Source of the DNA: Candidatus Omnitrophota bacterium
GTDB taxonomy: Bacteria; Omnitrophota; Gorgyraeia; Gygaellales; Profunditerraquicolaceae
DNA: 64,000 nt
Direction: 5' to 3'
Assembly: GCA_028715785.1 (NCBI GenBank)
Contig: JAQURC010000002.1
Location: forward strand, 8,402 to 72,401
The notes under the pieces were generated by a model. The model saw nothing but the letters and a program-made list of their open reading frames with translations, did no database searches and was not told where the DNA came from. Both the position numbers and the translations under genes were made by a program. Of this stretch, positions 1 to 64,000 are shown piece after piece (the first letter of the stretch is position 1; each line of letters begins with the position of its first letter).

Positions 1-1
1 G

Positions 2-127
2 CACTTCCAGTTCATTAAATCAATTGCCTATGATTGCGATATGGACGCGCTTTTGATCAAGGTACGCCAGGCAGGCAAAGCCTGCCATACCGGAAATAGA
101 AGTTGTTTTTATAGAAAGATAAAATAG
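2..127 (+). CDS. hisI: phosphoribosyl-AMP cyclohydrolase HisI, C-terminal fragment (5' end outside window)
   Basis: Frame-2 translation ...[32 protein letters not shown] matches conserved HisI C-terminal motif (CDxD...ACHTGxxSCF); stop TAG 125-127. Confidence 0.6.
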
Positions 128-135
128 GGCATCGA

Positions 136-1617
136 TTGATAAAACCGACTTTTAAAGAATTTTTAAAATTAAGCAGTAAAGGTAATGTTATACCGGTCTA
201 TAAGGAGATAAATGCCGACCTGGATACCCCGGTTTCTGCTTTTTTAAAAATCAAGCAAGGCAATTATTCCTTTCTCTTGGAATCCGTGGAAGGCCAGGAA
301 AAGATTGCCCGTTATTCTTTCTTAGGCACCGATCCCAGCCTGATTTTTAAAAGCAAAGGAAGGCAGATAGAAATTATTGATACGGCCAGAAACAAGAAAA
401 GGAGTTTTATTACCGGCAGCTCCCCCTTGGCTGAAATTAAGAAGATAATGCGGGATTTTAGAAGTGTTGAGGTTGCCGGACTGCCGCGTTTTTATGGGGG
501 CCTGGTGGGTTATATCGGTTATGATATGGTAAGGTTTTTTGAGGATATCCCCGATAAAAATAAAGATGACCTGCGTATTCCCGACACGGTTTTACTCCTT
601 ACGGATACGCTTTTGATCTTTGACCGGCTTAACCATAGCATAAAAATCGTAAATAATGTTATTCTGCCCAAAGCCTCGGGGGCGCTTAATAAAAAGAAGC
701 TTTATGAAAAGGCAGTTAAAAAGATCGAATCAATATATAATGGTTTTAACCGTTCGGTTATCCGAAAAGATAGCCTGGTTAAGCCCGGAAAATTACATAT
801 TAGCAGCAATCTTAAGCAGTCGGAATTCGTCAGTATGGTTAAGAGGGGCAAGGAGTATATAAAAAAGGGCGATATTATTCAAGTAGTCCTGTCGCAGAGG
901 TTTAAGGTCAAGACGCAAAGAGACGCTTTTGCCATTTACCGGTCGCTGCGCAGCCTCAATCCTTCGCCCTACATGTATTATCTAAAGTTAAAAGACTTTT
1001 CTATTGTTGGTTCAAGCCCGGAGATGCTGGTGCGTTGCGAAAATGGTTTTGTGCAGAACCGCCCGATTGCCGGTACGCGCAGGCGCGGTAAGGGCCAAGA
1101 GGAGGATGCGCGGCTTGAAAAAGAGCTTTTGGCCGATGATAAGGAAAGGGCCGAGCACCTGATGCTGGTAGATTTGGGCAGGAATGATTTAGGCCGGATA
1201 AGTAAACCGGGTAAGGTTAAAGTTGATGAGTTTATGCGCGTGGAAAAATTTTCCCATGTAATGCACCTGGTCAGCCAGGTAAGCGCGATACTTGACAAAA
1301 AAAGGTTTGATATCTATGATGTGTTAAGATCCACGTTTCCCGCGGGCACGGTAACCGGCGCGCCCAAGATCCGGGCGATGGAGATTATCGATGAGCTGGA
1401 AAATTCAAGGCGCTCGTTATATGCCGGGGCAATCGGTTATTTTAGTTTCTCGCATAATCTGGATACTTGCATTGCCATCCGCACGGTACTTCTTAAAAAT
1501 GGCTTTGCTTATGTGCAGGCCGGCTCAGGGATTGTCGCTGACTCTGTTCCGCAAAAAGAATATCAGGAATCAGTGAATAAAGCAGAAGCTTTGATGGAAG
1601 CAATAAGATTTGTATAA
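136..1617 (+). CDS. trpE: anthranilate synthase component I (chorismate-binding enzyme)
   Basis: 493-aa ORF with TTG start; chorismate-binding family motifs (LLESVEG, GYIGYD, PIAGTRRRG, LMLVDLGRNDLGR, GAIGYF). Confidence 0.85.
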   Translation: MIKPTFKEFLKLSSKGNVIPVYKEINADLDTPVSAFLKIKQGNYSFLLESVEGQEKIARYSFLGTDPSLIFKSKGRQIEIIDTARNKKRSFITGSSPLAEIKKIMRDFRSVEVAGLPRFYGGLVGYIGYDMVRFFEDIPDKNKDDLRIPDTVLLLTDTLLIFDRLNHSIKIVNNVILPKASGALNKKKLYEKAVKKIESIYNGFNRSVIRKDSLVKPGKLHISSNLKQSEFVSMVKRGKEYIKKGDIIQVVLSQRFKVKTQRDAFAIYRSLRSLNPSPYMYYLKLKDFSIVGSSPEMLVRCENGFVQNRPIAGTRRRGKGQEEDARLEKELLADDKERAEHLMLVDLGRNDLGRISKPGKVKVDEFMRVEKFSHVMHLVSQVSAILDKKRFDIYDVLRSTFPAGTVTGAPKIRAMEIIDELENSRRSLYAGAIGYFSFSHNLDTCIAIRTVLLKNGFAYVQAGSGIVADSVPQKEYQESVNKAEALMEAIRFV

Positions 1618-1723
1618 TGCATAATGTGTAATGCGGGTGTAAAGTAACTATGCGCAACGGAAAAACAAAGATTTTTGCATTACACATTTAACATTACACA
1701 AAAATAACAAGGGAGGTATAAAA

Positions 1724-1975
1724 ATGGCAGTACATATTCGACTAAGAAGGATTGGTAAAAATCCCGGCGGAAAGCCGCATTTCCGCGTTACCGTCTTTGA
1801 TGAGCGCAGGGGCCGGGACAGCCGGATAATCGAAGAGCTGGGTTATTATAAACCGACCAGCGGCTCGGCAGTGCTTAAGCAAGAGCGCATCGCAGCCTGG
1901 ATAAAAAATGGCGCCCAGTTGTCTGCAACCGTAAAGAGTTTATTGAAGAAGTCCAATAATACCCCGCGCTTATAA
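1724..1975 (+). CDS. rpsP: 30S ribosomal protein S16
   Basis: MAVHIRLRRIGKNPGGKPHFRVTV... typical S16 N-terminus; SD GGGAGG upstream. Confidence 0.9.
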   Translation: MAVHIRLRRIGKNPGGKPHFRVTVFDERRGRDSRIIEELGYYKPTSGSAVLKQERIAAWIKNGAQLSATVKSLLKKSNNTPRL

Positions 1976-2030
1976 GGAATTGCGCGCCTGCCTACCGGCA
2001 GGCAGGGGCAGCCCTTTTGGGCAAAGGAGC
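1961..2030 (+). repeat. gene-proximal hairpin+SD element, variant copy with extra palindrome (CCTGCCTACCGGCAGGCAGG) upstream of yajC; overlaps rpsP stop
   Basis: ACCCCGCGCTTATAAGGAATTGCGCG...GGCAGCCCTTTTGGGCAAAGGAG; rpsP ends ...NNTPRL* with TAA inside the element loop. Confidence 0.65.
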
Positions 2031-2035
2031 TTAAT

Positions 2036-2314
2036 ATGCCACAGCAAAACGCAGTTAACCCGATAGTTCAGCTTTTACCGTTAGCTTTGATCTTTGTTAT
2101 TTTTTATTTTCTGTTGATCCGCCCGCAGAAGCAAAAGGAAAAAGAGCACCAGAAAATGCTGGCGGGAATTAATAAAAATGACGAGGTGGTAACTTCAGGC
2201 GGGATACACGGGGTGGTAGTCAATGTAAAGGAGAAGACCTTGACGCTGCGCATCGATGAAAATGTGAAGATGGAGATTGAAAAGAACAGCGTCGCTTATA
2301 TCAAAAAGCCTTAA
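2036..2314 (+). CDS. yajC: preprotein translocase subunit YajC
   Basis: 92 aa, single TM helix then FYFLLIRPQKQ motif; directly upstream of secDF. Confidence 0.8.
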   Translation: MPQQNAVNPIVQLLPLALIFVIFYFLLIRPQKQKEKEHQKMLAGINKNDEVVTSGGIHGVVVNVKEKTLTLRIDENVKMEIEKNSVAYIKKP

Positions 2315-2342
2315 AATATATCAGAAAAACAGGAGCTAAATA

Positions 2343-4544
2343 ATGGAAAGAAAGCTGACCTATAAAATATTGCTTATCTTAGGCGTAATTGGATTGTGCG
2401 CATATTATACCTTTCCCCTGAGTAAGCATATTAACCTGGGCCTGGATTTGCAGGGAGGGATGCATCTGTTGCTTAAAGTTGATACCAGTCATCTTGAGGG
2501 AAAGGCAAAATTAGATGCCTGTGACCGGGCAGTCGAGGTTATCCGTAACCGCATCGATGAGTTCGGGGTCAGGGAGACTTCCATTCAAAAGCAGGGCGAG
2601 GATGAAATTGTAGTGCAGCTTCCCGGGGTTACTGACCGGCAGCGCGCCATTGATTTAATCGGTAAAACCGCAATGCTTGAATTTAAAGTTGTCTCCAATG
2701 ATGCGGATAAGCTCAAGGAGTCAATCGCCGGCACGATCCCTGAAGGTTATGAATTAAAATATTCTCAGGAAGAGAATGAGCCGTTATTGCTTGAGAAGAA
2801 AACCGTTTTAGTCGGGGATTCTTTAACCGATGCTTCGGTGCGTTTTGATCAAAGCCAATTCAGCGAGCCGATTGTTGCTTTACAGTTTAACGCCGCAGGC
2901 TCCAAGAAATTTGCCGAAATAACCGCGGCAAATGTAGGAAAGCGCCTGGCGATTGTCCTGGATGGAAAGGTGCAGTCAGCGCCCAGGATCAGGGAGGCGA
3001 TCCCTTCAGGGGAGGCGGTAATTACCGGCAGGTTTGATGTTCAAACTGCCCAGGACCTGGCCTTAGTTTTAAGGGTAGGGGCCTTACCTGCGCCAATGCA
3101 TATTGAGGAGGAAAGGACAATCGGCCCGTTATTGGGGCAGGATTCGATAAGTAAAGGAGTTAAGGCCTGCATTATCGGCATCGGCTTAGTTTTTATTTTT
3201 ATGGCTGTTTATTACCTTTTAGCCGGGATCGTTGCCAATATCGCCCTTATGCTTAACCTGCTTATAATCTTAGGATCGTTGGGCATGCTTCCTTTAATAT
3301 TTCCCGGCATATCCGCCACTTTGACTCTTCCGGGGATTGCCGGTATCGCTCTTTCTTTAGGTATGGCAGTAGATGCCAACGTCTTGATTAATGAGCGCAT
3401 AAGAGAAGAGTTGGCCGCGGGCAGAAGTTTACGCCTGGCAATAACCAACGGATATGGGAGGGCTTTTAGCGCCATATTCGATTCAAACCTTACTACCTTA
3501 ATTGCCGCGTTCCTTTTGTTCCAATTTGGCACCGGGCCCATAAGGGGTTTTGCGGTTACCTTAACCATCGGTTTGATTGCCAGCATGTTTACCGCTATTA
3601 TCGTAACCAGGGTAATCTTTGAACTCCTTTTAAATTCGGGAATCCTGAAATCATTGCCGATGTTAAAGTTGATCAAGGATACAAAAATAGATTTTATTAG
3701 CAAAAGAAAGATTTTTTATGCGCTTTCTATTGTAGTTACGGTAGTAGGGTTGGTTTCGTTCTTAATGAAAGGGAGCAAGGCTTACGGTATAGATTTTTCC
3801 GGAGGGCAGCTCCAGGAGTATATGTTTAAGGCCCCGCCTTCTGTTGATAAGGTTAGAAAGGTTTTAGACCAGATAAATCTCAGTAACGCTTCCATACAGC
3901 AGTTCAAAGACAACCCGAATGTTTTACTGATCAGGACCTCTGAAGATAAGAATGAGATATTGACTAAGGAACTAAAACAAAGTTTTCCCCAGGATGATAT
4001 TCAAGTTTTAAGGATCGAGCGCGTTGGCCCTGTAGCGGGAAAACACTTAAGGGATAAGGCGGTGCTGGCGCTTTTCTGGGCGTTGGCAGGGATCCTTATT
4101 TACGTTGCTTTCAGGTTCAAGCATTTTAACTTTGCGATCGCCGGGATTATCGCTCTTCTTCATGATGTTTTAGTTTCTTTGGGCATGCTTTCCCTGACCG
4201 GCAGGCAAATAGACCTTTTAAGCGTCACTGCTTTTTTAACTATTGCCGGCTATTCAATAAATGATACGATTGTTATTTATGACCGGGTGCGGGAAAATGC
4301 CAAGTTTTACCGCAAATTGAATCTTTATGAATTGATAAACCTAAGCGTGAATCAATGTTTGGGGAGGACGCTGCTTACCAGCGGAGTTACCTTGTTGTGC
4401 GTTTTGGCAATATTTTTATACGGTGGGGAGATCCTCGGTAATTTTTCTTTTGCTTTGTTAGTTGGTTTTTTCTGCGGAGCTTATTCTACGGTTTATATCG
4501 CTTCACCGCTGGTGCTTGCTTGGAGCCGCAAAAGCTCTAAATAA
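2343..4544 (+). CDS. secDF: protein translocase subunit SecDF (fused SecD-SecF)
   Basis: 733 aa; SecD periplasmic domain plus two six-TM halves; yajC-secDF synteny. Confidence 0.9.
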   Translation: MERKLTYKILLILGVIGLCAYYTFPLSKHINLGLDLQGGMHLLLKVDTSHLEGKAKLDACDRAVEVIRNRIDEFGVRETSIQKQGEDEIVVQLPGVTDRQRAIDLIGKTAMLEFKVVSNDADKLKESIAGTIPEGYELKYSQEENEPLLLEKKTVLVGDSLTDASVRFDQSQFSEPIVALQFNAAGSKKFAEITAANVGKRLAIVLDGKVQSAPRIREAIPSGEAVITGRFDVQTAQDLALVLRVGALPAPMHIEEERTIGPLLGQDSISKGVKACIIGIGLVFIFMAVYYLLAGIVANIALMLNLLIILGSLGMLPLIFPGISATLTLPGIAGIALSLGMAVDANVLINERIREELAAGRSLRLAITNGYGRAFSAIFDSNLTTLIAAFLLFQFGTGPIRGFAVTLTIGLIASMFTAIIVTRVIFELLLNSGILKSLPMLKLIKDTKIDFISKRKIFYALSIVVTVVGLVSFLMKGSKAYGIDFSGGQLQEYMFKAPPSVDKVRKVLDQINLSNASIQQFKDNPNVLLIRTSEDKNEILTKELKQSFPQDDIQVLRIERVGPVAGKHLRDKAVLALFWALAGILIYVAFRFKHFNFAIAGIIALLHDVLVSLGMLSLTGRQIDLLSVTAFLTIAGYSINDTIVIYDRVRENAKFYRKLNLYELINLSVNQCLGRTLLTSGVTLLCVLAIFLYGGEILGNFSFALLVGFFCGAYSTVYIASPLVLAWSRKSSK

Positions 4545-4549
4545 AAAAT

Positions 4550-4600
4550 GGGGACGGTTCTATTTTTCTAAATTAAATCGGGAAAAATAGAACCGTCCCC
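4550..4600. repeat. 19-bp perfect inverted repeat hairpin (GGGGACGGTTCTATTTTTC / GAAAAATAGAACCGTCCCC, 13-nt loop); member of a long-hairpin repeat family; possible terminator for secDF
   Basis: Read directly; related copy at 62613-62691. Confidence 0.6.
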
Positions 4601-4611
4601 ATCCATTCAAT

Positions 4612-6507
4612 ATGTTATTTAAATCACTCAAACTATATCCTAATCAAGATATTAACTTAGAAACTCTTTCTGAGGCCCTGGTTGATTTTGGTTACCGCAG
4701 GCAGAAGATGGTTTCCGCAGAAGGCGATTTTAGCCGCCGCGGTTCGATTATCGATATTTTCCCGGCCTCCTTTGAATTACCCATCCGTATTGAATTAGGT
4801 AATGAAAAAATCATTTCCATCAAAACTTTTAATCCTTCCAGCGGCCAGGCCCTTTGGCAGCATAATATCGTTATTGTCCTGCCGCATAAAAAGTCCTCAG
4901 GCGCCAGAGGCCGCGTATTTAACGAAAAGTTCCCTTTAAAAAATTTCGTAGATTTGAATATCGGTGATTTTGTAGTGCATAACCAGCATGGCATAGGAAG
5001 GTTCCTGGGCATGCAGAAGATCAAGGCAGGAAGCGGCCTTAAGGACCACCTGGTGATTGAGTATGACCGCAATGAAAAACTGTATGTGCCGGTTGACGCC
5101 ATGCACCTGGTGCAGAAGTATATTGCTTTTCACGCGGGGCGGCCTAAACTCTACCGTTTAGGCAATAAGCAGTGGCAGAGGGTAAAGGCGAAGGCGCGCA
5201 AGGGCGTTCAAAAGCTGGCCTGGGAACTATTGAGTCTGCAGGCAATGCGCCTGGCTTCTAAGGGGTTTAAGTTTTCCGCGGATACCGATTGGCAGGCTGA
5301 TTTTGAAAAGACATTTCCGTATGAAGAAACCCCCGATCAGGCCAAGGCAATGGCAGAGGTTAAGCTCGATATGGAATCTTTTAAGCCCATGGACAGGCTG
5401 CTTTGCGGGGATGTGGGGTATGGAAAGACCGAAGTAGCGATGCGGGCGGCATTTAAATCGGTGATGGACAATAAACAGGTTGCTTATCTTGTCCCGACCA
5501 CTATTTTAGCCGAGCAGCATTATAAGAATTTCACCGGCCGGTTGGCTAATTTTGCGGTAAATGTTGCGATGCTTTCCCGTTTTAAAACCATCAGGCAGCA
5601 AAAAGAAATTATCGAAGGGTTAGCCGACGGAAGCGTGGATATAGTTATCGGCACGCACCGGCTGCTTTCGGATGACGTGGTTTTTAAGGATTTAGGTTTG
5701 GTTATCGTTGATGAAGAGCAGCGGTTTGGAGTTGAGGCTAAAGAAAAGCTGAAAAAACTTAAAACTACCATCGATGTCCTGGTTTTAACTGCCACACCGA
5801 TCCCGCGCACCTTGTATATGAGTTTAATGGGGGCAAAAGAAATTTCGGTAATCAATACCCCGCCGCAAAATAGGTTGCCTATCAAGACGGTTGTGGTAGA
5901 ATATGATGCGGATTTGGTAACCCAGGCCATTAAGCGGGAACTGGCGCGCCGCGGCCAGGTGTTTTTTCTGCATAACCGTATCCTGGATTTGGAAAAAATC
6001 CGGGATAAGATCGCAAAGAATTTGCCGGCAGGCGCGAGGATTGCCATGGCCCATGGCCAAATGAATTCTTCTTTGCTTGAGCGGATCATGTCGGATTTTA
6101 TTTCCGGCAATATCGATGTTTTGGTCTCAACCATGATTATTGAATCCGGCATCGATATACCAAATGCCAATACCATTATCGTAAATAACGCGCAGATGTT
6201 TGGATTATCTGATCTGCATCAATTACGCGGCAGGGTGGGCAGGTTTAACCGGTCCGCCTACGCGTATTTTATGGTTCCTGGCAATATGGTTTTGGAAGCC
6301 GATGCCAAAAAACGGCTGCAGGCGATAGAGGAATACACCGAGCTGGGGGCCGGTTTTAATATTGCCATGCAGGATCTGGAGATCCGCGGGGCCGGCAACA
6401 TCCTGGGACAAGAGCAGCACGGATTTATCGTGGCTGTGGGGTTTGACCTTTATTGCAGATTATTAAAAGAAGCGGTGGTCAATTTTAAGAAAGCAGGGGT
6501 ATTTTAA
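4612..6507 (+). CDS. mfd: transcription-repair coupling factor Mfd, short form (RNAP-interacting domain plus RecG-like translocase; lacks the UvrB-homology N-terminal module)
   Basis: 631 aa; [14 protein letters not shown] (Mfd RID motif), DEAD/DEAH helicase motifs ([35 protein letters not shown]). Confidence 0.8.
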
Positions 6508-7418
6508 TGAAGCGCATAATTAGTTTTTCGGCCATTGCAATTACGCTTATTTTTTTTATCCCCTTTCTTTACGCGCAGGATAAGGTGGTGGCGATAGTGA
6601 ACAATGAAATTATCACGCAAAAAGACCTCAATGATTTTTTGAATTATATACGCCTGCAGTATTCACGCGAAGTTAAAGGAAAGGCTTTGGCGGAAAAAGT
6701 AGAAGCGATGCGGCAGGATCTATTACAGCGTTTAATCGAAGACCGGATTATACTTGCGCAGGCAAAGATCGATAAGATAAATATCGATTCCAACAGGGTA
6801 AAAGAAAAAATTAATGAGATTAAAAAGCGTTACCGGTCGGATTCGGAAATGGAACGTGATTTGGCTAAACAGGGATTAGTGCAGGCGGATTTGGAAAATA
6901 AGATCCGGGAGCAGATGCTCACCTATAGCATTATCGAGCAGAAGGTGCGCAGTAAAGTAGTGGTTTGGCCGGAAGAAATCACCAGCTTTTATAACCAAAA
7001 TAAGCAGCAGTTTTTAAAACCTGAGGAGAGGATCCTCACGATTATTATCTTGCCCAGTGAAGATTTGGCTAAAACCGTCAGTTATCAGTTGAGGATTGGG
7101 TCAAAATTAGAGGAGCTTGCCGCAAAATACCAGTTTACCACCGATAAGCTTATTGCCTGGCAGGGGCAGCAGCTGCGCAGCGAGATCGAAGAAACGGTAT
7201 TTAAATTGGGAATAGGGGAAGTATCTAATCCGGTAAAAATCGACGAGCAATATTATATCTTCAAGTTAGATGATATTGCCGGAAGCCGGCAATTGAGTTT
7301 GGATGAGGCGCAGGCTAATATCCAGGCTTATTTATTCGATAAGAAACTGCAGGATGCCCTGGCCAAATGGTTAAATGAACTTAAAAAACAATCCTACATT
7401 AAAATCCTCGACAATTAG
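6507..7418 (+). CDS. surA: SurA-like periplasmic chaperone / PpiC-type peptidyl-prolyl isomerase
   Basis: Signal peptide, SurA N-domain, degenerate parvulin domain; conserved surA-pdxA-ksgA synteny. Confidence 0.7.
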   Translation: MKRIISFSAIAITLIFFIPFLYAQDKVVAIVNNEIITQKDLNDFLNYIRLQYSREVKGKALAEKVEAMRQDLLQRLIEDRIILAQAKIDKINIDSNRVKEKINEIKKRYRSDSEMERDLAKQGLVQADLENKIREQMLTYSIIEQKVRSKVVVWPEEITSFYNQNKQQFLKPEERILTIIILPSEDLAKTVSYQLRIGSKLEELAAKYQFTTDKLIAWQGQQLRSEIEETVFKLGIGEVSNPVKIDEQYYIFKLDDIAGSRQLSLDEAQANIQAYLFDKKLQDALAKWLNELKKQSYIKILDN

Positions 7419-8367
7419 AGTCGGTATTACTATAGGCGACCCTTCGGGAATCGGACCGGCCGTTACCCTTAAGGCTCTTGAAATATTAAAAGGTAAGGCC
7501 GGTTTTACGGTTATCGGTAACCGCCTCGTGTTGGCTAAGGCGGCTAAAATCTTAAAAATACGCTCCTTGCCTGCGGAGTTAATCGATTTAAATAATGTTA
7601 ATCCGGGGAATTTTACATTCGGCAGTTTAAGCGCGCAAAACGGCCGGGCTTCTTTGGAATACCTCGATGCGGCTTTGGATTTGTTTAAGAAAAATAAAAT
7701 TGATTGTCTGGTTACCTGCCCGGTCTCAAAAGAAGCGATCAACCTGGCAGGAGCTGAATTTTCCGGCCACACAGAATATCTTGGTAAAAAGACAGGCTGT
7801 AAGGACCTGGTCATGCTGCTGCTTAACGCTAAATTAAAATTCAGTTTAGTTACCAGGCACGTGGCGCTTAAGGATGTCTGCGGATTGCTGGACCGTAAAG
7901 TTTTAAGAACCAATATCCTAAAGACAATCAGGGGCCTGGAGTCTTTATTCCTGATAAAAAAACCAAGGCTGGTTGTCTGCGGGGTTAACCCTCATGCCTC
8001 GGATAACGGAGTAATCGGTAAGGAGGAAGGGAGGGTTATTACGCCGGTTGTAAAAAGCCTGAAGAAAAAAATCAGGGGCGTTTCCATAACCGGACCGCTT
8101 TCTGCGGATGTGGCGATATCACAGGCCGCAGGCGGAAATTTTGATTGTGTAATTGCCGCTTATCATGACCAGGCGCTTATTCCTTTAAAGTTAACGGATT
8201 TTGACAGCGGGGTAAACCTTACCCTTGGCCTTCCTTTTGTGCGCACCTCTCCTTTGCACGGGACAGCTTTTGATATCGCCAAAAAGCCCGCTATGGCCGA
8301 TCCCGGCTCGCTGGTGGCTGCCATAAAACTTGCCATAAAATGCGCATCAAACCAAAAAAAAGCTTAG
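7375..8367 (+). CDS. pdxA: 4-hydroxythreonine-4-phosphate dehydrogenase PdxA
   Basis: VGITIGDPSGIGP N-terminal motif, GPLSAD, AYHDQALIP; overlaps surA end (start may be later). Confidence 0.8.
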   Translation: MNLKNNPTLKSSTIRVGITIGDPSGIGPAVTLKALEILKGKAGFTVIGNRLVLAKAAKILKIRSLPAELIDLNNVNPGNFTFGSLSAQNGRASLEYLDAALDLFKKNKIDCLVTCPVSKEAINLAGAEFSGHTEYLGKKTGCKDLVMLLLNAKLKFSLVTRHVALKDVCGLLDRKVLRTNILKTIRGLESLFLIKKPRLVVCGVNPHASDNGVIGKEEGRVITPVVKSLKKKIRGVSITGPLSADVAISQAAGGNFDCVIAAYHDQALIPLKLTDFDSGVNLTLGLPFVRTSPLHGTAFDIAKKPAMADPGSLVAAIKLAIKCASNQKKA

Positions 8368-9158
8368 GCCAGAATTTTCTTACCGATAAAAATATTCAGA
8401 AAAAAATAATCCGCGCCTGCGGCCTGACCAATGAGGATATCGTTTTAGAGATAGGCGCCGGATACGGGGGTTTTAGCGCCCAGCTTGCGCCTTGCCTAAA
8501 GAAGCTCTATGCCCTTGAGATCGATTGGCGCCTGTATCCGGATCTTGAAAAAAATTTAAGCGCCTACAACAATTGTAAAATTATAAAAAGCGATATATTA
8601 AAATTTGAAATAACCGGATTTCTGCAGGAAGAAAAAATAAAACAAAAAATAAAAGTTATCGGCAATATCCCCTATTATATATCCAGTCCGATTATCGAAC
8701 ATCTGATCAATTATCGTAATAATATCGGTGAGGTTTTTATGACGGTGCAAAAAGAGTTCGGCCGCAGGGTTTGCGCTGTCCCCGGGTCAAAAGAATACGG
8801 ATCTTTCAGCTGTTTTGCGCAATATTACGCCCGGTGCAGGGTCCTTTTTGAAATCAACAAAAGATGCTTTAATCCCGTCCCAAAAGTAGATTCGTCTTTT
8901 TTATCGCTGAAGTTCAGGGAAAAGCCGGCTGTTAACGTAGGGGATGAGACGCTGTTCTTTAAGTTGATCCGCGCTGCTTTTAACCAGAGAAGGAAAACTT
9001 TACGCAACAGCCTGGAAGGCTTGCTGGACCGGCAGGAGTTAGAAAGGGTCCTGGATAGCGCCGGTATTAATAGGAATGTGCGCCCGGAGGATCTTTCCCT
9101 GGAGCAGTTGGCAAATTTGAGCAATTCCTTAAAATCATTACAGTTAAGCGTTCATTAA
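8340..9158 (+). CDS. rsmA: 16S rRNA (adenine1518/1519-N6)-dimethyltransferase RsmA/KsgA
   Basis: LGQNFLTD, VLEIGAGYG, GNIPYYISSPI motifs. Confidence 0.9.
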   Translation: MRIKPKKSLGQNFLTDKNIQKKIIRACGLTNEDIVLEIGAGYGGFSAQLAPCLKKLYALEIDWRLYPDLEKNLSAYNNCKIIKSDILKFEITGFLQEEKIKQKIKVIGNIPYYISSPIIEHLINYRNNIGEVFMTVQKEFGRRVCAVPGSKEYGSFSCFAQYYARCRVLFEINKRCFNPVPKVDSSFLSLKFREKPAVNVGDETLFFKLIRAAFNQRRKTLRNSLEGLLDRQELERVLDSAGINRNVRPEDLSLEQLANLSNSLKSLQLSVH

Positions 9159-9175
9159 AAAAGTCAAAAAATATC

Positions 9176-9233
9176 TTGACAAGCCCGCGTTTTTATTATA
9201 AACTTCTTTACTTTCACGATTATCTGGTAAAAT
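9176..9233 (+). promoter_or_regulatory. candidate sigma70-type promoter region for the tRNA-Thr/rpmG/tRNA-Trp/secE/nusG unit (TTGACA at 9176-9181; TATAAA and TAAAAT -10 candidates)
   Basis: Hexamer matches only; spacings suboptimal. Confidence 0.25.
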
Positions 9234-9342
9234 AGCACGTTTAATTTAATTTTATTATTACCAAAGAAAGAGTTTTGGATAATTTCTTGGGGTGTAGATT
9301 TTTTTTATTTATTGGCTTGCACGACTTGGCGAATCCATTTCT

Positions 9343-9415
9343 GCTGGAGTAGCTCAGTTGGCAGAGCACGTCCTTGGTAAGGACGGGGTCACGAGTTCAA
9401 TTCTCGTCTCCAGCT
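9343..9415 (+). tRNA. tRNA-Thr (anticodon GGT)
   Basis: Cloverleaf: acceptor GCTGGAG/CTCCAGC, D-arm AGCTCAGTTGG, anticodon loop TTGGTAA, T-arm GGTTCAATTCC. Confidence 0.85.
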
Positions 9416-9427
9416 TACTAAAAAAAT

Positions 9428-9577
9428 ATGCGTGAAACAATAACTTTAGAATGTACGGTTTGTAAAAATAGAAATTACACGACGTCAAAGAACAAAAAGT
9501 TGCATCAAGATAGGCTGGAGCTTAATAAGTTCTGCAACTGTTGTCATAAGCATACCCCGCATAAAGAGATTAAATAA
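9428..9577 (+). CDS. rpmG: 50S ribosomal protein L33 (zinc-ribbon C+ form)
   Basis: 49-aa [52 protein letters not shown] (below ORF-track cutoff); between tRNA-Thr and tRNA-Trp upstream of secE. Confidence 0.85.
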
Positions 9578-9581
9578 TATT

Positions 9582-9652
9582 AGGGGCGTCGGTTAATGGC
9601 AAACCAACGGTCTCCAAAACCGTGACTGCAGGTTCAAGTCCTGCCGCTCCTG
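9582..9652 (+). tRNA. tRNA-Trp (anticodon CCA)
   Basis: AGGGGCG acceptor, anticodon loop CTCCAAA, T-arm GGTTCAAGTCC; canonical position upstream of secE. Confidence 0.85.
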
Positions 9653-9810
9653 CAAAATTAGGACTTGAACCTAAAGGGGTGTGGGGGAAAATTCCCCCAC
9701 GTTTTCGGGGTAACAGCGAACGAAGTGAGCGCCATAGGGGCAGAGCCCCTTTGGGGAGCGATACGCCGAAGGCGTAGAGCGACAGGTTCTAGTCCTGCCG
9801 CTCCTGTAGT
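9653..9810 (+). ncRNA. structured secE-leader region: inverted copy of tRNA-Trp T-arm (9660-9672), two GC hairpins (GGGGGAAAATTCCCCC; GGGGCAGAGCCCC) and a direct repeat of the tRNA-Trp 3' end (CAGGTTCTAGTCCTGCCGCTCCTG, 9783-9806); tRNA-like remnant
   Basis: Read directly; 23/24 identity to tRNA-Trp 3' end. Confidence 0.45.
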
Positions 9811-9839
9811 CTATGGTTGAAAGGGAAGCGTAAAAATTT

Positions 9840-10031
9840 ATGAATATTTTAGCAAAACCGGTAAATTTTTTAAAGGAAGTCAGGAGCGAATTAAGCAAGG
9901 TTGCCTGGTCTACCAAAAGAGAGCTGCTTGCTTCTACGGTTTTGGTAATTACGGTTACGGTGATTATGACGGCTTTTATCGGGATAGTTGATCTGGGTTT
10001 ATCCAGGTTCCTAAGCGTGGTCTTTAAATGA
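9840..10031 (+). CDS. secE: preprotein translocase subunit SecE
   Basis: 63 aa, single C-terminal TM helix; immediately upstream of nusG with 4-nt overlap. Confidence 0.85.
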   Translation: MNILAKPVNFLKEVRSELSKVAWSTKRELLASTVLVITVTVIMTAFIGIVDLGLSRFLSVVFK

Positions 10032-10555
10032 AGAACTGGTACGTTGTGCATACGCAAACCGGGATTGAAGAAAAAGTAAAAGCATCTTTAGAGAAGAAGG
10101 TGGCCTCCGAAGGTTTGCAAGAGTTAATTTCTAGCGTTGTTATTCCTACCGAGCAGGTCTCGGAGGTGCGCGCGGGAAAGAAGAAGATTACGCAGAGAAA
10201 GTTTTTCCCGGGATATTTATTAGTGGAAATGGATCTAAGCGAACAGACCTACCTTTTTGTTAAGAATTCTCCCGGAGTAACGGGGTTTATCGGATTGGGC
10301 AGGAAACCCGTGCCGCTGCCTCAAGAAGAGGTGGACAATATCCTTAAGCGCACCAAGGAAACCGCGGCCAAGCCGTCCCCTAAAATAGTTTTTGAGAAAG
10401 GCGAACAGGTCAGGGTTAACGAAGGCCCGTTCCTGAATTTTAACGGCACAATCGAAGAAGTTTATCCTGAAAAAGGAAAGGTGAAAGTGAGCGTTTCTAT
10501 TTTTGGCCGCTCTACGCCGGTGGAGTTGGAATACTGGCAGGTGGAGAAAGTTTAA
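10028..10555 (+). CDS. nusG: transcription termination/antitermination factor NusG
   Basis: NGN domain (WYVVHTQTG), KOW domain; secE-nusG-rplK synteny. Confidence 0.9.
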
Positions 10556-10557
10556 CT

Positions 10558-10983
10558 ATGGCAAAGGCAATCAAGGCGCAGATTAAATTACACGTTCCGG
10601 CAGCGCAGGCAAACCCGGCGCCTCCGGTAGGCCCGGCATTAGGCCAGCATGGCGTGAATATTATGCAGTTCTGCAAGCAGTTTAATGACCAGACCAAAGG
10701 CAGGGACGGATTGATTCTTCCGGTAGTAATCAGTGTTTTTGAGGACAGGACCTTTACCTTTATTATTAAGAGCCCTCCATCATCTATTCTGCTAAAAAGG
10801 GCGGCGAATTTAGCCAAGGCGTCAGGGACAAGCGGAAAAGAGACCATCGGCAAAGTAACCAGGAAGCAGGTTGAAGAAATTGCCAAACTAAAGTTAGCGG
10901 ATTTAAATACCAATGACATGCAGCAGGCAATCAAGAGCATAGAAGGCACTGCCCGCAGTATGGGTATTGCCATTGAAGGATAA
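10558..10983 (+). CDS. rplK: 50S ribosomal protein L11
   Basis: [22 protein letters not shown] motif. Confidence 0.95.
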
Positions 10984-10986
10984 AGC

Positions 10987-11667
10987 ATGAAAACGCAGAG
11001 CAAAAGATATAAAGAATCGGTTAAACAGGTAGAGAAAGATAAATTTTATCAGTTAAAAGAAGCGGTGGCCATATTGAAAAAACTGCCTAAGCCAAAATTT
11101 GACGGCTCCGTCGACCTGCATTTTAATCTGGGCGTGGATACCAAAAAGAGCGATCAGATGATCCGCGGGACGGTTGTGCTTCCGCATGGGACCGGAAAAA
11201 AGGTGCGCGTGGCAGTATTCTGTAAAGGCGAGCATGAGCGCCAGGCCAGGGAGGCAAAGGCGGATTATGTCGGCGGCACGGAGTTGATGGATAAAGTTGC
11301 CGCGGGGTTTCTTGATTTTGACTGCGCCATCGCCACTCCTGAAATGATGAAAGATTTAAGCAAGCTTGGCAAAGTCCTGGGCCCGCGGGGCCTGATGCCC
11401 AGCCCTAAGACCGGCACGGTGACCAATGATATTTCAAAAGCCATCGAAGACGTGAGGAAGGGCAAGGTTGAGTTTCGCGTGGATAAGCAGGGCGGGATGC
11501 ATTTATCGATAGGCAAGATTTCTTTTGACGAAAACCAGATAAATGATAATGCTTCCAAAGTGATCGAGGCAGTTAACGAGTCAAGGCCGGCTTCGGTAAA
11601 AGGTAAATTTGTGAAAAGTCTGAGCATAACCGTTTCCATGAACCCGGGATTAAAGATTATCTGCTAA
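10987..11667 (+). CDS. rplA: 50S ribosomal protein L1
   Basis: L1 family, 226 aa, rplK-rplA synteny. Confidence 0.95.
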   Translation: MKTQSKRYKESVKQVEKDKFYQLKEAVAILKKLPKPKFDGSVDLHFNLGVDTKKSDQMIRGTVVLPHGTGKKVRVAVFCKGEHERQAREAKADYVGGTELMDKVAAGFLDFDCAIATPEMMKDLSKLGKVLGPRGLMPSPKTGTVTNDISKAIEDVRKGKVEFRVDKQGGMHLSIGKISFDENQINDNASKVIEAVNESRPASVKGKFVKSLSITVSMNPGLKIIC

Positions 11668-11668
11668 A

Positions 11669-12196
11669 ATGAAAAAAATCGGCCAATTAATCAAAGAAAC
11701 TTCAGAGAACCGCATAAAGAATACTTTCAAGTCATCCAAAGGATTGATTATTATAAAATACTCCGGAGTATCCAGTCCCGACATGAGTACTCTAAGAAAG
11801 GGCCTGAGGGCTTCCGGATCCGACCTTTTTGTAGTTAAAAACAGCATTGCCAAAAGAGCAATGAAAGAGTTGGGTCTGGTGGATTTAGCCAAATCAATAG
11901 AGACCCCCTGCGGAATGATTTTTTTCAAGGATGAACCGGTAGACACCTCCAGGATTTTGTGCGCTTTTCGAAAAGAGCATGAAAAACTGGTATTGGAAGG
12001 CGGATTATTGCAGGATAAATTGTTGAGTTTAAAAGATATTGAAGTCATGAGCACCCTGCCTTCAAAAGAGGTTATGAGGGCCAGGGTAGTGGTGACTTTG
12101 AATGCTCCAATTGCAAAATTGGCAATTGTCTTAAATCAGACATTAAAGAAGTTTGTTTATTGCTTGGATCAAATCAAACAGAAAAAGACAAGTTAA
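11669..12196 (+). CDS. rplJ: 50S ribosomal protein L10
   Basis: 175 aa L10 family; precedes rplL. Confidence 0.9.
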   Translation: MKKIGQLIKETSENRIKNTFKSSKGLIIIKYSGVSSPDMSTLRKGLRASGSDLFVVKNSIAKRAMKELGLVDLAKSIETPCGMIFFKDEPVDTSRILCAFRKEHEKLVLEGGLLQDKLLSLKDIEVMSTLPSKEVMRARVVVTLNAPIAKLAIVLNQTLKKFVYCLDQIKQKKTS

Positions 12197-12202
12197 AAAG
12201 TA

Positions 12203-12229
12203 CCCCGCGCTTAGCGGAATTGCGCGGGG
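12203..12229 (+). repeat. gene-proximal hairpin element, partial copy (hairpin 1 only: CCCGCGC-TTAGCGGAATT-GCGCGGG)
   Basis: Sequence family alignment; tandem with the next copy. Confidence 0.6.
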
Positions 12230-12244
12230 TTACACTATGGGCAA

Positions 12245-12294
12245 CACCCCGCGTTTATAAGGAATTACGCGGGTGTGTCCTACTGACAAGGAGG
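12245..12294 (+). repeat. gene-proximal two-hairpin+SD element (copy upstream of rplL; hairpin 2 variant GTGTCC-TAC-TGACA)
   Basis: CACCCCGCGTTTATAAGGAATTACGCGGGTGTGTCCTACTGACAAGGAGG then ATG. Confidence 0.7.
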
Positions 12295-12299
12295 AAGAA

Positions 12300-12683
12300 A
12301 TGGCAACTGCAAAAATGGAAGATTTAATCAAGTCAATTGAGACGATGAGCGTTCTTGAACTGGCCGACTTAGTTAAAGCTTTGGAGGAAAAATTTGGCGT
12401 AAGCGCAAACATGCCGATGGCCGCAGCGCCTGCTGCCGGTGCCGCAGGCGCAGCCCCCGCTGCCGAAGAGAAGAGCGCTTTTACCGTAGTGTTGACTAAT
12501 GCCGGGGCGAATAAAATCGCGGTAATCAAAGAAGTGCGCACGATTACCAGTCTCGGTTTGAAAGAAGCCAAAGATTTAGTCGATGCCGCTCCTAAGCCGA
12601 TCAAGGAAGGCGTAAATAAAGAAGAAGCTGCGGAAATGAAGAAGAAATTAGAAGCAGCCGGGGCTACCGTAGAATTAAAGTAA
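12300..12683 (+). CDS. rplL: 50S ribosomal protein L7/L12
   Basis: [34 protein letters not shown]..., Ala/Pro hinge; start corrected to ATG after SD (ORF-track start at 12273 runs through the repeat). Confidence 0.95.
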
Positions 12684-12719
12684 GTTTGAATAAACAGGCC
12701 AAAGGCCGGCCATAAAATA

Positions 12720-15700
12720 ATGATCAAACGAAAAAATTTTGCCAAGATAAAAGAAGTTTACGATCTGCCCGATCTTTTAGACGTTCAGCTGGATACGTAC
12801 CGTGAATTTCTGCAGATGGATGTTCCGGCGGCAGAAAAGAAAAATCAGGGATTGCAGGAAGTTTTTGGCGAGATCTTTCCTATAGAAAATGCCGACCGTT
12901 CGGTAAAGCTGGAATTCATCAGCTATTCTTTGGGAAAGCCCAAATACACGATGAGCGAGTCCAAAAACCGCTCATTGACCTATGCGGCTCCGTTAAAGGT
13001 GAAATTCCGCCTGACTACTCCCCGGGAAACCAAAGAGCAGGACGCTTATTTCGGGGAGATCCCTTTAATGACCGAGACCGGGACCTTCATTATCAACGGC
13101 GATGAGCGCGTAGTCGTCAGCCAGCTGCAGCGCTCCCCCGGAGTATCCTTTGAAGAAGAATTACATCCTACCGGAAAGAAGATCTTTTACGGCCGGATCA
13201 TCCCTTACCGCGGAGCCTGGCTGGAATTTAAATATGACCTTACCGAAACAGTCACCGCTTATGTTGACCGGCGCAGGAATTTTCCCGCAACCCAAATTTT
13301 AAGGATTTTAGGTTTTTCGCAAGACCAGCAGATATTTGCCGCTTTTGGCAAAGAGCATCCCGAAATCGTCAATACCTTAAAGAAAGATTACACTAAAAAT
13401 AAAGAAGAAGCATACCTTGATTTCTACCGTAAGATGCGGCCGACGGAGCCGGTAACTAAAGAGGCAGCCGAAGGCCTGTTTTACAGGTTATTTTTTGATC
13501 CCGCCAGATATGATCTAGAAAGAGCGGGCCGTTTTATTTTGAACCGTAAATTGGGGATGGAGGTGTCTTTAGATAAAAGGATACTTGATTCCGATACGGT
13601 AATTAAGGTGATCGAGTATTTAATCAAACTTAATGCCGGTTCGGGAAAGATCGATGATATTGACCACCTGGGAAACCGCCGCGTAAAGAGCGTCGGAGAG
13701 TTAGTTCAAAATCAGGTGCGTATCGGTTTATCCCGCGTTGAGCGTTCAATTAAGGAAAGGTTAAGTATTTTAGGGGAGTTTGATAATTTAAACGTGCATT
13801 ACCTGATCAATTCCAAACTGTTAAGCAACCAGATACGGGATTTCTTCGGGCGCAGCCAGTTGTCCCAGTTTATGGACCAGATCAATCCTTTGGCAGAAAT
13901 GACGCATAAGCGCCGTTTAAGCGCTTTAGGGCCGGGAGGGCTTTCACGCGAAAGAGCCGGGTTTGAGGTCAGGGATATCCATCCTTCACATTATGGAAGA
14001 GTTTGCCCTATCGAGACACCGGAAGGGCCAAATATCGGTTTGATTGCCTCTTTGAGCTGTTTTGCGCGGATTAATTCTTTGGGTTTGATCGAGACTCCTT
14101 ACCGTAAGGTAGAAGACGGCAGGGTGACTAAAAAATTTGAATATTTGACCGCAGACATCGAAGAGGATAAGTTTATCGCTCAAGCTGATGTCCCGTTAGA
14201 CAGCGAAGGGCGTTTTGTGGATAGGTTTGTTACCTGCCGCTATAAAGATGATTTTCCGAAAGTGCCGGCAAAAGACGTGCAGTATATGGATGTTTCCGCA
14301 AAACAGCTGGTTTCAGTTGCCGCCTCCTTAATTCCTTTCCTGGAGCATGATGATGCCAACCGCGCGTTAATGGGTTCAAACATGCAAAGGCAGGCTGTCC
14401 CGCTGATGATTACCGAGACGCCTTTGGTGGGAACAGACATGGAAGCAAAAGTTGCCCAGGATTCCGGCACCGTAGTTATCGCCGAGGATTCCGGGAAAGT
14501 AACCAGCGTAGATGCTTCAGCCATTACCGTGGGCAAGAAAATTTATCATCTGAAGAAATTTTTGCGCACTAATGCCGACACATCGATAAATCAAAGGCCG
14601 CTGGTAAAATTAGGCGACCGAATCGAAGCAGGGCAGGCAATCGCAGATGGCGTTGCTACCAAAGAAGGGGAACTGGCTTTAGGCAAGAATGTTTTAGTTG
14701 CTTTAATGCCCTGGAGAGGTTATAACTTTGAAGACGCTATTCTTATCAGCGAAAGATTGGTCAAGCAGGATTCTTTTACTTCGATTCATATCGAAGAATT
14801 TGAGATTGAAGCTGCCGAGACCCGGCTTGGCAATGAAGAGATCACCCGCGATATCCCTAACGTCAGCGAAGAGGCTTTACGGAACCTTGATGAGGACGGG
14901 ATTATCCGCGTCGGGGCAGAGGTTGGAGCCGGGGATATCCTGGTCGGCAAAATTACTCCCAAGACCGATTCTGAGCCCAGCCCGGAAGAAAGATTACTGC
15001 GCGCGATTTTCGGCGAGAAAGCCGGCGATGTGCGCGATACTTCTTTAATTGTCCCTCCCGGGGTTGAAGGGGTAGTTATCGATGTCCATGTTTTTCAGCG
15101 TAAGGACCGCGGCCGTAAAACTAAAGAAGAAAAGACCAAAGAGCTGGCTAAAATCCGCGAGCTCAAGGCTTATTATAAACAAGAGGTCGAGTTTTTACAG
15201 GTTGAGAAAACCTTGCGTTTATCTCAAGTGCTGGGCATAGATAAGAAAAAAGTAGAGAAGTTTGATTTTAGCGATAATGAAGAGGCAAAGATTTTGGCTG
15301 CCTCCTTTGACGAGCAGATGCAGGAATTGTTGGCTGAAGAGGAGCAGGAGATTGAGAAGGTGCGCCGCGGGGATGAATTGCCTACAGGTATCTTAAAGAG
15401 GGTTGTGGTTTATGTGGCTACAAAACGCAAGCTTTCCGAAGGCGATAAACTTGCCGGCCGGCACGGTAATAAAGGTGTTGTTGCCAGGATTATCGCCGAA
15501 GAAAATATGCCTTATATGCCCGATGGTACTCCGGTAGATGTGGTTTTGAACCCATTAGGCGTTCCTTCGCGTATGAACGTAGGCCAGATTTTGGAATGCC
15601 ATTTGGGTTGGGCAGCAAAAGCGTTAGGTATAAATGTCAGCTGTCCGGTATTTGACGGAGCAAAAGAGGTTGAAATCAAGGAATTGCTTAAGAAAGCCGG

Positions 15701-16124
15701 CCTGCCGGAAGACGGAAAGATTACTCTCTATGATGGTTATACGGGTGAGCCTTTTGACCAGAAGGTCACCGTAGGATATATGTATATTTTGAAACTTATC
15801 CATTTAGTCGATGAAAAAATTCATGCCCGTTCTATCGGGCCTTATTCTCTGGTTACCCAGCAGCCGTTGGGCGGCAAAGCCCAATTTGGCGGCCAGAGGT
15901 TGGGTGAAATGGAAGTTTGGGCCCTGGAAGCATATGGAGCGGCATTCACTTTGCAGGAGATGCTTACAGTCAAGAGCGATGATGTCAGCGGCAGGACGCG
16001 GATTTATGAAGCGATTGTTAAGGGTGAGCAGCGCCTGACTCACGGGACTCCCGAGTCATTTAATGTTCTAATCAAGGAATTACAAGGCTTATGCCTTGAT
16101 ATCAAGACAGAAAAGGGTAAATAA
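12720..16124 (+). CDS. rpoB: DNA-directed RNA polymerase subunit beta
   Basis: 1134 aa with RpoB signature regions. Confidence 0.97.
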
Positions 16125-19100
16125 TGGAAGAGATCGTATCGTTTGACAGTATTTCGATTAAGATTGCCAGCCCCCAGGTAATTAAAGGATGGTCTAAGGG
16201 CGACGTCAAAAAAGCGGAGACGATTAATTACCGCACCCTTAAGCCGGAAAAAGACGGCCTGTTTTGTGAAAAGATTTTTGGCCCGGTACGCGACTGGGAA
16301 TGTAATTGCGGTAAATATAAAGGCATAAAATTCAAAGGCATTACCTGTGACCGCTGCGGGGTAACGGTTGACCGTTCAAGCGTCAGGCGCGAGCGCATGG
16401 GGCATATCGATTTAGCCACGCCGGTCACGCATATCTGGTTTTTTAAGGCCGTGCCCAGCAGGATGAGCGCGCTCTTAGATATCGGCTTAAGGGATTTGGA
16501 AAGAATTATTTATTACGAGGAATATGTCGTTGTCGATCCGGGGACCACACCATTAAAGAAAAAAGAGCTGCTTACCGATGAACAGTATCAGGAAGCCCTG
16601 AGCAAATATGGCGCGAATTTCAAGGCCAGGATCGGCGCCGAGGCAATCAGCGAACTTTTAAAGGAATTAGACCTGGATGTCGTTTGCCGCAAGCTCAGGA
16701 AAGACCTGGAGAAATCCAAGGACATCTTAAATAACCGCAAAGCGATCAAGAGCTTAAAGATCGTCGAGGACTTCAAGAAAAGCGGGAATAAGCCGGAATG
16801 GATGATCTTGGAAATTGTCCCGGTAATCCCTCCGGACTTACGGCCCTTGGTCCCTTTAGAGGGCGGAAGGTTTGCCACAAGCGACCTTAATGATCTATAC
16901 CGTCGGGTAATTAACCGCAATAACCGTTTAAAGAAATTAATGGAGTTAAGCGCTCCCGAGATTATTATCCGCAATGAAAAGCGCATGCTTCAAGAAGCAG
17001 TGGACGCGCTCTTGGATAATGGGCGCCATGGCAAGCCGGTAAACGGGGCCAATAACCGGCCGTTAAAATCCCTTTCCGATATGCTTAAAGGAAAGCAGGG
17101 AAGGTTCCGCCAGAATCTCCTGGGTAAGCGCGTGGATTATTCGGGGCGTTCGGTAATCGTTGTCGGCCCGGAGCTAAAACTGCATGAATGCGGGCTTCCT
17201 AAACAGATGGCCCTTGAATTATTTGAGCCGTTTATCATCAAGAAATTAAGAGAAAAAGGTTTTGTGCATACGATCAAAGGCGCCCGCAGGATGGTTGAGC
17301 GCGGCAAGATCGAAGTCTGGGATATTTTGGATGAAGTAATCAAAGACCATCCGATCATGCTTAACCGCGCCCCGACCCTGCACCGTTTAGGTATCCAGGC
17401 ATTCCAACCGTTGTTAATCGAAGGAAAATCGATAAAAATTCATCCTTTGGTTTGCACCGCTTTTAACGCCGACTTTGACGGGGACCAGATGGCCGTGCAC
17501 GTGCCTCTGTCCCTGGAATCGCAGTTAGAGACCAAGGTGCTCATTATGGCCATTAATAACATATTTTCTCCCGCCGATGGCCGGCCGGTAATTTCTCCTA
17601 CTCAGGATATAATTTTAGGTTTGGCGTATTTAAGCCGGGAAAAAGCAGGCGCGCAAGGCGAGGGAAAAATTTTCTCTAGTTTCGATGAAGTTTTAATAGC
17701 TTATGATGATAAGGCAGTGGAGTTGCACGCTAAAATCAAGATTTATGTCCATAGCTTATATAATTTTGACCAGAAAAAGGCCATCGACGCAAAGCAGATG
17801 ATCTCAACCACTGTCGGCAGGATATTATTTAATCAAGCCTTGCCTGCGGAGTTCGGGTTTGTTAATTGCGATTTAAATAAAGGTAAAGTCAGCGATGTGG
17901 TTGTCAGTTGTTATAAGAGGTTTGGCCACACTACGACCATCAAGCTGCTCGATGATATTAAAAAATTAGGTTTTGAGATGGGGACTTTGGGCGGTATTTC
18001 TATCGGTATTGATGATATGACTGTCCCGGTAGATAAGCCGCAAGTCTTAAAAGAATCTAAAGAAGAGGTAGCTAAAGTTGAGGACCAGTACCGTAAGGGC
18101 ATTATTACCGATAGCGAGCGTAAATCCAAGGTAATTGATATCTGGACGCACGCGACGGATAAGATTTCGGACCTTTTATTTAAAGGCATGGATTCTTTTA
18201 ACCCGATCTTTATGATGGCGGACAGCGGGGCGCGCGGTTCGCGCCTGCAGGTCAGGCAGCTTGCCGGTATGCGCGGCCTGATGGCTAAGCCCAGCGGGGA
18301 AATCATTGAGAACCCGATTACGGCAAATTTCCGCGAAGGCTTGAATGTTTTGGAGTATTTTATTTCTACCCACGGCGCGCGAAAAGGGTTGGCCGATACC
18401 GCGCTTAAAACCGCCGACGCCGGTTACTTAACCCGCAGGCTCGTCGATGTCGCTCAAGAGGTGATTATTTGCGAGGAGGATTGCGGGACGCTTAATGGCA
18501 TTACGGTTTCGGCTATCATCGAAGGCGACGAAGAGGTGGTCGGGCTTAAAGACCGGATCATCGGAAGGGTCGCTTTGGATAATGTGGTCGATATTATTAC
18601 CGATGAGGTTATTGTCGAGCAGGGAAGCGAGATAACCGAAGAGAAGACCGACCAGATTGAAAAATTAGGTATTGAAAAAATCCGTATCCGCAGTGTTTTG
18701 ACCTGCGAGTCCGGAAGAGGGGTTTGCGCTAAATGCTATGGCCGGAATTTATCTACCGGCAGGCTGATCGAATTAGGGGAAGCTGTCGGGGTTGTGGCTG
18801 CCCAGAGTATCGGTGAGCCTGGTACGCAGTTGACCATGAGGACATTCCATATCGGAGGCACAGCCTCAAGGACTATTGAGCAGTCGTTTATTAAAGCCAA
18901 GAATGAAGGTATAATCAAATATCATAATTTAAGGGTTACGCTTAAGAATAAAGAGAACGTTGTCTTAAACCGCAACGGAGCAATCAGTATTAACGATGCC
19001 CAGGGCCGCGAACTTGAACGTTATCCGCTTCCGCAAGGCGCGTTCATTCTTATTGCCGACGGAGAAAAGGTTGCTAAGGGAGTGTCTTTTGTGCATTGGG

Positions 19101-20158
19101 ATCCTTATACCTTGCCGGTGCTTACTGAAGTTGGCGGTATAGTGCGTTTTGAAGATTTACGCGAAAATGTTACGATGCGTGAAGAGATTAATCCGGTCAC
19201 CAAATTAGCCGAGCGCGTGGTGGTTGAACATAAACCGGAGTATCATCCTCAGGTAGTTATCCTGGATGATAAAAAAGAAGTTTTAGGCATTTATCCGATT
19301 CCTATCGGAGCCCACATTATCGTTCGCGACGGTGAACGGGTAGGCGGAGGAGACCTTCTGGCGAAAATTCCGCGCACCGTTGTTAAAACCCGCGATATTA
19401 CCGGCGGCCTTCCGCGCGTTGCCGAGCTTTTTGAAGCCAGGCGGCCGAAGGATCCGGCCATTATCAGTGAAATTGACGGGTTCGTTGAGTTTGGTGAAAC
19501 CAAGAAAAATCAGCGCGTAATCATTATAAAATCGGCAACCGGGATGGCCAGGGAATATATTATTCCCCATGGCAAACATCCGAATGTTTACAAAGGGGAT
19601 AAAGTTACCGCCGGCCAGCAGCTTACAGATGGGCCGGTAGTTTTGCAGGATATTTTAAGTGTCTGCGGCGATAAGGTTTTGCAGGAATACCTGGTAAATG
19701 AAGTGCAGGAGGTTTATCGCCTGCAGGGAGTGCGGATTAACGATAAACATATCGAGGTAATTATCCGCCAGATGCTCAAAAAAGTAAGGGTTGAAGATCC
19801 GGGCGATACGGAATTTTTGGCTACCCAGCAGGTGGATAAATGGGTATTCCAAAAAGAGAACACCCGGGTGATCAAAAAAGGCGGCAAGCCGGCTCAAGCA
19901 ACGCCTCTGCTTTTGGGTATCACCAAGGCTTCGCTTACTACCGAAAGTTTTATCTCCGCTGCCAGTTTCCAGGAAACTACCCGCGTTTTAACCGAAGCGG
20001 CAACCAGCGGTAAACGTGACGAATTATTCGGTTTAAAAGAAAATGTTATCGTCGGCCACCTGATTCCGGCTGGTACCGGGTTTAAGGCCCATCGCGATAT
20101 TGAAGTAGTAAAAGCAGGAGCGGAAAACAGTGAAGAAAAGAAAGAAAAAAAGGAATAA
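16124..20158 (+). CDS. rpoC: DNA-directed RNA polymerase subunit beta'
   Basis: 1344 aa; zinc finger [27 protein letters not shown] catalytic motif; TAATG overlap with rpoB. Confidence 0.97.
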
Positions 20159-20161
20159 CCT

Positions 20162-20539
20162 ATGCCCACAATTGCCCAGTTGATCAGACACGGTAGGATT
20201 TCGAAAAAGAAGAGAAGCAAGTCCCCGGCTTTAAAAGCTTGTCCTCAGAGGAGAGGGGTGTGTATCCAGGTGCGCACGATGACGCCCAAAAAACCTAACT
20301 CCGCGCTGCGCAAGATTGCCAGGGTCAGGCTGACTACGGGTTTAGAGGTCACTGCCTATATTCCGGGCGAAGGGCATAATCTCCAAGAGCATTCCATTGT
20401 TATGGTCAGAGGCGGCAGGGTCAAGGATCTACCCGGTGTGCGTTATCATATTGTTAGAGGCACATTGGATGCTTCAGGGGTCAATGCCCGCAGAAGAGGC
20501 CGCTCTAAATACGGAGCCAAGAGGCCAAAAGCGGCATAA
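20162..20539 (+). CDS. rpsL: 30S ribosomal protein S12
   Basis: [12 protein letters not shown]..., [10 protein letters not shown] motif. Confidence 0.97.
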
Positions 20540-20568
20540 CTATAGAGAAACGCAATAGAGGATAATCG

Positions 20569-21039
20569 ATGAGAAGAAGAAAAGCACAGGAAAAAGTTAT
20601 TCTAGCAGACCCCAAATATAACAGCAAAATAATCGCCAAGTTTATGAATATGGTGATGGTGGACGGGAAAAAAGCTGTCGCGGAAAAATTAGTTTACAGC
20701 GCTTTTGATATTGTGCTCAAGAATTTAAATGAGCAGGATATTTTAAAAGTATTTTATAAGGCATTGGATAATGCCCGGCCGCGCTTAGAAGTAAAACCGC
20801 GCAGGGTCGGCGGAGCTACTTATCAGGTGCCTATAGAGGTAAGGCAGGAGCGCGGTACTTCCATTGCTCTGCGCTGGCTTAGAGATTTTGCCCAGAATAG
20901 AAAAGGCAAGCCCATGCAGGAAAAGTTAGCCGATGAAATTATCGCCGCGTACAAGGGCGAGGGGTCGGCAATCAAAAAGAGGGATGATACGCATAAGATG
21001 GCCGAGTCTAACAAGGCCTATGCGCATTTCCGTTGGTAA
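20569..21039 (+). CDS. rpsG: 30S ribosomal protein S7
   Basis: S7 family 156 aa. Confidence 0.95.
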   Translation: MRRRKAQEKVILADPKYNSKIIAKFMNMVMVDGKKAVAEKLVYSAFDIVLKNLNEQDILKVFYKALDNARPRLEVKPRRVGGATYQVPIEVRQERGTSIALRWLRDFAQNRKGKPMQEKLADEIIAAYKGEGSAIKKRDDTHKMAESNKAYAHFRW

Positions 21040-21042
21040 TCT

Positions 21043-23139
21043 ATGAGAAAGATTCCTTTAGATAAAATTAGAAATATTGGAATAATTGCCCACATCGACG
21101 CCGGAAAAACTACCACCAGCGAGCGCGTTTTGTTTTATACCGGTAAAAATTATAAGATTGGCGAGGTGCATGACGGGGCAGCGACTATGGACTGGATGGT
21201 CCAGGAGCAGGAGAGGGGCATTACGATTACCGCTGCCGCTACTACTTGCAAATGGAAGGATATCACGATTAATTTAATCGATACTCCCGGCCACGTAGAT
21301 TTTACTATCGAAGTGGAAAGATCGTTGAAGGTTCTGGACGGTGCGGTAGTTGTTTTTTGCGGAGTCGGCGGAGTTGAACCGCAATCAGAAACCGTATGGC
21401 GCCAGGCGGACCGTTACGGCGTTCCAAGGATCGCCTTTGTTAATAAAATGGACCGCACCGGTTCGGATTTTTTTGCGGCAATTGACCAGATGCATGAAAG
21501 ACTGGGGGCTAATGTTGCGGCTATTCAGCTTCCCGTTGGCAGGGAGAGCGGTTTTAACGGCCTGGTGGATCTGGTTGAAAAAAAATTAATCCATTACGAA
21601 GAAATTCTAGGTAAAGAATTTGAAGTAAAAGAGCTTCCGGAAGAGATGTTTGGCGATTTTGAAAAATACCGCGCGATTCTTGTCGAAAAAGTCGCTGAAG
21701 CGGATGATAAGATCATGGAAGATTATTTACAAGGTAAGACTGTAACTAACGAAGAGTTAAAAGCAGCGATACGCAGGAGCGTACTTATAAATAAATTTGT
21801 GCCGGTACTTTGCGGTTCAGCTTTTAAGAATAAAGGCGTGCAGATGGTTTTGGACGCGGTCAGAGACTATCTTCCTTCTCCGCTTGATGTCCCTCCGGTA
21901 AAAGGCACAAATCCGGATTCCGGAGAATTTGAAGAGGTAAAGGCCGATGATAATGCTCCTTTTGTCGCGTTATGTTTTAAGGTAGCCACCGATCCTTTTG
22001 TGGGAAAAATATTTTTTGTAAGGATGTATTCCGGAACGCTTACTTCAGGAACTTATATTTACAATGCTTCAAAGAGAGAAAGAGAGCGGGTTACTAAGAT
22101 TGTTAAATTGCATGCTAACCATCAGGAGGTAACTGACAGTATTTCCACAGGAGATATTGCTGCCTTTGTCGGTTTAAAAGATACAAAAACCGGAGATACC
22201 CTTTGTACCGAGAAAAATCCTATTCTTGTTGAGGCGATGCGTTTTCCGGATCCGGTTATCCAGCAGGCAATCGAACCTAAGTCCAAGGACGCCCAGGAAA
22301 AATTGGGTATGGCCATGCATAAGCTGGAAGATGAAGATCCGTCATTTAGAGTTACCTATAATCAGGAAACAGGCCAAACACTTATCGCCGGGATGGGGCA
22401 GTTACATTTGGAAATTATTGTCGATAGAATTTTACGCGAGTTTAATGTTGAGGCTACCGTGGGCGCTCCGCAGGTTGCTTATCGGGAAACGATCAGGAAA
22501 AGTGTTTCTAGCGTCGGAAAATTTATTTCCCAATCCGGCGGCCGCGGCCAATACGGCCATTGCGTTATTGAGATGAGCCCGCAAGAGACTCCCGGGACCG
22601 GTATTACATTCGAAGATAAAATTAAGAGCGGGGCAATTCCGCGCGAATTTATTCCTGCGGTAAAACAGGGAGTAATGGGTGCTGTCAAAAACGGGACATT
22701 AGCAGGATATCCGGTTACCGACGTCAAAGTCGTTTTGGTCGACGGGTCATTTCATGAAGTTGATTCTTCAGAGTTAGCGTTTAAAATGGCAGGGAGCATC
22801 GCGTTTCAGGATGGAATGAAAAAAGCCAATCCTGTTTTATTGGAACCGATTATGGATATTGAAGTTGTGGTACCTGAAGAATTTATGGGCCAGATTATCG
22901 GTGATCTCAGCAGCCGGCGCGCAAAAATAATTGCCCTTGGTCAGAGGCTGAACTTGCGTACTATCCGAGCCAATGTTCCGCTGTCGGAAGTTTTTAATTA
23001 CGCAACCGTAACAAGATCCTTGACACAAGGCCGTGCATCATATACAATGGAACCTTCTTTTTACAGCGAAGTTCCAGCACAGGTAGCTGAAAAAGTTATT
23101 CAAGGCTCAACCAATACAAAAGAAAGAAAAACTTTTTAA
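21043..23139 (+). CDS. fusA: elongation factor G
   Basis: 698 aa; G-domain [22 protein letters not shown]. Confidence 0.97.
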
Positions 23140-23145
23140 AAAAAC

Positions 23146-23196
23146 ACACCCCGCGCTTATAAGGAATTGCGCGGGTGTGCCCCTAGGGGCAAGGAG
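23146..23196 (+). repeat. gene-proximal two-hairpin+SD element (upstream of tuf)
   Basis: CACCCCGCGCTTATAAGGAATTGCGCGGGTGTGCCCCTAGGGGCAAGGAGG. Confidence 0.75.
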
Positions 23197-23204
23197 GATA
23201 AAAA

Positions 23205-24407
23205 ATGGCTAAAGAAAAATTCGTAAGGAGCAAGCCGCACGTAAATATCGGGACCATCGGGCACATCGATCACGGTAAAACTACCCTTACCGCCGCTATC
23301 TGCAATGTTCTTTCAAAGCTTGGAAAAGCTACTGCCAGGGATTACGCGGATATCGCCAAAGGCGGAACAGTAAGAGATGACACCAAGGTTGTGACTATCT
23401 CTGTCGCTCACGTAGAATATGAAACAGACAGCCGCCACTACGCGCATATTGACTGCCCGGGCCACGCGGATTATATCAAGAACATGATTACCGGCGCCGC
23501 CCAGATGGACGGGGCAATTTTGGTTGTCTCGGCAGCTGACGGCCCCATGCCTCAGACTAGAGAGCATATACTTTTAGCCCGCCAGGTAAACGTGCCGGCG
23601 ATGGTCGTGTTCATGAATAAGGTTGATTTAGTTGATGACAAAGAGCTTCTGGACCTGGTGGAGATGGAGATCAGGGACCTTTTAACCAAATATGGGTATC
23701 CGGGAGACAAAACTCCGATTATCCGCGGCAGTTCAAATAAAGCCTATGCGGCAACTGACCCTAATAGCCCGGAGGCCAAACCGATTCTGGATTTAATGAA
23801 AGCGGTTGATGAGTTTATTCCTCTTCCCCCCAGGGAGTTAGACAAACCTTTACTTATGGCAGTCGAAGATGTTTTTAGTATTGAAGGCAGGGGTACCGTG
23901 GCAACCGGAAGGATCGAGCGCGGTAAGGTTAAAGTCGGAGAAGAAGTCGAGATTATCGGTTTAAGGCCGGAGCCCAAGAAATCCGTGGTTACCGGAATCG
24001 AAATGTTCCGCAAGCTATTGGATGAAGGTCAGGCCGGAGATAACGTCGGTTTGCTTTTAAGAGGCGTGGAAAAGAATGATGTTGAGCGTGGGATGGTTAT
24101 CGCCGCTCCAAAATCCATTCATCCTCATACGAAATTCAAGGCCCAGGTTTACATCCTGACCAAAGAAGAAGGCGGAAGGCACACTCCATTTTTCAAGGGG
24201 TACAGGCCTCAGTTCTATTTTCGCACAACAGATGTAACCGGTACAGCCGGACTTCCCGCTAACGTCGAAATGGTTATGCCCGGTGACAACGTGGCTTTGG
24301 ATGTCGAATTGATTACTCCGATTGCCATTGAGAAGGAATCGCGTTTTGCTATCCGTGAAGGCGGCCATACAGTGGGAGCAGGCGTAGTTACCGAGGTTAT
24401 TGCATAA
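23205..24407 (+). CDS. tuf: elongation factor Tu
   Basis: 400 aa; [22 protein letters not shown]. Confidence 0.97.
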
Positions 24408-24410
24408 ACA

Positions 24411-24716
24411 ATGAATACGCAAAAGATCCGGATTAAACTAAAAGCCTACGATCACCGGCTTTTAGATCAGGCAGTTATCGAGATCGTGGATACCGTTAAG
24501 CGCACCGGGGCCAAGATTTCCGGCCCCGTACCGCTTCCCACAAAGAGGGAGATTTATACGGTGCTGCGTTCGGTGCATGTTGATAAAAAATCGCGCGAAC
24601 AGTTTGATTTATCTACTCATAAACGCCTTATTGACATCTTTGAACCCACAGCCAAGACCATCGATTCATTAAGGAAATTGAACCTGCCTGCAGGGGTGGA
24701 CGTAGAGATCAAGTAG
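24411..24716 (+). CDS. rpsJ: 30S ribosomal protein S10
   Basis: [15 protein letters not shown] motif. Confidence 0.95.
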
Positions 24717-24739
24717 CAAATCAAAGACGGATAAATAAA

Positions 24740-25375
24740 ATGATCGGTTTGATTGGTAAAAAAATTGGAATGACCCAGGTGTTTACGGCGGACAACAGCC
24801 AGGTTGGGGTTACCGCTATTCAGGCCGGGCCTTGCCCTGTCTTGAGGGTCATGGACAAGAACATTCAATTGGGTTTTGATCTGGCAAAAGAAAAAAATTT
24901 AAAGAAGCCGCAATTGGGGCTTTATAAAAAATTAAATATTGCCCCGCGCAAGGTGATTAAAGACATTTCAAAAGAAGTTAATGTTGAATATAAAGTGGGG
25001 GATGAGCTCAAAGTTGATCTTTTTGCCGAAGGTGATTTTGTGGATGTCCACGGCACTTCCATTGGAAAAAGTTTCCAAGGTGGCATGAAACGTTGGCATT
25101 GGAAAGGCGGCCCCAGAACGCACGGTTCAACTTCGCACCGCCGGGTCGGCTCTATCGGTTCCAGCACTACTCCCGGCCGCGTCTTTAGAGGGCATCATAT
25201 GCCCGGGCACATGGGCGCCAAAAACGCGACGGTACAAAACTTAAAAGTGATTAAAGTAGATTTAGAGAATAATCTTTTGCTGGTTGAAGGAGGGGTTCCC
25301 GGGTTCAAAAATGGGTATCTAGTGGTTACCAAATCTTTTAAAAAGAAAGCCAAGAAAGCGGCAGTGAAAAAATAA
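24740..25375 (+). CDS. rplC: 50S ribosomal protein L3
   Basis: GKKIGMTQVF N-terminus. Confidence 0.95.
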   Translation: MIGLIGKKIGMTQVFTADNSQVGVTAIQAGPCPVLRVMDKNIQLGFDLAKEKNLKKPQLGLYKKLNIAPRKVIKDISKEVNVEYKVGDELKVDLFAEGDFVDVHGTSIGKSFQGGMKRWHWKGGPRTHGSTSHRRVGSIGSSTTPGRVFRGHHMPGHMGAKNATVQNLKVIKVDLENNLLLVEGGVPGFKNGYLVVTKSFKKKAKKAAVKK

Positions 25376-25376
25376 T

Positions 25377-26021
25377 ATGTTTACTTTACCTGTATATAAT
25401 AGCCAAGGCGCGGAAGTTGAGACGATAAAACTCGACGCTTCGGTTTTTGACGCCAGCCTGAATACCAATAGCCTGCACCAGGCGATTGCCGGCTACCGGG
25501 CCAACCAGAGAAAAGGGCTGGCTTCGACTAAGACCCGCGGGGAGGTTTCCGGAGGCGGCAAGAAACCCTGGAAGCAAAAGGGGACAGGCCGGGCCCGTGT
25601 AGGCTCTACGCGTTCCCCTCTTTGGAGGCATGGCGGGGTAGTCTTTGGCCCGCATCCGCGCGATTTTTCTTATACCGTTCCTCAAAAAATCAAGGCCGCG
25701 GCTTTAAAAACAAGTTTAAATCTCAAGCTGAAAGAAAATAATTTTGTGATCCTGGATGATTTTAAAATCGACGCGCCTAAGACTAAGGAGGCGGTAAAGG
25801 TTCTGGCTAATTTAAAATTATTTTCCGCAAAAGAGAAGAAAATAAAAAAGGTTTTATTCTTAACGCATAAACTGGAGAGCCGGTTAAAAGCGGCCTTAAA
25901 GAATATCAATTTTTTAACTGTAGACCTGGCTTCTGATTGCCATGCTTATGAAGTAATGAATAACCAAAAGCTGCTGATCAGTAAAGCGGGTCTTGCGGAT
26001 TTGACCAAGAGGTTAAAGTAA
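25377..26021 (+). CDS. rplD: 50S ribosomal protein L4
   Basis: L4 family, S10-operon order. Confidence 0.93.
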   Translation: MFTLPVYNSQGAEVETIKLDASVFDASLNTNSLHQAIAGYRANQRKGLASTKTRGEVSGGGKKPWKQKGTGRARVGSTRSPLWRHGGVVFGPHPRDFSYTVPQKIKAAALKTSLNLKLKENNFVILDDFKIDAPKTKEAVKVLANLKLFSAKEKKIKKVLFLTHKLESRLKAALKNINFLTVDLASDCHAYEVMNNQKLLISKAGLADLTKRLK

Positions 26022-26299
26022 TGACTGCAATTACCACGATAATTAAATCGCTTTTACAAACTGAAAAATCAAGCACTTATTTGCCAAAGGGCAAGTATCT
26101 TTTTCTGGTAGATAATTCTGCCAATAAAATTCAGATTAAAAGAGCCGTAGAGCAGGCCTATAAAGTTAAGGTTAAGGATGTGAATACTTTTGTTTCCATG
26201 GGTAAGCTCAAAAGGGTAAGGCATCAATTGGGCCGCACATCCGATACGAAGAAGGCCGTAGTTACTCTGCTGGCCGGACAAAAAATAGAGGTAGCTTAA
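26021..26299 (+). CDS. rplW: 50S ribosomal protein L23
   Basis: 92 aa L23 family. Confidence 0.93.
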
Positions 26300-26300
26300 T

Positions 26301-27137
26301 ATGGGCATCATTAAATTTAAACCCACAACACCAAGCCGCAGGCATATGAGCGGCCCGGATTTTTCCGAGATTACCAAGAATAAGCCGGAGCGTTCCCTGC
26401 TGGTTGCGCTTAAAAAAACCGGCGGAAGAAATTCTTACGGCCGGATCACGACCCGCCATATCGGCGGCGGGCACAAGCGTATGCTGCGGATAATTGATTT
26501 TAAACGTAACATCTACGATCAACCGGCAAAAGTTATCGCTATTGAATATGACCCTAATCGTTCATCTAGGATTGCTTTAGTCGAATACCCCGATAAACGC
26601 AAGAGTTATATTATCGCGCCATTGGGGCTTAATGTGGGAGATGCGGTTGTTGCCAGCGACCAGAAAGACATTGAAATTAAAATCGGCAACTGCCTTCTTC
26701 TGCGCAATATTCCTTCCGGTACCTTGATCCACAACATTGAATTATCTAAGGGCAAAGGCGGACAAATTGTGCGCGGGGCAGGAACCAGCGCCCAGATTAT
26801 GGCCAAAGAGGCGGATATGGCGCATGTCAGACTGCCTTCCGGGGAGGTTAGATTAGTGAGTTTGGATTGCCATGCCACGATCGGCCAGATTGGCAATATC
26901 GATCATGACGCAATTGTTTTAGGCAAAGCCGGCAAGAGCCGCTGGCTGGGGATTAAACCCTCGGTAAGAGGAGTGGTAATGAATCCTTTCGACCATCCTC
27001 ACGGCGGCGGAGAAGGCAAGAGCGGACAGGGCAATCCGCATCCGGTTACTCCCTGGGGTAAGCCGACTAAAGGATATCGTACCAGGAACCGTAATAAGTA
27101 TTCTAATAAATTTATCGTTAAAAGAAGGAAACCATAA
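26301..27137 (+). CDS. rplB: 50S ribosomal protein L2
   Basis: 278 aa; GGGHKR, PHGGGEG motifs. Confidence 0.97.
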
Positions 27138-27139
27138 TT

Positions 27140-27427
27140 ATGCCGCGCTCACTGAAAAAAGGACCGTACGTGGAGGAAAGTTTATTAAAAAAGATAGAAA
27201 AACAGACCAAGGCCGGATTGCGCCAGGCAATTAAAACCTGGAGCAGGCGCTCGACGATCCTGCCGGATTTCGTGGGATTGACTTTCGCGGTTTATGACGG
27301 TAAAAAGCACGTTCCGGTTTTTATTACCGAAAATATGGTCGGCCATAAACTGGGAGAGTTTTCTCCTTCCAGGATCTTCAGGAAGCACGGCGGTATCAAG
27401 GCGAAGAAGGCGCTGGAGAAGACATAA
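27140..27427 (+). CDS. rpsS: 30S ribosomal protein S19
   Basis: [11 protein letters not shown]..., GHKLGEF. Confidence 0.95.
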
Positions 27428-27428
27428 A

Positions 27429-27761
27429 ATGATCTCAAGAGCGGAAGGAAAATTTTTAAGGATTTCACCCAGTAAGGTGCGCATCGTTGCCGATCTTATC
27501 CGCGGCAAGGATGCCCTCCAGGCGCAAAGTATCCTGCTGCATTTGAATAAAAGGTCAAAAGAGTACCTGATAAAAATATTGAAATCCGCGATCGCTAACG
27601 CTAAAGTCAAGGGTTTTGCGGCCGAGAAATTATATGTTTCCAAGATTGTTTGTAATCCCGGGCCGATGTGGAAAAGATTTAAGGCCGCTGCTTTTGGCCG
27701 GGCCGCGTCAATAGTTAAACGTACGGTGCATATAAAAATTGAATTGGATTTAAAAGCTTAG
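27429..27761 (+). CDS. rplV: 50S ribosomal protein L22
   Basis: MISRAEGKFLRISPSKVRIVADLIRGK...; start corrected from ORF-track 27294 to in-frame ATG just after the rpsS stop. Confidence 0.93.
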   Translation: MISRAEGKFLRISPSKVRIVADLIRGKDALQAQSILLHLNKRSKEYLIKILKSAIANAKVKGFAAEKLYVSKIVCNPGPMWKRFKAAAFGRAASIVKRTVHIKIELDLKA

Positions 27762-27811
27762 CACCCCGCGCTTATAATGTATTGGGCGGGTGTGCCCTTT
27801 TGGGCAAGGAG
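27762..27811 (+). repeat. gene-proximal two-hairpin+SD element (upstream of rpsC)
   Basis: CACCCCGCGCTTATAATGTATTGGGCGGGTGTGCCCTTTTGGGCAAGGAG. Confidence 0.75.
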
Positions 27812-27819
27812 AATAATTC

Positions 27820-28536
27820 ATGGGTCATAAGGTAAGTCCTTTATTGTTAAGGATCGGTTTTATAAGGCAGTGGCATTCACGCTGGTTTGCTAAAACCAAA
27901 GATTTCCCGCTGTTTATTCAGCAGGATTTTAAGATTAGAAAATTTATCAAGAGTAAATTCAAGCAGGCGGCGATATCCAAAATTGTCATTGAAAGGCTTG
28001 CCGAAAGAATCAAGATCCGCATATTCTCCGCCCGCCCGGGAATTATCATCGGCCGGCACGGTTCGGATATTGAGCGGCTGCGCTCGGACTTAAACGGACT
28101 GGTTAAAAATGAACTGTCTATTGATATACAAGAGGTTAATAATCCCGCCTGGGACGCGCAATTAGTCGCAGAAAACATTGCTTTGCAGCAGGAGAAGAGA
28201 ATTGCTTTCCGCCGGGCGGTAAAAAGAGCGATGGAGCAGTCAATTCAGTCCGGAGTAAAAGGTATCCGGGTCAGCTGTTCCGGCCGGCTTAACGGCGCGG
28301 AGATGAGCCGTAAAGAAACGTATAAAATCGGCAAGGTCCCTTTGCAAACTTTACGCGCGGATATCGATTATGGTTTTGCCGAAGCCCTTACCACGTATGG
28401 TTTAATCGGCGTTAAAGTCTGGATTTATAAAGGCGATATATTAGGAAAACAGTTTGTTCAGGAAGAGGTCAGGAGCGCTCAAGCGGGCCAGCCTAAAGAA
28501 GCTTTTAAGCCGGCTCGGCAGGACATCGCTAGATAA
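27820..28536 (+). CDS. rpsC: 30S ribosomal protein S3
   Basis: MGHKVSPLLLRIG..., KH domain. Confidence 0.95.
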   Translation: MGHKVSPLLLRIGFIRQWHSRWFAKTKDFPLFIQQDFKIRKFIKSKFKQAAISKIVIERLAERIKIRIFSARPGIIIGRHGSDIERLRSDLNGLVKNELSIDIQEVNNPAWDAQLVAENIALQQEKRIAFRRAVKRAMEQSIQSGVKGIRVSCSGRLNGAEMSRKETYKIGKVPLQTLRADIDYGFAEALTTYGLIGVKVWIYKGDILGKQFVQEEVRSAQAGQPKEAFKPARQDIAR

Positions 28537-28554
28537 AGGATTGAAGGAGCTTGA

Positions 28555-28971
28555 ATGGTTTTAATGCCCAAGAGGGTTAAATATCGTAAATTACAGAAAG
28601 GCCAGAGGCGCGGGATAGCTACTACCGGCTCAACCCTTGCTTTTGGAGAATTTGGCCTAAAGTCTTTGGATAACGGATGGGTCAAGAATACGCAAATCGA
28701 AGCTGTGCGCGTTATTTTGGCGCGCCAGCTGCATAAAGGCGGTAAATTATGGATCAGGATATTTCCGGATAAATCCATAACCAAGAAGCCGGCAGAAGTA
28801 CGTATGGGTAAAGGCAAGGGCGACCTTGACCATTGGGTTGCCGTAGTAAAGAGAGGGCGCATACTTTTTGAATTGGGCGGAGTTCCGCAGGAATATGCCA
28901 AGACCTGTTTTCGCCTGGCAGCCTATAAGATACCGCTGCGCACAAAATTTGTAACCCGGGCGCATAAATAA
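28555..28971 (+). CDS. rplP: 50S ribosomal protein L16
   Basis: MPKRVKYRK..., L16 family. Confidence 0.95.
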
Positions 28972-28972
28972 G

Positions 28973-29164
28973 ATGAAACCGCAGGAATTAAGAGATTTAC
29001 CGACAGGTGAGTTATTAGAGAAAGAAAAGGCTCTTTATGCCGAGCTGTCTAAGTTAAATACGCAGCGTTACACGGGCAATGTGGAGAAACCGCATAGGTT
29101 TGCGCTGCTGAAGAAGGATATCGCCCGGATTAGGACAGTTTTAAAAGGAAAGAAAGATAAATAA
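28973..29164 (+). CDS. rpmC: 50S ribosomal protein L29
   Basis: 63 aa L29 family in canonical position. Confidence 0.9.
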   Translation: MKPQELRDLPTGELLEKEKALYAELSKLNTQRYTGNVEKPHRFALLKKDIARIRTVLKGKKDK

Positions 29165-29165
29165 G

Positions 29166-29447
29166 ATGGGTAAACAGAAAGAGTTCACCGGAATAGTAAC
29201 CAGCGACAAGATGCAGAAGACCGTGGTGGTCAAGACGATGCATTTAACCAGGCATGCGAAATATTCTAAAACAATCAAACTGCACAATAAGTTTAAGGCC
29301 CACGATGAAAAAGGCATTGCCAAGCTTGGAGATACGGTAAGCATAGTAGAAACCCGTCCTTTGTCAAAAGATAAGCGTTTTATAGTCAAGGAAGTATTAA
29401 AGAAAGCCCCAAGTATGCATTTGGTGAATCCCGAGGAGATCGCATAA
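29166..29447 (+). CDS. rpsQ: 30S ribosomal protein S17
   Basis: GIVTSDKMQKTVVV... S17 motif. Confidence 0.93.
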   Translation: MGKQKEFTGIVTSDKMQKTVVVKTMHLTRHAKYSKTIKLHNKFKAHDEKGIAKLGDTVSIVETRPLSKDKRFIVKEVLKKAPSMHLVNPEEIA

Positions 29448-29816
29448 ATGCTTCAATTACGCAGTATTTTGGATGTGGCCGACAATACCGGAGCCCGCAA
29501 GGCCTCCTTGATTTGTGTATTGGGGAAAATGGGCAGTTTTAATGCCGACATCGGGGATGTTGTGAGGGTCAATATCAAGGAATCTATACCGGGGGCCACG
29601 GTGAAAAAAGGGGAGAAGGCCAGGGCGGTAATCGTGCGCACGAAACGGGATATCCGCAGGCCTGATGGCTCGATATTGCGTTTTGATCGTAATGCCATCG
29701 TAATCCTTGACGATAAAGATAACCCCAGGGGTACGCGCGTATTCGGACCGGTTGCCCGCGAGTTAAGGGATAAAAATTTTAATAAAATAATTTCATTAGC
29801 ACCAGAGGTAATTTAA
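29448..29816 (+). CDS. rplN: 50S ribosomal protein L14
   Basis: [16 protein letters not shown]... L14 N-terminus. Confidence 0.95.
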
Positions 29817-30127
29817 TGCAGAAAATCAGGAAGAATGATATTGTCCAGGTAATTAAAGGCAAGGATAAAGGCAAGCAGGGGAAGGTGATCAGTATCATTG
29901 AGGGCAACCGGCGCGCCATAGTCGAAGGCTTAAACCTTGCCAAGAAACACAAGCGCCAGAGCCGGCAGGACCAGAAGGGCGGGATAATTTCGATAGAGAT
30001 GCCTATCAGTGTGGCTAACCTTATGGTTTTCTGCAAGCGTTGTTCCAAGCCTGCGCGTACCGGTTCAATGATCCTAAAAGACGGAACAAAATCGAGATTT
30101 TGCAAAGTTTGTAAAGAGGCGTTATAA
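29816..30127 (+). CDS. rplX: 50S ribosomal protein L24 (KOW domain with C-terminal CxxC...CxxC tail)
   Basis: KGKDKGKQGKV KOW motif; C-terminus FCKRCSKPARTG...RFCKVCKEAL carries four Cys. Confidence 0.9.
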   Translation: MQKIRKNDIVQVIKGKDKGKQGKVISIIEGNRRAIVEGLNLAKKHKRQSRQDQKGGIISIEMPISVANLMVFCKRCSKPARTGSMILKDGTKSRFCKVCKEAL

Positions 30128-30128
30128 G

Positions 30129-30686
30129 ATGATACCCAGACTATTAGAAAAATACCGTAATGAAATTGTCCCTAAGTTGATGGAAGATTTTAAGCTTAAG
30201 AATAAGATGGCTGTGCCTGTAGTGGATAAGATCGTGGTCAATATGGGCATTGGCGAGGGTACTCAGGATGTTAAAATGCTGGAGAAATCGGTGGATGAGC
30301 TGGGCAATATTACCGGCCAGAAACCGATTATCCGCCGGGCAAAAAAGGCCATTGCTAATTTTAAAGTCAGGCAGGGGCAAGCGGTCGGTGCCAAGGTTAC
30401 TTTAAGAAGGACGATGATGTATGAGTTTATGGACCGGCTGCTGAATATCGCGCTTCCCCGTATCCGTGATTTTCGCGGTGTCTCCAGGGATTCATTCGAT
30501 GAAGGCAATAATTATACCCTGGGGCTTAGTGAACAGATTATCTTCCCGGAGATTGAATATGATAAGATTACCCGCACTCAGGGGATGGATATTACTTTTG
30601 TAATCAAGAATGCCAAGAATGTCGAGCAGGCAAGGAGTTTACTACGCTATTTTGGCATGCCCTTTAAGACTAAGGAAGAAAAATAA
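30129..30686 (+). CDS. rplE: 50S ribosomal protein L5
   Basis: 185 aa L5 family. Confidence 0.95.
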   Translation: MIPRLLEKYRNEIVPKLMEDFKLKNKMAVPVVDKIVVNMGIGEGTQDVKMLEKSVDELGNITGQKPIIRRAKKAIANFKVRQGQAVGAKVTLRRTMMYEFMDRLLNIALPRIRDFRGVSRDSFDEGNNYTLGLSEQIIFPEIEYDKITRTQGMDITFVIKNAKNVEQARSLLRYFGMPFKTKEEK

Positions 30687-30689
30687 AAA

Positions 30690-30875
30690 ATGGCAAAGAA
30701 TTCACAAATCGCAAGATGGAAAAGAAAGCCTAAGTTTTCAACTCGTAAGTACAATCGTTGTTCAATTTGCGGCAGAAGCGGCGGTTACTTAAGAAGGTTT
30801 CAGCTTTGCCGTATTTGTTTTAGAGAGCTGGTTTGGCAGGGGCTTATCCCCGGCGTTAAAAAAGCCAGCTGGTAG
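30690..30875 (+). CDS. rpsZ: 30S ribosomal protein S14 type Z (zinc-binding)
   Basis: 61 aa; [20 protein letters not shown]. Confidence 0.93.
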
Positions 30876-30878
30876 ATT

Positions 30879-30929
30879 ACACCCCGCGCTTATAATGAAT
30901 TGCGCGGGTGTGCCCGTGTGGGCTAGGAG
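30879..30929 (+). repeat. gene-proximal two-hairpin+SD element (upstream of rpsH)
   Basis: CACCCCGCGCTTATAATGAATTGCGCGGGTGTGCCCGTGTGGGCTAGGAG. Confidence 0.75.
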
Positions 30930-30934
30930 AATAA

Positions 30935-31330
30935 ATGTCCAGGACAGATTTAATCGCAGATGTTTTTACAATCATACGTAATGCAATATTGATTAAACGG
31001 GATACCGTGGATCTTCCGGCTTCCGGTAACATCAAATCGATTATGGCTATTCTTAAAAAGAATGAATACATCGATAATTTTAAGCTGATTGAAGATAAAA
31101 AGCAGGGATTGGTAAGGGTTTATTTAAAGTATACCGCCGGAAAATCAGCTATCCGCAATATCAAGCGGGTTTCCCGGCCGGGTTTGAGGGTTTATGCTCG
31201 AGGCAAAAAGGTCCCCACAGTTTTGCGCGGCAGGGGCCTGGCAATCGTTTCTACTTCTAAGGGCGTAATCACCGATAAAGAAGCCAGGGAGTTGGGTGTG
31301 GGTGGCGAAGTTATTGGTTATATTTGGTAA
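30935..31330 (+). CDS. rpsH: 30S ribosomal protein S8
   Basis: MSRTDLIADVFTIIRNA... S8 family. Confidence 0.95.
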   Translation: MSRTDLIADVFTIIRNAILIKRDTVDLPASGNIKSIMAILKKNEYIDNFKLIEDKKQGLVRVYLKYTAGKSAIRNIKRVSRPGLRVYARGKKVPTVLRGRGLAIVSTSKGVITDKEARELGVGGEVIGYIW

Positions 31331-31332
31331 AT

Positions 31333-31381
31333 ACCCCGCGTTTATAAGGTATTGCGCGGGTCTGCCCTTGCGGGCAAAGGA
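31333..31381 (+). repeat. gene-proximal two-hairpin+SD element (upstream of rplF; stem G-U variant, weak SD AAGGAAA)
   Basis: ACCCCGCGTTTATAAGGTATTGCGCGGGTCTGCCCTTGCGGGCAAAGGAAA. Confidence 0.7.
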
Positions 31382-31388
31382 AAAATAA

Positions 31389-31934
31389 ATGTCTAGGATC
31401 GGAAAAAAACCGGTAATCATACCAAAGGATGTAAAGATTGAAGTTAAAGATAGGGAGGTTTTTGTCCAGGGGCCTAAGGGCAAGCTTAGCCGTAAGTTGA
31501 CTGATCGGATCAATATCGAGATTAAAGATGATCAGCTTCTGGTTACCAGAGTAGCCGATACTAAGGTGGATAAATCCATGCATGGGTTATACCGGGCACT
31601 GATCGTGAATATGATCAAGGGCGTAACCGAAGGTTATCTCAAGGAGTTGGAGATCATCGGCGTAGGGTTTAAAGCCGCAGTGGCCGGGGATAAATTAAAT
31701 CTGGCTTTAGGTTTTTCACATCCGGTAAATTTTGCGATTCCGGCCGGCATTAAGATTGAAACTCCCAAACCTACGCAGCTGGTCATAAGAGGCATTGATA
31801 AGGAGCTAATCGGAGAGGTAGCAACTGAAATACGCGCAATTTATCCTCCCGAGCCTTATAAGGGTAAAGGGATCCGTTTTGCAGGGGAGCATGTAAAGAA
31901 GAAGATAGGAAAAGCGCAGGCAACCGGTAAATAA
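31389..31934 (+). CDS. rplF: 50S ribosomal protein L6
   Basis: MSRIGKKPV... L6 family. Confidence 0.95.
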   Translation: MSRIGKKPVIIPKDVKIEVKDREVFVQGPKGKLSRKLTDRINIEIKDDQLLVTRVADTKVDKSMHGLYRALIVNMIKGVTEGYLKELEIIGVGFKAAVAGDKLNLALGFSHPVNFAIPAGIKIETPKPTQLVIRGIDKELIGEVATEIRAIYPPEPYKGKGIRFAGEHVKKKIGKAQATGK

Positions 31935-31935
31935 A

Positions 31936-32295
31936 ATGAGAAAAAAAGAAGAGCTAAGGCTCAAGAGGCATAAAAGAATTAAAATGAAGATGCTGGGTAC
32001 CGCCGAGAAGCCCCGGCTGGTGGTGCACCGTTCTTTAAAGAATATTTCCGCCCAAGTCTTAGATGACACCGTAGGAAAGGTTTTGTTTTCTCTTTCCACT
32101 AAAGATAAGGCTTTGAAACAGAAATTTACCAGCGCCGGGAACGTGAAATCAGCGGAGCTTTTTGGCCAATTATTTGCCCAAGAGGCAAAGGGAAAAGGGT
32201 ATAGCAAGGTAATTTTCGACCGGGCAGGATATCTTTATCACGGCAGGATTAAATCTTTTGCCGATGCATTAAGAAAAGGCGGAATGGAGTTCTAA
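31936..32295 (+). CDS. rplR: 50S ribosomal protein L18
   Basis: 119 aa L18 family. Confidence 0.93.
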   Translation: MRKKEELRLKRHKRIKMKMLGTAEKPRLVVHRSLKNISAQVLDDTVGKVLFSLSTKDKALKQKFTSAGNVKSAELFGQLFAQEAKGKGYSKVIFDRAGYLYHGRIKSFADALRKGGMEF

Positions 32296-32298
32296 ATT

Positions 32299-32751
32299 AT
32301 GCGTGAACTAACTATCGGACAGCAATCGGATTTGGTGGAGAAGGTTATCAGTATTAACCGCGTTACCAAGGTAACTAAGGGCGGGAAAAAGCTGCATTTC
32401 AGCGCTTTAGTGGTTGTGGGAGATACCAAGGGCAGGGTTGGTTTTGCTTTGGATAAAGCCAATGAGGTGGCCGAGGCTATTCGTAAATCTTTAACCAAGG
32501 CCAAGAAGAGCCTGTTTAAGATCCCTCTTGAAGGGGCAACGATCCCGCATGAGATAATCGGTAAATTTGGAGCCGCCAGTGTTTTGCTCAAACCGGCATC
32601 GGAAGGTACAGGTGTTATTGCTGCCGGACCGGTGCGGGCAATTTGTGAAGCTGCCGGGATCAAAGATATACTCACCAAGTGTTTAAAGTCGAATAATCCG
32701 ATCAATGTTATTAAGGCGACGATGCAGGGGTTAAGGAGCCTGAAAGCTTAA
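32299..32751 (+). CDS. rpsE: 30S ribosomal protein S5
   Basis: 150 aa S5 family (dsRBD-like plus S5 C domain). Confidence 0.95.
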
Positions 32752-32758
32752 AAATAAA

Positions 32759-33313
32759 ATGAAAGAAAAAAAATCCGAAAGTAAGCCGATAGCTAAGAAA
32801 CCGGCGATAAAAAAGATTGTAAGAAAATCTATTCCTGAAGAGGTTAAGAAAGAGCCCGTAGTGAGTTTGGTTTCTTTGCATAACCTAAAGAGCCCGTTTG
32901 GTTCGCATAAAAAAAGAAAGCTTTTGGGGCGCGGTTCCAGTTCCGGACATGGCAAAACCTCAACCCGCGGAAGCAAGGGGCAAACCTCCCGCGCCGGCAG
33001 GCATTTTTATTTAGGTTTTGAAGGAGGCCAATCTCCGCTTATCCGCAGAATGCCTAAGCGCGGGTTTGTGAGTAACTTTAAAAAAGTTTATCAGATTGTT
33101 AACTTGGCGGATTTAAATTCGATTAAAGAAGCTGTGATTACTCCGCTTCTTTTAAAGCAGAGCGGCTTAATCAAGGATGAATCCGCCTTGATTAAGATAT
33201 TGGGAAACGGCAGCATTAAGAATGCGGTGACTATCCAGGCGCATGCATTTTCAAAACGTGCATCTTCGGAGATCGCCAGCGCCGGCGGCAAAGCAGAAAT
33301 CCTAAATGTTTAA
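32759..33313 (+). CDS. rplO: 50S ribosomal protein L15 with about 40-aa Lys-rich N-terminal extension
   Basis: KRKLLGRGSSSGHGKTSTRGSKGQTSRAG matches L15 N-terminal motif; no L30 gene between rpsE and rplO. Confidence 0.9.
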   Translation: MKEKKSESKPIAKKPAIKKIVRKSIPEEVKKEPVVSLVSLHNLKSPFGSHKKRKLLGRGSSSGHGKTSTRGSKGQTSRAGRHFYLGFEGGQSPLIRRMPKRGFVSNFKKVYQIVNLADLNSIKEAVITPLLLKQSGLIKDESALIKILGNGSIKNAVTIQAHAFSKRASSEIASAGGKAEILNV

Positions 33314-34652
33314 TGCACTGGTTAATGCTTTTAAGATCCCGGATTTAAAAAGAAGATTAATTATTACCGGCGCGCTGATTGCGGTTTATCGCGTGGGTTG
33401 TTATATTCCTACTCCCGGTATTGACGGAGCAGCGCTGGCGGATTTTTTTAACCGCATTGCTAAAACTCAAGGCGGTACGCTCTTTGGCATAATTAACATG
33501 TTTTCCGGCGGCGCTATGGAACGCTTAACCATCTTTGCCCTGGGGATAATGCCGTATATCTCATCCTCCATTATTATGCAGTTACTCACTGCGGTTATCC
33601 CGGCTTTTGAAAAAATGGCCAAAGAGGGCAAATCCGGATACGAAAAGATCAATCAGTTTACCCGTTACGGGACGGTCCTCTTGTCGGTTATCCAGTCTTA
33701 TTTTATCGCCCTCTGGCTTGAGAATCCGGCGCGTTTTGAAGGCTTGCAAATTGTCATGCATCCGGGTTGGGGGTTCCGTATTCTAACGGTTTTGACCCTG
33801 ACCACCGGAACGATTTTTATCATGTGGCTGGGCGAACAGATCCAGGAACGCGGGATCGGAAACGGTATTTCCCTGGTGATTACCGCCGGTATTATTTCGC
33901 GTATTCCTACGGCGCTCAATCAACTTTTTGTTTTAATTTCTCCGTTTGCCCCCAGCCGCAGGCAGATCCAGCCGGTCACTTTGTTGATCATGGCGGTTTT
34001 ATTAGTGGTTGTGGTGTTTTCGGTAATCATGATTACACAGGGCATACGTAAGATTCCCGTGCAATATGCCCGCAGGATCGTCGGACGCAAGATTTACGGG
34101 GGACAGAGCACATATATACCGCTTAAGGTAGATACCTCCGGAGTTATCGCGATTATTTTCGCGCAGTCAATTATTTTGTTTCCGGCCACATTAGCTTCTT
34201 TTATCCCGAATCCGGGTTTTCAACGGCTGGCCCAGGGTTTAATCCGCGGGCAGCTGCTTTATTCGCTGGTTTACGCTCTTTTGATAATTTTCTTCTGTTA
34301 TTTTTATACGGCCATTGTTTTTAATCCCAATGACCTGTCTGAAAACATGAAAAAGTACGGCGGTTTTATTCCCGGGATCCGGCCCGGGACACCTACCGCT
34401 GAATTCCTCGATTATGTGATGACCAGGATCACTTTGGCCGGCGCCAGTTTCATTGCGGTGATCGCCATTTTCCCGGATTTTATCATGGCCTGGTTAAAGG
34501 TGCCATACCTGGTTGCTTCATTTTTCGGCGGCACGGGTGTTTTGATTATCGTCGGGGTAATGCTGGATACTTTAAAACAAATCGAATCGCACCTGTTGAC
34601 GCACCATTACGAAGGTTTTATCAAAAGCGGCCAAATCAGGGGAAGAAGATAA
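33306..34652 (+). CDS. secY: preprotein translocase subunit SecY
   Basis: 448 aa, 10 TM, SecY family, canonical position. Confidence 0.95.
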   Translation: MFNALVNAFKIPDLKRRLIITGALIAVYRVGCYIPTPGIDGAALADFFNRIAKTQGGTLFGIINMFSGGAMERLTIFALGIMPYISSSIIMQLLTAVIPAFEKMAKEGKSGYEKINQFTRYGTVLLSVIQSYFIALWLENPARFEGLQIVMHPGWGFRILTVLTLTTGTIFIMWLGEQIQERGIGNGISLVITAGIISRIPTALNQLFVLISPFAPSRRQIQPVTLLIMAVLLVVVVFSVIMITQGIRKIPVQYARRIVGRKIYGGQSTYIPLKVDTSGVIAIIFAQSIILFPATLASFIPNPGFQRLAQGLIRGQLLYSLVYALLIIFFCYFYTAIVFNPNDLSENMKKYGGFIPGIRPGTPTAEFLDYVMTRITLAGASFIAVIAIFPDFIMAWLKVPYLVASFFGGTGVLIIVGVMLDTLKQIESHLLTHHYEGFIKSGQIRGRR

Positions 34653-35299
34653 TGTATCTGGTACTCTTAGGGCCTCCCGGGGCCGGTAAAGGCACTCAGG
34701 CAAAAAGGCTGGCCGAAAGATTGGCCCTGCCGCATATATCAACCGGAGACATCTTGAGGCAGAATGTCAAGGACGGCACGGATTTGGGCAAGCAGGCCAA
34801 GGGTATTATGGATAAAGGTTTGCTGGTGCCGGATGATTTAGTCGCTAAAATGCTGGATGAGCGTTTCAATAATCCGGATATAAAAAAAGGTTTTATCCTG
34901 GACGGCTACCCGCGGACATTGGCTCAGGCCAAAACATTAGATGATATATTGAGCCGTAAGGAACTGGCGGTGGATTTAGTGGTTTATTTAAATACCAGCG
35001 ATGAGATAATCATTAAGCGGCTTACCGGAAGGCTGGTTTGCTCTAAGTGCGGAGCGAACTTTCACGTAACTAATATGCCTCCCAGGGTTAAGGGGGTCTG
35101 TGATAGCTGCCAGGGTTCTCTGTATCAGCGTTCCGATGATAATGAAACAACGGTACGTAAGCGCCTGGAAGTCTATAAGCATGAAGTTGCTTCTTTGATA
35201 AAGTATTACACCCAAGCCAAAAAGCTGCGCAGTTTGAATGCGGATCTGGATCCGGGGGTAGTTTTAGGGCAGATTATCGAATTGAGCGCCAAGGCTTAA
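34652..35299 (+). CDS. adk: adenylate kinase (zinc-lid form CxxC...CxxC)
   Basis: GPPGAGKGTQA P-loop; CSKCG...CDSC lid. Confidence 0.95.
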   Translation: MYLVLLGPPGAGKGTQAKRLAERLALPHISTGDILRQNVKDGTDLGKQAKGIMDKGLLVPDDLVAKMLDERFNNPDIKKGFILDGYPRTLAQAKTLDDILSRKELAVDLVVYLNTSDEIIIKRLTGRLVCSKCGANFHVTNMPPRVKGVCDSCQGSLYQRSDDNETTVRKRLEVYKHEVASLIKYYTQAKKLRSLNADLDPGVVLGQIIELSAKA

Positions 35300-36043
35300 A
35301 TGATTTTCCTGAAGTCGCCAGAAGATTTAGAGATGCTCAAGCGCTCGGGAAAAATTCTGGCTGCGGTTATGCGCAAGGTTGAAAAAATCGTGCAGCCGGG
35401 GATTACGACTTTAGATATCGACCGCCTAAGCCAAGAGCTGATTATTAAAGAAAATGCCGTTGCGGCTTTTAAAGGTTATAAAGGTTTTCCGGCAGCCTCT
35501 TGTGTTTCCGTAAATGAAGAGATTGTGCACGGGATTCCCGGGCCAAGAGTGCTCCTGGAAGGGGATATCGTCAGCATAGATTTAGGGGTGAACTACCAGG
35601 GTTATTTTTCGGATATGGCGGTAACTTTGGCAGTCGGTAGAATAGATGAAAGCAGGAAAAAGTTAATCGCAGTAACCAGGCAGTCACTGGATACAGGTAT
35701 CAAGCAGGCGCGGGTAGGAAATAATTTAACTGATATTTCTCATAGTATTCAAACTTTTGTTGAGGCGCAGGGGTTCTCGGTGGTCAGGCAATTTGTCGGC
35801 CATGGCATAGGGGCTGCTTTGCATGAGGACCCTGAGATCCCTAACTTTGGACAGCCGCATTCAGGCCCGCTTTTAAAAAGCGGGATGGTCTTGGCTATTG
35901 AGCCGATGATCAATATGGGGGGCTGGGAGTGTCTTATCCTGGATAACGGCTGGACAGCGGTAACCAAAGACGGCGCCCCGTCCGCGCATTTCGAACACAC
36001 TGTAGCCGTTACCGATAAGGGGCCGGTAATATTGACGCAATAG
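35300..36043 (+). CDS. map: methionine aminopeptidase type I
   Basis: 247 aa; metal ligands in GHGIG, HEDP, E...E context. Confidence 0.93.
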
Positions 36044-36044
36044 C

Positions 36045-36263
36045 ATGCCAAAAGAAGAACTGATTGAGACAGAAGGAAAAATTATCGAAGCGCTGCCCAA
36101 TGCCATGTTTAAGGTAGAGCTTGAGAACGGACATGTGGTTTTAGCGCATGTTTCGGGAAAAATGCGGATGAATTTCATCAGGATTCTTCCGGGTGATAAA
36201 GTTAAGTTAGAGCTTTCTCCTTATGATTTAAGCCGGGGGAGAATTACTTTTAGGGTGAGATAA
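36045..36263 (+). CDS. infA: translation initiation factor IF-1
   Basis: 72 aa S1-like OB fold. Confidence 0.93.
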
Positions 36264-36377
36264 ATGAAAGTTAAAGCGTCGATCCGTAAAATTTGCGATA
36301 AGTGTAAAATAATCAAAAGAAGAGGGGTAGTGCGGGTTATTTGCGTAACTACCAAACATAAACAAAGGCAAGGGTAA
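36264..36377 (+). CDS. rpmJ: 50S ribosomal protein L36 (zinc form)
   Basis: 37-aa [40 protein letters not shown] (below ORF-track cutoff); between infA and rpsM. Confidence 0.9.
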
Positions 36378-36390
36378 AATTATTTTTTAA

Positions 36391-36440
36391 CACCCCGCGC
36401 TTAAAAGGAATCGCGCGGGTCTGCCCGCCTGGGCAAGGAG
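36391..36440 (+). repeat. gene-proximal two-hairpin+SD element (upstream of rpsM)
   Basis: CACCCCGCGCTTAAAAGGAATCGCGCGGGTCTGCCCGCCTGGGCAAGGAG. Confidence 0.75.
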
Positions 36441-36448
36441 CTTAAAAT

Positions 36449-36859
36449 ATGCCAAGAATTATCGGTGTTGATATACCAAAAGAAAAAAGGATTGAGATTG
36501 CTCTTACTTATTTATATGGAATAGGCAGGGCGCTTTCAAATGTTGTGCTTAAGGAAGCAGGGATCAACCCGGATAAGCGGGCCAAGGATTTAAGCGAAGA
36601 GGAGGTCTCCCGGATTACCAATATTTTGCAAAAAGGGACATGGAGGATCGAGGGGGATTTACGGCGCGATATATCGCAGAATATCAAGCGCCTTATGGAC
36701 ATTGGTTCCTGGAGGGGGATGCGCCATAAAAAAGGCCTTCCGGTCAGGGGTCAGCGCACGCGCACTAATTCGCGTACCAGAAAAGGCAAGAAGAGGGTAA
36801 ATCTTGCTCCTATAAAAAAAGCCGAACCGGCAAAAGCCGCTAAGCCTGCCGCAAAATAA
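36449..36859 (+). CDS. rpsM: 30S ribosomal protein S13
   Basis: [26 protein letters not shown]. Confidence 0.95.
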
Positions 36860-36861
36860 TA

Positions 36862-36910
36862 CACCCCGCGCTAATTTGAATTGCGCGGGTGTGTGTTCGT
36901 ACACAAGGAG
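36862..36910 (+). repeat. gene-proximal two-hairpin+SD element (upstream of rpsK; hairpin 2 fully covaried TGTGT-TCGT-ACACA)
   Basis: CACCCCGCGCTAATTTGAATTGCGCGGGTGTGTGTTCGTACACAAGGAG. Confidence 0.75.
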
Positions 36911-36921
36911 ATAAAAATAAA

Positions 36922-37311
36922 ATGGCGACAAAAGATAACGCAAAGAAGAAAAAAATCGCACGGGGCATAACCAGCGGTATTGCCCATATCCAGGCAAGCT
37001 TTAATAACACGATTATTTCAATAACCGACAAGCAGGGCAATGTCCTGGCTTGGAGCGCTCCGGGGACCGTTGGTTACAGCGGTTCTAAGAAATCCACGCC
37101 ATTTGCCGCCCAAATTGCGGCAACGGATGTTGCCAGGAAGGCCAAAGAAGTCGGTGTCAAGGAATTGGAAGTTTATGTGAAGGGTCCGGGTTTCGGCAGG
37201 GAGTCGGCGATCCGGGCGCTTCAGGCAGCAGGAATGGTTGTAACTTTGATTAAGGATGTGACTCCTATTCCTCATAATGGTTGCCGTCCTAAGAAGAAAA
37301 GGAGAGTCTAA
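36922..37311 (+). CDS. rpsK: 30S ribosomal protein S11
   Basis: S11 family; start corrected to ATG after SD (ORF-track start 36889 lies in the repeat). Confidence 0.93.
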
Positions 37312-37314
37312 CTT

Positions 37315-37944
37315 ATGGGCCGTTATACTGGTGCAGTTTGCAGGTTATGTCGCAGGCAGGGGGAAAAACTGTTTTTAAAGGGGACCAGGTGTCAGACTGA
37401 AAAGTGTGCCGCCAGTAAAAGGGCGTATCCGCCCGGCCAGCACGGGCAAGGCAGAAGGCAGAAGCTTTCTAACTACGGAGTGCAGCTGAAAGAGAAACAG
37501 AAAGTTAAAAGGATTTACGGTGTTTTGGAAAGGCAGTTCCGTAAATATTTCAAGATCGCCTCAAAGACTAAAGGGGTCACCGGCAAGGTGCTTTTGCAAT
37601 TGTTAGAGCGCCGGCTGGATAATGTGGTTTTCCGCATGGGCCTGGGTATTTCCCGTTCACAGGCGCGCCAGATTGTCAGGCACAATTTAGTGGCGGTTAA
37701 TTCCCGCAGGGTCAATATTCCGTCATATTTAGTGGATAAAGATGATTTGGTTGAGATTAAAGCCAAGGATAAAGCTAAAATTAAGATCAAAGATAATCTG
37801 GAGCTTTCTAAAGACAGGACTGTTCCCGGTTGGCTTGAATTCAATGCGGCGGAGATGAAAGCCAAAGTTGCCAGGCTTCCTGAGAAAACCGATATTCAAC
37901 AGCCGATACAAGAGCAGTTGATCGTTGAGTTGTATTCTAAATAA
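37315..37944 (+). CDS. rpsD: 30S ribosomal protein S4 (zinc-finger form)
   Basis: MGRYTGAVCRLCRRQGEKLFLKGTRCQTEKC. Confidence 0.95.
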   Translation: MGRYTGAVCRLCRRQGEKLFLKGTRCQTEKCAASKRAYPPGQHGQGRRQKLSNYGVQLKEKQKVKRIYGVLERQFRKYFKIASKTKGVTGKVLLQLLERRLDNVVFRMGLGISRSQARQIVRHNLVAVNSRRVNIPSYLVDKDDLVEIKAKDKAKIKIKDNLELSKDRTVPGWLEFNAAEMKAKVARLPEKTDIQQPIQEQLIVELYSK

Positions 37945-37991
37945 AAATAGAATTAATCCGTAGTTTTATTAAATACAATTAGGGGGATAAA

Positions 37992-38984
37992 ATGGGGATA
38001 AAATGGAGAGATTTTCAGTTTCCTAAGAAACTTGATTGTGATGAGTCGACATATACCGATACATACGGAAAATTTCAGGCGGCGCCTTTTGAAAGAGGAT
38101 ATGGGGTAACCCTGGGTAACTCTTTAAGAAGGGTGCTGCTTTCATCCATCGAAGGCAGCGCGGTTACGGCAATTAAAATTGCCGGAGTCTCCCATGAATT
38201 TTCCACTATACCCGGCATACTTGAGGATGTGCCGGAGATCATCTTAAATATCAAAAGCCTGGTTTTAAATTCTCACTCCAAAATCCCCAAAACAATTTAT
38301 TTAAAAGCGGATAAAAAAGGGGAGGTTAAGGCCAAGGATATCCAGGCGGATGAGACAATCGAGATCATTAATCCTGAGCTGCATATCGCCACCCTTACTA
38401 AGGATACCAAACTTAATATCGAAATGGAGGTATCCCGCGGCAGAGGTTATGTTCCGGCCGAAGCGAATAAAAAAGAAGATAAAGTCGCCGGTTTCATCGC
38501 CGTGGATTCGATATTCACGCCGATTAAAAAGATCAACTATTACGTGGAAAATACCCGCGTAGGCCAGCGGACGGATTACGATAAGCTGATCCTTGAGATC
38601 TGGACCAATGGCAGCATTAATCCTAAGGATGCCCTGCTCTATGCTTCTAATATTTTACAAAGGCATTTGGATATTTTTGTAAGTTTTGGCCAGCTTCCTG
38701 AAGATGTCGCTGAAGAGGAGCCGGAGATGACCAAGGAGGACGCGGCTTTGTATGAAAAATTAAGGCTGCCGATTTCCGAGCTTGAGCTTTCAGTGAGAAG
38801 CTCCAACTGTTTAAGGGAAGCCGGAATTAAAACTATCGCTGATCTGGTTAAGAGGACTGAAGATGAGATGCTCAATTTTAAGAATTTCGGCAAGAAGTCT
38901 CTTACCGAAATTCAGGAGCTGCTTATGGGTATGGGGGTCAGTTTAGGGATGCAGGTTGATCCCAAGAAAATGAAGAAGGGATAA
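37992..38984 (+). CDS. rpoA: DNA-directed RNA polymerase subunit alpha
   Basis: 330 aa; NTD dimerisation and CTD motifs (SVRSSNCLREAGIKTIADLV). Confidence 0.93.
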   Translation: MGIKWRDFQFPKKLDCDESTYTDTYGKFQAAPFERGYGVTLGNSLRRVLLSSIEGSAVTAIKIAGVSHEFSTIPGILEDVPEIILNIKSLVLNSHSKIPKTIYLKADKKGEVKAKDIQADETIEIINPELHIATLTKDTKLNIEMEVSRGRGYVPAEANKKEDKVAGFIAVDSIFTPIKKINYYVENTRVGQRTDYDKLILEIWTNGSINPKDALLYASNILQRHLDIFVSFGQLPEDVAEEEPEMTKEDAALYEKLRLPISELELSVRSSNCLREAGIKTIADLVKRTEDEMLNFKNFGKKSLTEIQELLMGMGVSLGMQVDPKKMKKG

Positions 38985-38990
38985 GAGTAA

Positions 38991-39557
38991 ATGAGACACG
39001 CAAAGAAAAGACTGCAGCTTGGCCGTTTTACCAGTTGGCATGATGCGACAATAAAGAGCTTAGCCAAAAATATGATCATTTGCCAGAGCATTAAAACTAC
39101 TTTGACCAGGGCCAAAGCCAGCAAGCAGATGGTCGATAAACTTATAACCCTGGCTAAGAAAAACACGCTTTTTGCCCGCAGGCAGGCGCAGAAAGTGCTC
39201 GGTGAACATAAAATAGTCAATCTGCTTTTTAATGAAATCGGGCCGCGTTTTGCTAACCGCAGCAGCGGTTTTACCAGGATTATCAGCATCGGCAAACGCC
39301 GCGGCGATAACGCAGAGATGGTTATTTTTGAGCTTACGGAATTAAAGAAAAAAGAACCTAAAAAAACCAAATTAGCCAAAGAAGCCAGGCCGCAGGCGAC
39401 CCAGGCAGAAGAGGTTGTTGAAGAAAAAATTACGCAGGAACAGAAAAAGGAACCCAAGGCGGTAACTAAAGAAGCTCCGGTTGATCAGAAGAAGCCGCAG
39501 AAGAAATTTATGGGGGGCTTGCGGACCATATTTAGAAAGAAAAGTGATTCTTTGTAA
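38991..39557 (+). CDS. rplQ: 50S ribosomal protein L17 with Lys/Glu-rich C-terminal extension
   Basis: MRHAKKRLQLGRFTSWHDATIKSLAKN... L17 family. Confidence 0.93.
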   Translation: MRHAKKRLQLGRFTSWHDATIKSLAKNMIICQSIKTTLTRAKASKQMVDKLITLAKKNTLFARRQAQKVLGEHKIVNLLFNEIGPRFANRSSGFTRIISIGKRRGDNAEMVIFELTELKKKEPKKTKLAKEARPQATQAEEVVEEKITQEQKKEPKAVTKEAPVDQKKPQKKFMGGLRTIFRKKSDSL

Positions 39558-39574
39558 ACTGAAGAAAAACTTTT

Positions 39575-40750
39575 ATGAAGATAGATACTCGGCTTGCTGA
39601 GCGCCTAAAAAAAATCCATCCTTCCTCGACGCTGGCGATAACCTCTAAAGCTAAAAAGCTTAAAAGCGAAGGCAAGGATATCGTTAATTTTGCCGCCGGT
39701 GAGCCGGATTTCGATACGCCGGATTTTATAAAGGAGGCGGCAATTGCGGCAATTACTTCCGGATTCACCAAGTATACCCCCACCACAGGCACCCCCGAAC
39801 TAAAAAAACTCATTTGTCAGAAATTCAAAAAAGATAATTCATTAGAATATGCGCCGGATCAGATCATAGTTTCTAACGGGGCAAAGCACAGTATTTATAA
39901 CGCCCTGATGGTGCTTTTAAACCGCTCTGATGAAGCGCTTATCCCTTTGCCTTATTGGGTCAGTTATCCTGAAATGGCCGGCCTCTGCGAGGCAAGCGCC
40001 CGTTTCATAAAGACGACTGCCGCAAATAATTTTAAAATTTCCGCAAAAGACCTCCAGAAGCACATTACCACTAAAACCAAAGTACTTATTCTCAATAGCC
40101 CGTCAAACCCGGCCGGGTCGGTTTATAGCCGCCAGGAGCTTGAAGAGATAGCTAAAATCTGCGTGGATAAAAATATTTTTGTAATCAGCGATGAGATTTA
40201 CGAGAAGATTACTTTTGACGGCTTAAAGCATAATTCGATTGCCAGCTTCAATAAAGATATTTATAACCTCACCATTACGGTTAACGGCCTGTCTAAAAGC
40301 CATTCCATGACCGGCTGGCGTATCGGCTATCTGGGCGCGCCAAGCGATATTGCCAATGCCATTTCAAACCTGCAGGATCATTCAACCTCCAATCCTAATT
40401 CCATCGCCCAGAAAGCAGCGGTGGCTGCGTTAAGCGCGCCGGAGGATTTTACGCATGAATTGTGCCGGGAGTTTGCCAAAAGGAGGGATTACCTGGCCGC
40501 AAGGCTAAAGGGGATTAAGAATTTGAATTTTTCTCTGCCGCAGGGCGCGTTTTATATGTTTTGCGATATTTCTAAAACCGGCCTTGATTCATTGACTTTT
40601 TCCAGGCGTCTGCTTGAGGAAGAATATGTCAGCCTTATTCCCGGAATAAGTTTCGGCATGGATGACCATATAAGGATAAGTTTTGCCACAAGCGTCGAAG
40701 AACTGCAAAAAGGCATGGATAGGATAGAAAAGTGGATAACAAAACTATGA
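39575..40750 (+). CDS. class I pyridoxal-phosphate aminotransferase (aspartate aminotransferase-like)
   Basis: 391 aa; SNPSNPAGSVYS and GLSKSHSMTGWRIGY (Lys-PLP motif). Confidence 0.8.
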   Translation: MKIDTRLAERLKKIHPSSTLAITSKAKKLKSEGKDIVNFAAGEPDFDTPDFIKEAAIAAITSGFTKYTPTTGTPELKKLICQKFKKDNSLEYAPDQIIVSNGAKHSIYNALMVLLNRSDEALIPLPYWVSYPEMAGLCEASARFIKTTAANNFKISAKDLQKHITTKTKVLILNSPSNPAGSVYSRQELEEIAKICVDKNIFVISDEIYEKITFDGLKHNSIASFNKDIYNLTITVNGLSKSHSMTGWRIGYLGAPSDIANAISNLQDHSTSNPNSIAQKAAVAALSAPEDFTHELCREFAKRRDYLAARLKGIKNLNFSLPQGAFYMFCDISKTGLDSLTFSRRLLEEEYVSLIPGISFGMDDHIRISFATSVEELQKGMDRIEKWITKL

Positions 40751-42003
40751 GCCAAGCGACTATAGCCGAAAAAATATTAAGCAAGCATGCCGGTAAAACC
40801 TTGCGCGCAGGAGATTTTGCGGTCTGCAAAATTGATTTTGCTTTTGGCCAGGATGGAACCTCCTCGATAATTATCGACCGGATAAAAGAGCTGGGGGTAA
40901 AAAAAATAAAAACCAAGTTTTGCATGGTAATTGACCATAGCGCCCCCAGCCCCAGCGAAGGGGTTTCCCGGGTGCATAAGAAGATGCGCGATTTTTCGCA
41001 GGATTTTAATACGGAAATTTTCGATATCGGCTGCGGGGTTTGCCATCAGGTTATCCCTGAATCGGGAAATGTTTTACCCGGAGATTTAGTTTTAGGGGCA
41101 GATTCCCATACCTGTACCTATGGGGCACTGGGGGCATTCTCTACGGGTGTGGGTTCTACGGATCTGGCGATAGCTTTAGCTACGGGAAAGAATTGGTTTA
41201 AAGTCCCGGCAACCGTGAAAATTATCGTTACGGGAAAACTTCCCAAAGGGGTTTTTGCCAAGGATATAATTTTGCATATAATCGGTAAATTAAAAAGTGA
41301 CGGGGCTACCTATAAAGCAGTTGAATTCTACGGCCCGGCGATTAATAATATGGGTATGGACGGCCGGTTCACTGTTGCCAATATGCTGGTTGAGATGGGG
41401 GCAAAGACAGGCTTTCTGCCGGTTGATGATAAAACCGCTGCCTGGTTAAAATCCAGGGTTAGCGGCAGCCGGCGCATTGAACATATTACCGCAGACAAAG
41501 GGGCTCTTTATGAGAATGTTTATGAGTTTGATATTTCAAAACTTGAACCGGTGGTTTCTATGCCCCATAGCGTAGATAATACCGCGCAGGCATCGACTTT
41601 AAAAAAGGTAAAAATAAACGAAGCTTTTTTGGGCACCTGTACTAACGGCCGGATCGATGATTTGAAGGTTGCGGCAAAGATCTTGAATAAACGCAAGGTT
41701 TCTCCGCAAGTTAAATTAATTATTGCTCCGAGTTCCCGCAGCGTCTATCTGGAGGCTTTAAAACTCGGCCTGGTTGAGATATTTATCAAAGCCGGGGCAG
41801 TGATTGTGGCTCCGGGCTGCGGCCCTTGCGTGGGCACGCATAACGGTATTCCCAGCGACGCAGAAGTGGTGATCTCAACCGCAAATCGTAATTTTAAAGG
41901 CAGGATGGGAAATCCTTCGGCTTTTATTTATCTGGCTTCTCCGGCTACGGTGGCGGTTTCGGCGCTTAAAGGTTACATTAGTGATCCCAGGGATTATTTC
42001 TAA
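40732..42003 (+). CDS. leuC: aconitase-family hydro-lyase large subunit, small type (3-isopropylmalate / homoaconitate dehydratase LeuC-like)
   Basis: 423 aa; Fe-S ligand context GTCTNGR, CGPCVG; paired LeuD-like gene downstream. Confidence 0.75.
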   Translation: MDNKTMSQATIAEKILSKHAGKTLRAGDFAVCKIDFAFGQDGTSSIIIDRIKELGVKKIKTKFCMVIDHSAPSPSEGVSRVHKKMRDFSQDFNTEIFDIGCGVCHQVIPESGNVLPGDLVLGADSHTCTYGALGAFSTGVGSTDLAIALATGKNWFKVPATVKIIVTGKLPKGVFAKDIILHIIGKLKSDGATYKAVEFYGPAINNMGMDGRFTVANMLVEMGAKTGFLPVDDKTAAWLKSRVSGSRRIEHITADKGALYENVYEFDISKLEPVVSMPHSVDNTAQASTLKKVKINEAFLGTCTNGRIDDLKVAAKILNKRKVSPQVKLIIAPSSRSVYLEALKLGLVEIFIKAGAVIVAPGCGPCVGTHNGIPSDAEVVISTANRNFKGRMGNPSAFIYLASPATVAVSALKGYISDPRDYF

Positions 42004-42004
42004 C

Positions 42005-42053
42005 CACCCCGCGCTTATAAGGAATTGCGCGGGTGTGCCCGTGTGGGCAAGGA
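42005..42053 (+). repeat. gene-proximal two-hairpin+SD element (upstream of pilT)
   Basis: CACCCCGCGCTTATAAGGAATTGCGCGGGTGTGCCCGTGTGGGCAAGGAGG. Confidence 0.75.
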
Positions 42054-42060
42054 GGAATTG

Positions 42061-43107
42061 ATGGAAATTCGCGATTTACTTTTAATGTGTATCGAGAAGG
42101 ACGCTTCGGATCTGCATGTCACGGAAAATGAACCGCCGATCCTGCGCATTGACGGCAGGTTACTGCGCACAAACCTGGAGAAATTAGATAAGCCAAGTTT
42201 AAAAAAAATGATCCACAGCGTTCTTTCCAATTCCCAGAAAGAGGTTTTTGAGCGCGAATTGGAGCTTGATTTTTCGCTTGCCTTGCCGGATCTGGACCGT
42301 TTCCGCGTAAATGTCCATCTGCAGAAGGGCGCGGTGGAAGCGGCTTTTCGCCGTATCCCGATAGAGATACCGACTGTGGCAAAATTAGGCCTGCCTAAGA
42401 TTATAAGCGATTTAGCGCGCAAGCCCAACGGTTTAGTTTTGGTAACCGGGCCTACAGGTATGGGCAAGACCACTACTTTGGCGGCGATGATCGACCTTAT
42501 TAACAGCGAACGGGAATGTCTGATTACCTGCATCGAAGACCCGATCGAGTTTATCTATAACAATAAAAAGAGCATCGTTAAACAGCGCGAGGTTTATTCG
42601 GATACGCATTCTTTTGCCGAAGCCTTGCGTCATGCCCTGCGCCAGGATCCCAATGTTATCGTAGTCGGTGAAATGCGCGACTTAGAAACTATATCCACCG
42701 CTTTAACCGCGGCGGAAACCGGCCATCTTGTTTTAGCGACCTTGCATACGCCGGATGCCCCGCAAACTATCTCCAGGATCATCGATGTTTTCCCGCCGCA
42801 TCAGCAGACGCAGGTCAAATTGCAGCTTTCCGATTGTTTGCAGGGGGTAATTTCGCAGCTTCTGCTTCCGCACGCATCAGGCAAAGGAAGGGTGTTGGCT
42901 ACCGAGATCATGGTGGCAACCTCCAGTATCCGCAATCTTATCCGCGAGCAGCAGATAGAGCAGATCCCGACGATGATGCAGACCGGTTTGCAATACGGCA
43001 TGAATACTATGGACAGCTGCCTTAAAGATTTGACCCAAAAAGGCCTGATCACTTTGGATGTGGCTATGTCTAAAGTAAAGAATAGGGAAGAGTTTAAACA
43101 GCTATGA
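42061..43107 (+). CDS. pilT: type IV pilus retraction ATPase PilT-family
   Basis: 348 aa; Walker A GPTGMGKTTT, PilT family core; start corrected from 42025 (TTG within repeat). Confidence 0.85.
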   Translation: MEIRDLLLMCIEKDASDLHVTENEPPILRIDGRLLRTNLEKLDKPSLKKMIHSVLSNSQKEVFERELELDFSLALPDLDRFRVNVHLQKGAVEAAFRRIPIEIPTVAKLGLPKIISDLARKPNGLVLVTGPTGMGKTTTLAAMIDLINSERECLITCIEDPIEFIYNNKKSIVKQREVYSDTHSFAEALRHALRQDPNVIVVGEMRDLETISTALTAAETGHLVLATLHTPDAPQTISRIIDVFPPHQQTQVKLQLSDCLQGVISQLLLPHASGKGRVLATEIMVATSSIRNLIREQQIEQIPTMMQTGLQYGMNTMDSCLKDLTQKGLITLDVAMSKVKNREEFKQL

Positions 43108-43607
43108 GTATTGAAGGCAAAAGCGTAAAACTCGGGGATAATATAAATACGGATTTTATCATTTCCGGAAGGTATAAGTTTGCCATTACCGATATGAAGG
43201 AGCTGGCCAAACACATTATGGAGGATATCGACCCGAATTTTCCGCAGAAGATTGTTCCGGGAAAAACCATTATCGTCGCCGGCAATAACTTTGGCATGGG
43301 TTCAAGCCGCGAACAGGCCCCGTTGGTAATCAAAGAGGCCGGGGTTGTTGCGGTCCTATCCCCGCAATTTGCGCGCATATTTTTTCGCAATAGCTTTAAT
43401 ATCGGGCTGCCTTTGATTGAAACTGACACCAGTAAAATTGAGGAGGCAGACCGGCTCCAAATCGATTTAGATAAAGGTTTGGTAAAAAATCTCACCAAAG
43501 GCATTGATTTAGAGATTAAGCCTCTGCCTAAATTCATGCAGGACCTTTTAAGCGAAGGCGGCATAATTAATTATTACAAAAAACACGGAGAACTACCTGC
43601 GTTATAA
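43104..43607 (+). CDS. leuD: aconitase-family hydro-lyase small subunit (LeuD-like)
   Basis: 167 aa aconitase C-terminal swivel domain; 4-nt overlap with pilT. Confidence 0.75.
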   Translation: MSIEGKSVKLGDNINTDFIISGRYKFAITDMKELAKHIMEDIDPNFPQKIVPGKTIIVAGNNFGMGSSREQAPLVIKEAGVVAVLSPQFARIFFRNSFNIGLPLIETDTSKIEEADRLQIDLDKGLVKNLTKGIDLEIKPLPKFMQDLLSEGGIINYYKKHGELPAL

Positions 43608-43689
43608 AATTTGTGTAATTGAAAAAAAGAAAGCAATAAACCAGCGTTACACGTTACGCATTAAACGTTACACAAAATAATTATTTAAT

Positions 43690-44778
43690 ATGGTTCATAA
43701 AATAACTCTTATTCCCGGCGACGGTATCGGATATGAAGTTTCACTTGCGGCTAGGCGGTGCATCGAGGCCACGGGTGTTAATATCGAGTGGGAGAACGTG
43801 CTTGCCGGTTCCGATGCCCTGGATAAAACCGGGGAGCTCCTGCCGCAGAGCGCGCTGGATTCAATCAAGAAAAATAAGGTTGCCCTCAAAGGGCCGATCA
43901 CCACACCCATTGGAACCGGGTTTCGTTCGGTAAATGTGGCGATCAGGCAAGCGTTGGATCTTTACGCCTGCCTGCGTCCGGCTAAAAGTTATTTAGGGGT
44001 AAATAGCCGTTTTAAGGACATTGACTTGGTTATTGTCAGGGAAAACAGCGAAGACCTTTACGCCGGCATAGAATTTGAAGAGGGTAAGCCTGAAACTAAG
44101 AACCTGATCGCCCAGATTCAAAAGGACACCAAAAGGCTGATCCGCCGGGATTCCGGTATAAGCATCAAACCAATATCTAAATTCGCATCGGAGAGGATCG
44201 TAAAATTTGCCTTTGAGTATGCTTTAAAAAATAAACGTAAGAAAGTTACCTGCGTGCATAAGGCAAATATCATGAAATTTACCGACGGTTTATTTTTAAA
44301 AGTTGCCCGGGAGGTTGCCCAAAAGTATGCCGGAAAAATAATTTTTGAGGAAGCAATCGTGGATAATATGTGTATGCAGCTGGTGCAGAAGCCGCATAAT
44401 TATGATGTCTTGGTGCTGCCTAATCTTTACGGGGATATCATTTCTGACCTTTGCGCCGGGCTCATCGGCGGCCTGGGAATTGCACCCGGCGCCAATATCG
44501 GCGCGGAGCTGGCGGTTTTTGAAGCTGTGCATGGCTCTGCTCCGAAATATAAAGGGAAGAACAGAGTTAATCCCACGGCGATGATCTTGTCGGGGGCCTT
44601 GATGCTGCGTTATATTAATGAAGAAAAAGCTGCGGACAGCTTAGAAGAAGCGGTAAAGCAGGTGATTGCCGAAGGAAAATCCGTAACCTATGATTTAAAA
44701 GCCGATCCGCTTGACCCCGGCGCTGTTGGTACCGCGCAGATGGCTGATGCCATTATTGACAAGCTAAAAAGAATATAA
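43690..44778 (+). CDS. isocitrate/isopropylmalate dehydrogenase family protein (NAD-IDH-like)
   Basis: 362 aa; IPGDGIG, LDLYACLRP, NLYGDIISD motifs. Confidence 0.75.
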   Translation: MVHKITLIPGDGIGYEVSLAARRCIEATGVNIEWENVLAGSDALDKTGELLPQSALDSIKKNKVALKGPITTPIGTGFRSVNVAIRQALDLYACLRPAKSYLGVNSRFKDIDLVIVRENSEDLYAGIEFEEGKPETKNLIAQIQKDTKRLIRRDSGISIKPISKFASERIVKFAFEYALKNKRKKVTCVHKANIMKFTDGLFLKVAREVAQKYAGKIIFEEAIVDNMCMQLVQKPHNYDVLVLPNLYGDIISDLCAGLIGGLGIAPGANIGAELAVFEAVHGSAPKYKGKNRVNPTAMILSGALMLRYINEEKAADSLEEAVKQVIAEGKSVTYDLKADPLDPGAVGTAQMADAIIDKLKRI

Positions 44779-44782
44779 ACTT

Positions 44783-45703
44783 ATGAAGATTACCGTAATC
44801 GGCGCAGGAAACGTGGGGAGCCTGACTGCAATGCGCATCGCCCAGGATGGACTGGGCGATGTTTTGCTTATTGACATCGTCAAGGGGCTGGCGCATGGGA
44901 AGGCTTTGGATTTAGAGGATGCCCGGCCGCTCCTAAAACATAATTATAATATTCGAGGCAGTGATGATATCGCCCAGCTTAAGGATTCGGATATCGTGGT
45001 GGTTACCGCCGGCCTGGCGCGTAAACCCGGGATGAGCCGCGAAGAATTGCTGGCAAAGAATGCCCAGATTTTAAAAGGAGTGTGTTTGAATATAAAAGAG
45101 CTGGCCAGGAATGCGATTGTTATAATCGTCACCAATCCTTTGGATATTATGACTTTTTATGCCCTGAAAATTACCGGTTTTAAGCCCGGCAGACTTTTTG
45201 GCATGGGGATTAGTTTGGATACTGCCCGGTTTATCAATTTAATCGCCGGCGAATTAAATTTACCGGTTACGGATATTGAGGCATTAGTCATCGGCGCCCA
45301 CGGTGAAGGCATGCTTCCTTTGCCGGCTTTGGCTAAAGTTAAGGGTGTGGCGTTAGATGAATTTATCGGCGACGATAAGATTGGCGTATTAGTCAGCCGC
45401 ACGGTTGCCAGGGGCGCTGAAATCGTTGCCAACCTTGGAACAGGGAGCGCGTTTTTTGCCCCGTCAGCGGCAATCGCGGCAATAGTCAAAACAATAGTCA
45501 AGGATGAAAAACGCATTATTGGGTTGTGCAGTTATCTTAACGGAGAATACGGCATCAAGAATAGCTGTATAGGCGTTCCCTGCCGTTTAGGCAAAAACGG
45601 CATTGAACAGATTATTCAACTGGACCTTTCGCCGGAAGAGAAAAACAGGCTGACCAAATCCGCGCAGCTTGTAGCTGCTGCGGCAGCGCAATTATTGGCT
45701 TAA
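44783..45703 (+). CDS. mdh: malate dehydrogenase (LDH-like MDH)
   Basis: GAGNVG Rossmann motif; GLARKPGMSREEL with Arg specificity residue. Confidence 0.85.
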   Translation: MKITVIGAGNVGSLTAMRIAQDGLGDVLLIDIVKGLAHGKALDLEDARPLLKHNYNIRGSDDIAQLKDSDIVVVTAGLARKPGMSREELLAKNAQILKGVCLNIKELARNAIVIIVTNPLDIMTFYALKITGFKPGRLFGMGISLDTARFINLIAGELNLPVTDIEALVIGAHGEGMLPLPALAKVKGVALDEFIGDDKIGVLVSRTVARGAEIVANLGTGSAFFAPSAAIAAIVKTIVKDEKRIIGLCSYLNGEYGIKNSCIGVPCRLGKNGIEQIIQLDLSPEEKNRLTKSAQLVAAAAAQLLA

Positions 45704-45718
45704 AAACCAACCATACCT

Positions 45719-47002
45719 ATGTATGATCTGGCTGTTATTGGAGCAGGCTGGGCAGGTTTTAACGCTGCCCTAAAAGCAAAAGAGCTGGGCCTGAAGGTTT
45801 GCCTTATTGAATCCGGCCGGATCGGCGGAACCTGCCTTAATTTCGGATGTATTCCCACCAAAGCATTAATCGTTTGCGCGAAAATATTTCAGCTGGCTAA
45901 AAAAGCACCGGGTTTTGGGGTAGAGCTGGATAATCCGCGGTTTAATTTCACAAAAATCCAGGAAAGAAAAAATAAAATCGTCCGGGAGCTTGCCCAGGGG
46001 ATGCGCGGCAGGCTTGCCGGAATCGATCTTATCGAATCCGTTGCCCGGATCAGTTCTCCTAATGAAATAAAAGCCGATGGCCGCCTGATCAACAGTAAGT
46101 TTATACTTATTTCAACCGGCAGTCATTCGGTTCTATTGCCCGGGTTAAAGATTGATCAAGAAAAAATAATTTTAAGCGACCAAGCCCTGGCTTTATCGGA
46201 AATTCCCCAATCTTTATTAATTATCGGAGGAGGAGTAATTGGCTGTGAATTCGCCAGTCTTTTTTCTATTTTAGGCAGCAAGGTGGCCATTATTGAAAAG
46301 ATGCCGTTTCTTTTGCCGGGAGAAGACATGGATATAGCCAGAAAGATAGAAGTTATTTTTAAGAAAAAAGGAATCCAGGTAACTTGCGGCGCGGATATCG
46401 CTAATTTCAATTTGGAAGATTATTCCCGTATTTTAGTTTGCGTAGGCAGGACCGCCAATACCGCCGGTTTAGGTTTGGAAAACTTAGGCGTAGAATTGGC
46501 AAATAACAGGATAATCGTTGATGATTATCTTCAGAGCAGCGTTGCCGGTATATATGCGGCAGGAGATTGCGCCTCTAAGATAATGCTTGCTCATTATGCT
46601 GCTTATCAGGGGAGAGCGGCGGTTGAAAATATGGTTTCAAATAATAAGCATAAGGCGGATAATAAGATTGTGCCTGCCTGCATATTCACCGAGCCGCAGA
46701 TTGCCAGCGTCGGCTTAAATGAAGAGAACGCCCTGGCTGCCGGCTTATCGGTTAAAGTCCATAAATTTGATTTTCGCGCCAATGCCATGGCGCGCATTAT
46801 CGATGAGGCCGAAGGATTCATCAAGATTATTAGCAACCGGCAAACTCAGGAAGTGATCGGCGCCAGCATAATCGGTCCGCTTGCCAGCGAGTTAATCTCC
46901 ATTCTCTCTATGGCAATTTCAGCGCATTTGACTGTTGACCAGATTCGCGCGATGATATTGGCGCATCCCACTCTTTCTGAATCAATATATGAAGCTGTCT
47001 AA
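45719..47002 (+). CDS. lpd: dihydrolipoyl dehydrogenase
   Basis: 427 aa; GGTCLNFGCIPTK redox disulfide, FAD/NAD folds, C-terminal His-Pro-Thr-xSE. Confidence 0.85.
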   Translation: MYDLAVIGAGWAGFNAALKAKELGLKVCLIESGRIGGTCLNFGCIPTKALIVCAKIFQLAKKAPGFGVELDNPRFNFTKIQERKNKIVRELAQGMRGRLAGIDLIESVARISSPNEIKADGRLINSKFILISTGSHSVLLPGLKIDQEKIILSDQALALSEIPQSLLIIGGGVIGCEFASLFSILGSKVAIIEKMPFLLPGEDMDIARKIEVIFKKKGIQVTCGADIANFNLEDYSRILVCVGRTANTAGLGLENLGVELANNRIIVDDYLQSSVAGIYAAGDCASKIMLAHYAAYQGRAAVENMVSNNKHKADNKIVPACIFTEPQIASVGLNEENALAAGLSVKVHKFDFRANAMARIIDEAEGFIKIISNRQTQEVIGASIIGPLASELISILSMAISAHLTVDQIRAMILAHPTLSESIYEAV

Positions 47003-47007
47003 ACCAT

Positions 47008-47056
47008 CACCCCGCGCTTAGAGGAGTTGCGCGGGTGTGCCCTGGTGGGCAAGGAG
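47008..47056 (+). repeat. gene-proximal two-hairpin+SD element (upstream of lipoyl-domain gene)
   Basis: CACCCCGCGCTTAGAGGAGTTGCGCGGGTGTGCCCTGGTGGGCAAGGAGG. Confidence 0.75.
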
Positions 47057-47062
47057 GTTACC

Positions 47063-47299
47063 ATGATGAAAGTGGTGCTGCCGGAATTAGGGGAGGGTAT
47101 TACTAAGGCTACCGTGTCGTATTGGTTTTATAAGGACGGGGAAAAGGTAAACCGGAATGATGACCTGGTGGAATTGACTACCGATAAAACTACCTTTAAC
47201 CTGCCCAGCCCCTGCACAGGGGTAATTTCCGAAATAATGTATAGCGAAGGCGATAGCGTGGATGTGGGCCAGACATTGGCGGTAATTAACGAAGCCTGA
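47063..47299 (+). CDS. free-standing biotin/lipoyl attachment domain protein (78 aa)
   Basis: MMKVVLPELGEG...ELTTDKTTFNLPSPCTGVISEI (lipoyl-lysine context DKT); start corrected from 47027. Confidence 0.7.
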   Translation: MMKVVLPELGEGITKATVSYWFYKDGEKVNRNDDLVELTTDKTTFNLPSPCTGVISEIMYSEGDSVDVGQTLAVINEA

Positions 47300-47308
47300 C
47301 CATTCTTA

Positions 47309-47337
47309 TTGACATTATGCCGCTTCTTTAGTATACA
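47309..47337 (+). promoter_or_regulatory. candidate sigma70 promoter (TTGACA-17-TATACA) for the GAF/HD-GYP gene
   Basis: Hexamer match and spacing. Confidence 0.35.
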
Positions 47338-47373
47338 TGATTATGGTGGATAAACTAAGATTTAGACAGATAA

Positions 47374-48540
47374 ATGGCAATCGATTATAAAAAAGAATTA
47401 GAAAATACGGCCAGGAGCATGATCTTTGTGCATGATCCGGATTCCTTGATTAAATCAATCGTGCGCATGATCGTCAGTAAGGCTAAGATTACCCACGCCA
47501 GTTTCTTCTTGTATAGCCGGCAAAAACAGGGTTATCTGCTCACTGTTTCCAAGGGGTCGCTGGGCAAGAAGATTCCCTTGGATCTAATCTGTATCGATAA
47601 GGATGATGTGTTGGTCCGTTTTTTGAAGGAGCATAAGAGCGCCCCTATTTTTGGCAGAGAGGCCTTGGTTTACAGCCAGGCGGAAATTGCCTTAAAAAAT
47701 ACAAAATTAAAGCAGGACACCAAGAGCCAGCTGGCTCAGGTCCTTTATCAAATGGAGCTCTTGGATGCGGTTGTTTGCGTCCCGGGTTATTTCGGCAATG
47801 AGCTTCTGGGTTTTTTGTTATTGGGCAAGAAGGATTCAGGTAAGGATTTTATCGGCGAGGAATTAAATTTTTTTGCCGCCCTTAATTCTAATGTGGCAAT
47901 GGCTATTAAAAATGCCCAGCTTTTTAAGGAGCTGGAATATGAAGTAGAGCGCAAGCACCAGTTGTTTGTGCGTATCACCGTTGCATTTGCCGCGGCTATC
48001 GAGGCCAAGGATCATTATACCCGCAGCCATACCAGCCGGGTAACCAATATAAGCCTTGAGATTGCCCGCAGGATCGGACAAAAATCAAAAAGAAGCCTTG
48101 ATGGAAAATTTTTCGAGAATCTCCACATTGCCAGCCTCCTGCATGATATCGGCAAGATCGGCGTGCCGGAGTATATTTTAAACAAAAGAAGCGGGTTGAC
48201 TATCGGGGAGCGTAACCGCATCAAAGAGCACCCGATGATCGGGGTCGGTATTTTAAAACCGATTAAAGAACTGGAAGGGTCTTTGTTGGGGGTCAGGTAT
48301 CACCACGAGCGATTTGACGGCAAGGGGTATCCTGAAGGCTTAAAAGGAGACCAGATCCCCTTGGTTGCTTCGATAATCTCCGTAGCCGATTCTTTCGACG
48401 CCATGATTACTGACCGGCCCTATCGGACGGCTCTTAATAAGGCCGATGCGATTAATGAGATCAGGCATCTGGGCGGCCAGCAATTCTGTCCCCGCGTTAC
48501 CAATACTTTCCTGGAACTCTGCGAGGAAGGAAAAATCTAA
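47374..48540 (+). CDS. GAF-domain HD-GYP phosphodiesterase (c-di-GMP hydrolase family)
   Basis: HD motif HDIGKIGVP; HHERFDGKGYPEGL (GYP). Confidence 0.8.
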   Translation: MAIDYKKELENTARSMIFVHDPDSLIKSIVRMIVSKAKITHASFFLYSRQKQGYLLTVSKGSLGKKIPLDLICIDKDDVLVRFLKEHKSAPIFGREALVYSQAEIALKNTKLKQDTKSQLAQVLYQMELLDAVVCVPGYFGNELLGFLLLGKKDSGKDFIGEELNFFAALNSNVAMAIKNAQLFKELEYEVERKHQLFVRITVAFAAAIEAKDHYTRSHTSRVTNISLEIARRIGQKSKRSLDGKFFENLHIASLLHDIGKIGVPEYILNKRSGLTIGERNRIKEHPMIGVGILKPIKELEGSLLGVRYHHERFDGKGYPEGLKGDQIPLVASIISVADSFDAMITDRPYRTALNKADAINEIRHLGGQQFCPRVTNTFLELCEEGKI

Positions 48541-48547
48541 TTTTTCT

Positions 48548-49672
48548 ATGCGCCCTAAACGTATTATTTTGATGTATATTTCCGAAGTTTCCGGGCATCG
48601 CAGCGCCACCCTGGCCATTGAAAAGGCGGTCAAGGAATTACGTCCGGATACGGAGATCTTAAGCATCAATGCCTTTAATTACACTAATCCCATAACAGAA
48701 AAGGTGGTTAACCGGATCTATATGGAGGTAATTAAACGCACCCCCAAGCTTTGGGACTATCTTTATGATAATCCCAGCGTAGTTAAGGGGCTGGAAAATA
48801 TTAAACGGCGTATACATAAATCAAATTCGCCGAAACTTAAAAAACTTTTTGATCGTTTTAACCCCGATTTGGTGGTCTGCACCCAGGCATTCCCCTGCGG
48901 CATGGTTGCTGATTATAAAAAGGCTTATGGGTTAAATTTGCCGCTTGTGGCGGTGCTTACGGATTATATCCCGCATTCTTATTGGGTTTATGAGGAGGTG
49001 GATTACTATATAACCCCTTCGGAAGATGTCTCGGCGCGCTTAGAAAAAAAAGGAGTCGCTCCTTCAAAAATTAAGGCCTTGGGGATCCCCTTTGATCATA
49101 AGTTCAACCAAAAGTTGGATAAGGAAAGCGTCTTGCGTAAATTAAAATTAAACCCGCAGAAGCCGGTAATCTTAATTATGGGCGGCGGCCAGGGGCTGGG
49201 GCCGATTAAAACTATCGTTAAGTCATTGGAGAAAAGCGAAAATGATATCCAGGAATTGATTGTTGCCGGGATCAATAAAAAGTTATTGAATTCGCTAAAA
49301 CGAAAAATAAAGCATTATAAAAAAGACATCCATTTGTTTGGTTTTATACAAAATATCCATGAATTAATGCGTATCGCCGAGTTGATCATATCTAAACCGG
49401 GAGGGGTTACTACCGCCGAAGTCCTGAGTATGGGCCTGCCGATGATTATTGTCAAGCCTATCCCCGGCCAGGAGATCAATAATACCAATTTCTTGACGCA
49501 TAAGGGGGCGGCAATCAAGGTAGACAAGCCCGAAGAGGTCCATCGGGTTATCGATGATTTATTAAGGAACCGGACAAGATTAGAGCAGCTTAAGCTTGCT
49601 GCTTTAAGGATCGCCAAGCCCGGGGCAAGTATGGATATCGCCAAGCTTCTACTGAGTCTACAATCGTGCTAA
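48548..49672 (+). CDS. MGDG-synthase-like / GT28 diacylglycerol glycosyltransferase
   Basis: N-terminal MGDG_synth-like region (ILMYISEVSGHRSA), GT-B C-terminal; start corrected from 48446. Confidence 0.7.
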   Translation: MRPKRIILMYISEVSGHRSATLAIEKAVKELRPDTEILSINAFNYTNPITEKVVNRIYMEVIKRTPKLWDYLYDNPSVVKGLENIKRRIHKSNSPKLKKLFDRFNPDLVVCTQAFPCGMVADYKKAYGLNLPLVAVLTDYIPHSYWVYEEVDYYITPSEDVSARLEKKGVAPSKIKALGIPFDHKFNQKLDKESVLRKLKLNPQKPVILIMGGGQGLGPIKTIVKSLEKSENDIQELIVAGINKKLLNSLKRKIKHYKKDIHLFGFIQNIHELMRIAELIISKPGGVTTAEVLSMGLPMIIVKPIPGQEINNTNFLTHKGAAIKVDKPEEVHRVIDDLLRNRTRLEQLKLAALRIAKPGASMDIAKLLLSLQSC

Positions 49673-50523
49673 ATTATTATATTTATCGTTTTGGCCAATT
49701 TATCGCCCTAATCTTGCCAATCAAGATAGTTTATGCGATCGCGGTTTTTTTAGCCGACCTGCATTATTTTTTTGCTTTCCGCGACCGCCGGTTTGTAAAA
49801 GCCAACCTGCGGGTTATTTTTCCTGAAAGACCGGATAAAGAGCTGCGCAAAATAAGCAAACAGGTTTTTCGAAACTTCGCAAAATACCTGGTGGATTTTT
49901 TTCGTTTTGAAAAATTAAACCTTGGCTACATAGATAGAAACATAAAATTAGAAAATATGCATTATTTTGACCAGGCTCTAGCTAAGGGTAGAGGCGCGGT
50001 TGTCCTGACCGCCCACTTGGGCAATTGGGAGCTGGGAGGAGTGGTTATCGCGCTTTTAGGTTATCCCTTTTGGGTAGTGGCCCTGCCGCATAAAAACAAA
50101 AAAGTCGATATTTTCTTTAATACCCAGAGGAACAGGAAAGGAGTTAAGGTTGTGAGTATGGGCAAGGCTGTCCGAAGTTGTCTTTCCGAAATCAGGAATA
50201 ATCATATGGTCGCTTTGGTCGGTGACCGGGATTTTACCGAAAAAGGGATCACCATTGATTTTTTCGGTAAACCAACGCATTTTCCTGAAGGCCCGGCGGC
50301 TTTAAGCCTGATGACAGGGGCAAGTATTATTCCGGGTTTTATGCTTAGGAATCCGGATGATAGTTTTACATTAAGGATCGAAAAACCGGTGGAATTTTCT
50401 CCCACCGGGGATAAAACAAAAGATTTAGCCGGTTTGGTTGCGGTTTATAAAAATATTTTTGAGGATTATATCCGCCGGTATCCTGAACAGTGGTATGTTT
50501 TTCGCAGGTTTTGGGCTAAATAA
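49666..50523 (+). CDS. LpxL/HtrB-family lipid acyltransferase (lysophospholipid acyltransferase superfamily)
   Basis: HLGNWELGG motif; 285 aa. Confidence 0.7.
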   Translation: MLNYYIYRFGQFIALILPIKIVYAIAVFLADLHYFFAFRDRRFVKANLRVIFPERPDKELRKISKQVFRNFAKYLVDFFRFEKLNLGYIDRNIKLENMHYFDQALAKGRGAVVLTAHLGNWELGGVVIALLGYPFWVVALPHKNKKVDIFFNTQRNRKGVKVVSMGKAVRSCLSEIRNNHMVALVGDRDFTEKGITIDFFGKPTHFPEGPAALSLMTGASIIPGFMLRNPDDSFTLRIEKPVEFSPTGDKTKDLAGLVAVYKNIFEDYIRRYPEQWYVFRRFWAK

Positions 50524-50525
50524 AT

Positions 50526-51182
50526 ATGAATACTTGTGTAATTATTCCCACTTTTAATGAATCCAAGGCGATCGCCGGGCTAATTGGGCAAATACGCCAA
50601 CTAGGGTTGGAAGCTATCATCATCGATGATGGCTCAACTGATGATACGGTAAAAATCGCCCAAGCCTGCGGGGCCAAAGTCTTACGCAATGAGTCCAACC
50701 TCGGCAAAGGGGCTTCTTTAATCAAAGGGTATAATTATGCCATTGCTCAAGGGTTTGAGGCGGTGATCAGCATGGATGGGGATGGGCAGCATTCCTGCGA
50801 TGATATCGAAGCCTTTATCCGGAAAGCGAAAAACTCCCAAAGCGCAATTATCGTCGGTAACCGCATGGAGATGACTAAAAATATGCCTGTCGTGCGCATG
50901 TTGACTAACCGTCTTGTTTCAAAATTAATTTCAATTATTATTAAACAGAATGTCCCCGATACCCAATGCGGTTTCCGCCTGCTGAAAAAAGAGGCGCTGG
51001 CCCGATTGAATTTATCGGCATCTAAATACGAGATAGACTCTGAAGTTTTGATCAAGGCGGCGCGTTTAGGCTTTAAGATCGAATCCATTCCGATCCAGAC
51101 TATCTATTCCGGGCAAAAAAGCCAGATCAATCCTTTTATCGATACTTTAAGGTTCCTGCGTTTCATAATCCGAAATTTATGA
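50526..51182 (+). CDS. family 2 glycosyltransferase (polyprenyl-phosphate sugar transferase, DPM1-like)
   Basis: IIPTFNE, DDGSTD, DGDGQH motifs. Confidence 0.75.
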   Translation: MNTCVIIPTFNESKAIAGLIGQIRQLGLEAIIIDDGSTDDTVKIAQACGAKVLRNESNLGKGASLIKGYNYAIAQGFEAVISMDGDGQHSCDDIEAFIRKAKNSQSAIIVGNRMEMTKNMPVVRMLTNRLVSKLISIIIKQNVPDTQCGFRLLKKEALARLNLSASKYEIDSEVLIKAARLGFKIESIPIQTIYSGQKSQINPFIDTLRFLRFIIRNL

Positions 51183-51192
51183 GGGTTTCCAG

Positions 51193-51696
51193 ATGATCCA
51201 GGTTTACACGGGTAATGGCAAAGGTAAAACTACCGCGGCAATGGGGCTGGCTTTACGGGCTGCCGGAGCGGGTTTTAACGTTTATATCTGCCAGTTTGCC
51301 AAAGGGCATCTTTGCAGCGAGCATAAAGCGCTGAAAAAATTAAAGAATATAAAGGTCGAACAGTTTGGCAGGGATTGTTTTGTCAGGCGTAAGCCTGTGC
51401 AGGCTGATATCATATTAGCCCATCAGGGCCTGGAGAAGGCAAAAAAAATTATTGCTTGTAAAAAATATCGTTTAGTTATTCTGGATGAAATTAACATTGC
51501 TTTGAAGTTAAGGCTGGTATCCATTAAAGAGGTGCTGGATTTAATTAAGCATACACCGAAGAATATGGAATTAGTGCTTACTGGCCGGGATGCGCCCGCG
51601 CGGATTACTAAGGTTGCGGACCTAGTTAGCGATATAAAAGACCTTAAACATTATTATCTTAAAGGAATAAAAGCCCGCCGGGGAATTGAGCTCTGA
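51193..51696 (+). CDS. cobO: cob(I)yrinic acid a,c-diamide / corrinoid adenosyltransferase (CobA/CobO/BtuR family)
   Basis: MIQVYTGNGKGKTTAAMGLALRAAGAGF P-loop signature. Confidence 0.8.
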   Translation: MIQVYTGNGKGKTTAAMGLALRAAGAGFNVYICQFAKGHLCSEHKALKKLKNIKVEQFGRDCFVRRKPVQADIILAHQGLEKAKKIIACKKYRLVILDEINIALKLRLVSIKEVLDLIKHTPKNMELVLTGRDAPARITKVADLVSDIKDLKHYYLKGIKARRGIEL

Positions 51697-51826
51697 CACC
51701 TGAAACTGTTTCCAAGCTAATCGGGAAACAGGGTGTCCCTTTTGGGCGCGTCCCCATTATGAAGCATTATTATAAACGCGGGTTTAGGGCAAGAAAAGGC
51801 ATTGAATTATAATTTTAGGAAAATTA

Positions 51827-51854
51827 TTGACAAATTATTGTTGGGTGTTAAAGT
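51827..51854 (+). promoter_or_regulatory. candidate sigma70 promoter (TTGACA-16-TAAAGT) driving riboswitch 1
   Basis: Hexamer match upstream of riboswitch. Confidence 0.35.
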
Positions 51855-51867
51855 AATTAGACAATTT

Positions 51868-52100
51868 GGTAAACTTATAGGTTAAGGGAAATCCGTAAAT
51901 ACGGATGCGGTCCCGCCGCTGTAAGGGCAGACGAAAACTGCATAAGTCACTGTCTTTAGTGTTAAAGACGGGAAGACGCAGTAAGTAGGTTAGAAGCCCA
52001 AGCCAGAAGACCTGCCTATATAAAGAATGGTAATGCCTCGTGGAATGGGTTAAGAAATATTTGGGTGCAACCCGTCAGCAACTGTGGCGGGTTTTTTGTT
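51868..52100 (+). promoter_or_regulatory. cobalamin (B12) riboswitch with intrinsic-terminator expression platform
   Basis: AAGGGAA, CCCGCCGCTGTAAG, GTCACTG (B12 box), GGGAAG, GACCTGCC conserved blocks; terminator ACCCGTCA-GCAACTG-TGGCGGGT + TTTTTTGTTT at 52069-52100. Confidence 0.6.
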
Positions 52101-52110
52101 TAATATCTAT

Positions 52111-52941
52111 ATGAAAAAAATAATACTGATAAGTTTTTTTGTTTGCTGGCTGGCAAATACAGCCTTTGCCGCGCCCCGTTACATTTCTCTTGCGCCTTCA
52201 ACCACCGAGATCCTTTTTGCCCTGGGTTTAGACACGGAGATCGTAGGTGTAAGCACCTATTGTAATTATCCCGAGCAGGTAAAAAATAAAACCAAGGTTG
52301 GGGATTTCAGCAGCCCCAGCATCGAGAAAATAATTTCATTAAAGCCCGATTATATTTTTTGCACCGGGCTTGAGCAGGCTCCGGTTATCGCCCAGTTAAG
52401 AGGATTGGGTTTTAAAGTTTATGTGGCGGATCCGGCAAGTTTTGAAGAGCTATTTAAATCAATCAAGGAAATCGGAGAGATAACTAAAAAAACAGTTCAA
52501 GCTTCGGTCTTGATTGGAGAAATGCAAGCCCAGATCGCTGAGGTAACTTCCGCGGTAAAGCTTGTTCCCCGGGAAAAGAGAGTCAGGGTTTTTATTGAAA
52601 TCTGGCATGAGCCGTTGATGACTGCCGGAGGCGGCTCTTTTGTGGATGAATTGATTGCTTTAGCCGGCGGTATTAATATCGCCCACGATACGCTCAGGCC
52701 TTATTCTAATTATAGCGCGGAGAGAGTGGTTAGTTCTAATCCCCAGTGTATTATTATGGTTTATATGGACAAAGAGGCGCCGCTAAAGTTAATTGGACAG
52801 CGTTTTGGCTGGGATAAAATAGACGCGGTGAGAAACCAGCGCGTATTTAACGATATCAGCCCGGATATCTTGCTTCGGCCGGGGCCGCGATTAACTCTGG
52901 GTTTAAAGCAGCTTTACGGAAAACTATACTCTAAACAATGA
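52111..52941 (+). CDS. btuF: periplasmic cobalamin/siderophore-type substrate-binding protein (BtuF-like)
   Basis: Signal peptide MKKIILISFFVCWLANTAFA; class III binding-protein family; start corrected from 52084 (inside terminator). Confidence 0.75.
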   Translation: MKKIILISFFVCWLANTAFAAPRYISLAPSTTEILFALGLDTEIVGVSTYCNYPEQVKNKTKVGDFSSPSIEKIISLKPDYIFCTGLEQAPVIAQLRGLGFKVYVADPASFEELFKSIKEIGEITKKTVQASVLIGEMQAQIAEVTSAVKLVPREKRVRVFIEIWHEPLMTAGGGSFVDELIALAGGINIAHDTLRPYSNYSAERVVSSNPQCIIMVYMDKEAPLKLIGQRFGWDKIDAVRNQRVFNDISPDILLRPGPRLTLGLKQLYGKLYSKQ

Positions 52942-53897
52942 TTACGTATCTAAAGAAAAGTTTTTTAATATTATTTTCCTTGCTTTGTATAGCCGTAGTT
53001 TTTGCCTTGATCAAAGGCGCGGTAAATATCCCGCTGGCTGACCTTTTGTTCAGGGATAACCGGCCTATTTTAAACTTGAGGCTATTGCGCGTAATCGCGG
53101 CCCTTCTGGTCGGAAGCGGCCTGGCAGTTTCGGGCATAGCCCTGCAGGCAATTTTAAGAAATCCGTTGGCTGAGCCGTATCTTTTAGGGACTTCCAGCGG
53201 AGCCGGCCTGGCGGCGATAATCGCGGTGATTATGGGCGTCTCAAGGATATATATGCCTTTGGCAGCTTTTTTAGGGGCGGCTCTAAGTATTATTATAGTT
53301 TATAGTTTATCCCGCGAAAGAGGGGTGATTGCCGATAAGTCGCTGATCCTCTCCGGAGTAATTGTTTCGGTTGCTTTTTCTGCGATAATCGTATTTCTGG
53401 TGTCCTTGTTTGGTAATGAGGCAATGCATGAGATGAACTGGTGGTTATGGGGCAGCCTGCAGGTCTATGATCATAAGCTGCTTATCCTGGTTGCTGTTCC
53501 TGTTTTGTTAGGTATAGGCATAATTTATTTTTTTGCCCAGGATCTGAATGCGATCAGTATGGGGGAAGAAGAGGCAGTTCATTTAGGTATCGATACTCAG
53601 AATATAAAGAGGATTCTGATTTTTATCACCGCTTTGATTACCGCCAGCCTTATTTGTATCTGCGGAATAATCGGATTTGTCGGTTTGATCGTGCCGCACA
53701 TGATGCGGCTTTTGGTTGGCCCTAATCATAGAATACTTATTCCTACCACTTGTTTGGCTGCTTGCGTATTTATGGTGGTCTGCGATCTTATAGCGCGCAC
53801 GTTATTTACGCCGCTTGAAATACCGATAGGAGTGATTACGGCGATAATCGGAGCCCCTGTATTTATCATTCTTTTGAAAAAAGGCAGAAGGATCTAA
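52938..53897 (+). CDS. btuC: FecCD-family ABC permease (BtuC-like)
   Basis: 319 aa polytopic membrane protein, FecCD motifs. Confidence 0.8.
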   Translation: MITYLKKSFLILFSLLCIAVVFALIKGAVNIPLADLLFRDNRPILNLRLLRVIAALLVGSGLAVSGIALQAILRNPLAEPYLLGTSSGAGLAAIIAVIMGVSRIYMPLAAFLGAALSIIIVYSLSRERGVIADKSLILSGVIVSVAFSAIIVFLVSLFGNEAMHEMNWWLWGSLQVYDHKLLILVAVPVLLGIGIIYFFAQDLNAISMGEEEAVHLGIDTQNIKRILIFITALITASLICICGIIGFVGLIVPHMMRLLVGPNHRILIPTTCLAACVFMVVCDLIARTLFTPLEIPIGVITAIIGAPVFIILLKKGRRI

Positions 53898-54689
53898 ATG
53901 GGCGCATTGTTAAGAATAAATAACCTCTATGGCGGATATCATAAAAAAGATATTATTAAAGGATTGTCCCTGGATATAAATGAGGGTGATTTTTTGGTGA
54001 TTATCGGGCCTAACGGTTCCGGAAAAACCACTCTTCTTCGCCTGGCAAGCCGGGTGCTCAAATTAAAAAGCGGAGGAGTTTTTTACCAAGATGAGGATAT
54101 TTTCCGGATAGATCTGAAGGAATTTTGCAGGCAGGTGGCTTTTGTCTCCGGCGATACCGCGACGGGTTTTCCGCTTACGGCCATGGAGTTGGTTTTGATG
54201 GGAAGGATCCCGCATTTAAAGAGGCTGCAGTTTGAGACAAAAAAAGATATCCAAATTGCTCAAGAGATGCTTGTTTTAGCCGATGCCTGGGAGTTGCAGG
54301 ATAAGCGTATCGATGAATTAAGCGCCGGAGAGCTCCAGAGAGTCGTTCTTGCCCGGGCCCTGGCGCAGGAGCCGCGGCTTTTATTTCTGGATGAACCGAC
54401 CGCGCATTTAGATATCGGGCATCAAATACAGATCCTGGATTTATTAAAAAAACTTAACCGCAAAAATAACCTTACGATCGTGATGATCCTGCATGACCTG
54501 AATTTAGCCAGCGTTTATTCTAACCGGATCGCTCTCCTTGATAAAGGGGTTATTTTTAAAGAAGGCAGCCCCGAGGAAGTGCTGACATACCAAAATATCG
54601 AGGCGGTTTATAAAACCGTAGTTTTGGTGAATAATAATTCTTTGACCGGCAAGCCCAATGTAGTTTTAGTTCCGGGAGAAAACCGATGA
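53898..54689 (+). CDS. btuD: ABC transporter ATP-binding protein (BtuD-like)
   Basis: GPNGSGKTT Walker A, LSAGELQRV signature, LFLDEPT Walker B. Confidence 0.85.
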   Translation: MGALLRINNLYGGYHKKDIIKGLSLDINEGDFLVIIGPNGSGKTTLLRLASRVLKLKSGGVFYQDEDIFRIDLKEFCRQVAFVSGDTATGFPLTAMELVLMGRIPHLKRLQFETKKDIQIAQEMLVLADAWELQDKRIDELSAGELQRVVLARALAQEPRLLFLDEPTAHLDIGHQIQILDLLKKLNRKNNLTIVMILHDLNLASVYSNRIALLDKGVIFKEGSPEEVLTYQNIEAVYKTVVLVNNNSLTGKPNVVLVPGENR

Positions 54690-55288
54690 CCACCAGGCTT
54701 GTTTTAATCCGTCACGGAATAACTGAATGGAATAAAGACCGGCGTTATTGCGGATGTAAGGATGTGAGTTTAAGCAGGCAGGGCAGGCTTCAGGCGGCTA
54801 AATTACGCAAGCGGTTTAATAAGAGCGCCGCCGATTTTGACAAGATTTATTGCAGTGATCGAAAGCGCGCGTTGCAAACCCGGGCCATAATTTTTGGCAG
54901 GAGTGAATTTATCAGGCTAAATGGCTTAAGAGAAATTAATTTCGGGGTGTTCGAGGGGCTAAAGCACGAAGAAATTATGGAAAAATTTCCCGCTGTTTAT
55001 AGGAGGTGGCTGGCTGATCCCTATAAAGCGCGGATTCCGCAAGCCGAGCATATGCGGGTTTTTAAAAAACGGGTCCAGAATGCCATTAAAAAGATACTCC
55101 AAGCTAACTCCGGAAAAACTATTGCCGTGGTTTGTCACGGCGGAGTAATCGGTATACTGGTAAGCGGTATATTAAAGAGCAGGGATTTTTGGAAATACGT
55201 GCCTTCCGCGGCAAGCCTGACCATCGTAGAACATAAAGACAATAAATTCAGGATAAAGAAATTTAACGATAAGCGGCACCTTGGGTAA
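54686..55288 (+). CDS. cobC: alpha-ribazole phosphatase (histidine phosphatase family)
   Basis: RHGITEWN catalytic motif; cob context. Confidence 0.75.
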   Translation: MTTRLVLIRHGITEWNKDRRYCGCKDVSLSRQGRLQAAKLRKRFNKSAADFDKIYCSDRKRALQTRAIIFGRSEFIRLNGLREINFGVFEGLKHEEIMEKFPAVYRRWLADPYKARIPQAEHMRVFKKRVQNAIKKILQANSGKTIAVVCHGGVIGILVSGILKSRDFWKYVPSAASLTIVEHKDNKFRIKKFNDKRHLG

Positions 55289-55810
55289 ATGATGAATAAG
55301 GTAACTTTAATTTTAGGCGGGGCCAGAAGCGGAAAAAGCACTTATGCCTTGAAGCTGGCGGATAAATATAAAGAGGTGGCTTTTGTGGCAACCTGCCAGG
55401 CTTTGGATAAAGAGATGGAGGACAGGATTGAGCTGCATAAGAGGGCAAGGCCCAAGCATTGGCAGAGTTTTGAGGAGCCTAAAGATGTGGATTTACTGCT
55501 TAAGAAAATACCTGATATTTTTAATTGTATTGTTATCGATTGCTTGACGCTTTTGGTCTCAAATCTTCTTTTATCGGGTAGTAATCAAAAGGAAGTCGAG
55601 GATAAGGTTAAAAAAATACTTTCGGTTTTAAAAAATAAAAAAGCGCACGTAATAATCGTATCCAATGAGGTAGGCTTAGGCATAGTCCCAGAGCATAAAT
55701 TGGCAAGGGAATTCCGGGATATCGCCGGCAGGGTAAATCAACTCGTAGCCCGGCAGGCCGATGAAGTATGGTTTCTAGCCGCGGGCATACCTTTAAAAAT
55801 TAAAAACTAA
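55289..55810 (+). CDS. cobU: adenosylcobinamide kinase / adenosylcobinamide-phosphate guanylyltransferase
   Basis: LILGGARSGKS P-loop; about 170 aa CobU family. Confidence 0.85.
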   Translation: MMNKVTLILGGARSGKSTYALKLADKYKEVAFVATCQALDKEMEDRIELHKRARPKHWQSFEEPKDVDLLLKKIPDIFNCIVIDCLTLLVSNLLLSGSNQKEVEDKVKKILSVLKNKKAHVIIVSNEVGLGIVPEHKLAREFRDIAGRVNQLVARQADEVWFLAAGIPLKIKN

Positions 55811-55833
55811 AGAGAAAGGTAAAGGATAGAGGA

Positions 55834-56892
55834 ATGGAGAAACTTAGTTTGACGGTTAAAAAGATCACTGGGCCTAATCATAAACTTATGGAAGCTACCC
55901 AGATTAGGCTTGATAGCTTGACTAAACCTCTGGGAAGTTTAGGCAAATTGGAAGAATTGGCAAAACAGATCGTCGGGATTACGGGTAAGAATGAACCGGA
56001 ATTAAGTCAGAAAGTTATTTTTACCTTGGCCGCGGATCACGGCGTAACCGAAGAAGGAGTGAGCGCCTACCCGAAAGAAGTCACCGCGCAAATGGTCTAT
56101 AACTTTTTAAGGGGTGGAGCGGGAATAAATGTTTTAGCAAAACATACGGGAGCAAAAGTTGTCGTTGTGGATATAGGCGTCGCGGAAGATTTAAAACCCG
56201 ATCCCAGGCTGATTGTCAAAAAGGTTAATTATGGAACCAAGAATATGGCAAAGAGTGCGGCAATGACCAGAGAGGAAGCCATAAAAGCGATTGAAGCAGG
56301 CATCGAAATATTTAACGCGGAACTAAAAAACGGAATTGGTATTTTGGGCACGGGGGAAATGGGAATTGGAAACACTACCGCTGCCAGCGCGATTACCGCT
56401 TGTTTTACCAATAAGCCAGTTGAAGAAATAACCGGTAGGGGCGCAGGACTGAATGATTTGGGGTTAAAAAATAAAATTGATATTATTAAAAGATCACTAT
56501 TCTTAAATAAGCCGGATTCTTCTGACCCTATAGATGTTTTGTCTAAAGTGGGTGGATTTGAGATTGGAGGATTGGCCGGGATAATTTTAGCCGCCGCCGC
56601 CAATAATGTCCCGGTGATTATCGACGGGTTTATATCCGGCGCCGCGGCTTTAGTGGCTTTTAAGATTGAGCCGAAAGTAAAAGATTATATGATTGCCGCG
56701 CATTGTTCGGTAGAGGCAGGCCATCAGGTTATCCTGGAACATATTGGTTTAAAACCGCTTTTAGATTTAAATTTAAGGCTGGGGGAAGGCACGGGCGCGG
56801 CTCTGGGTATAGGATTAGCTGATGCGGCAATCAAGATCCTTACGCAGATGGCTACCTTTAAGAGTGCTAACGTATCGGAGAAGAAAGAATGA
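55834..56892 (+). CDS. cobT: nicotinate-nucleotide--dimethylbenzimidazole phosphoribosyltransferase
   Basis: GEMGIGNTTAASA signature. Confidence 0.9.
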   Translation: MEKLSLTVKKITGPNHKLMEATQIRLDSLTKPLGSLGKLEELAKQIVGITGKNEPELSQKVIFTLAADHGVTEEGVSAYPKEVTAQMVYNFLRGGAGINVLAKHTGAKVVVVDIGVAEDLKPDPRLIVKKVNYGTKNMAKSAAMTREEAIKAIEAGIEIFNAELKNGIGILGTGEMGIGNTTAASAITACFTNKPVEEITGRGAGLNDLGLKNKIDIIKRSLFLNKPDSSDPIDVLSKVGGFEIGGLAGIILAAAANNVPVIIDGFISGAAALVAFKIEPKVKDYMIAAHCSVEAGHQVILEHIGLKPLLDLNLRLGEGTGAALGIGLADAAIKILTQMATFKSANVSEKKE

Positions 56893-57638
56893 GCAGTTTT
56901 TTACTGGCAATACAATTTTTAACTATCCTGCCTTTGGGGGAAAAAAAGTTTAGCCCGGAAAAGCTGGCTTGGGCTTTAATCTATTTTCCCATAGTCGGTT
57001 TATTTTTAGGGGCAATACTTGCCGGGCTAAACATCTGTTTATCTTCTTTGGGTATTTCCGCTTTAGCCGTAAACATAATCTTGGTTATCGCTTTGGTTAT
57101 TCTTACCCGAGGAATACATTTAGACGGGCTGGCGGATACGACGGATGCTTTTTTAAGCGGCAAAGGGAAAGAAGAGACGCTTGAGATTATGCGCGATCCG
57201 CATATCGGGGTGATGGGTGCATTAAGCTTAATCAGCATCCTGATTTTAAAAATTGGCTTACTTTCATCGGTTAGCGCCGCGGTAAAACCCGCGGCTTTAA
57301 TGCTGATGTGTATCTCAGGCAGGTGGTCTGCTGTCCTAAGCATCTATTTATTTCCTTATGCCCGCCAGGAAGGAAAAGCAAAAGTATTTATCGAAGGGAT
57401 GAGCCTGAAGATCTTTATTATTTCGGCAATAATAGTTATTATTTGCGCGGCTATAGTTTTAAACATAGCGGGATTGGTTGTTTTATTGATTGTTTCCGGG
57501 TGCGCTTATATCATCGGCAGGTTTATTTGTAGTAAGATCGAAGGAGTAACCGGAGATACTTTGGGAGCGGTAATTGAGTTGACCGAAGTAATTACTTTAT
57601 TAATTATTTGTATTGGGCAAGGAGTAGTCAATGGATAA
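56889..57638 (+). CDS. cobS: adenosylcobinamide-GDP ribazoletransferase (cobalamin synthase)
   Basis: 249 aa polytopic membrane protein, CobS family, after cobT. Confidence 0.85.
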   Translation: MSSFLLAIQFLTILPLGEKKFSPEKLAWALIYFPIVGLFLGAILAGLNICLSSLGISALAVNIILVIALVILTRGIHLDGLADTTDAFLSGKGKEETLEIMRDPHIGVMGALSLISILILKIGLLSSVSAAVKPAALMLMCISGRWSAVLSIYLFPYARQEGKAKVFIEGMSLKIFIISAIIVIICAAIVLNIAGLVVLLIVSGCAYIIGRFICSKIEGVTGDTLGAVIELTEVITLLIICIGQGVVNG

Positions 57639-58305
57639 GCGCAAGGCGATAGCTTCTTGGAGCGGAGGTAAAGACAGCTGCCTGGCATGTTATCGGGCAA
57701 TGCAGCAGGGTTATGATGTAAAACTGCTTTTAAATTTTATCTCCCGGGAATCAAAACGCGGATGTTTCCACGGAATCGAAGGCAGGTTATTGAAGTTTCA
57801 GGCGGATTTAGTCGGCATTCCTCTTGAACAAAAAGAAGTCAGCCCGGATATGCATAAATATGAAGAGGAGTTTAAGTGCGCGGTTACTGAGCTCAGAGGC
57901 AAGGATATTGGCTCAATGGTTTTTGGCGATATCTACCTATTGGAGCATGAAAGCTGGATTGAGCGGGTCTGCGGCGATTTAAAAATCAATGCCTTGGAGC
58001 CGCTTTGGAATAATTCTCCGGAAAACATCATCGATGAGTTTTTAAGCGCGGGATTTAAGGCGATCATTGTCAGTTGTAAAGCGGATGTAATGGGTAAAGA
58101 GTTTCTTGGTTGTTATATTGATAAAGGGTTGATTGAAGAACTGAAGAAAAAAAATATCTGTCCCTGCGGGGAGAAAGGAGAATTCCATACTTTAGTGGTT
58201 GATGGGCCGATATTCAGGAAGCCGATTAAGATACTCGAGGCTGAACCTGTAATTAAGGAAAGTTTTTGGAAGCACTGGTTTTTAGATATTAAAAAATTCG
58301 AATAA
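57631..58305 (+). CDS. PP-loop ATP pyrophosphatase of the diphthine-ammonia ligase / MJ0570 (DUF71) family
   Basis: SGGKDS PP-loop; 224 aa; overlaps cobS stop by 8 nt (operonic). Confidence 0.7.
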   Translation: MDKRKAIASWSGGKDSCLACYRAMQQGYDVKLLLNFISRESKRGCFHGIEGRLLKFQADLVGIPLEQKEVSPDMHKYEEEFKCAVTELRGKDIGSMVFGDIYLLEHESWIERVCGDLKINALEPLWNNSPENIIDEFLSAGFKAIIVSCKADVMGKEFLGCYIDKGLIEELKKKNICPCGEKGEFHTLVVDGPIFRKPIKILEAEPVIKESFWKHWFLDIKKFE

Positions 58306-58321
58306 TTTATAGAGAAGAACA

Positions 58322-58452
58322 AACCAGATAGGCGGAGGAAATCCTGGTGTAATCCCAGGTACTGTCGCGCAACGGTAATCCCGCAAGGGTAGTCCGGTCG
58401 ACCACCTATCGCAAGGCCTGCCTGCCGGCAGGCAGGTAAGTACTCTCGCAGA
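58322..58452 (+). promoter_or_regulatory. cobalamin (B12) riboswitch upstream of btuB
   Basis: GGAAATCCTGGTGTAATCCCAGGTACTGTCGCGC (GGTG-AATCC / ACTGT core), GCAAGGCCTGCC; 10-bp palindrome CCTGCCTGCC/GGCAGGCAGG. Confidence 0.6.
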
Positions 58453-58468
58453 AGAGAAAGGGATTAAA

Positions 58469-60355
58469 ATGAAAAATATTTGCAAGAAATCGCTCATACC
58501 GGCATTGCTGGTTATGATCCTGTCAGGAATTTCATGGGCAGAAGAAGGGCAAGATATACATGATTTGGAGAAGATAATCGTTACCGCAACAAGGACAGAG
58601 GCAAGTCAGTATTCTACAGGTAGTTCTGCTACGGTAATAACCGCAGAAGAGGTTGGTCAAACAGGCAAAGATGAGTTCTCTGACCTGTTAAGGGATGTTC
58701 CGGGAGTTACGGTTTCTCAGTCGGGAAGCATCGGAGGTTTGACTAATGTTTATCTTCGTGGATCTAAGCCCGGCCACACATTAGTTATGGTTGATGGAGT
58801 GGAGCTTAACGATCCCATGAGTACCGATCGTTCCTTTGATTTTTCCAATCTAACCATGGATAATATTGAGCGTATTGAAGTGATCCGTGGGCCGCAGTCT
58901 GCCCTTTACGGTTCTGATGCTATGGCCGGCGTAATTAATATTATTACTAAAAAAGGCAGGGGGAAACCGGAGTTTAGTAGTTCCTTTGAAGGCGGCGCAC
59001 ACAATACATTTAGAGAAAATTTGACTTCAAGCGGCAATATAGATAAATTTAATTATTCCCTGTCTGTTTCGCGCCTTGATTCCGGCGGTATTTCCGCGGC
59101 AGCAGGAGGTTCTGAAAAAGATCCCTATCATAATAACGCTATCTCCTCTAGGATAGGGTATAAGGTTTTTGATAACAGCGAATTGAGTTTAGTTGCCCGC
59201 TATACGAATAGTAAGACTTCTATCGACAATGGCGCTTATGATGACGATCCTAATGATACTCTTTGGTCGAAGGATCTTGCCACTAGGTTGGCATTTGACC
59301 AGGCAATAAATTACTGGTGGAACCATTGTCTGTCATTTTCTTATAATGATGTCCGCCGCAAGGGTCGTAACGACAAGGATCCGTCGCACCCGGATGATTA
59401 TTCCAGCGATTGGTATAAAGGTAACATTAAAAAGGTTGAATGGCAGCACAATATTTCTCCTGCGAAATGGAATACTCTTACCGCTGGTTTTGAGTATGAA
59501 AGAGAAAGCGGATCATCTTATTATGAATCGGATAGTTCTTTTGGTCCTTTCTTAAGTAAGCAAGACAGAAAGAGTGTTGATAATAAAGGGTACTATTTTC
59601 AGGACCAGTTTAAGTTTTGGGAGAAACTTTTTATTACTCCCGGATTAAGGATCGACGATCACGAACTTTTCGGCGCTGAAACTACCTATAAAATATCCGC
59701 GGCCTATCTTATTCCCCAGACAGGAACTCGTCTTAAAGGTAACTGGGGCACAGGGTTTAAGGCACCGTCTCTTTATCAACTTTATTCAAGCTACGGCGAT
59801 ACTAGTCTCAAGCCGGATAAAAGCAGAAGTTATGATTTTGGGTTTGAGCAGAGTTTTTTTAAGGATAAACTATCTTTTGATTTAGCGTATTTTCATAATG
59901 ACTTTAGGAATTTGGTTGATTATGATTATAATACTAATAAGTATAAAAATATCGGCAGAGCAAGTACTAAGGGTTTTGAAGTCGGAGCAAAATTTTCGCC
60001 AGTTGAAAATCTAACAATAGGAGGAAACTTTACCTATACTGACACGCAAGATAAAGAAACTGGCCTTGAATTATTAAGGCGGCCGAAGAGGCAGTTTAAT
60101 TTTGACCTCAACTGGGGTTTTCTGCCCAACGCCAATCTTAACCTGGGGTTAAATCATGTGGGCAGCCGCAAAGATTATGTGTATATTACCGATAAATCCT
60201 ATACGATTGTCCGTCTGGCTTCTTCTTATAATGTAACAAAAAACTTCCAAATTTTTGGCAGGATAGAGAATCTTTTTGATAAGGAGTATCAGGAAGTTAA
60301 CGGCTATGCTACGCTCGGGCGTTCATTCTACGGAGGCATTAAGGGTAAATTCTAA
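58469..60355 (+). CDS. btuB: TonB-dependent outer-membrane receptor (BtuB-like)
   Basis: Signal peptide, TonB box EKIIVTATR, plug plus beta-barrel, C-terminal Phe. Confidence 0.85.
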   Translation: MKNICKKSLIPALLVMILSGISWAEEGQDIHDLEKIIVTATRTEASQYSTGSSATVITAEEVGQTGKDEFSDLLRDVPGVTVSQSGSIGGLTNVYLRGSKPGHTLVMVDGVELNDPMSTDRSFDFSNLTMDNIERIEVIRGPQSALYGSDAMAGVINIITKKGRGKPEFSSSFEGGAHNTFRENLTSSGNIDKFNYSLSVSRLDSGGISAAAGGSEKDPYHNNAISSRIGYKVFDNSELSLVARYTNSKTSIDNGAYDDDPNDTLWSKDLATRLAFDQAINYWWNHCLSFSYNDVRRKGRNDKDPSHPDDYSSDWYKGNIKKVEWQHNISPAKWNTLTAGFEYERESGSSYYESDSSFGPFLSKQDRKSVDNKGYYFQDQFKFWEKLFITPGLRIDDHELFGAETTYKISAAYLIPQTGTRLKGNWGTGFKAPSLYQLYSSYGDTSLKPDKSRSYDFGFEQSFFKDKLSFDLAYFHNDFRNLVDYDYNTNKYKNIGRASTKGFEVGAKFSPVENLTIGGNFTYTDTQDKETGLELLRRPKRQFNFDLNWGFLPNANLNLGLNHVGSRKDYVYITDKSYTIVRLASSYNVTKNFQIFGRIENLFDKEYQEVNGYATLGRSFYGGIKGKF

Positions 60356-60405
60356 CAGCAGCCGGGGACGTCCTGTTAGGGGACATCCTCTCAAACCAAT
60401 TGGTA

Positions 60406-60433
60406 TTGACAAATAACGCGGTTGTGCTATAGT
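60406..60433 (+). promoter_or_regulatory. sigma70 promoter TTGACA-16-TATAGT upstream of hppA
   Basis: Consensus hexamers. Confidence 0.5.
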
Positions 60434-60502
60434 CTTTTCTAATTTCCCAAAACTACAAAGTTGTAGTGAATTTCACAGATTTTTGAAAGGAGCGGAGTAA
60501 AG

Positions 60503-62602
60503 ATGGGTTTTGACCTGTTGTTGTTGGCGCCGGTTGGTTCGATATTGGCTTTGAGTTTCGCTTTTTATCTGGCCTTGAGTATTTTGAAAATGGATGAGGG
60601 CACGGATAAGATGAAGGAGATTGCCCAGGCGGTGCGCGTTGGCGCCCAGGCCTATTTAAAAAGGCAGTATCTGGGTGTCTCGATGTTTTTTATTGTGGTG
60701 TTTTTCATTCTTCTGGCGATGGCTATGAAGAATTATCTGGTCATCTTTGTGCCGTTTGCTTTTTTAACCGGCGGTTTCTTTTCAGGCTTGTCCGGTTTTA
60801 TCGGGATGACTATTGCCACCCAGTCCTCTAACCGTACCGCCCAAGCCGCGTCTAAGAGTTTGAATTCCGGCCTGCGCGTTGCTTTTTCCAGCGGGGCAGT
60901 TATGGGGCTTACCGTGGTCGGTTTAGGGCTATTGGATTTGAGTATCTGGTATTATTTTTTAAATTGGTATTATTCTTGCCATCCTACCCCGCTGGGAACG
61001 GATAAGATCGCGGCAATTACTTCAACTATGCTTTGCTTTGGTATGGGCGCCAGCTCGATGGCGCTTTTTGCCAGGGTCGGCGGAGGTATTTTTACTAAAG
61101 CCGCGGATGTCGGCGCGGACTTAGTCGGGAAGGTTGAGGCGGGAATCCCCGAGGACGATCCGCGCAACCCGGCAGTTATCGCTGATAATGTCGGCGATAA
61201 TGTCGGCGATGTCGCGGGTATGGGCGCTGACCTTTACGAGTCTTATGTCGGTTCCATTGTCGCCACTTCGGCTTTAGGCGTTGCCGCCGGCCTCGGTGTT
61301 GCCGGGGTGACTGTGCCGATGGTTATGGCCGCGGTAGGGGTTATCTCTTCGATTATCGGAACATTTTTTGTTAAAAGCGGAGAACAGGCCAGCCAAAAAG
61401 TTCTTTTGGCAGCTTTACGTAAAGGAGTCTTTACCAGTTCATTTATCGTCGCGGTAATCTCATTTTTTCTGGTTAAAGCAACATTGGGCGCCGGGAATTT
61501 AGGCGTTTATTGGTCGGTATTGGCGGGTTTAGTTGCCGGAGTATTGATTGGTTTGTGTACGGAGTATTATACTTCCAGCGGTTTTAAGCCAACGCGTTCA
61601 ATTGCCGATGCTTCTTTAACCGGCCCGGCAACCGTAATTATCGGCGGTATCGCGGTAGGGATGATGTCCACGGCTATTCCGGTAATTATCGTATGCATTG
61701 CTATTTTAATAAGTTTTTATTTATCCGGCGGGGCGGCTAATTTTAACGCCGGCCTTTACGGTATCGCCATTTCAGCAGTAGGGATGCTTTCTACTTTAGG
61801 TATAACTTTGGCTACTGATGCTTATGGCCCGGTCGCGGATAATGCCGGAGGAAACGCCGAGATGTCAAAGCTTCCTCCTGAAGTAAGGAAGAGAACTGAT
61901 GCCCTGGATGCTTTGGGTAATACGACCGCGGCAACCGGTAAAGGTTTTGCCATTGGTTCAGCAGCCCTGACAGCATTAGCTTTGATTGCCGCGTATAAAG
62001 ATCAAGTTTTGCTTTTTGGCAGGGATATTAATGCCAGTATGATGAATCCTACGGTGTTAATAGGTTTATTTCTAGGCGGAATGCTGCCGTTTTTATTCTG
62101 CTCTATGACTATGCGCGCCGTAGGAAGGGCAGCGGGTAAAATTGTCGTGGAAGTCCGCCGGCAGTTTAAGGAGATCATTGGTCTGATGGAAGGCACAGCT
62201 AAGCCTGATTACGCGCGTTGCGTAAGCATTGCCACTGCGGCAGCGCAAAAAGAAATGATCGCTCCTTCACTTTTAGCAATCGCGGCTCCAATAGGTGTGG
62301 GGTTACTGATAGGTATTGACGCGGTTGCCGGGCTTCTGGTTGGGGCAACGGTTACCGGATTTGTTTTAGCGGTTATGATGGCTAATTCCGGAGGCGCCTG
62401 GGATAATGCCAAGAAGTTTGTGGAAGAAGGGCATCATGGCGGTAAAGGCTCAAATGCCCATAAAGCTACCGTGGTTGGCGATACAGTGGGCGATCCCTTT
62501 AAAGATACTTCCGGGCCAAGCTTAAATATTTTGATCAAGCTTATGTCCATGGTCTCCATTGTTTTTGCCTCATTTATTATTAAAAATACGTTATTTAAGT
62601 AA
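60503..62602 (+). CDS. hppA: membrane-bound H+(or Na+)-translocating pyrophosphatase
   Basis: 699 aa; GDNVGD (twice) and DNAGG signature motifs. Confidence 0.9.
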
Positions 62603-62612
62603 TTCAGGTTAA

Positions 62613-62700
62613 GGGACTGTTTCTATTTTTTCATTACGGTAGAGGAGGTTTAAACCTCCTCTACCGTTGAAAGAAAAATAGGACTGTCCCCTTGTTTTTG
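62613..62700. terminator. long imperfect hairpin (about 38-nt arms, inner perfect 15-bp palindrome CGGTAGAGGAGGTTT/AAACCTCCTCTACCG) followed by TTGTTTTTG; likely hppA terminator; related to hairpin at 4550-4600
   Basis: Read directly. Confidence 0.5.
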
Positions 62701-62709
62701 TGCTATAAT
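62701..62709 (+). promoter_or_regulatory. extended -10 (TGcTATAAT) placing TSS at or next to the ATG of the ECF sigma gene (leaderless mRNA)
   Basis: TATAAT 62704-62709; ATG 62717; no SD. Confidence 0.4.
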
Positions 62710-62716
62710 TACAGCC

Positions 62717-63322
62717 ATGGATGATTTGGGGTTTGTCCAAGGCTGCCTCAAGGGGAACAAGCAATCCTGGTCTGAATTCATCTCGCGTTATTCCCGCCTG
62801 ATCTATAACTATATCTATAGTGTTTTGGCTGTCAAAGGCCACACCGCTCCTGCGGAACAGGTCGAGGACATCTTCCAAGAAATATTTCACGCCTTAATCA
62901 AGGATAACTATAAAAAACTATCCACTTACCAGGCAAAAAACGGCTGTTCTTTAGCCAGTTGGCTTAGACAGGTTACGATTAATTTTACCATTGATTATTT
63001 ACGCAAACTTAAGCCCGCTGTATCCCTTGACGCGGAGAATGAGGAGGGTTTTAGTTTAGGGGATACTCTCAAGGATCTAACGGCCGGGGCAATTGAATTT
63101 CTTAATGATCAGGATCGCCGTAAGACTCTGCAGGAATGTATCAGCTTGCTTGAATCCGATGAACAGTTCTTTCTTGAACTATTCCTGAATCAAGAGTTAA
63201 GCCTGGAGGAGATCAAGGATTATTATAAAATTAACCGCGGAGCAGTGGATATGCGCAAAAGCAGGATATTCCAGAAATTGCAGGATTGTTTCAAAAATAA
63301 AGGTTTTACTGAGGCTCAGTAG
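62717..63322 (+). CDS. ECF-type RNA polymerase sigma-70 family factor
   Basis: 201 aa; region 2 (IFQEIFHALIKD) and region 4 HTH (LSLEEIKDYYKINRGAVDMRKSRIFQKL). Confidence 0.75.
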   Translation: MDDLGFVQGCLKGNKQSWSEFISRYSRLIYNYIYSVLAVKGHTAPAEQVEDIFQEIFHALIKDNYKKLSTYQAKNGCSLASWLRQVTINFTIDYLRKLKPAVSLDAENEEGFSLGDTLKDLTAGAIEFLNDQDRRKTLQECISLLESDEQFFLELFLNQELSLEEIKDYYKINRGAVDMRKSRIFQKLQDCFKNKGFTEAQ

Positions 63323-63368
63323 TTAGATTTCTTAAGGTGATACGTCTATTGAGGCAGGAGAAGAAGAA

Positions 63369-64000
63369 TGGCTGGCTATTTAGAGAAAATAACAAAAATT
63401 ATTTACCGGGAGCGGAAAAGAGGCCGGAGTTTTAAGGCCAAGGCGCATCCCAGCGAAGAGGATCTGGTTTGTTTTCTTGAGGGTAAGTTTTCCGTTCAAG
63501 ATAAAGAAGCTGTCCAAAAACACCTGCTTAGCTGTGATCTTTGCGCCGAATATTTGAGTGTCCAGCTTAAGATACAGCCGCATTTAAGCCTGGATGTCCC
63601 GGGGCAGCTGTTAGAGAAGGTTAAAAAACTGCTGGGCCAGGAAACCGCTGAAAATTTATTAGAGGTATTCCTTAAACTCAAAGATAAAGCTATGGAGATT
63701 ATCCAGACTACCGGAGATGTGCTGGTTGGCCAGGAATTAGTCCCCGCTCCGGTTTTACGCAGCCGGAAAATCGATGAATTCAAGGAAGAAGTGAGTATTT
63801 TAAAGGATCTGCGGCAGATCAGGATATTGGCTAAGATCCAGAATAAGGGCGCTAAGAGCTTTAATCTTACAATTACCGTTAAGGATAAACAAAGCCAAAA
63901 AACCCATAAAAATTTACGGATCACTCTTCTCAAAGACGGAATTGAGCTGGAGTCATATATAACTGATTCAGCCGGCAGCAGTTTTTTTGAAAATATCCTG
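63369..64000 (+). CDS. putative zinc-binding anti-sigma factor (ZAS-like HxxxCxxC), 3' end outside window
   Basis: Open frame to window end: MAGYLEKITKIIYRERKRG...HLLSCDLCAEYLSVQ; adjacent to ECF sigma. Confidence 0.5.

Follow-up and report, generated by a model that had tools for sequence, protein, structure and literature searches.

What does a relative of the diphthine-ammonia ligase Dph6 do at the end of a bacterial operon for cobalamin (B12) salvage? Most users of B12 are unable to synthesise it, and many microbial communities are shaped by the sharing and salvage of corrinoids. The question is raised here by a 64-kb stretch of Omnitrophota DNA (hereafter the window), in which the ORF at 57631..58305 (+ strand, ATG start, 224 aa, with an AGGAG Shine-Dalgarno sequence 7 nt 5' of it) encodes a PP-loop ATP pyrophosphatase of the DUF71-B12 subgroup. 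The original prediction, made from the letters of this DNA, had described the gene as a Dph6/MJ0570-like ATPase embedded in the salvage operon, and had suggested that it might complete the side-chain amides of scavenged corrinoids or help to make an alternative lower ligand. The embedding holds as an observation, but not as a discovery, since the association of DUF71 with B12 salvage was published in 2012 (PMC3541065).

The DUF71-B12 subgroup was defined by de Crecy-Lagard et al. (2012, Biol Direct 7:32; PMC3541065), who linked it to B12 salvage; 75 of its 102 members adjoin btuCDF-type transporter genes, and its members include PF0295 of P. furiosus and YP_695745 of C. perfringens. Its signature is ENGE[F/Y]H, and the replacement of the catalytic Glu of Dph6 by an invariant His was argued to reflect, perhaps, a changed chemistry; the predicted EF-2-binding residues are likewise not kept in the subgroup (PMC3541065). 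The role favoured at the time was that of a bacterial CbiZ analogue acting in pseudo-B12 salvage, i.e., in remodelling, and both a strict anticorrelation between DUF71-B12 and CbiZ in bacteria and a clustering with cbiB were reported (PMC3541065). A 2016 table entry for the subgroup reads 'function unknown, B12 salvage', and the searchable literature on DUF71-B12, on COG2102 with cobalamin, on PP-loop with corrinoid, and on TIGR04163/CbpB yielded nothing beyond the 2012 paper and its citations. As the subgroup has been tied to B12 salvage since 2012, the window gene adds a further case to a puzzle that was already recognised.

The operon to which the gene belongs lies entirely on the + strand. 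Just 5' of the operon leader is a gene for an ATP:corrinoid adenosyltransferase (cobA/btuR, 51193..51696; PF02572 CobA_CobO_BtuR, E=2.8e-60), which holds the same position in two relatives (L081 and L001). A sigma-70-like promoter candidate (51827..51854; TTGACA-16-TAAAGT with a TG extension, 10/12 matches in a consensus scan, hence a pattern only) stands in front of a first cobalamin riboswitch (51862..52033), which matches RF00174 over its full length (88.4 bits, gathering 31.5, E=1.8e-20) and is the sole riboswitch match of Rfam at the gathering threshold. The terminator-like hairpin that follows (52069..52103; a 9-bp stem with 5 GC pairs, then TTTTGTTT as T-run) is probably the expression platform of this riboswitch; it overlaps the mechanically called GTG start of btuF, whose true start is therefore probably the ATG at 52111. 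The operon then encodes a BtuF-like periplasmic corrinoid-binding protein (52084..52941 as called; PF01497 Peripla_BP_2, E=2.7e-30), a BtuC-like ABC permease (52938..53897; PF01032 FecCD, E=2.5e-86), a BtuD-like ABC ATPase (53898..54689; PF00005 ABC_tran, E=3.8e-27), a CobC-like alpha-ribazole phosphatase (54686..55288; PF00300, E=1.5e-53; best NCBIfam match TIGR03162 ribazole_cobC, 141.9 bits, below the cutoff of 162.9), the adenosylcobinamide kinase/guanylyltransferase CobU (55289..55810; PF02283, E=1.8e-61; NF004469, 205 bits, above the cutoff of 161), the NaMN:base phosphoribosyltransferase CobT (55834..56892; TIGR03160, 459.3 bits, cutoff 319.3), the cobamide synthase CobS (56889..57638; PF02654, E=4.6e-53; TIGR00317, 133.9 bits, above the cutoff of 110) and, last, the DUF71 protein.

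Along the order btuF-btuC-btuD-cobC-cobU-cobT-cobS-DUF71 the intergenic distances are -4, 0, -4, 0, +23, -4, and -8 nt. The 8-nt overlap with cobS that had been noted at the outset is exact (cobS ends at 57638, DUF71 starts at 57631), as is the claimed order cobC-cobU-cobT-cobS upstream of it; together with the lack of any terminator-like site in a + strand scan from 54620 to 58468, this layout supports well, at the level of sequence, the proposed co-transcription of the five genes. A btuB riboswitch had been predicted downstream. A search within the gap 58306-58468 gave a match to RF01482 AdoCbl at 58313..58441 (37 bits, below the gathering threshold of 50, local E=1.5e-5), and the element, a second and compact cobalamin riboswitch that leads btuB, is real, since it is kept 5' of btuB in four other lineages (L001, L004, L044, and L069) and three of the five pairs of its first stem are maintained by changes on both sides. 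The gene behind it (58469..60355) encodes a BtuB-like TonB-dependent outer-membrane receptor (PF07715 Plug and PF00593 barrel; best NCBIfam match TIGR01779 TonB-B12, 332 bits, below the equivalog cutoff). DUF71 is thus embedded in a btuFCD-cobCUTS salvage operon flanked by cobA and btuB, while standing outside canonical nucleotide-loop assembly, both as anticipated. Searches of the 64-kb window by tblastn and motif scan found no AsnS-like gene, CbpB, CbpA, cbiB, cbiP, or cbiR, and a cobD query gave a weak match alone (26 % identity), to a class I/II aminotransferase ORF at 39575-40750 (PF00155).

Membership of the Dph6/MJ0570 family of PP-loop enzymes is borne out at several levels. The protein matches PF01902 Diphthami_syn_2 (E=8.9e-57, 192.5 bits, cutoff 23.2) over its full length (residues 5-223 of 224, profile positions 2-217 of 219) and contains the PP-loop SWSGGKDS (PP-loop S11-S16). 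The ATP-phosphate residues S11, G12, G13, K14, D15, H47, and T187 are retained, the reference ligands in PF0828 numbering including His48 and Thr189, and these positions are conserved at 87 % or more among 203 homologues. A model predicted from close homologues only is of moderate quality (pLDDT 62, below 50 in the C-terminal half), so that its fold is recoverable whereas it is too poor for pocket analysis or docking; its top Foldseek matches are 3RK1, 2D13, and 3RJZ (E about 1e-14, TM 0.73-0.79), and the fold assignment is independently supported by the sequence match of the protein to PF0828 (3RJZ; E=1.8e-23). Comparison with two Omnitrophota orthologues gives a dN/dS of about 0.065, which indicates purifying selection on the gene. 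An exact-sequence lookup in public assemblies returned no match for the window protein, for want of which an 88 % relative (P0031) stood in for it. PF28410, present in the precomputed annotations, was rejected as an extra domain, as newer Pfam releases give this accession to the C-terminal half of the very same family. An Fe-S or metal site (a TtuA/NcsA-like cluster) formed by C17, C114, and C179 was also considered and dropped because of incomplete conservation, C17 being replaced in roughly 40 % of the 203 homologues and C114 and C179 being only about 85-90 % conserved. Domain fusions gave no functional clue either: long homologues comprise a tandem DUF71, one fusion each to a class-I methyltransferase and to Cys_rich_CWC, and proteins with DUF4116 repeats that look eukaryotic, none with a B12 enzyme.

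Is the protein then a genuine Dph6, or else an unrelated passenger of the operon? Close homologues are named 'diphthine--ammonia ligase' by NCBI and JGI, and the Dph6 model is the best NCBIfam match of the window protein, but the score against this equivalog (TIGR03679, 149.6 bits) falls below the cutoff of 197.3. The catalytic residue is also changed. The protein carries the subgroup signature as E181-K-G-E-F-H186, within the stretch G180-E-K-G-E-F-H186-T187, and alignment to PF0828 (GEKGEFH versus EGGE/DxE) places His186 opposite the catalytic Glu188 of Dph6; a His occupies this position in 121/121 nearest representative homologues having the motif region and in 72/72 locus-derived sequences. 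Relative to Dph6, two acids are lost (Glu to Tyr77 and Glu to His186) while Asp100, His106, and Trp109 are gained, changes that would be consistent with a new substrate. In a neighbour-joining tree of 72 His-type sequences with PF0828 and PH1257 (two outgroup sequences, no bootstrap), the window protein groups with two relatives (L001 and L004) inside the B12-linked clade, and a long branch separates it from the two crystallised Dph6 proteins; the clustering with translation-factor-modifying enzymes that would have spoken for Dph6 is thus not seen. The host points the same way: the closest homologues all come from Omnitrophota bacteria, the elongation factors encoded in the 64-kb window are the bacterial ones, EF-Tu and EF-G (domains III, IV and C), with no EF-2 among them, and, to our knowledge, bacteria lack diphthamide. 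A B12 context that persists from phylum to phylum, the overlap with cobS, and the low dN/dS further argue against both a Dph6 and a passenger, a reading that is effectively refuted already and to which we attach almost no probability.

The conservation of this context was addressed by a neighbourhood survey of 78 genomes or loci from many phyla, in which a B12 gene was sought within five genes of DUF71. Such a survey had been named as a check from the start, and it upholds a B12 link for the homologues that is strong: recognised genes for B12 uptake or salvage, one or more per locus, occur in 53 of the 78 loci, and these belong to groups as unrelated as Chloroflexota, Nitrospirota, Desulfobacterota, Clostridia, Bathyarchaeia, and methanogens. 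No recognisable B12 gene lies nearby in about a third of the loci, among them L005 and L006 of the sister clade in Atribacterota. The commonest immediate neighbour of DUF71 is btuF or btuB (15 loci), and a cobalamin riboswitch heads six of the eight operons scanned. The core order cobC-cobU-cobT-cobS-DUF71-btuB is common to Omnitrophota, Ca. Undivivens industriae (L003), and Planctomycetales relatives; L001 has cbiR between DUF71 and btuB, and btuFCD lies upstream in all of these relatives except L002. Overall, His-type DUF71 is widespread, with at least 599 species-level matches. The partners of DUF71 in relatives also include an Asn-synthase-like protein, a CbpA/CbpB peptide module, CbiP without CbiA, and a coexisting CbiR.

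What could such a protein contribute to salvage? The reading that we place first, and which in our estimate has about an even chance of being correct as a whole, is that the gene encodes a DUF71-B12 PP-loop paralogue that has given up elongation factor 2 as its substrate and instead amidates a carboxylate of an imported corrinoid. As the last and presumably translationally coupled gene of a riboswitch-controlled operon, it would act alongside corrinoid import by BtuFCD, with BtuB next door, and rebuilding of the nucleotide loop by CobU, CobT, CobS, and CobC, with CobA encoded upstream. ATP would be bound through the intact SGGKDS PP-loop, the carboxylate of an imported incomplete or deamidated corrinoid may then be adenylated, and ammonia or an amine could resolve the acyl-adenylate to give an amide, AMP, and PPi, whereby corrinoids unusable for salvage would become substrates for CobU and CobS. 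Amidation of scavenged cobinic or cobyrinic acids, as originally suggested, would be chemically reasonable and ranks first among the readings. PP-loop enzymes such as NAD synthetase, Asn synthetase, and QueC proceed through adenylated carbonyl or carboxyl intermediates. The sole characterised relatives, the Dph6 enzymes, perform an ATP-dependent carboxylate amidation (PMC3541065; also PMC3585130). Amide-forming chemistry is further favoured by the recurrent partners of DUF71, as these are amidating enzymes: an Asn_synthase-domain protein is encoded directly 5' of it in 10 loci, and CbiP is found in 7 DUF71 loci that lack CbiA in the 10 kb to each side.

Several points weigh against amidation. 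The replacement of Glu by the invariant His may have altered the chemistry, the phyletic pattern described in 2012, in which DUF71-B12 and bacterial CbiZ exclude each other, suggests remodelling rather than amidation, and the third or so of loci without a nearby B12 gene also counts against our preferred reading, which in addition assumes a need, not established, for salvaging anaerobes to amidate environmental corrinoids. More tentative, and in our view less probable, is the specific proposal of a corrinoid amide-finishing or repair ligase of scavenging anaerobes, which would re-amidate deamidated or incompletely amidated corrinoids delivered by BtuB and BtuFCD and would sometimes be paired with the AsnS-like amidoligase and CbiP. 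If true, corrin side-chain amides would have a route that runs through an adenylate and is independent of CbiA and CbiP. A still more speculative variant would have a RiPP-like module (CbpA, CbpB, AsnS-like, and DUF71) make a Cys/His corrinoid-binding peptide in some lineages.

The reading of 2012, in which a CbiZ analogue would remove the nucleotide loop of an unsuitable cobamide (e.g., pseudo-B12) so that remodelling begins and a preferred-base loop is rebuilt, seems to us unlikely. Besides the published anticorrelation and cbiB clustering (PMC3541065), it is favoured by our survey, in which 9 loci have cbiB and 11 have cobD no more than five genes away, and CbiZ is absent from the listed families (25 largest per list) of 240 neighbour ORFs. 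A possible route would start with adenylation of the f-side-chain amide oxygen, followed by hydrolysis of the imidate to adenosylcobyric acid, and the invariant His could activate the water. PP-loop enzymes do adenylate amide or ureido oxygens (QueC, argininosuccinate synthetase), although we know of none that is a net amidohydrolase. Cleavage of the CbiZ type would call for cbiB and cobD in the steps that follow it; neither gene is in view in the window or in its relatives L001-L004 and L081, all of which carry cobU, and this counts against a CbiZ analogue, even if both genes could lie elsewhere in the genome. Moreover, DUF71 shares its operon in L001 with a bona fide CbiR remodelling phosphodiesterase, so that a second remodelling initiator would be less needed there, though CbiZ is also present in about 20 % of the taxa with CbiR, as noted by Mok et al. 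(2020, mBio 11:e02507-20).

Two further readings keep amidation or activation but move it to another substrate. The ancestral amidation of a protein carboxylate might have been kept, with a small B12-operon peptide such as CbpA or a transport component as substrate, which we find improbable: most DUF71-B12 loci, the window included, have neither CbpA/CbpB nor an AsnS-like gene, and the loss of the predicted EF-2-binding residues from the subgroup (PMC3541065) also speaks against it, even though the substrate of Dph6 is a protein. At least five loci nonetheless encode a TIGR04163 CbpB radical-SAM/SPASM peptide maturase and a conserved small Cys/His-containing peptide one to seven genes 5' of DUF71, the AsnS-like gene being immediately 5' of the peptide gene in L039 and L062, and Asn-synthase-like enzymes are lasso-peptide cyclases in other systems (NCBIfam match list). 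The other reading, about as improbable, places the enzyme in the lower-ligand or nucleotide branch, where it might act by amidation or activation on a carboxylated base or on a by-product of CobT derived from nicotinate, or else produce an alternative lower ligand. DUF71 does follow cobT-cobS in the window, it is directly 5' of cobT-cobS-cobY in 6 archaeal loci, and one homologue (P0250) is fused to a class-I methyltransferase; however, we know of no carboxylated lower-ligand precursor that needs amidation, and many surveyed loci carry transport genes without cobT. As the strongest adjacency is to the uptake genes btuF and btuB, the alternative lower ligand suggested originally finds little support.

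Whichever reaction it catalyses, His-type DUF71 is found in B12 operons under riboswitch control, in hosts that range from Omnitrophota to methanogens, and knowing its reaction would close a genuine gap in the map of corrinoid salvage. The 'diphthine--ammonia ligase' label on bacterial copies in public databases is a propagating misannotation. The window provides another clean example, in which the question is no easier to test than in cultured carriers.

Several known systems help to situate the protein. Dph6 (EC 6.3.1.14; yeast YLR143W, P. furiosus PF0828/3RJZ, P. horikoshii PH1257/2D13) has the same fold (TM about 0.76), the same PP-loop ATP site, about 27-30 % identity over 200 residues, and probably the same adenylation chemistry, but the window protein departs from it at the substrate site (Y77, D100, H106, W109, C114, and C179, besides His for Glu188), and its gene belongs to a B12 salvage context in a bacterial host presumably without EF-2 and diphthamide. 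The amidotransferases CobQ/CbiP and CobB/CbiA perform the ATP-dependent amidation of corrin carboxylates that is proposed for DUF71-B12, yet their fold is unrelated (a MinD/ParA-type NTPase joined to a GATase domain), and they form a phosphorylated intermediate and depend on glutamine. NadE, AsnB, QueC, and GMP synthetase, in contrast, share the SGGxDS PP-loop, the adenylate intermediate, and the N-type ATP pyrophosphatase superfamily, while being only remote structural kin (Foldseek TM of at most 0.4) with other C-terminal domains. CbiZ, the adenosylcobinamide/pseudo-B12 amidohydrolase, would occupy the same niche, early processing of imported corrinoids, and is also often encoded beside transport genes, but it has no sequence or fold relation to DUF71 and is hydrolytic and ATP-independent. 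CbiR (Mok et al., 2020, mBio 11:e02507-20) is, like DUF71, an accessory enzyme of btu/cob salvage operons and is encoded directly 3' of DUF71 in L001; it differs in being an unrelated, experimentally characterised AP-endonuclease-2 TIM barrel and in being absent from the window. The closest match is the DUF71-B12 subgroup itself, of the same family, with E-x-G-E-[F/Y]-H where Dph6 has EGG[E/D]xE, clustering with btuFCD and salvage genes, and placed away from Dph6. To this subgroup the window adds a member from Omnitrophota, a phylum outside the genome set of 2012, with Lys instead of the commonest Asn at the second position of the motif (EKGEFH) and, unlike the members then described, joined to a cobC-cobU-cobT-cobS unit without cbiB nearby.

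The gene at 57631-58305 (+ strand) starts with an ATG located 7 nt downstream of an AGGAG ribosome-binding site, and encodes a 224-aa protein that carries the PP-loop SWSGGKDS and is covered end to end by PF01902 (Diphthami_syn_2, formerly DUF71; Pfam, E=8.9e-57). The end of cobS is at 57638, giving an overlap of exactly 8 nt and bearing out the original prediction of a PP-loop DUF71 gene embedded in a cobalamin salvage operon. Upstream, the gene order is btuF, btuC, btuD, cobC, cobU, cobT, and cobS, with successive spacings from btuF through DUF71 of -4, 0, -4, 0, +23, -4, and -8 nt, and a scan of the + strand found no terminator-like site within the cob genes. A promoter-like site heads this unit, ahead of a full-length cobalamin riboswitch in the leader (51862-52033, 88.4 bits) that is followed by a terminator-like hairpin (52069-52093, with a T-run to 52103); the gene for the CobA/BtuR corrinoid adenosyltransferase (51193-51696) lies just 5' of the leader. 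The mechanical GTG start of btuF (52084) falls within the hairpin and T-run (52069-52103), and translation probably begins instead with the ATG at 52111, which opens a signal-peptide-like N-terminus (MKKIILISFF...).

On the 3' side, the DUF71 gene is separated by 163 nt from that of a BtuB-like TonB-dependent receptor, which is preceded by a compact cobalamin riboswitch variant (58313-58441). This element scores 37 bits against RF01482 (AdoCbl; local E=1.5e-5), under the gathering score of 50, and was missed by the default Rfam scan. The riboswitch originally proposed at this place is real, since the element is kept 5' of btuB in four other lineages (surveyed loci L001:11590-11700, L004:9868-9985, L044:13930-14040, and L069:6490-6697) and substitutions in its first stem compensate one another across lineages. 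No intrinsic terminator was found 3' of the compact element, and control is therefore probably translational. Directly 3' of btuB lies a gene for a membrane H+-translocating pyrophosphatase (60503-62602; PF03030, E=4.7e-272), which is probably unrelated to DUF71, though a PP-loop enzyme would release PPi.

The nearest homologues of the DUF71 protein share 80-95% identity with it, and nearly all have its length of 224 aa; where an organism is named, it is almost always a Candidatus Omnitrophota bacterium represented by a metagenome-assembled genome. Databases name the homologues "diphthine--ammonia ligase" or "Dph6-related ATP pyrophosphatase"; the former is used in NCBI, nr, and JGI for Omnitrophota members such as P0007, P0011, P0021, P0029, and P0031, among others, and the latter in a few newer records. 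The Dph6 name does not fit, because the protein scores 149.6 bits against the NCBIfam Dph6 equivalog, below the cutoff of 197.3, and has GEKGEFHT where the crystallised Dph6 proteins PF0828 (3RJZ) and PH1257 (2D13), to which it is about 27-30% identical, have GEGGEFET, so that His186 aligns with the proposed catalytic Glu188. An exhaustive search over 1.84 billion representatives returned 4113 relatives, and His occupies this position in all 121 motif-containing proteins among the best 150 of them. The window also encodes bacterial EF-G and EF-Tu, and the Dph6 substrate is thus absent in this host. Diphthamide is, to our knowledge, absent from bacteria, and "diphthine--ammonia ligase" on bacterial members of this His type is a systematic misannotation. 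The predicted structure, modelled from a shallow alignment, is mediocre (pLDDT 62), and its only strong fold matches are PF0828 and PH1257 (TM about 0.76); we know of no solved structure for any His-type member. As for the genomic setting, the EF-G/EF-Tu pair (21043-24407) belongs to an apparent rpoBC and ribosomal-protein region, some 12 kb upstream of the B12 operon, with isopropylmalate/isocitrate dehydrogenase, malate/lactate dehydrogenase, lipid A, and glycosyltransferase genes in between; two tRNA genes lie at 9343-9415 and 9582-9652.

A B12-associated branch of this family is already on record. DUF71/COG2102 was divided into Dph6 and "DUF71-B12", the latter comprising all bacterial members and the second copies of some archaea (De Crecy-Lagard et al., 2012; Biol Direct 7:32, PMC3541065). 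B12 transporter genes adjoin 75 of 102 DUF71-B12 members and cbiB adjoins 18 of the 102, the signature ENGE[F/Y]H stands in place of EGG[E/D]xE188, and bacterial members are anticorrelated with CbiZ (PMC3541065). The window protein departs from Dph6 in motif, equivalog score, and host substrate, and agrees with DUF71-B12 in every testable respect, namely signature, B12 clustering, and tree placement. The gene is thus an Omnitrophota member of a subgroup on record since 2012, and its B12 association, which the original prediction rediscovered from sequence alone, is not new. A specialist in B12 would not find it surprising, nor does the window make the DUF71-B12 question more testable than cultured carriers do; the reaction of these proteins has been a real gap for 14 years, and literature searches found no experimental work on them after 2012.

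To survey neighbourhoods, one genome per GTDB species was scanned with the pattern GExGE[YF]HT[FLV]V, which picks His-type genes by design, and the best 80 of at least 599 matching loci, ranked by similarity to the window protein, were analysed with 10-kb flanks. Because of this selection, the shortness of many contigs, and neighbour labels that come from BLAST clusters built around proteins of the window itself, all counts are lower bounds. At least one recognised B12 gene lies within five genes of DUF71 in 53 of the 78 loci with a callable DUF71 ORF, and two or more in at least 40 loci (counted, like the following minima, on the first 71). Immediate neighbours are btuF or btuB (at least 15 loci), an Asn_synthase-domain protein (10), cobU (7), cobC (6), archaeal cobT (6), and cobS (5); within five genes are btuF or btuB (at least 24), btuD (21), cobS (20), btuC (13), cobT (12), cobU and cobD (11 each), cobC and cbiB (9 each), cobA (8), cbiP and cobY (6 each), and cobZ (5). 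These loci span Omnitrophota, Planctomycetota, Lentisphaerota, Nitrospirota, Desulfobacterota, Chloroflexota, and Clostridia, as well as the archaeal Bathyarchaeia and Methanosarcinales. The core order cobC-cobU-cobT-cobS-DUF71-btuB is common to L001, L002, L003, L004, and L081, with btuFCD upstream in all of them save L002, where it is not shown, and a cobalamin riboswitch heads the operon in six of eight loci scanned. In a neighbour-joining tree, B12-linked loci are scattered through a clade that a long branch separates from the two Dph6 outgroups, and the window protein groups with L001 and L004. Homologues are thus neither devoid of B12 links elsewhere nor clustered with translation-factor-modifying enzymes, the two outcomes that were to count against the original prediction, and the B12 interpretation therefore stands.

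About one third of the loci have no recognisable B12 neighbour, among them L005 and L006, from the Atribacterota group that is sister to the clade of the window, as well as L013, L016, L032, L038, L041, L064, L065, L071, L077, and L080, and the His-type subgroup may not be monofunctional. Several of these copies are from Methanosarcinales and Dehalococcoidia, and some adjoin aldehyde:ferredoxin oxidoreductase or Fe-S proteins. The Omnitrophota locus L007 has two His-type paralogues (7663-8388 and 10251-10943) that flank btuB, in the order cobS - CbpA/CbpB - DUF71 - btuB - DUF71, and are placed apart from each other in the tree. In other His-type proteins, the DUF71 domain is part of a giant multidomain protein that combines DUF4116 repeats with kinase-like and DIT1/PvcA-like regions, is joined to a class-I SAM methyltransferase or to Cys_rich_CWC, or is tandemly duplicated; no obvious B12 enzyme is found among the partners in the fused or long proteins P0127 (2455 aa), P0180 (523 aa), P0250 (463 aa), P0149 (276 aa), and P0123 (458 aa).

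The gene evolves under purifying selection (dN/dS about 0.065 in comparison with orthologues 88% and 80% identical to it). It very probably functions in corrinoid salvage, and that it would be a true Dph6 or an unrelated passenger is scarcely credible. The ATP-binding apparatus is fully retained (PP-loop, H47, and T187). Relative to Dph6, Tyr77 and His186 each replace Glu, so that two acidic residues are lost and aromatic and His residues gained, while Asp100 replaces Ala, His106 Gln, Trp109 Arg, and Cys114 and Cys179 Ala. In Dph6, the two lost residues plausibly face the diphthine trimethylammonium carboxylate. All characterised PP-loop enzymes known to us adenylate a carbonyl or carboxyl group, and a nitrogen or sulfur nucleophile then resolves this intermediate. 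Dph6, the nearest characterised relative, amidates a carboxylate (PMC3541065). The leading candidate, at somewhat under even chances, is that DUF71 would adenylate a corrinoid carboxylate and convert the adenylate to an amide, either by re-amidation with ammonia or by joining it to an amine, for instance aminopropanol. The 2012 model of a CbiZ analogue comes second and is distinctly less probable; it is chemically conceivable via O-adenylation of the f-amide. None of the families listed as recurring among 240 neighbour ORFs is CbiZ, and L001, the closest GTDB relative among the matches listed (Omnitrophota, DUF71 80% identical, same operon), encodes between DUF71 and btuB a bona fide CbiR phosphodiesterase (10735-11508; NF041277, 254.6 bits, cutoff 105), so that DUF71-B12 coexists with a proven remodelling initiator. 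This cbiR is absent from the same position in the window and in L081; AP_endonuc_2 proteins occur in three B12-rich loci.

Partner genes in relatives bear on the same choice. Transport genes aside, DUF71 most often adjoins the gene for another PP-loop adenylating enzyme, an AsnS-like protein of about 310 aa with an Asn_synthase domain only, no glutaminase domain, and a C-terminal CxxCG...HCxxCG zinc ribbon; the SGG[LI]DS PP-loop is found in 8 of 15 cluster members. Its gene lies directly upstream of DUF71, overlapping or a few nt apart in most loci, and several loci have the pair flanked by btuB on one side and btuFCD on the other. The gene occurs in at least ten loci of Nitrospirota, Desulfobacterota, Clostridia, and Bathyarchaeia (L030:9013-9978, L031:8842-9798, L039:324-1274, L048:9058-9993, L058:7219-8196, L062:3489-4475, L073:7997-8929, L076:2892-3875, L078:9072-10001, and L040:6832-7896), and is absent from the window. 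The 2012 paper notes no more than a fusion of AsnB with DUF71, found in a few archaea and interpreted as supplying ammonia to Dph6 (PMC3541065). All seven CobQ-family genes in DUF71 loci are CbiP equivalogs in otherwise salvage-type operons (L026:3586-5067, L044:7479-9008, L049:2431-3909, L051:1256-2785, L053:5914-7470, L069:1512-3101, and L070:3092-4606), and none has CbiA/CobB in the 10 kb to its left or right; these operons therefore retain one side-chain amidotransferase but lack the a,c-specific one. In at least five B12 loci with DUF71, a gene for a small conserved peptide (L039:~1275-1380, L044:~1790-1905, L053:~7451-7600, L062:~4440-4545, and L007:~6120-6250), with the core YR(K/L/M)KC(K/R/A)xxG(N/T/A)GL(S/A)H(Y/F), whose Cys and His are invariant, lies directly upstream of that for a CbpB radical-SAM/SPASM maturase (TIGR04163 "rSAM_cobopep", 686.6 bits, cutoff 375; e.g., L039:1461-2855). 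Together, the two genes look like a RiPP-like module, on which literature searches found no paper. That DUF71 itself acts on a peptide or protein is improbable, and action on the lower-ligand branch, where cobT is a recurrent neighbour, is marginally more so.

Corrinoid amide formation thus remains the preferred reading. CbiZ, CbiR, and CobQ/CobB are unrelated to DUF71 in sequence and fold, and any likeness to these known systems is at most functional.
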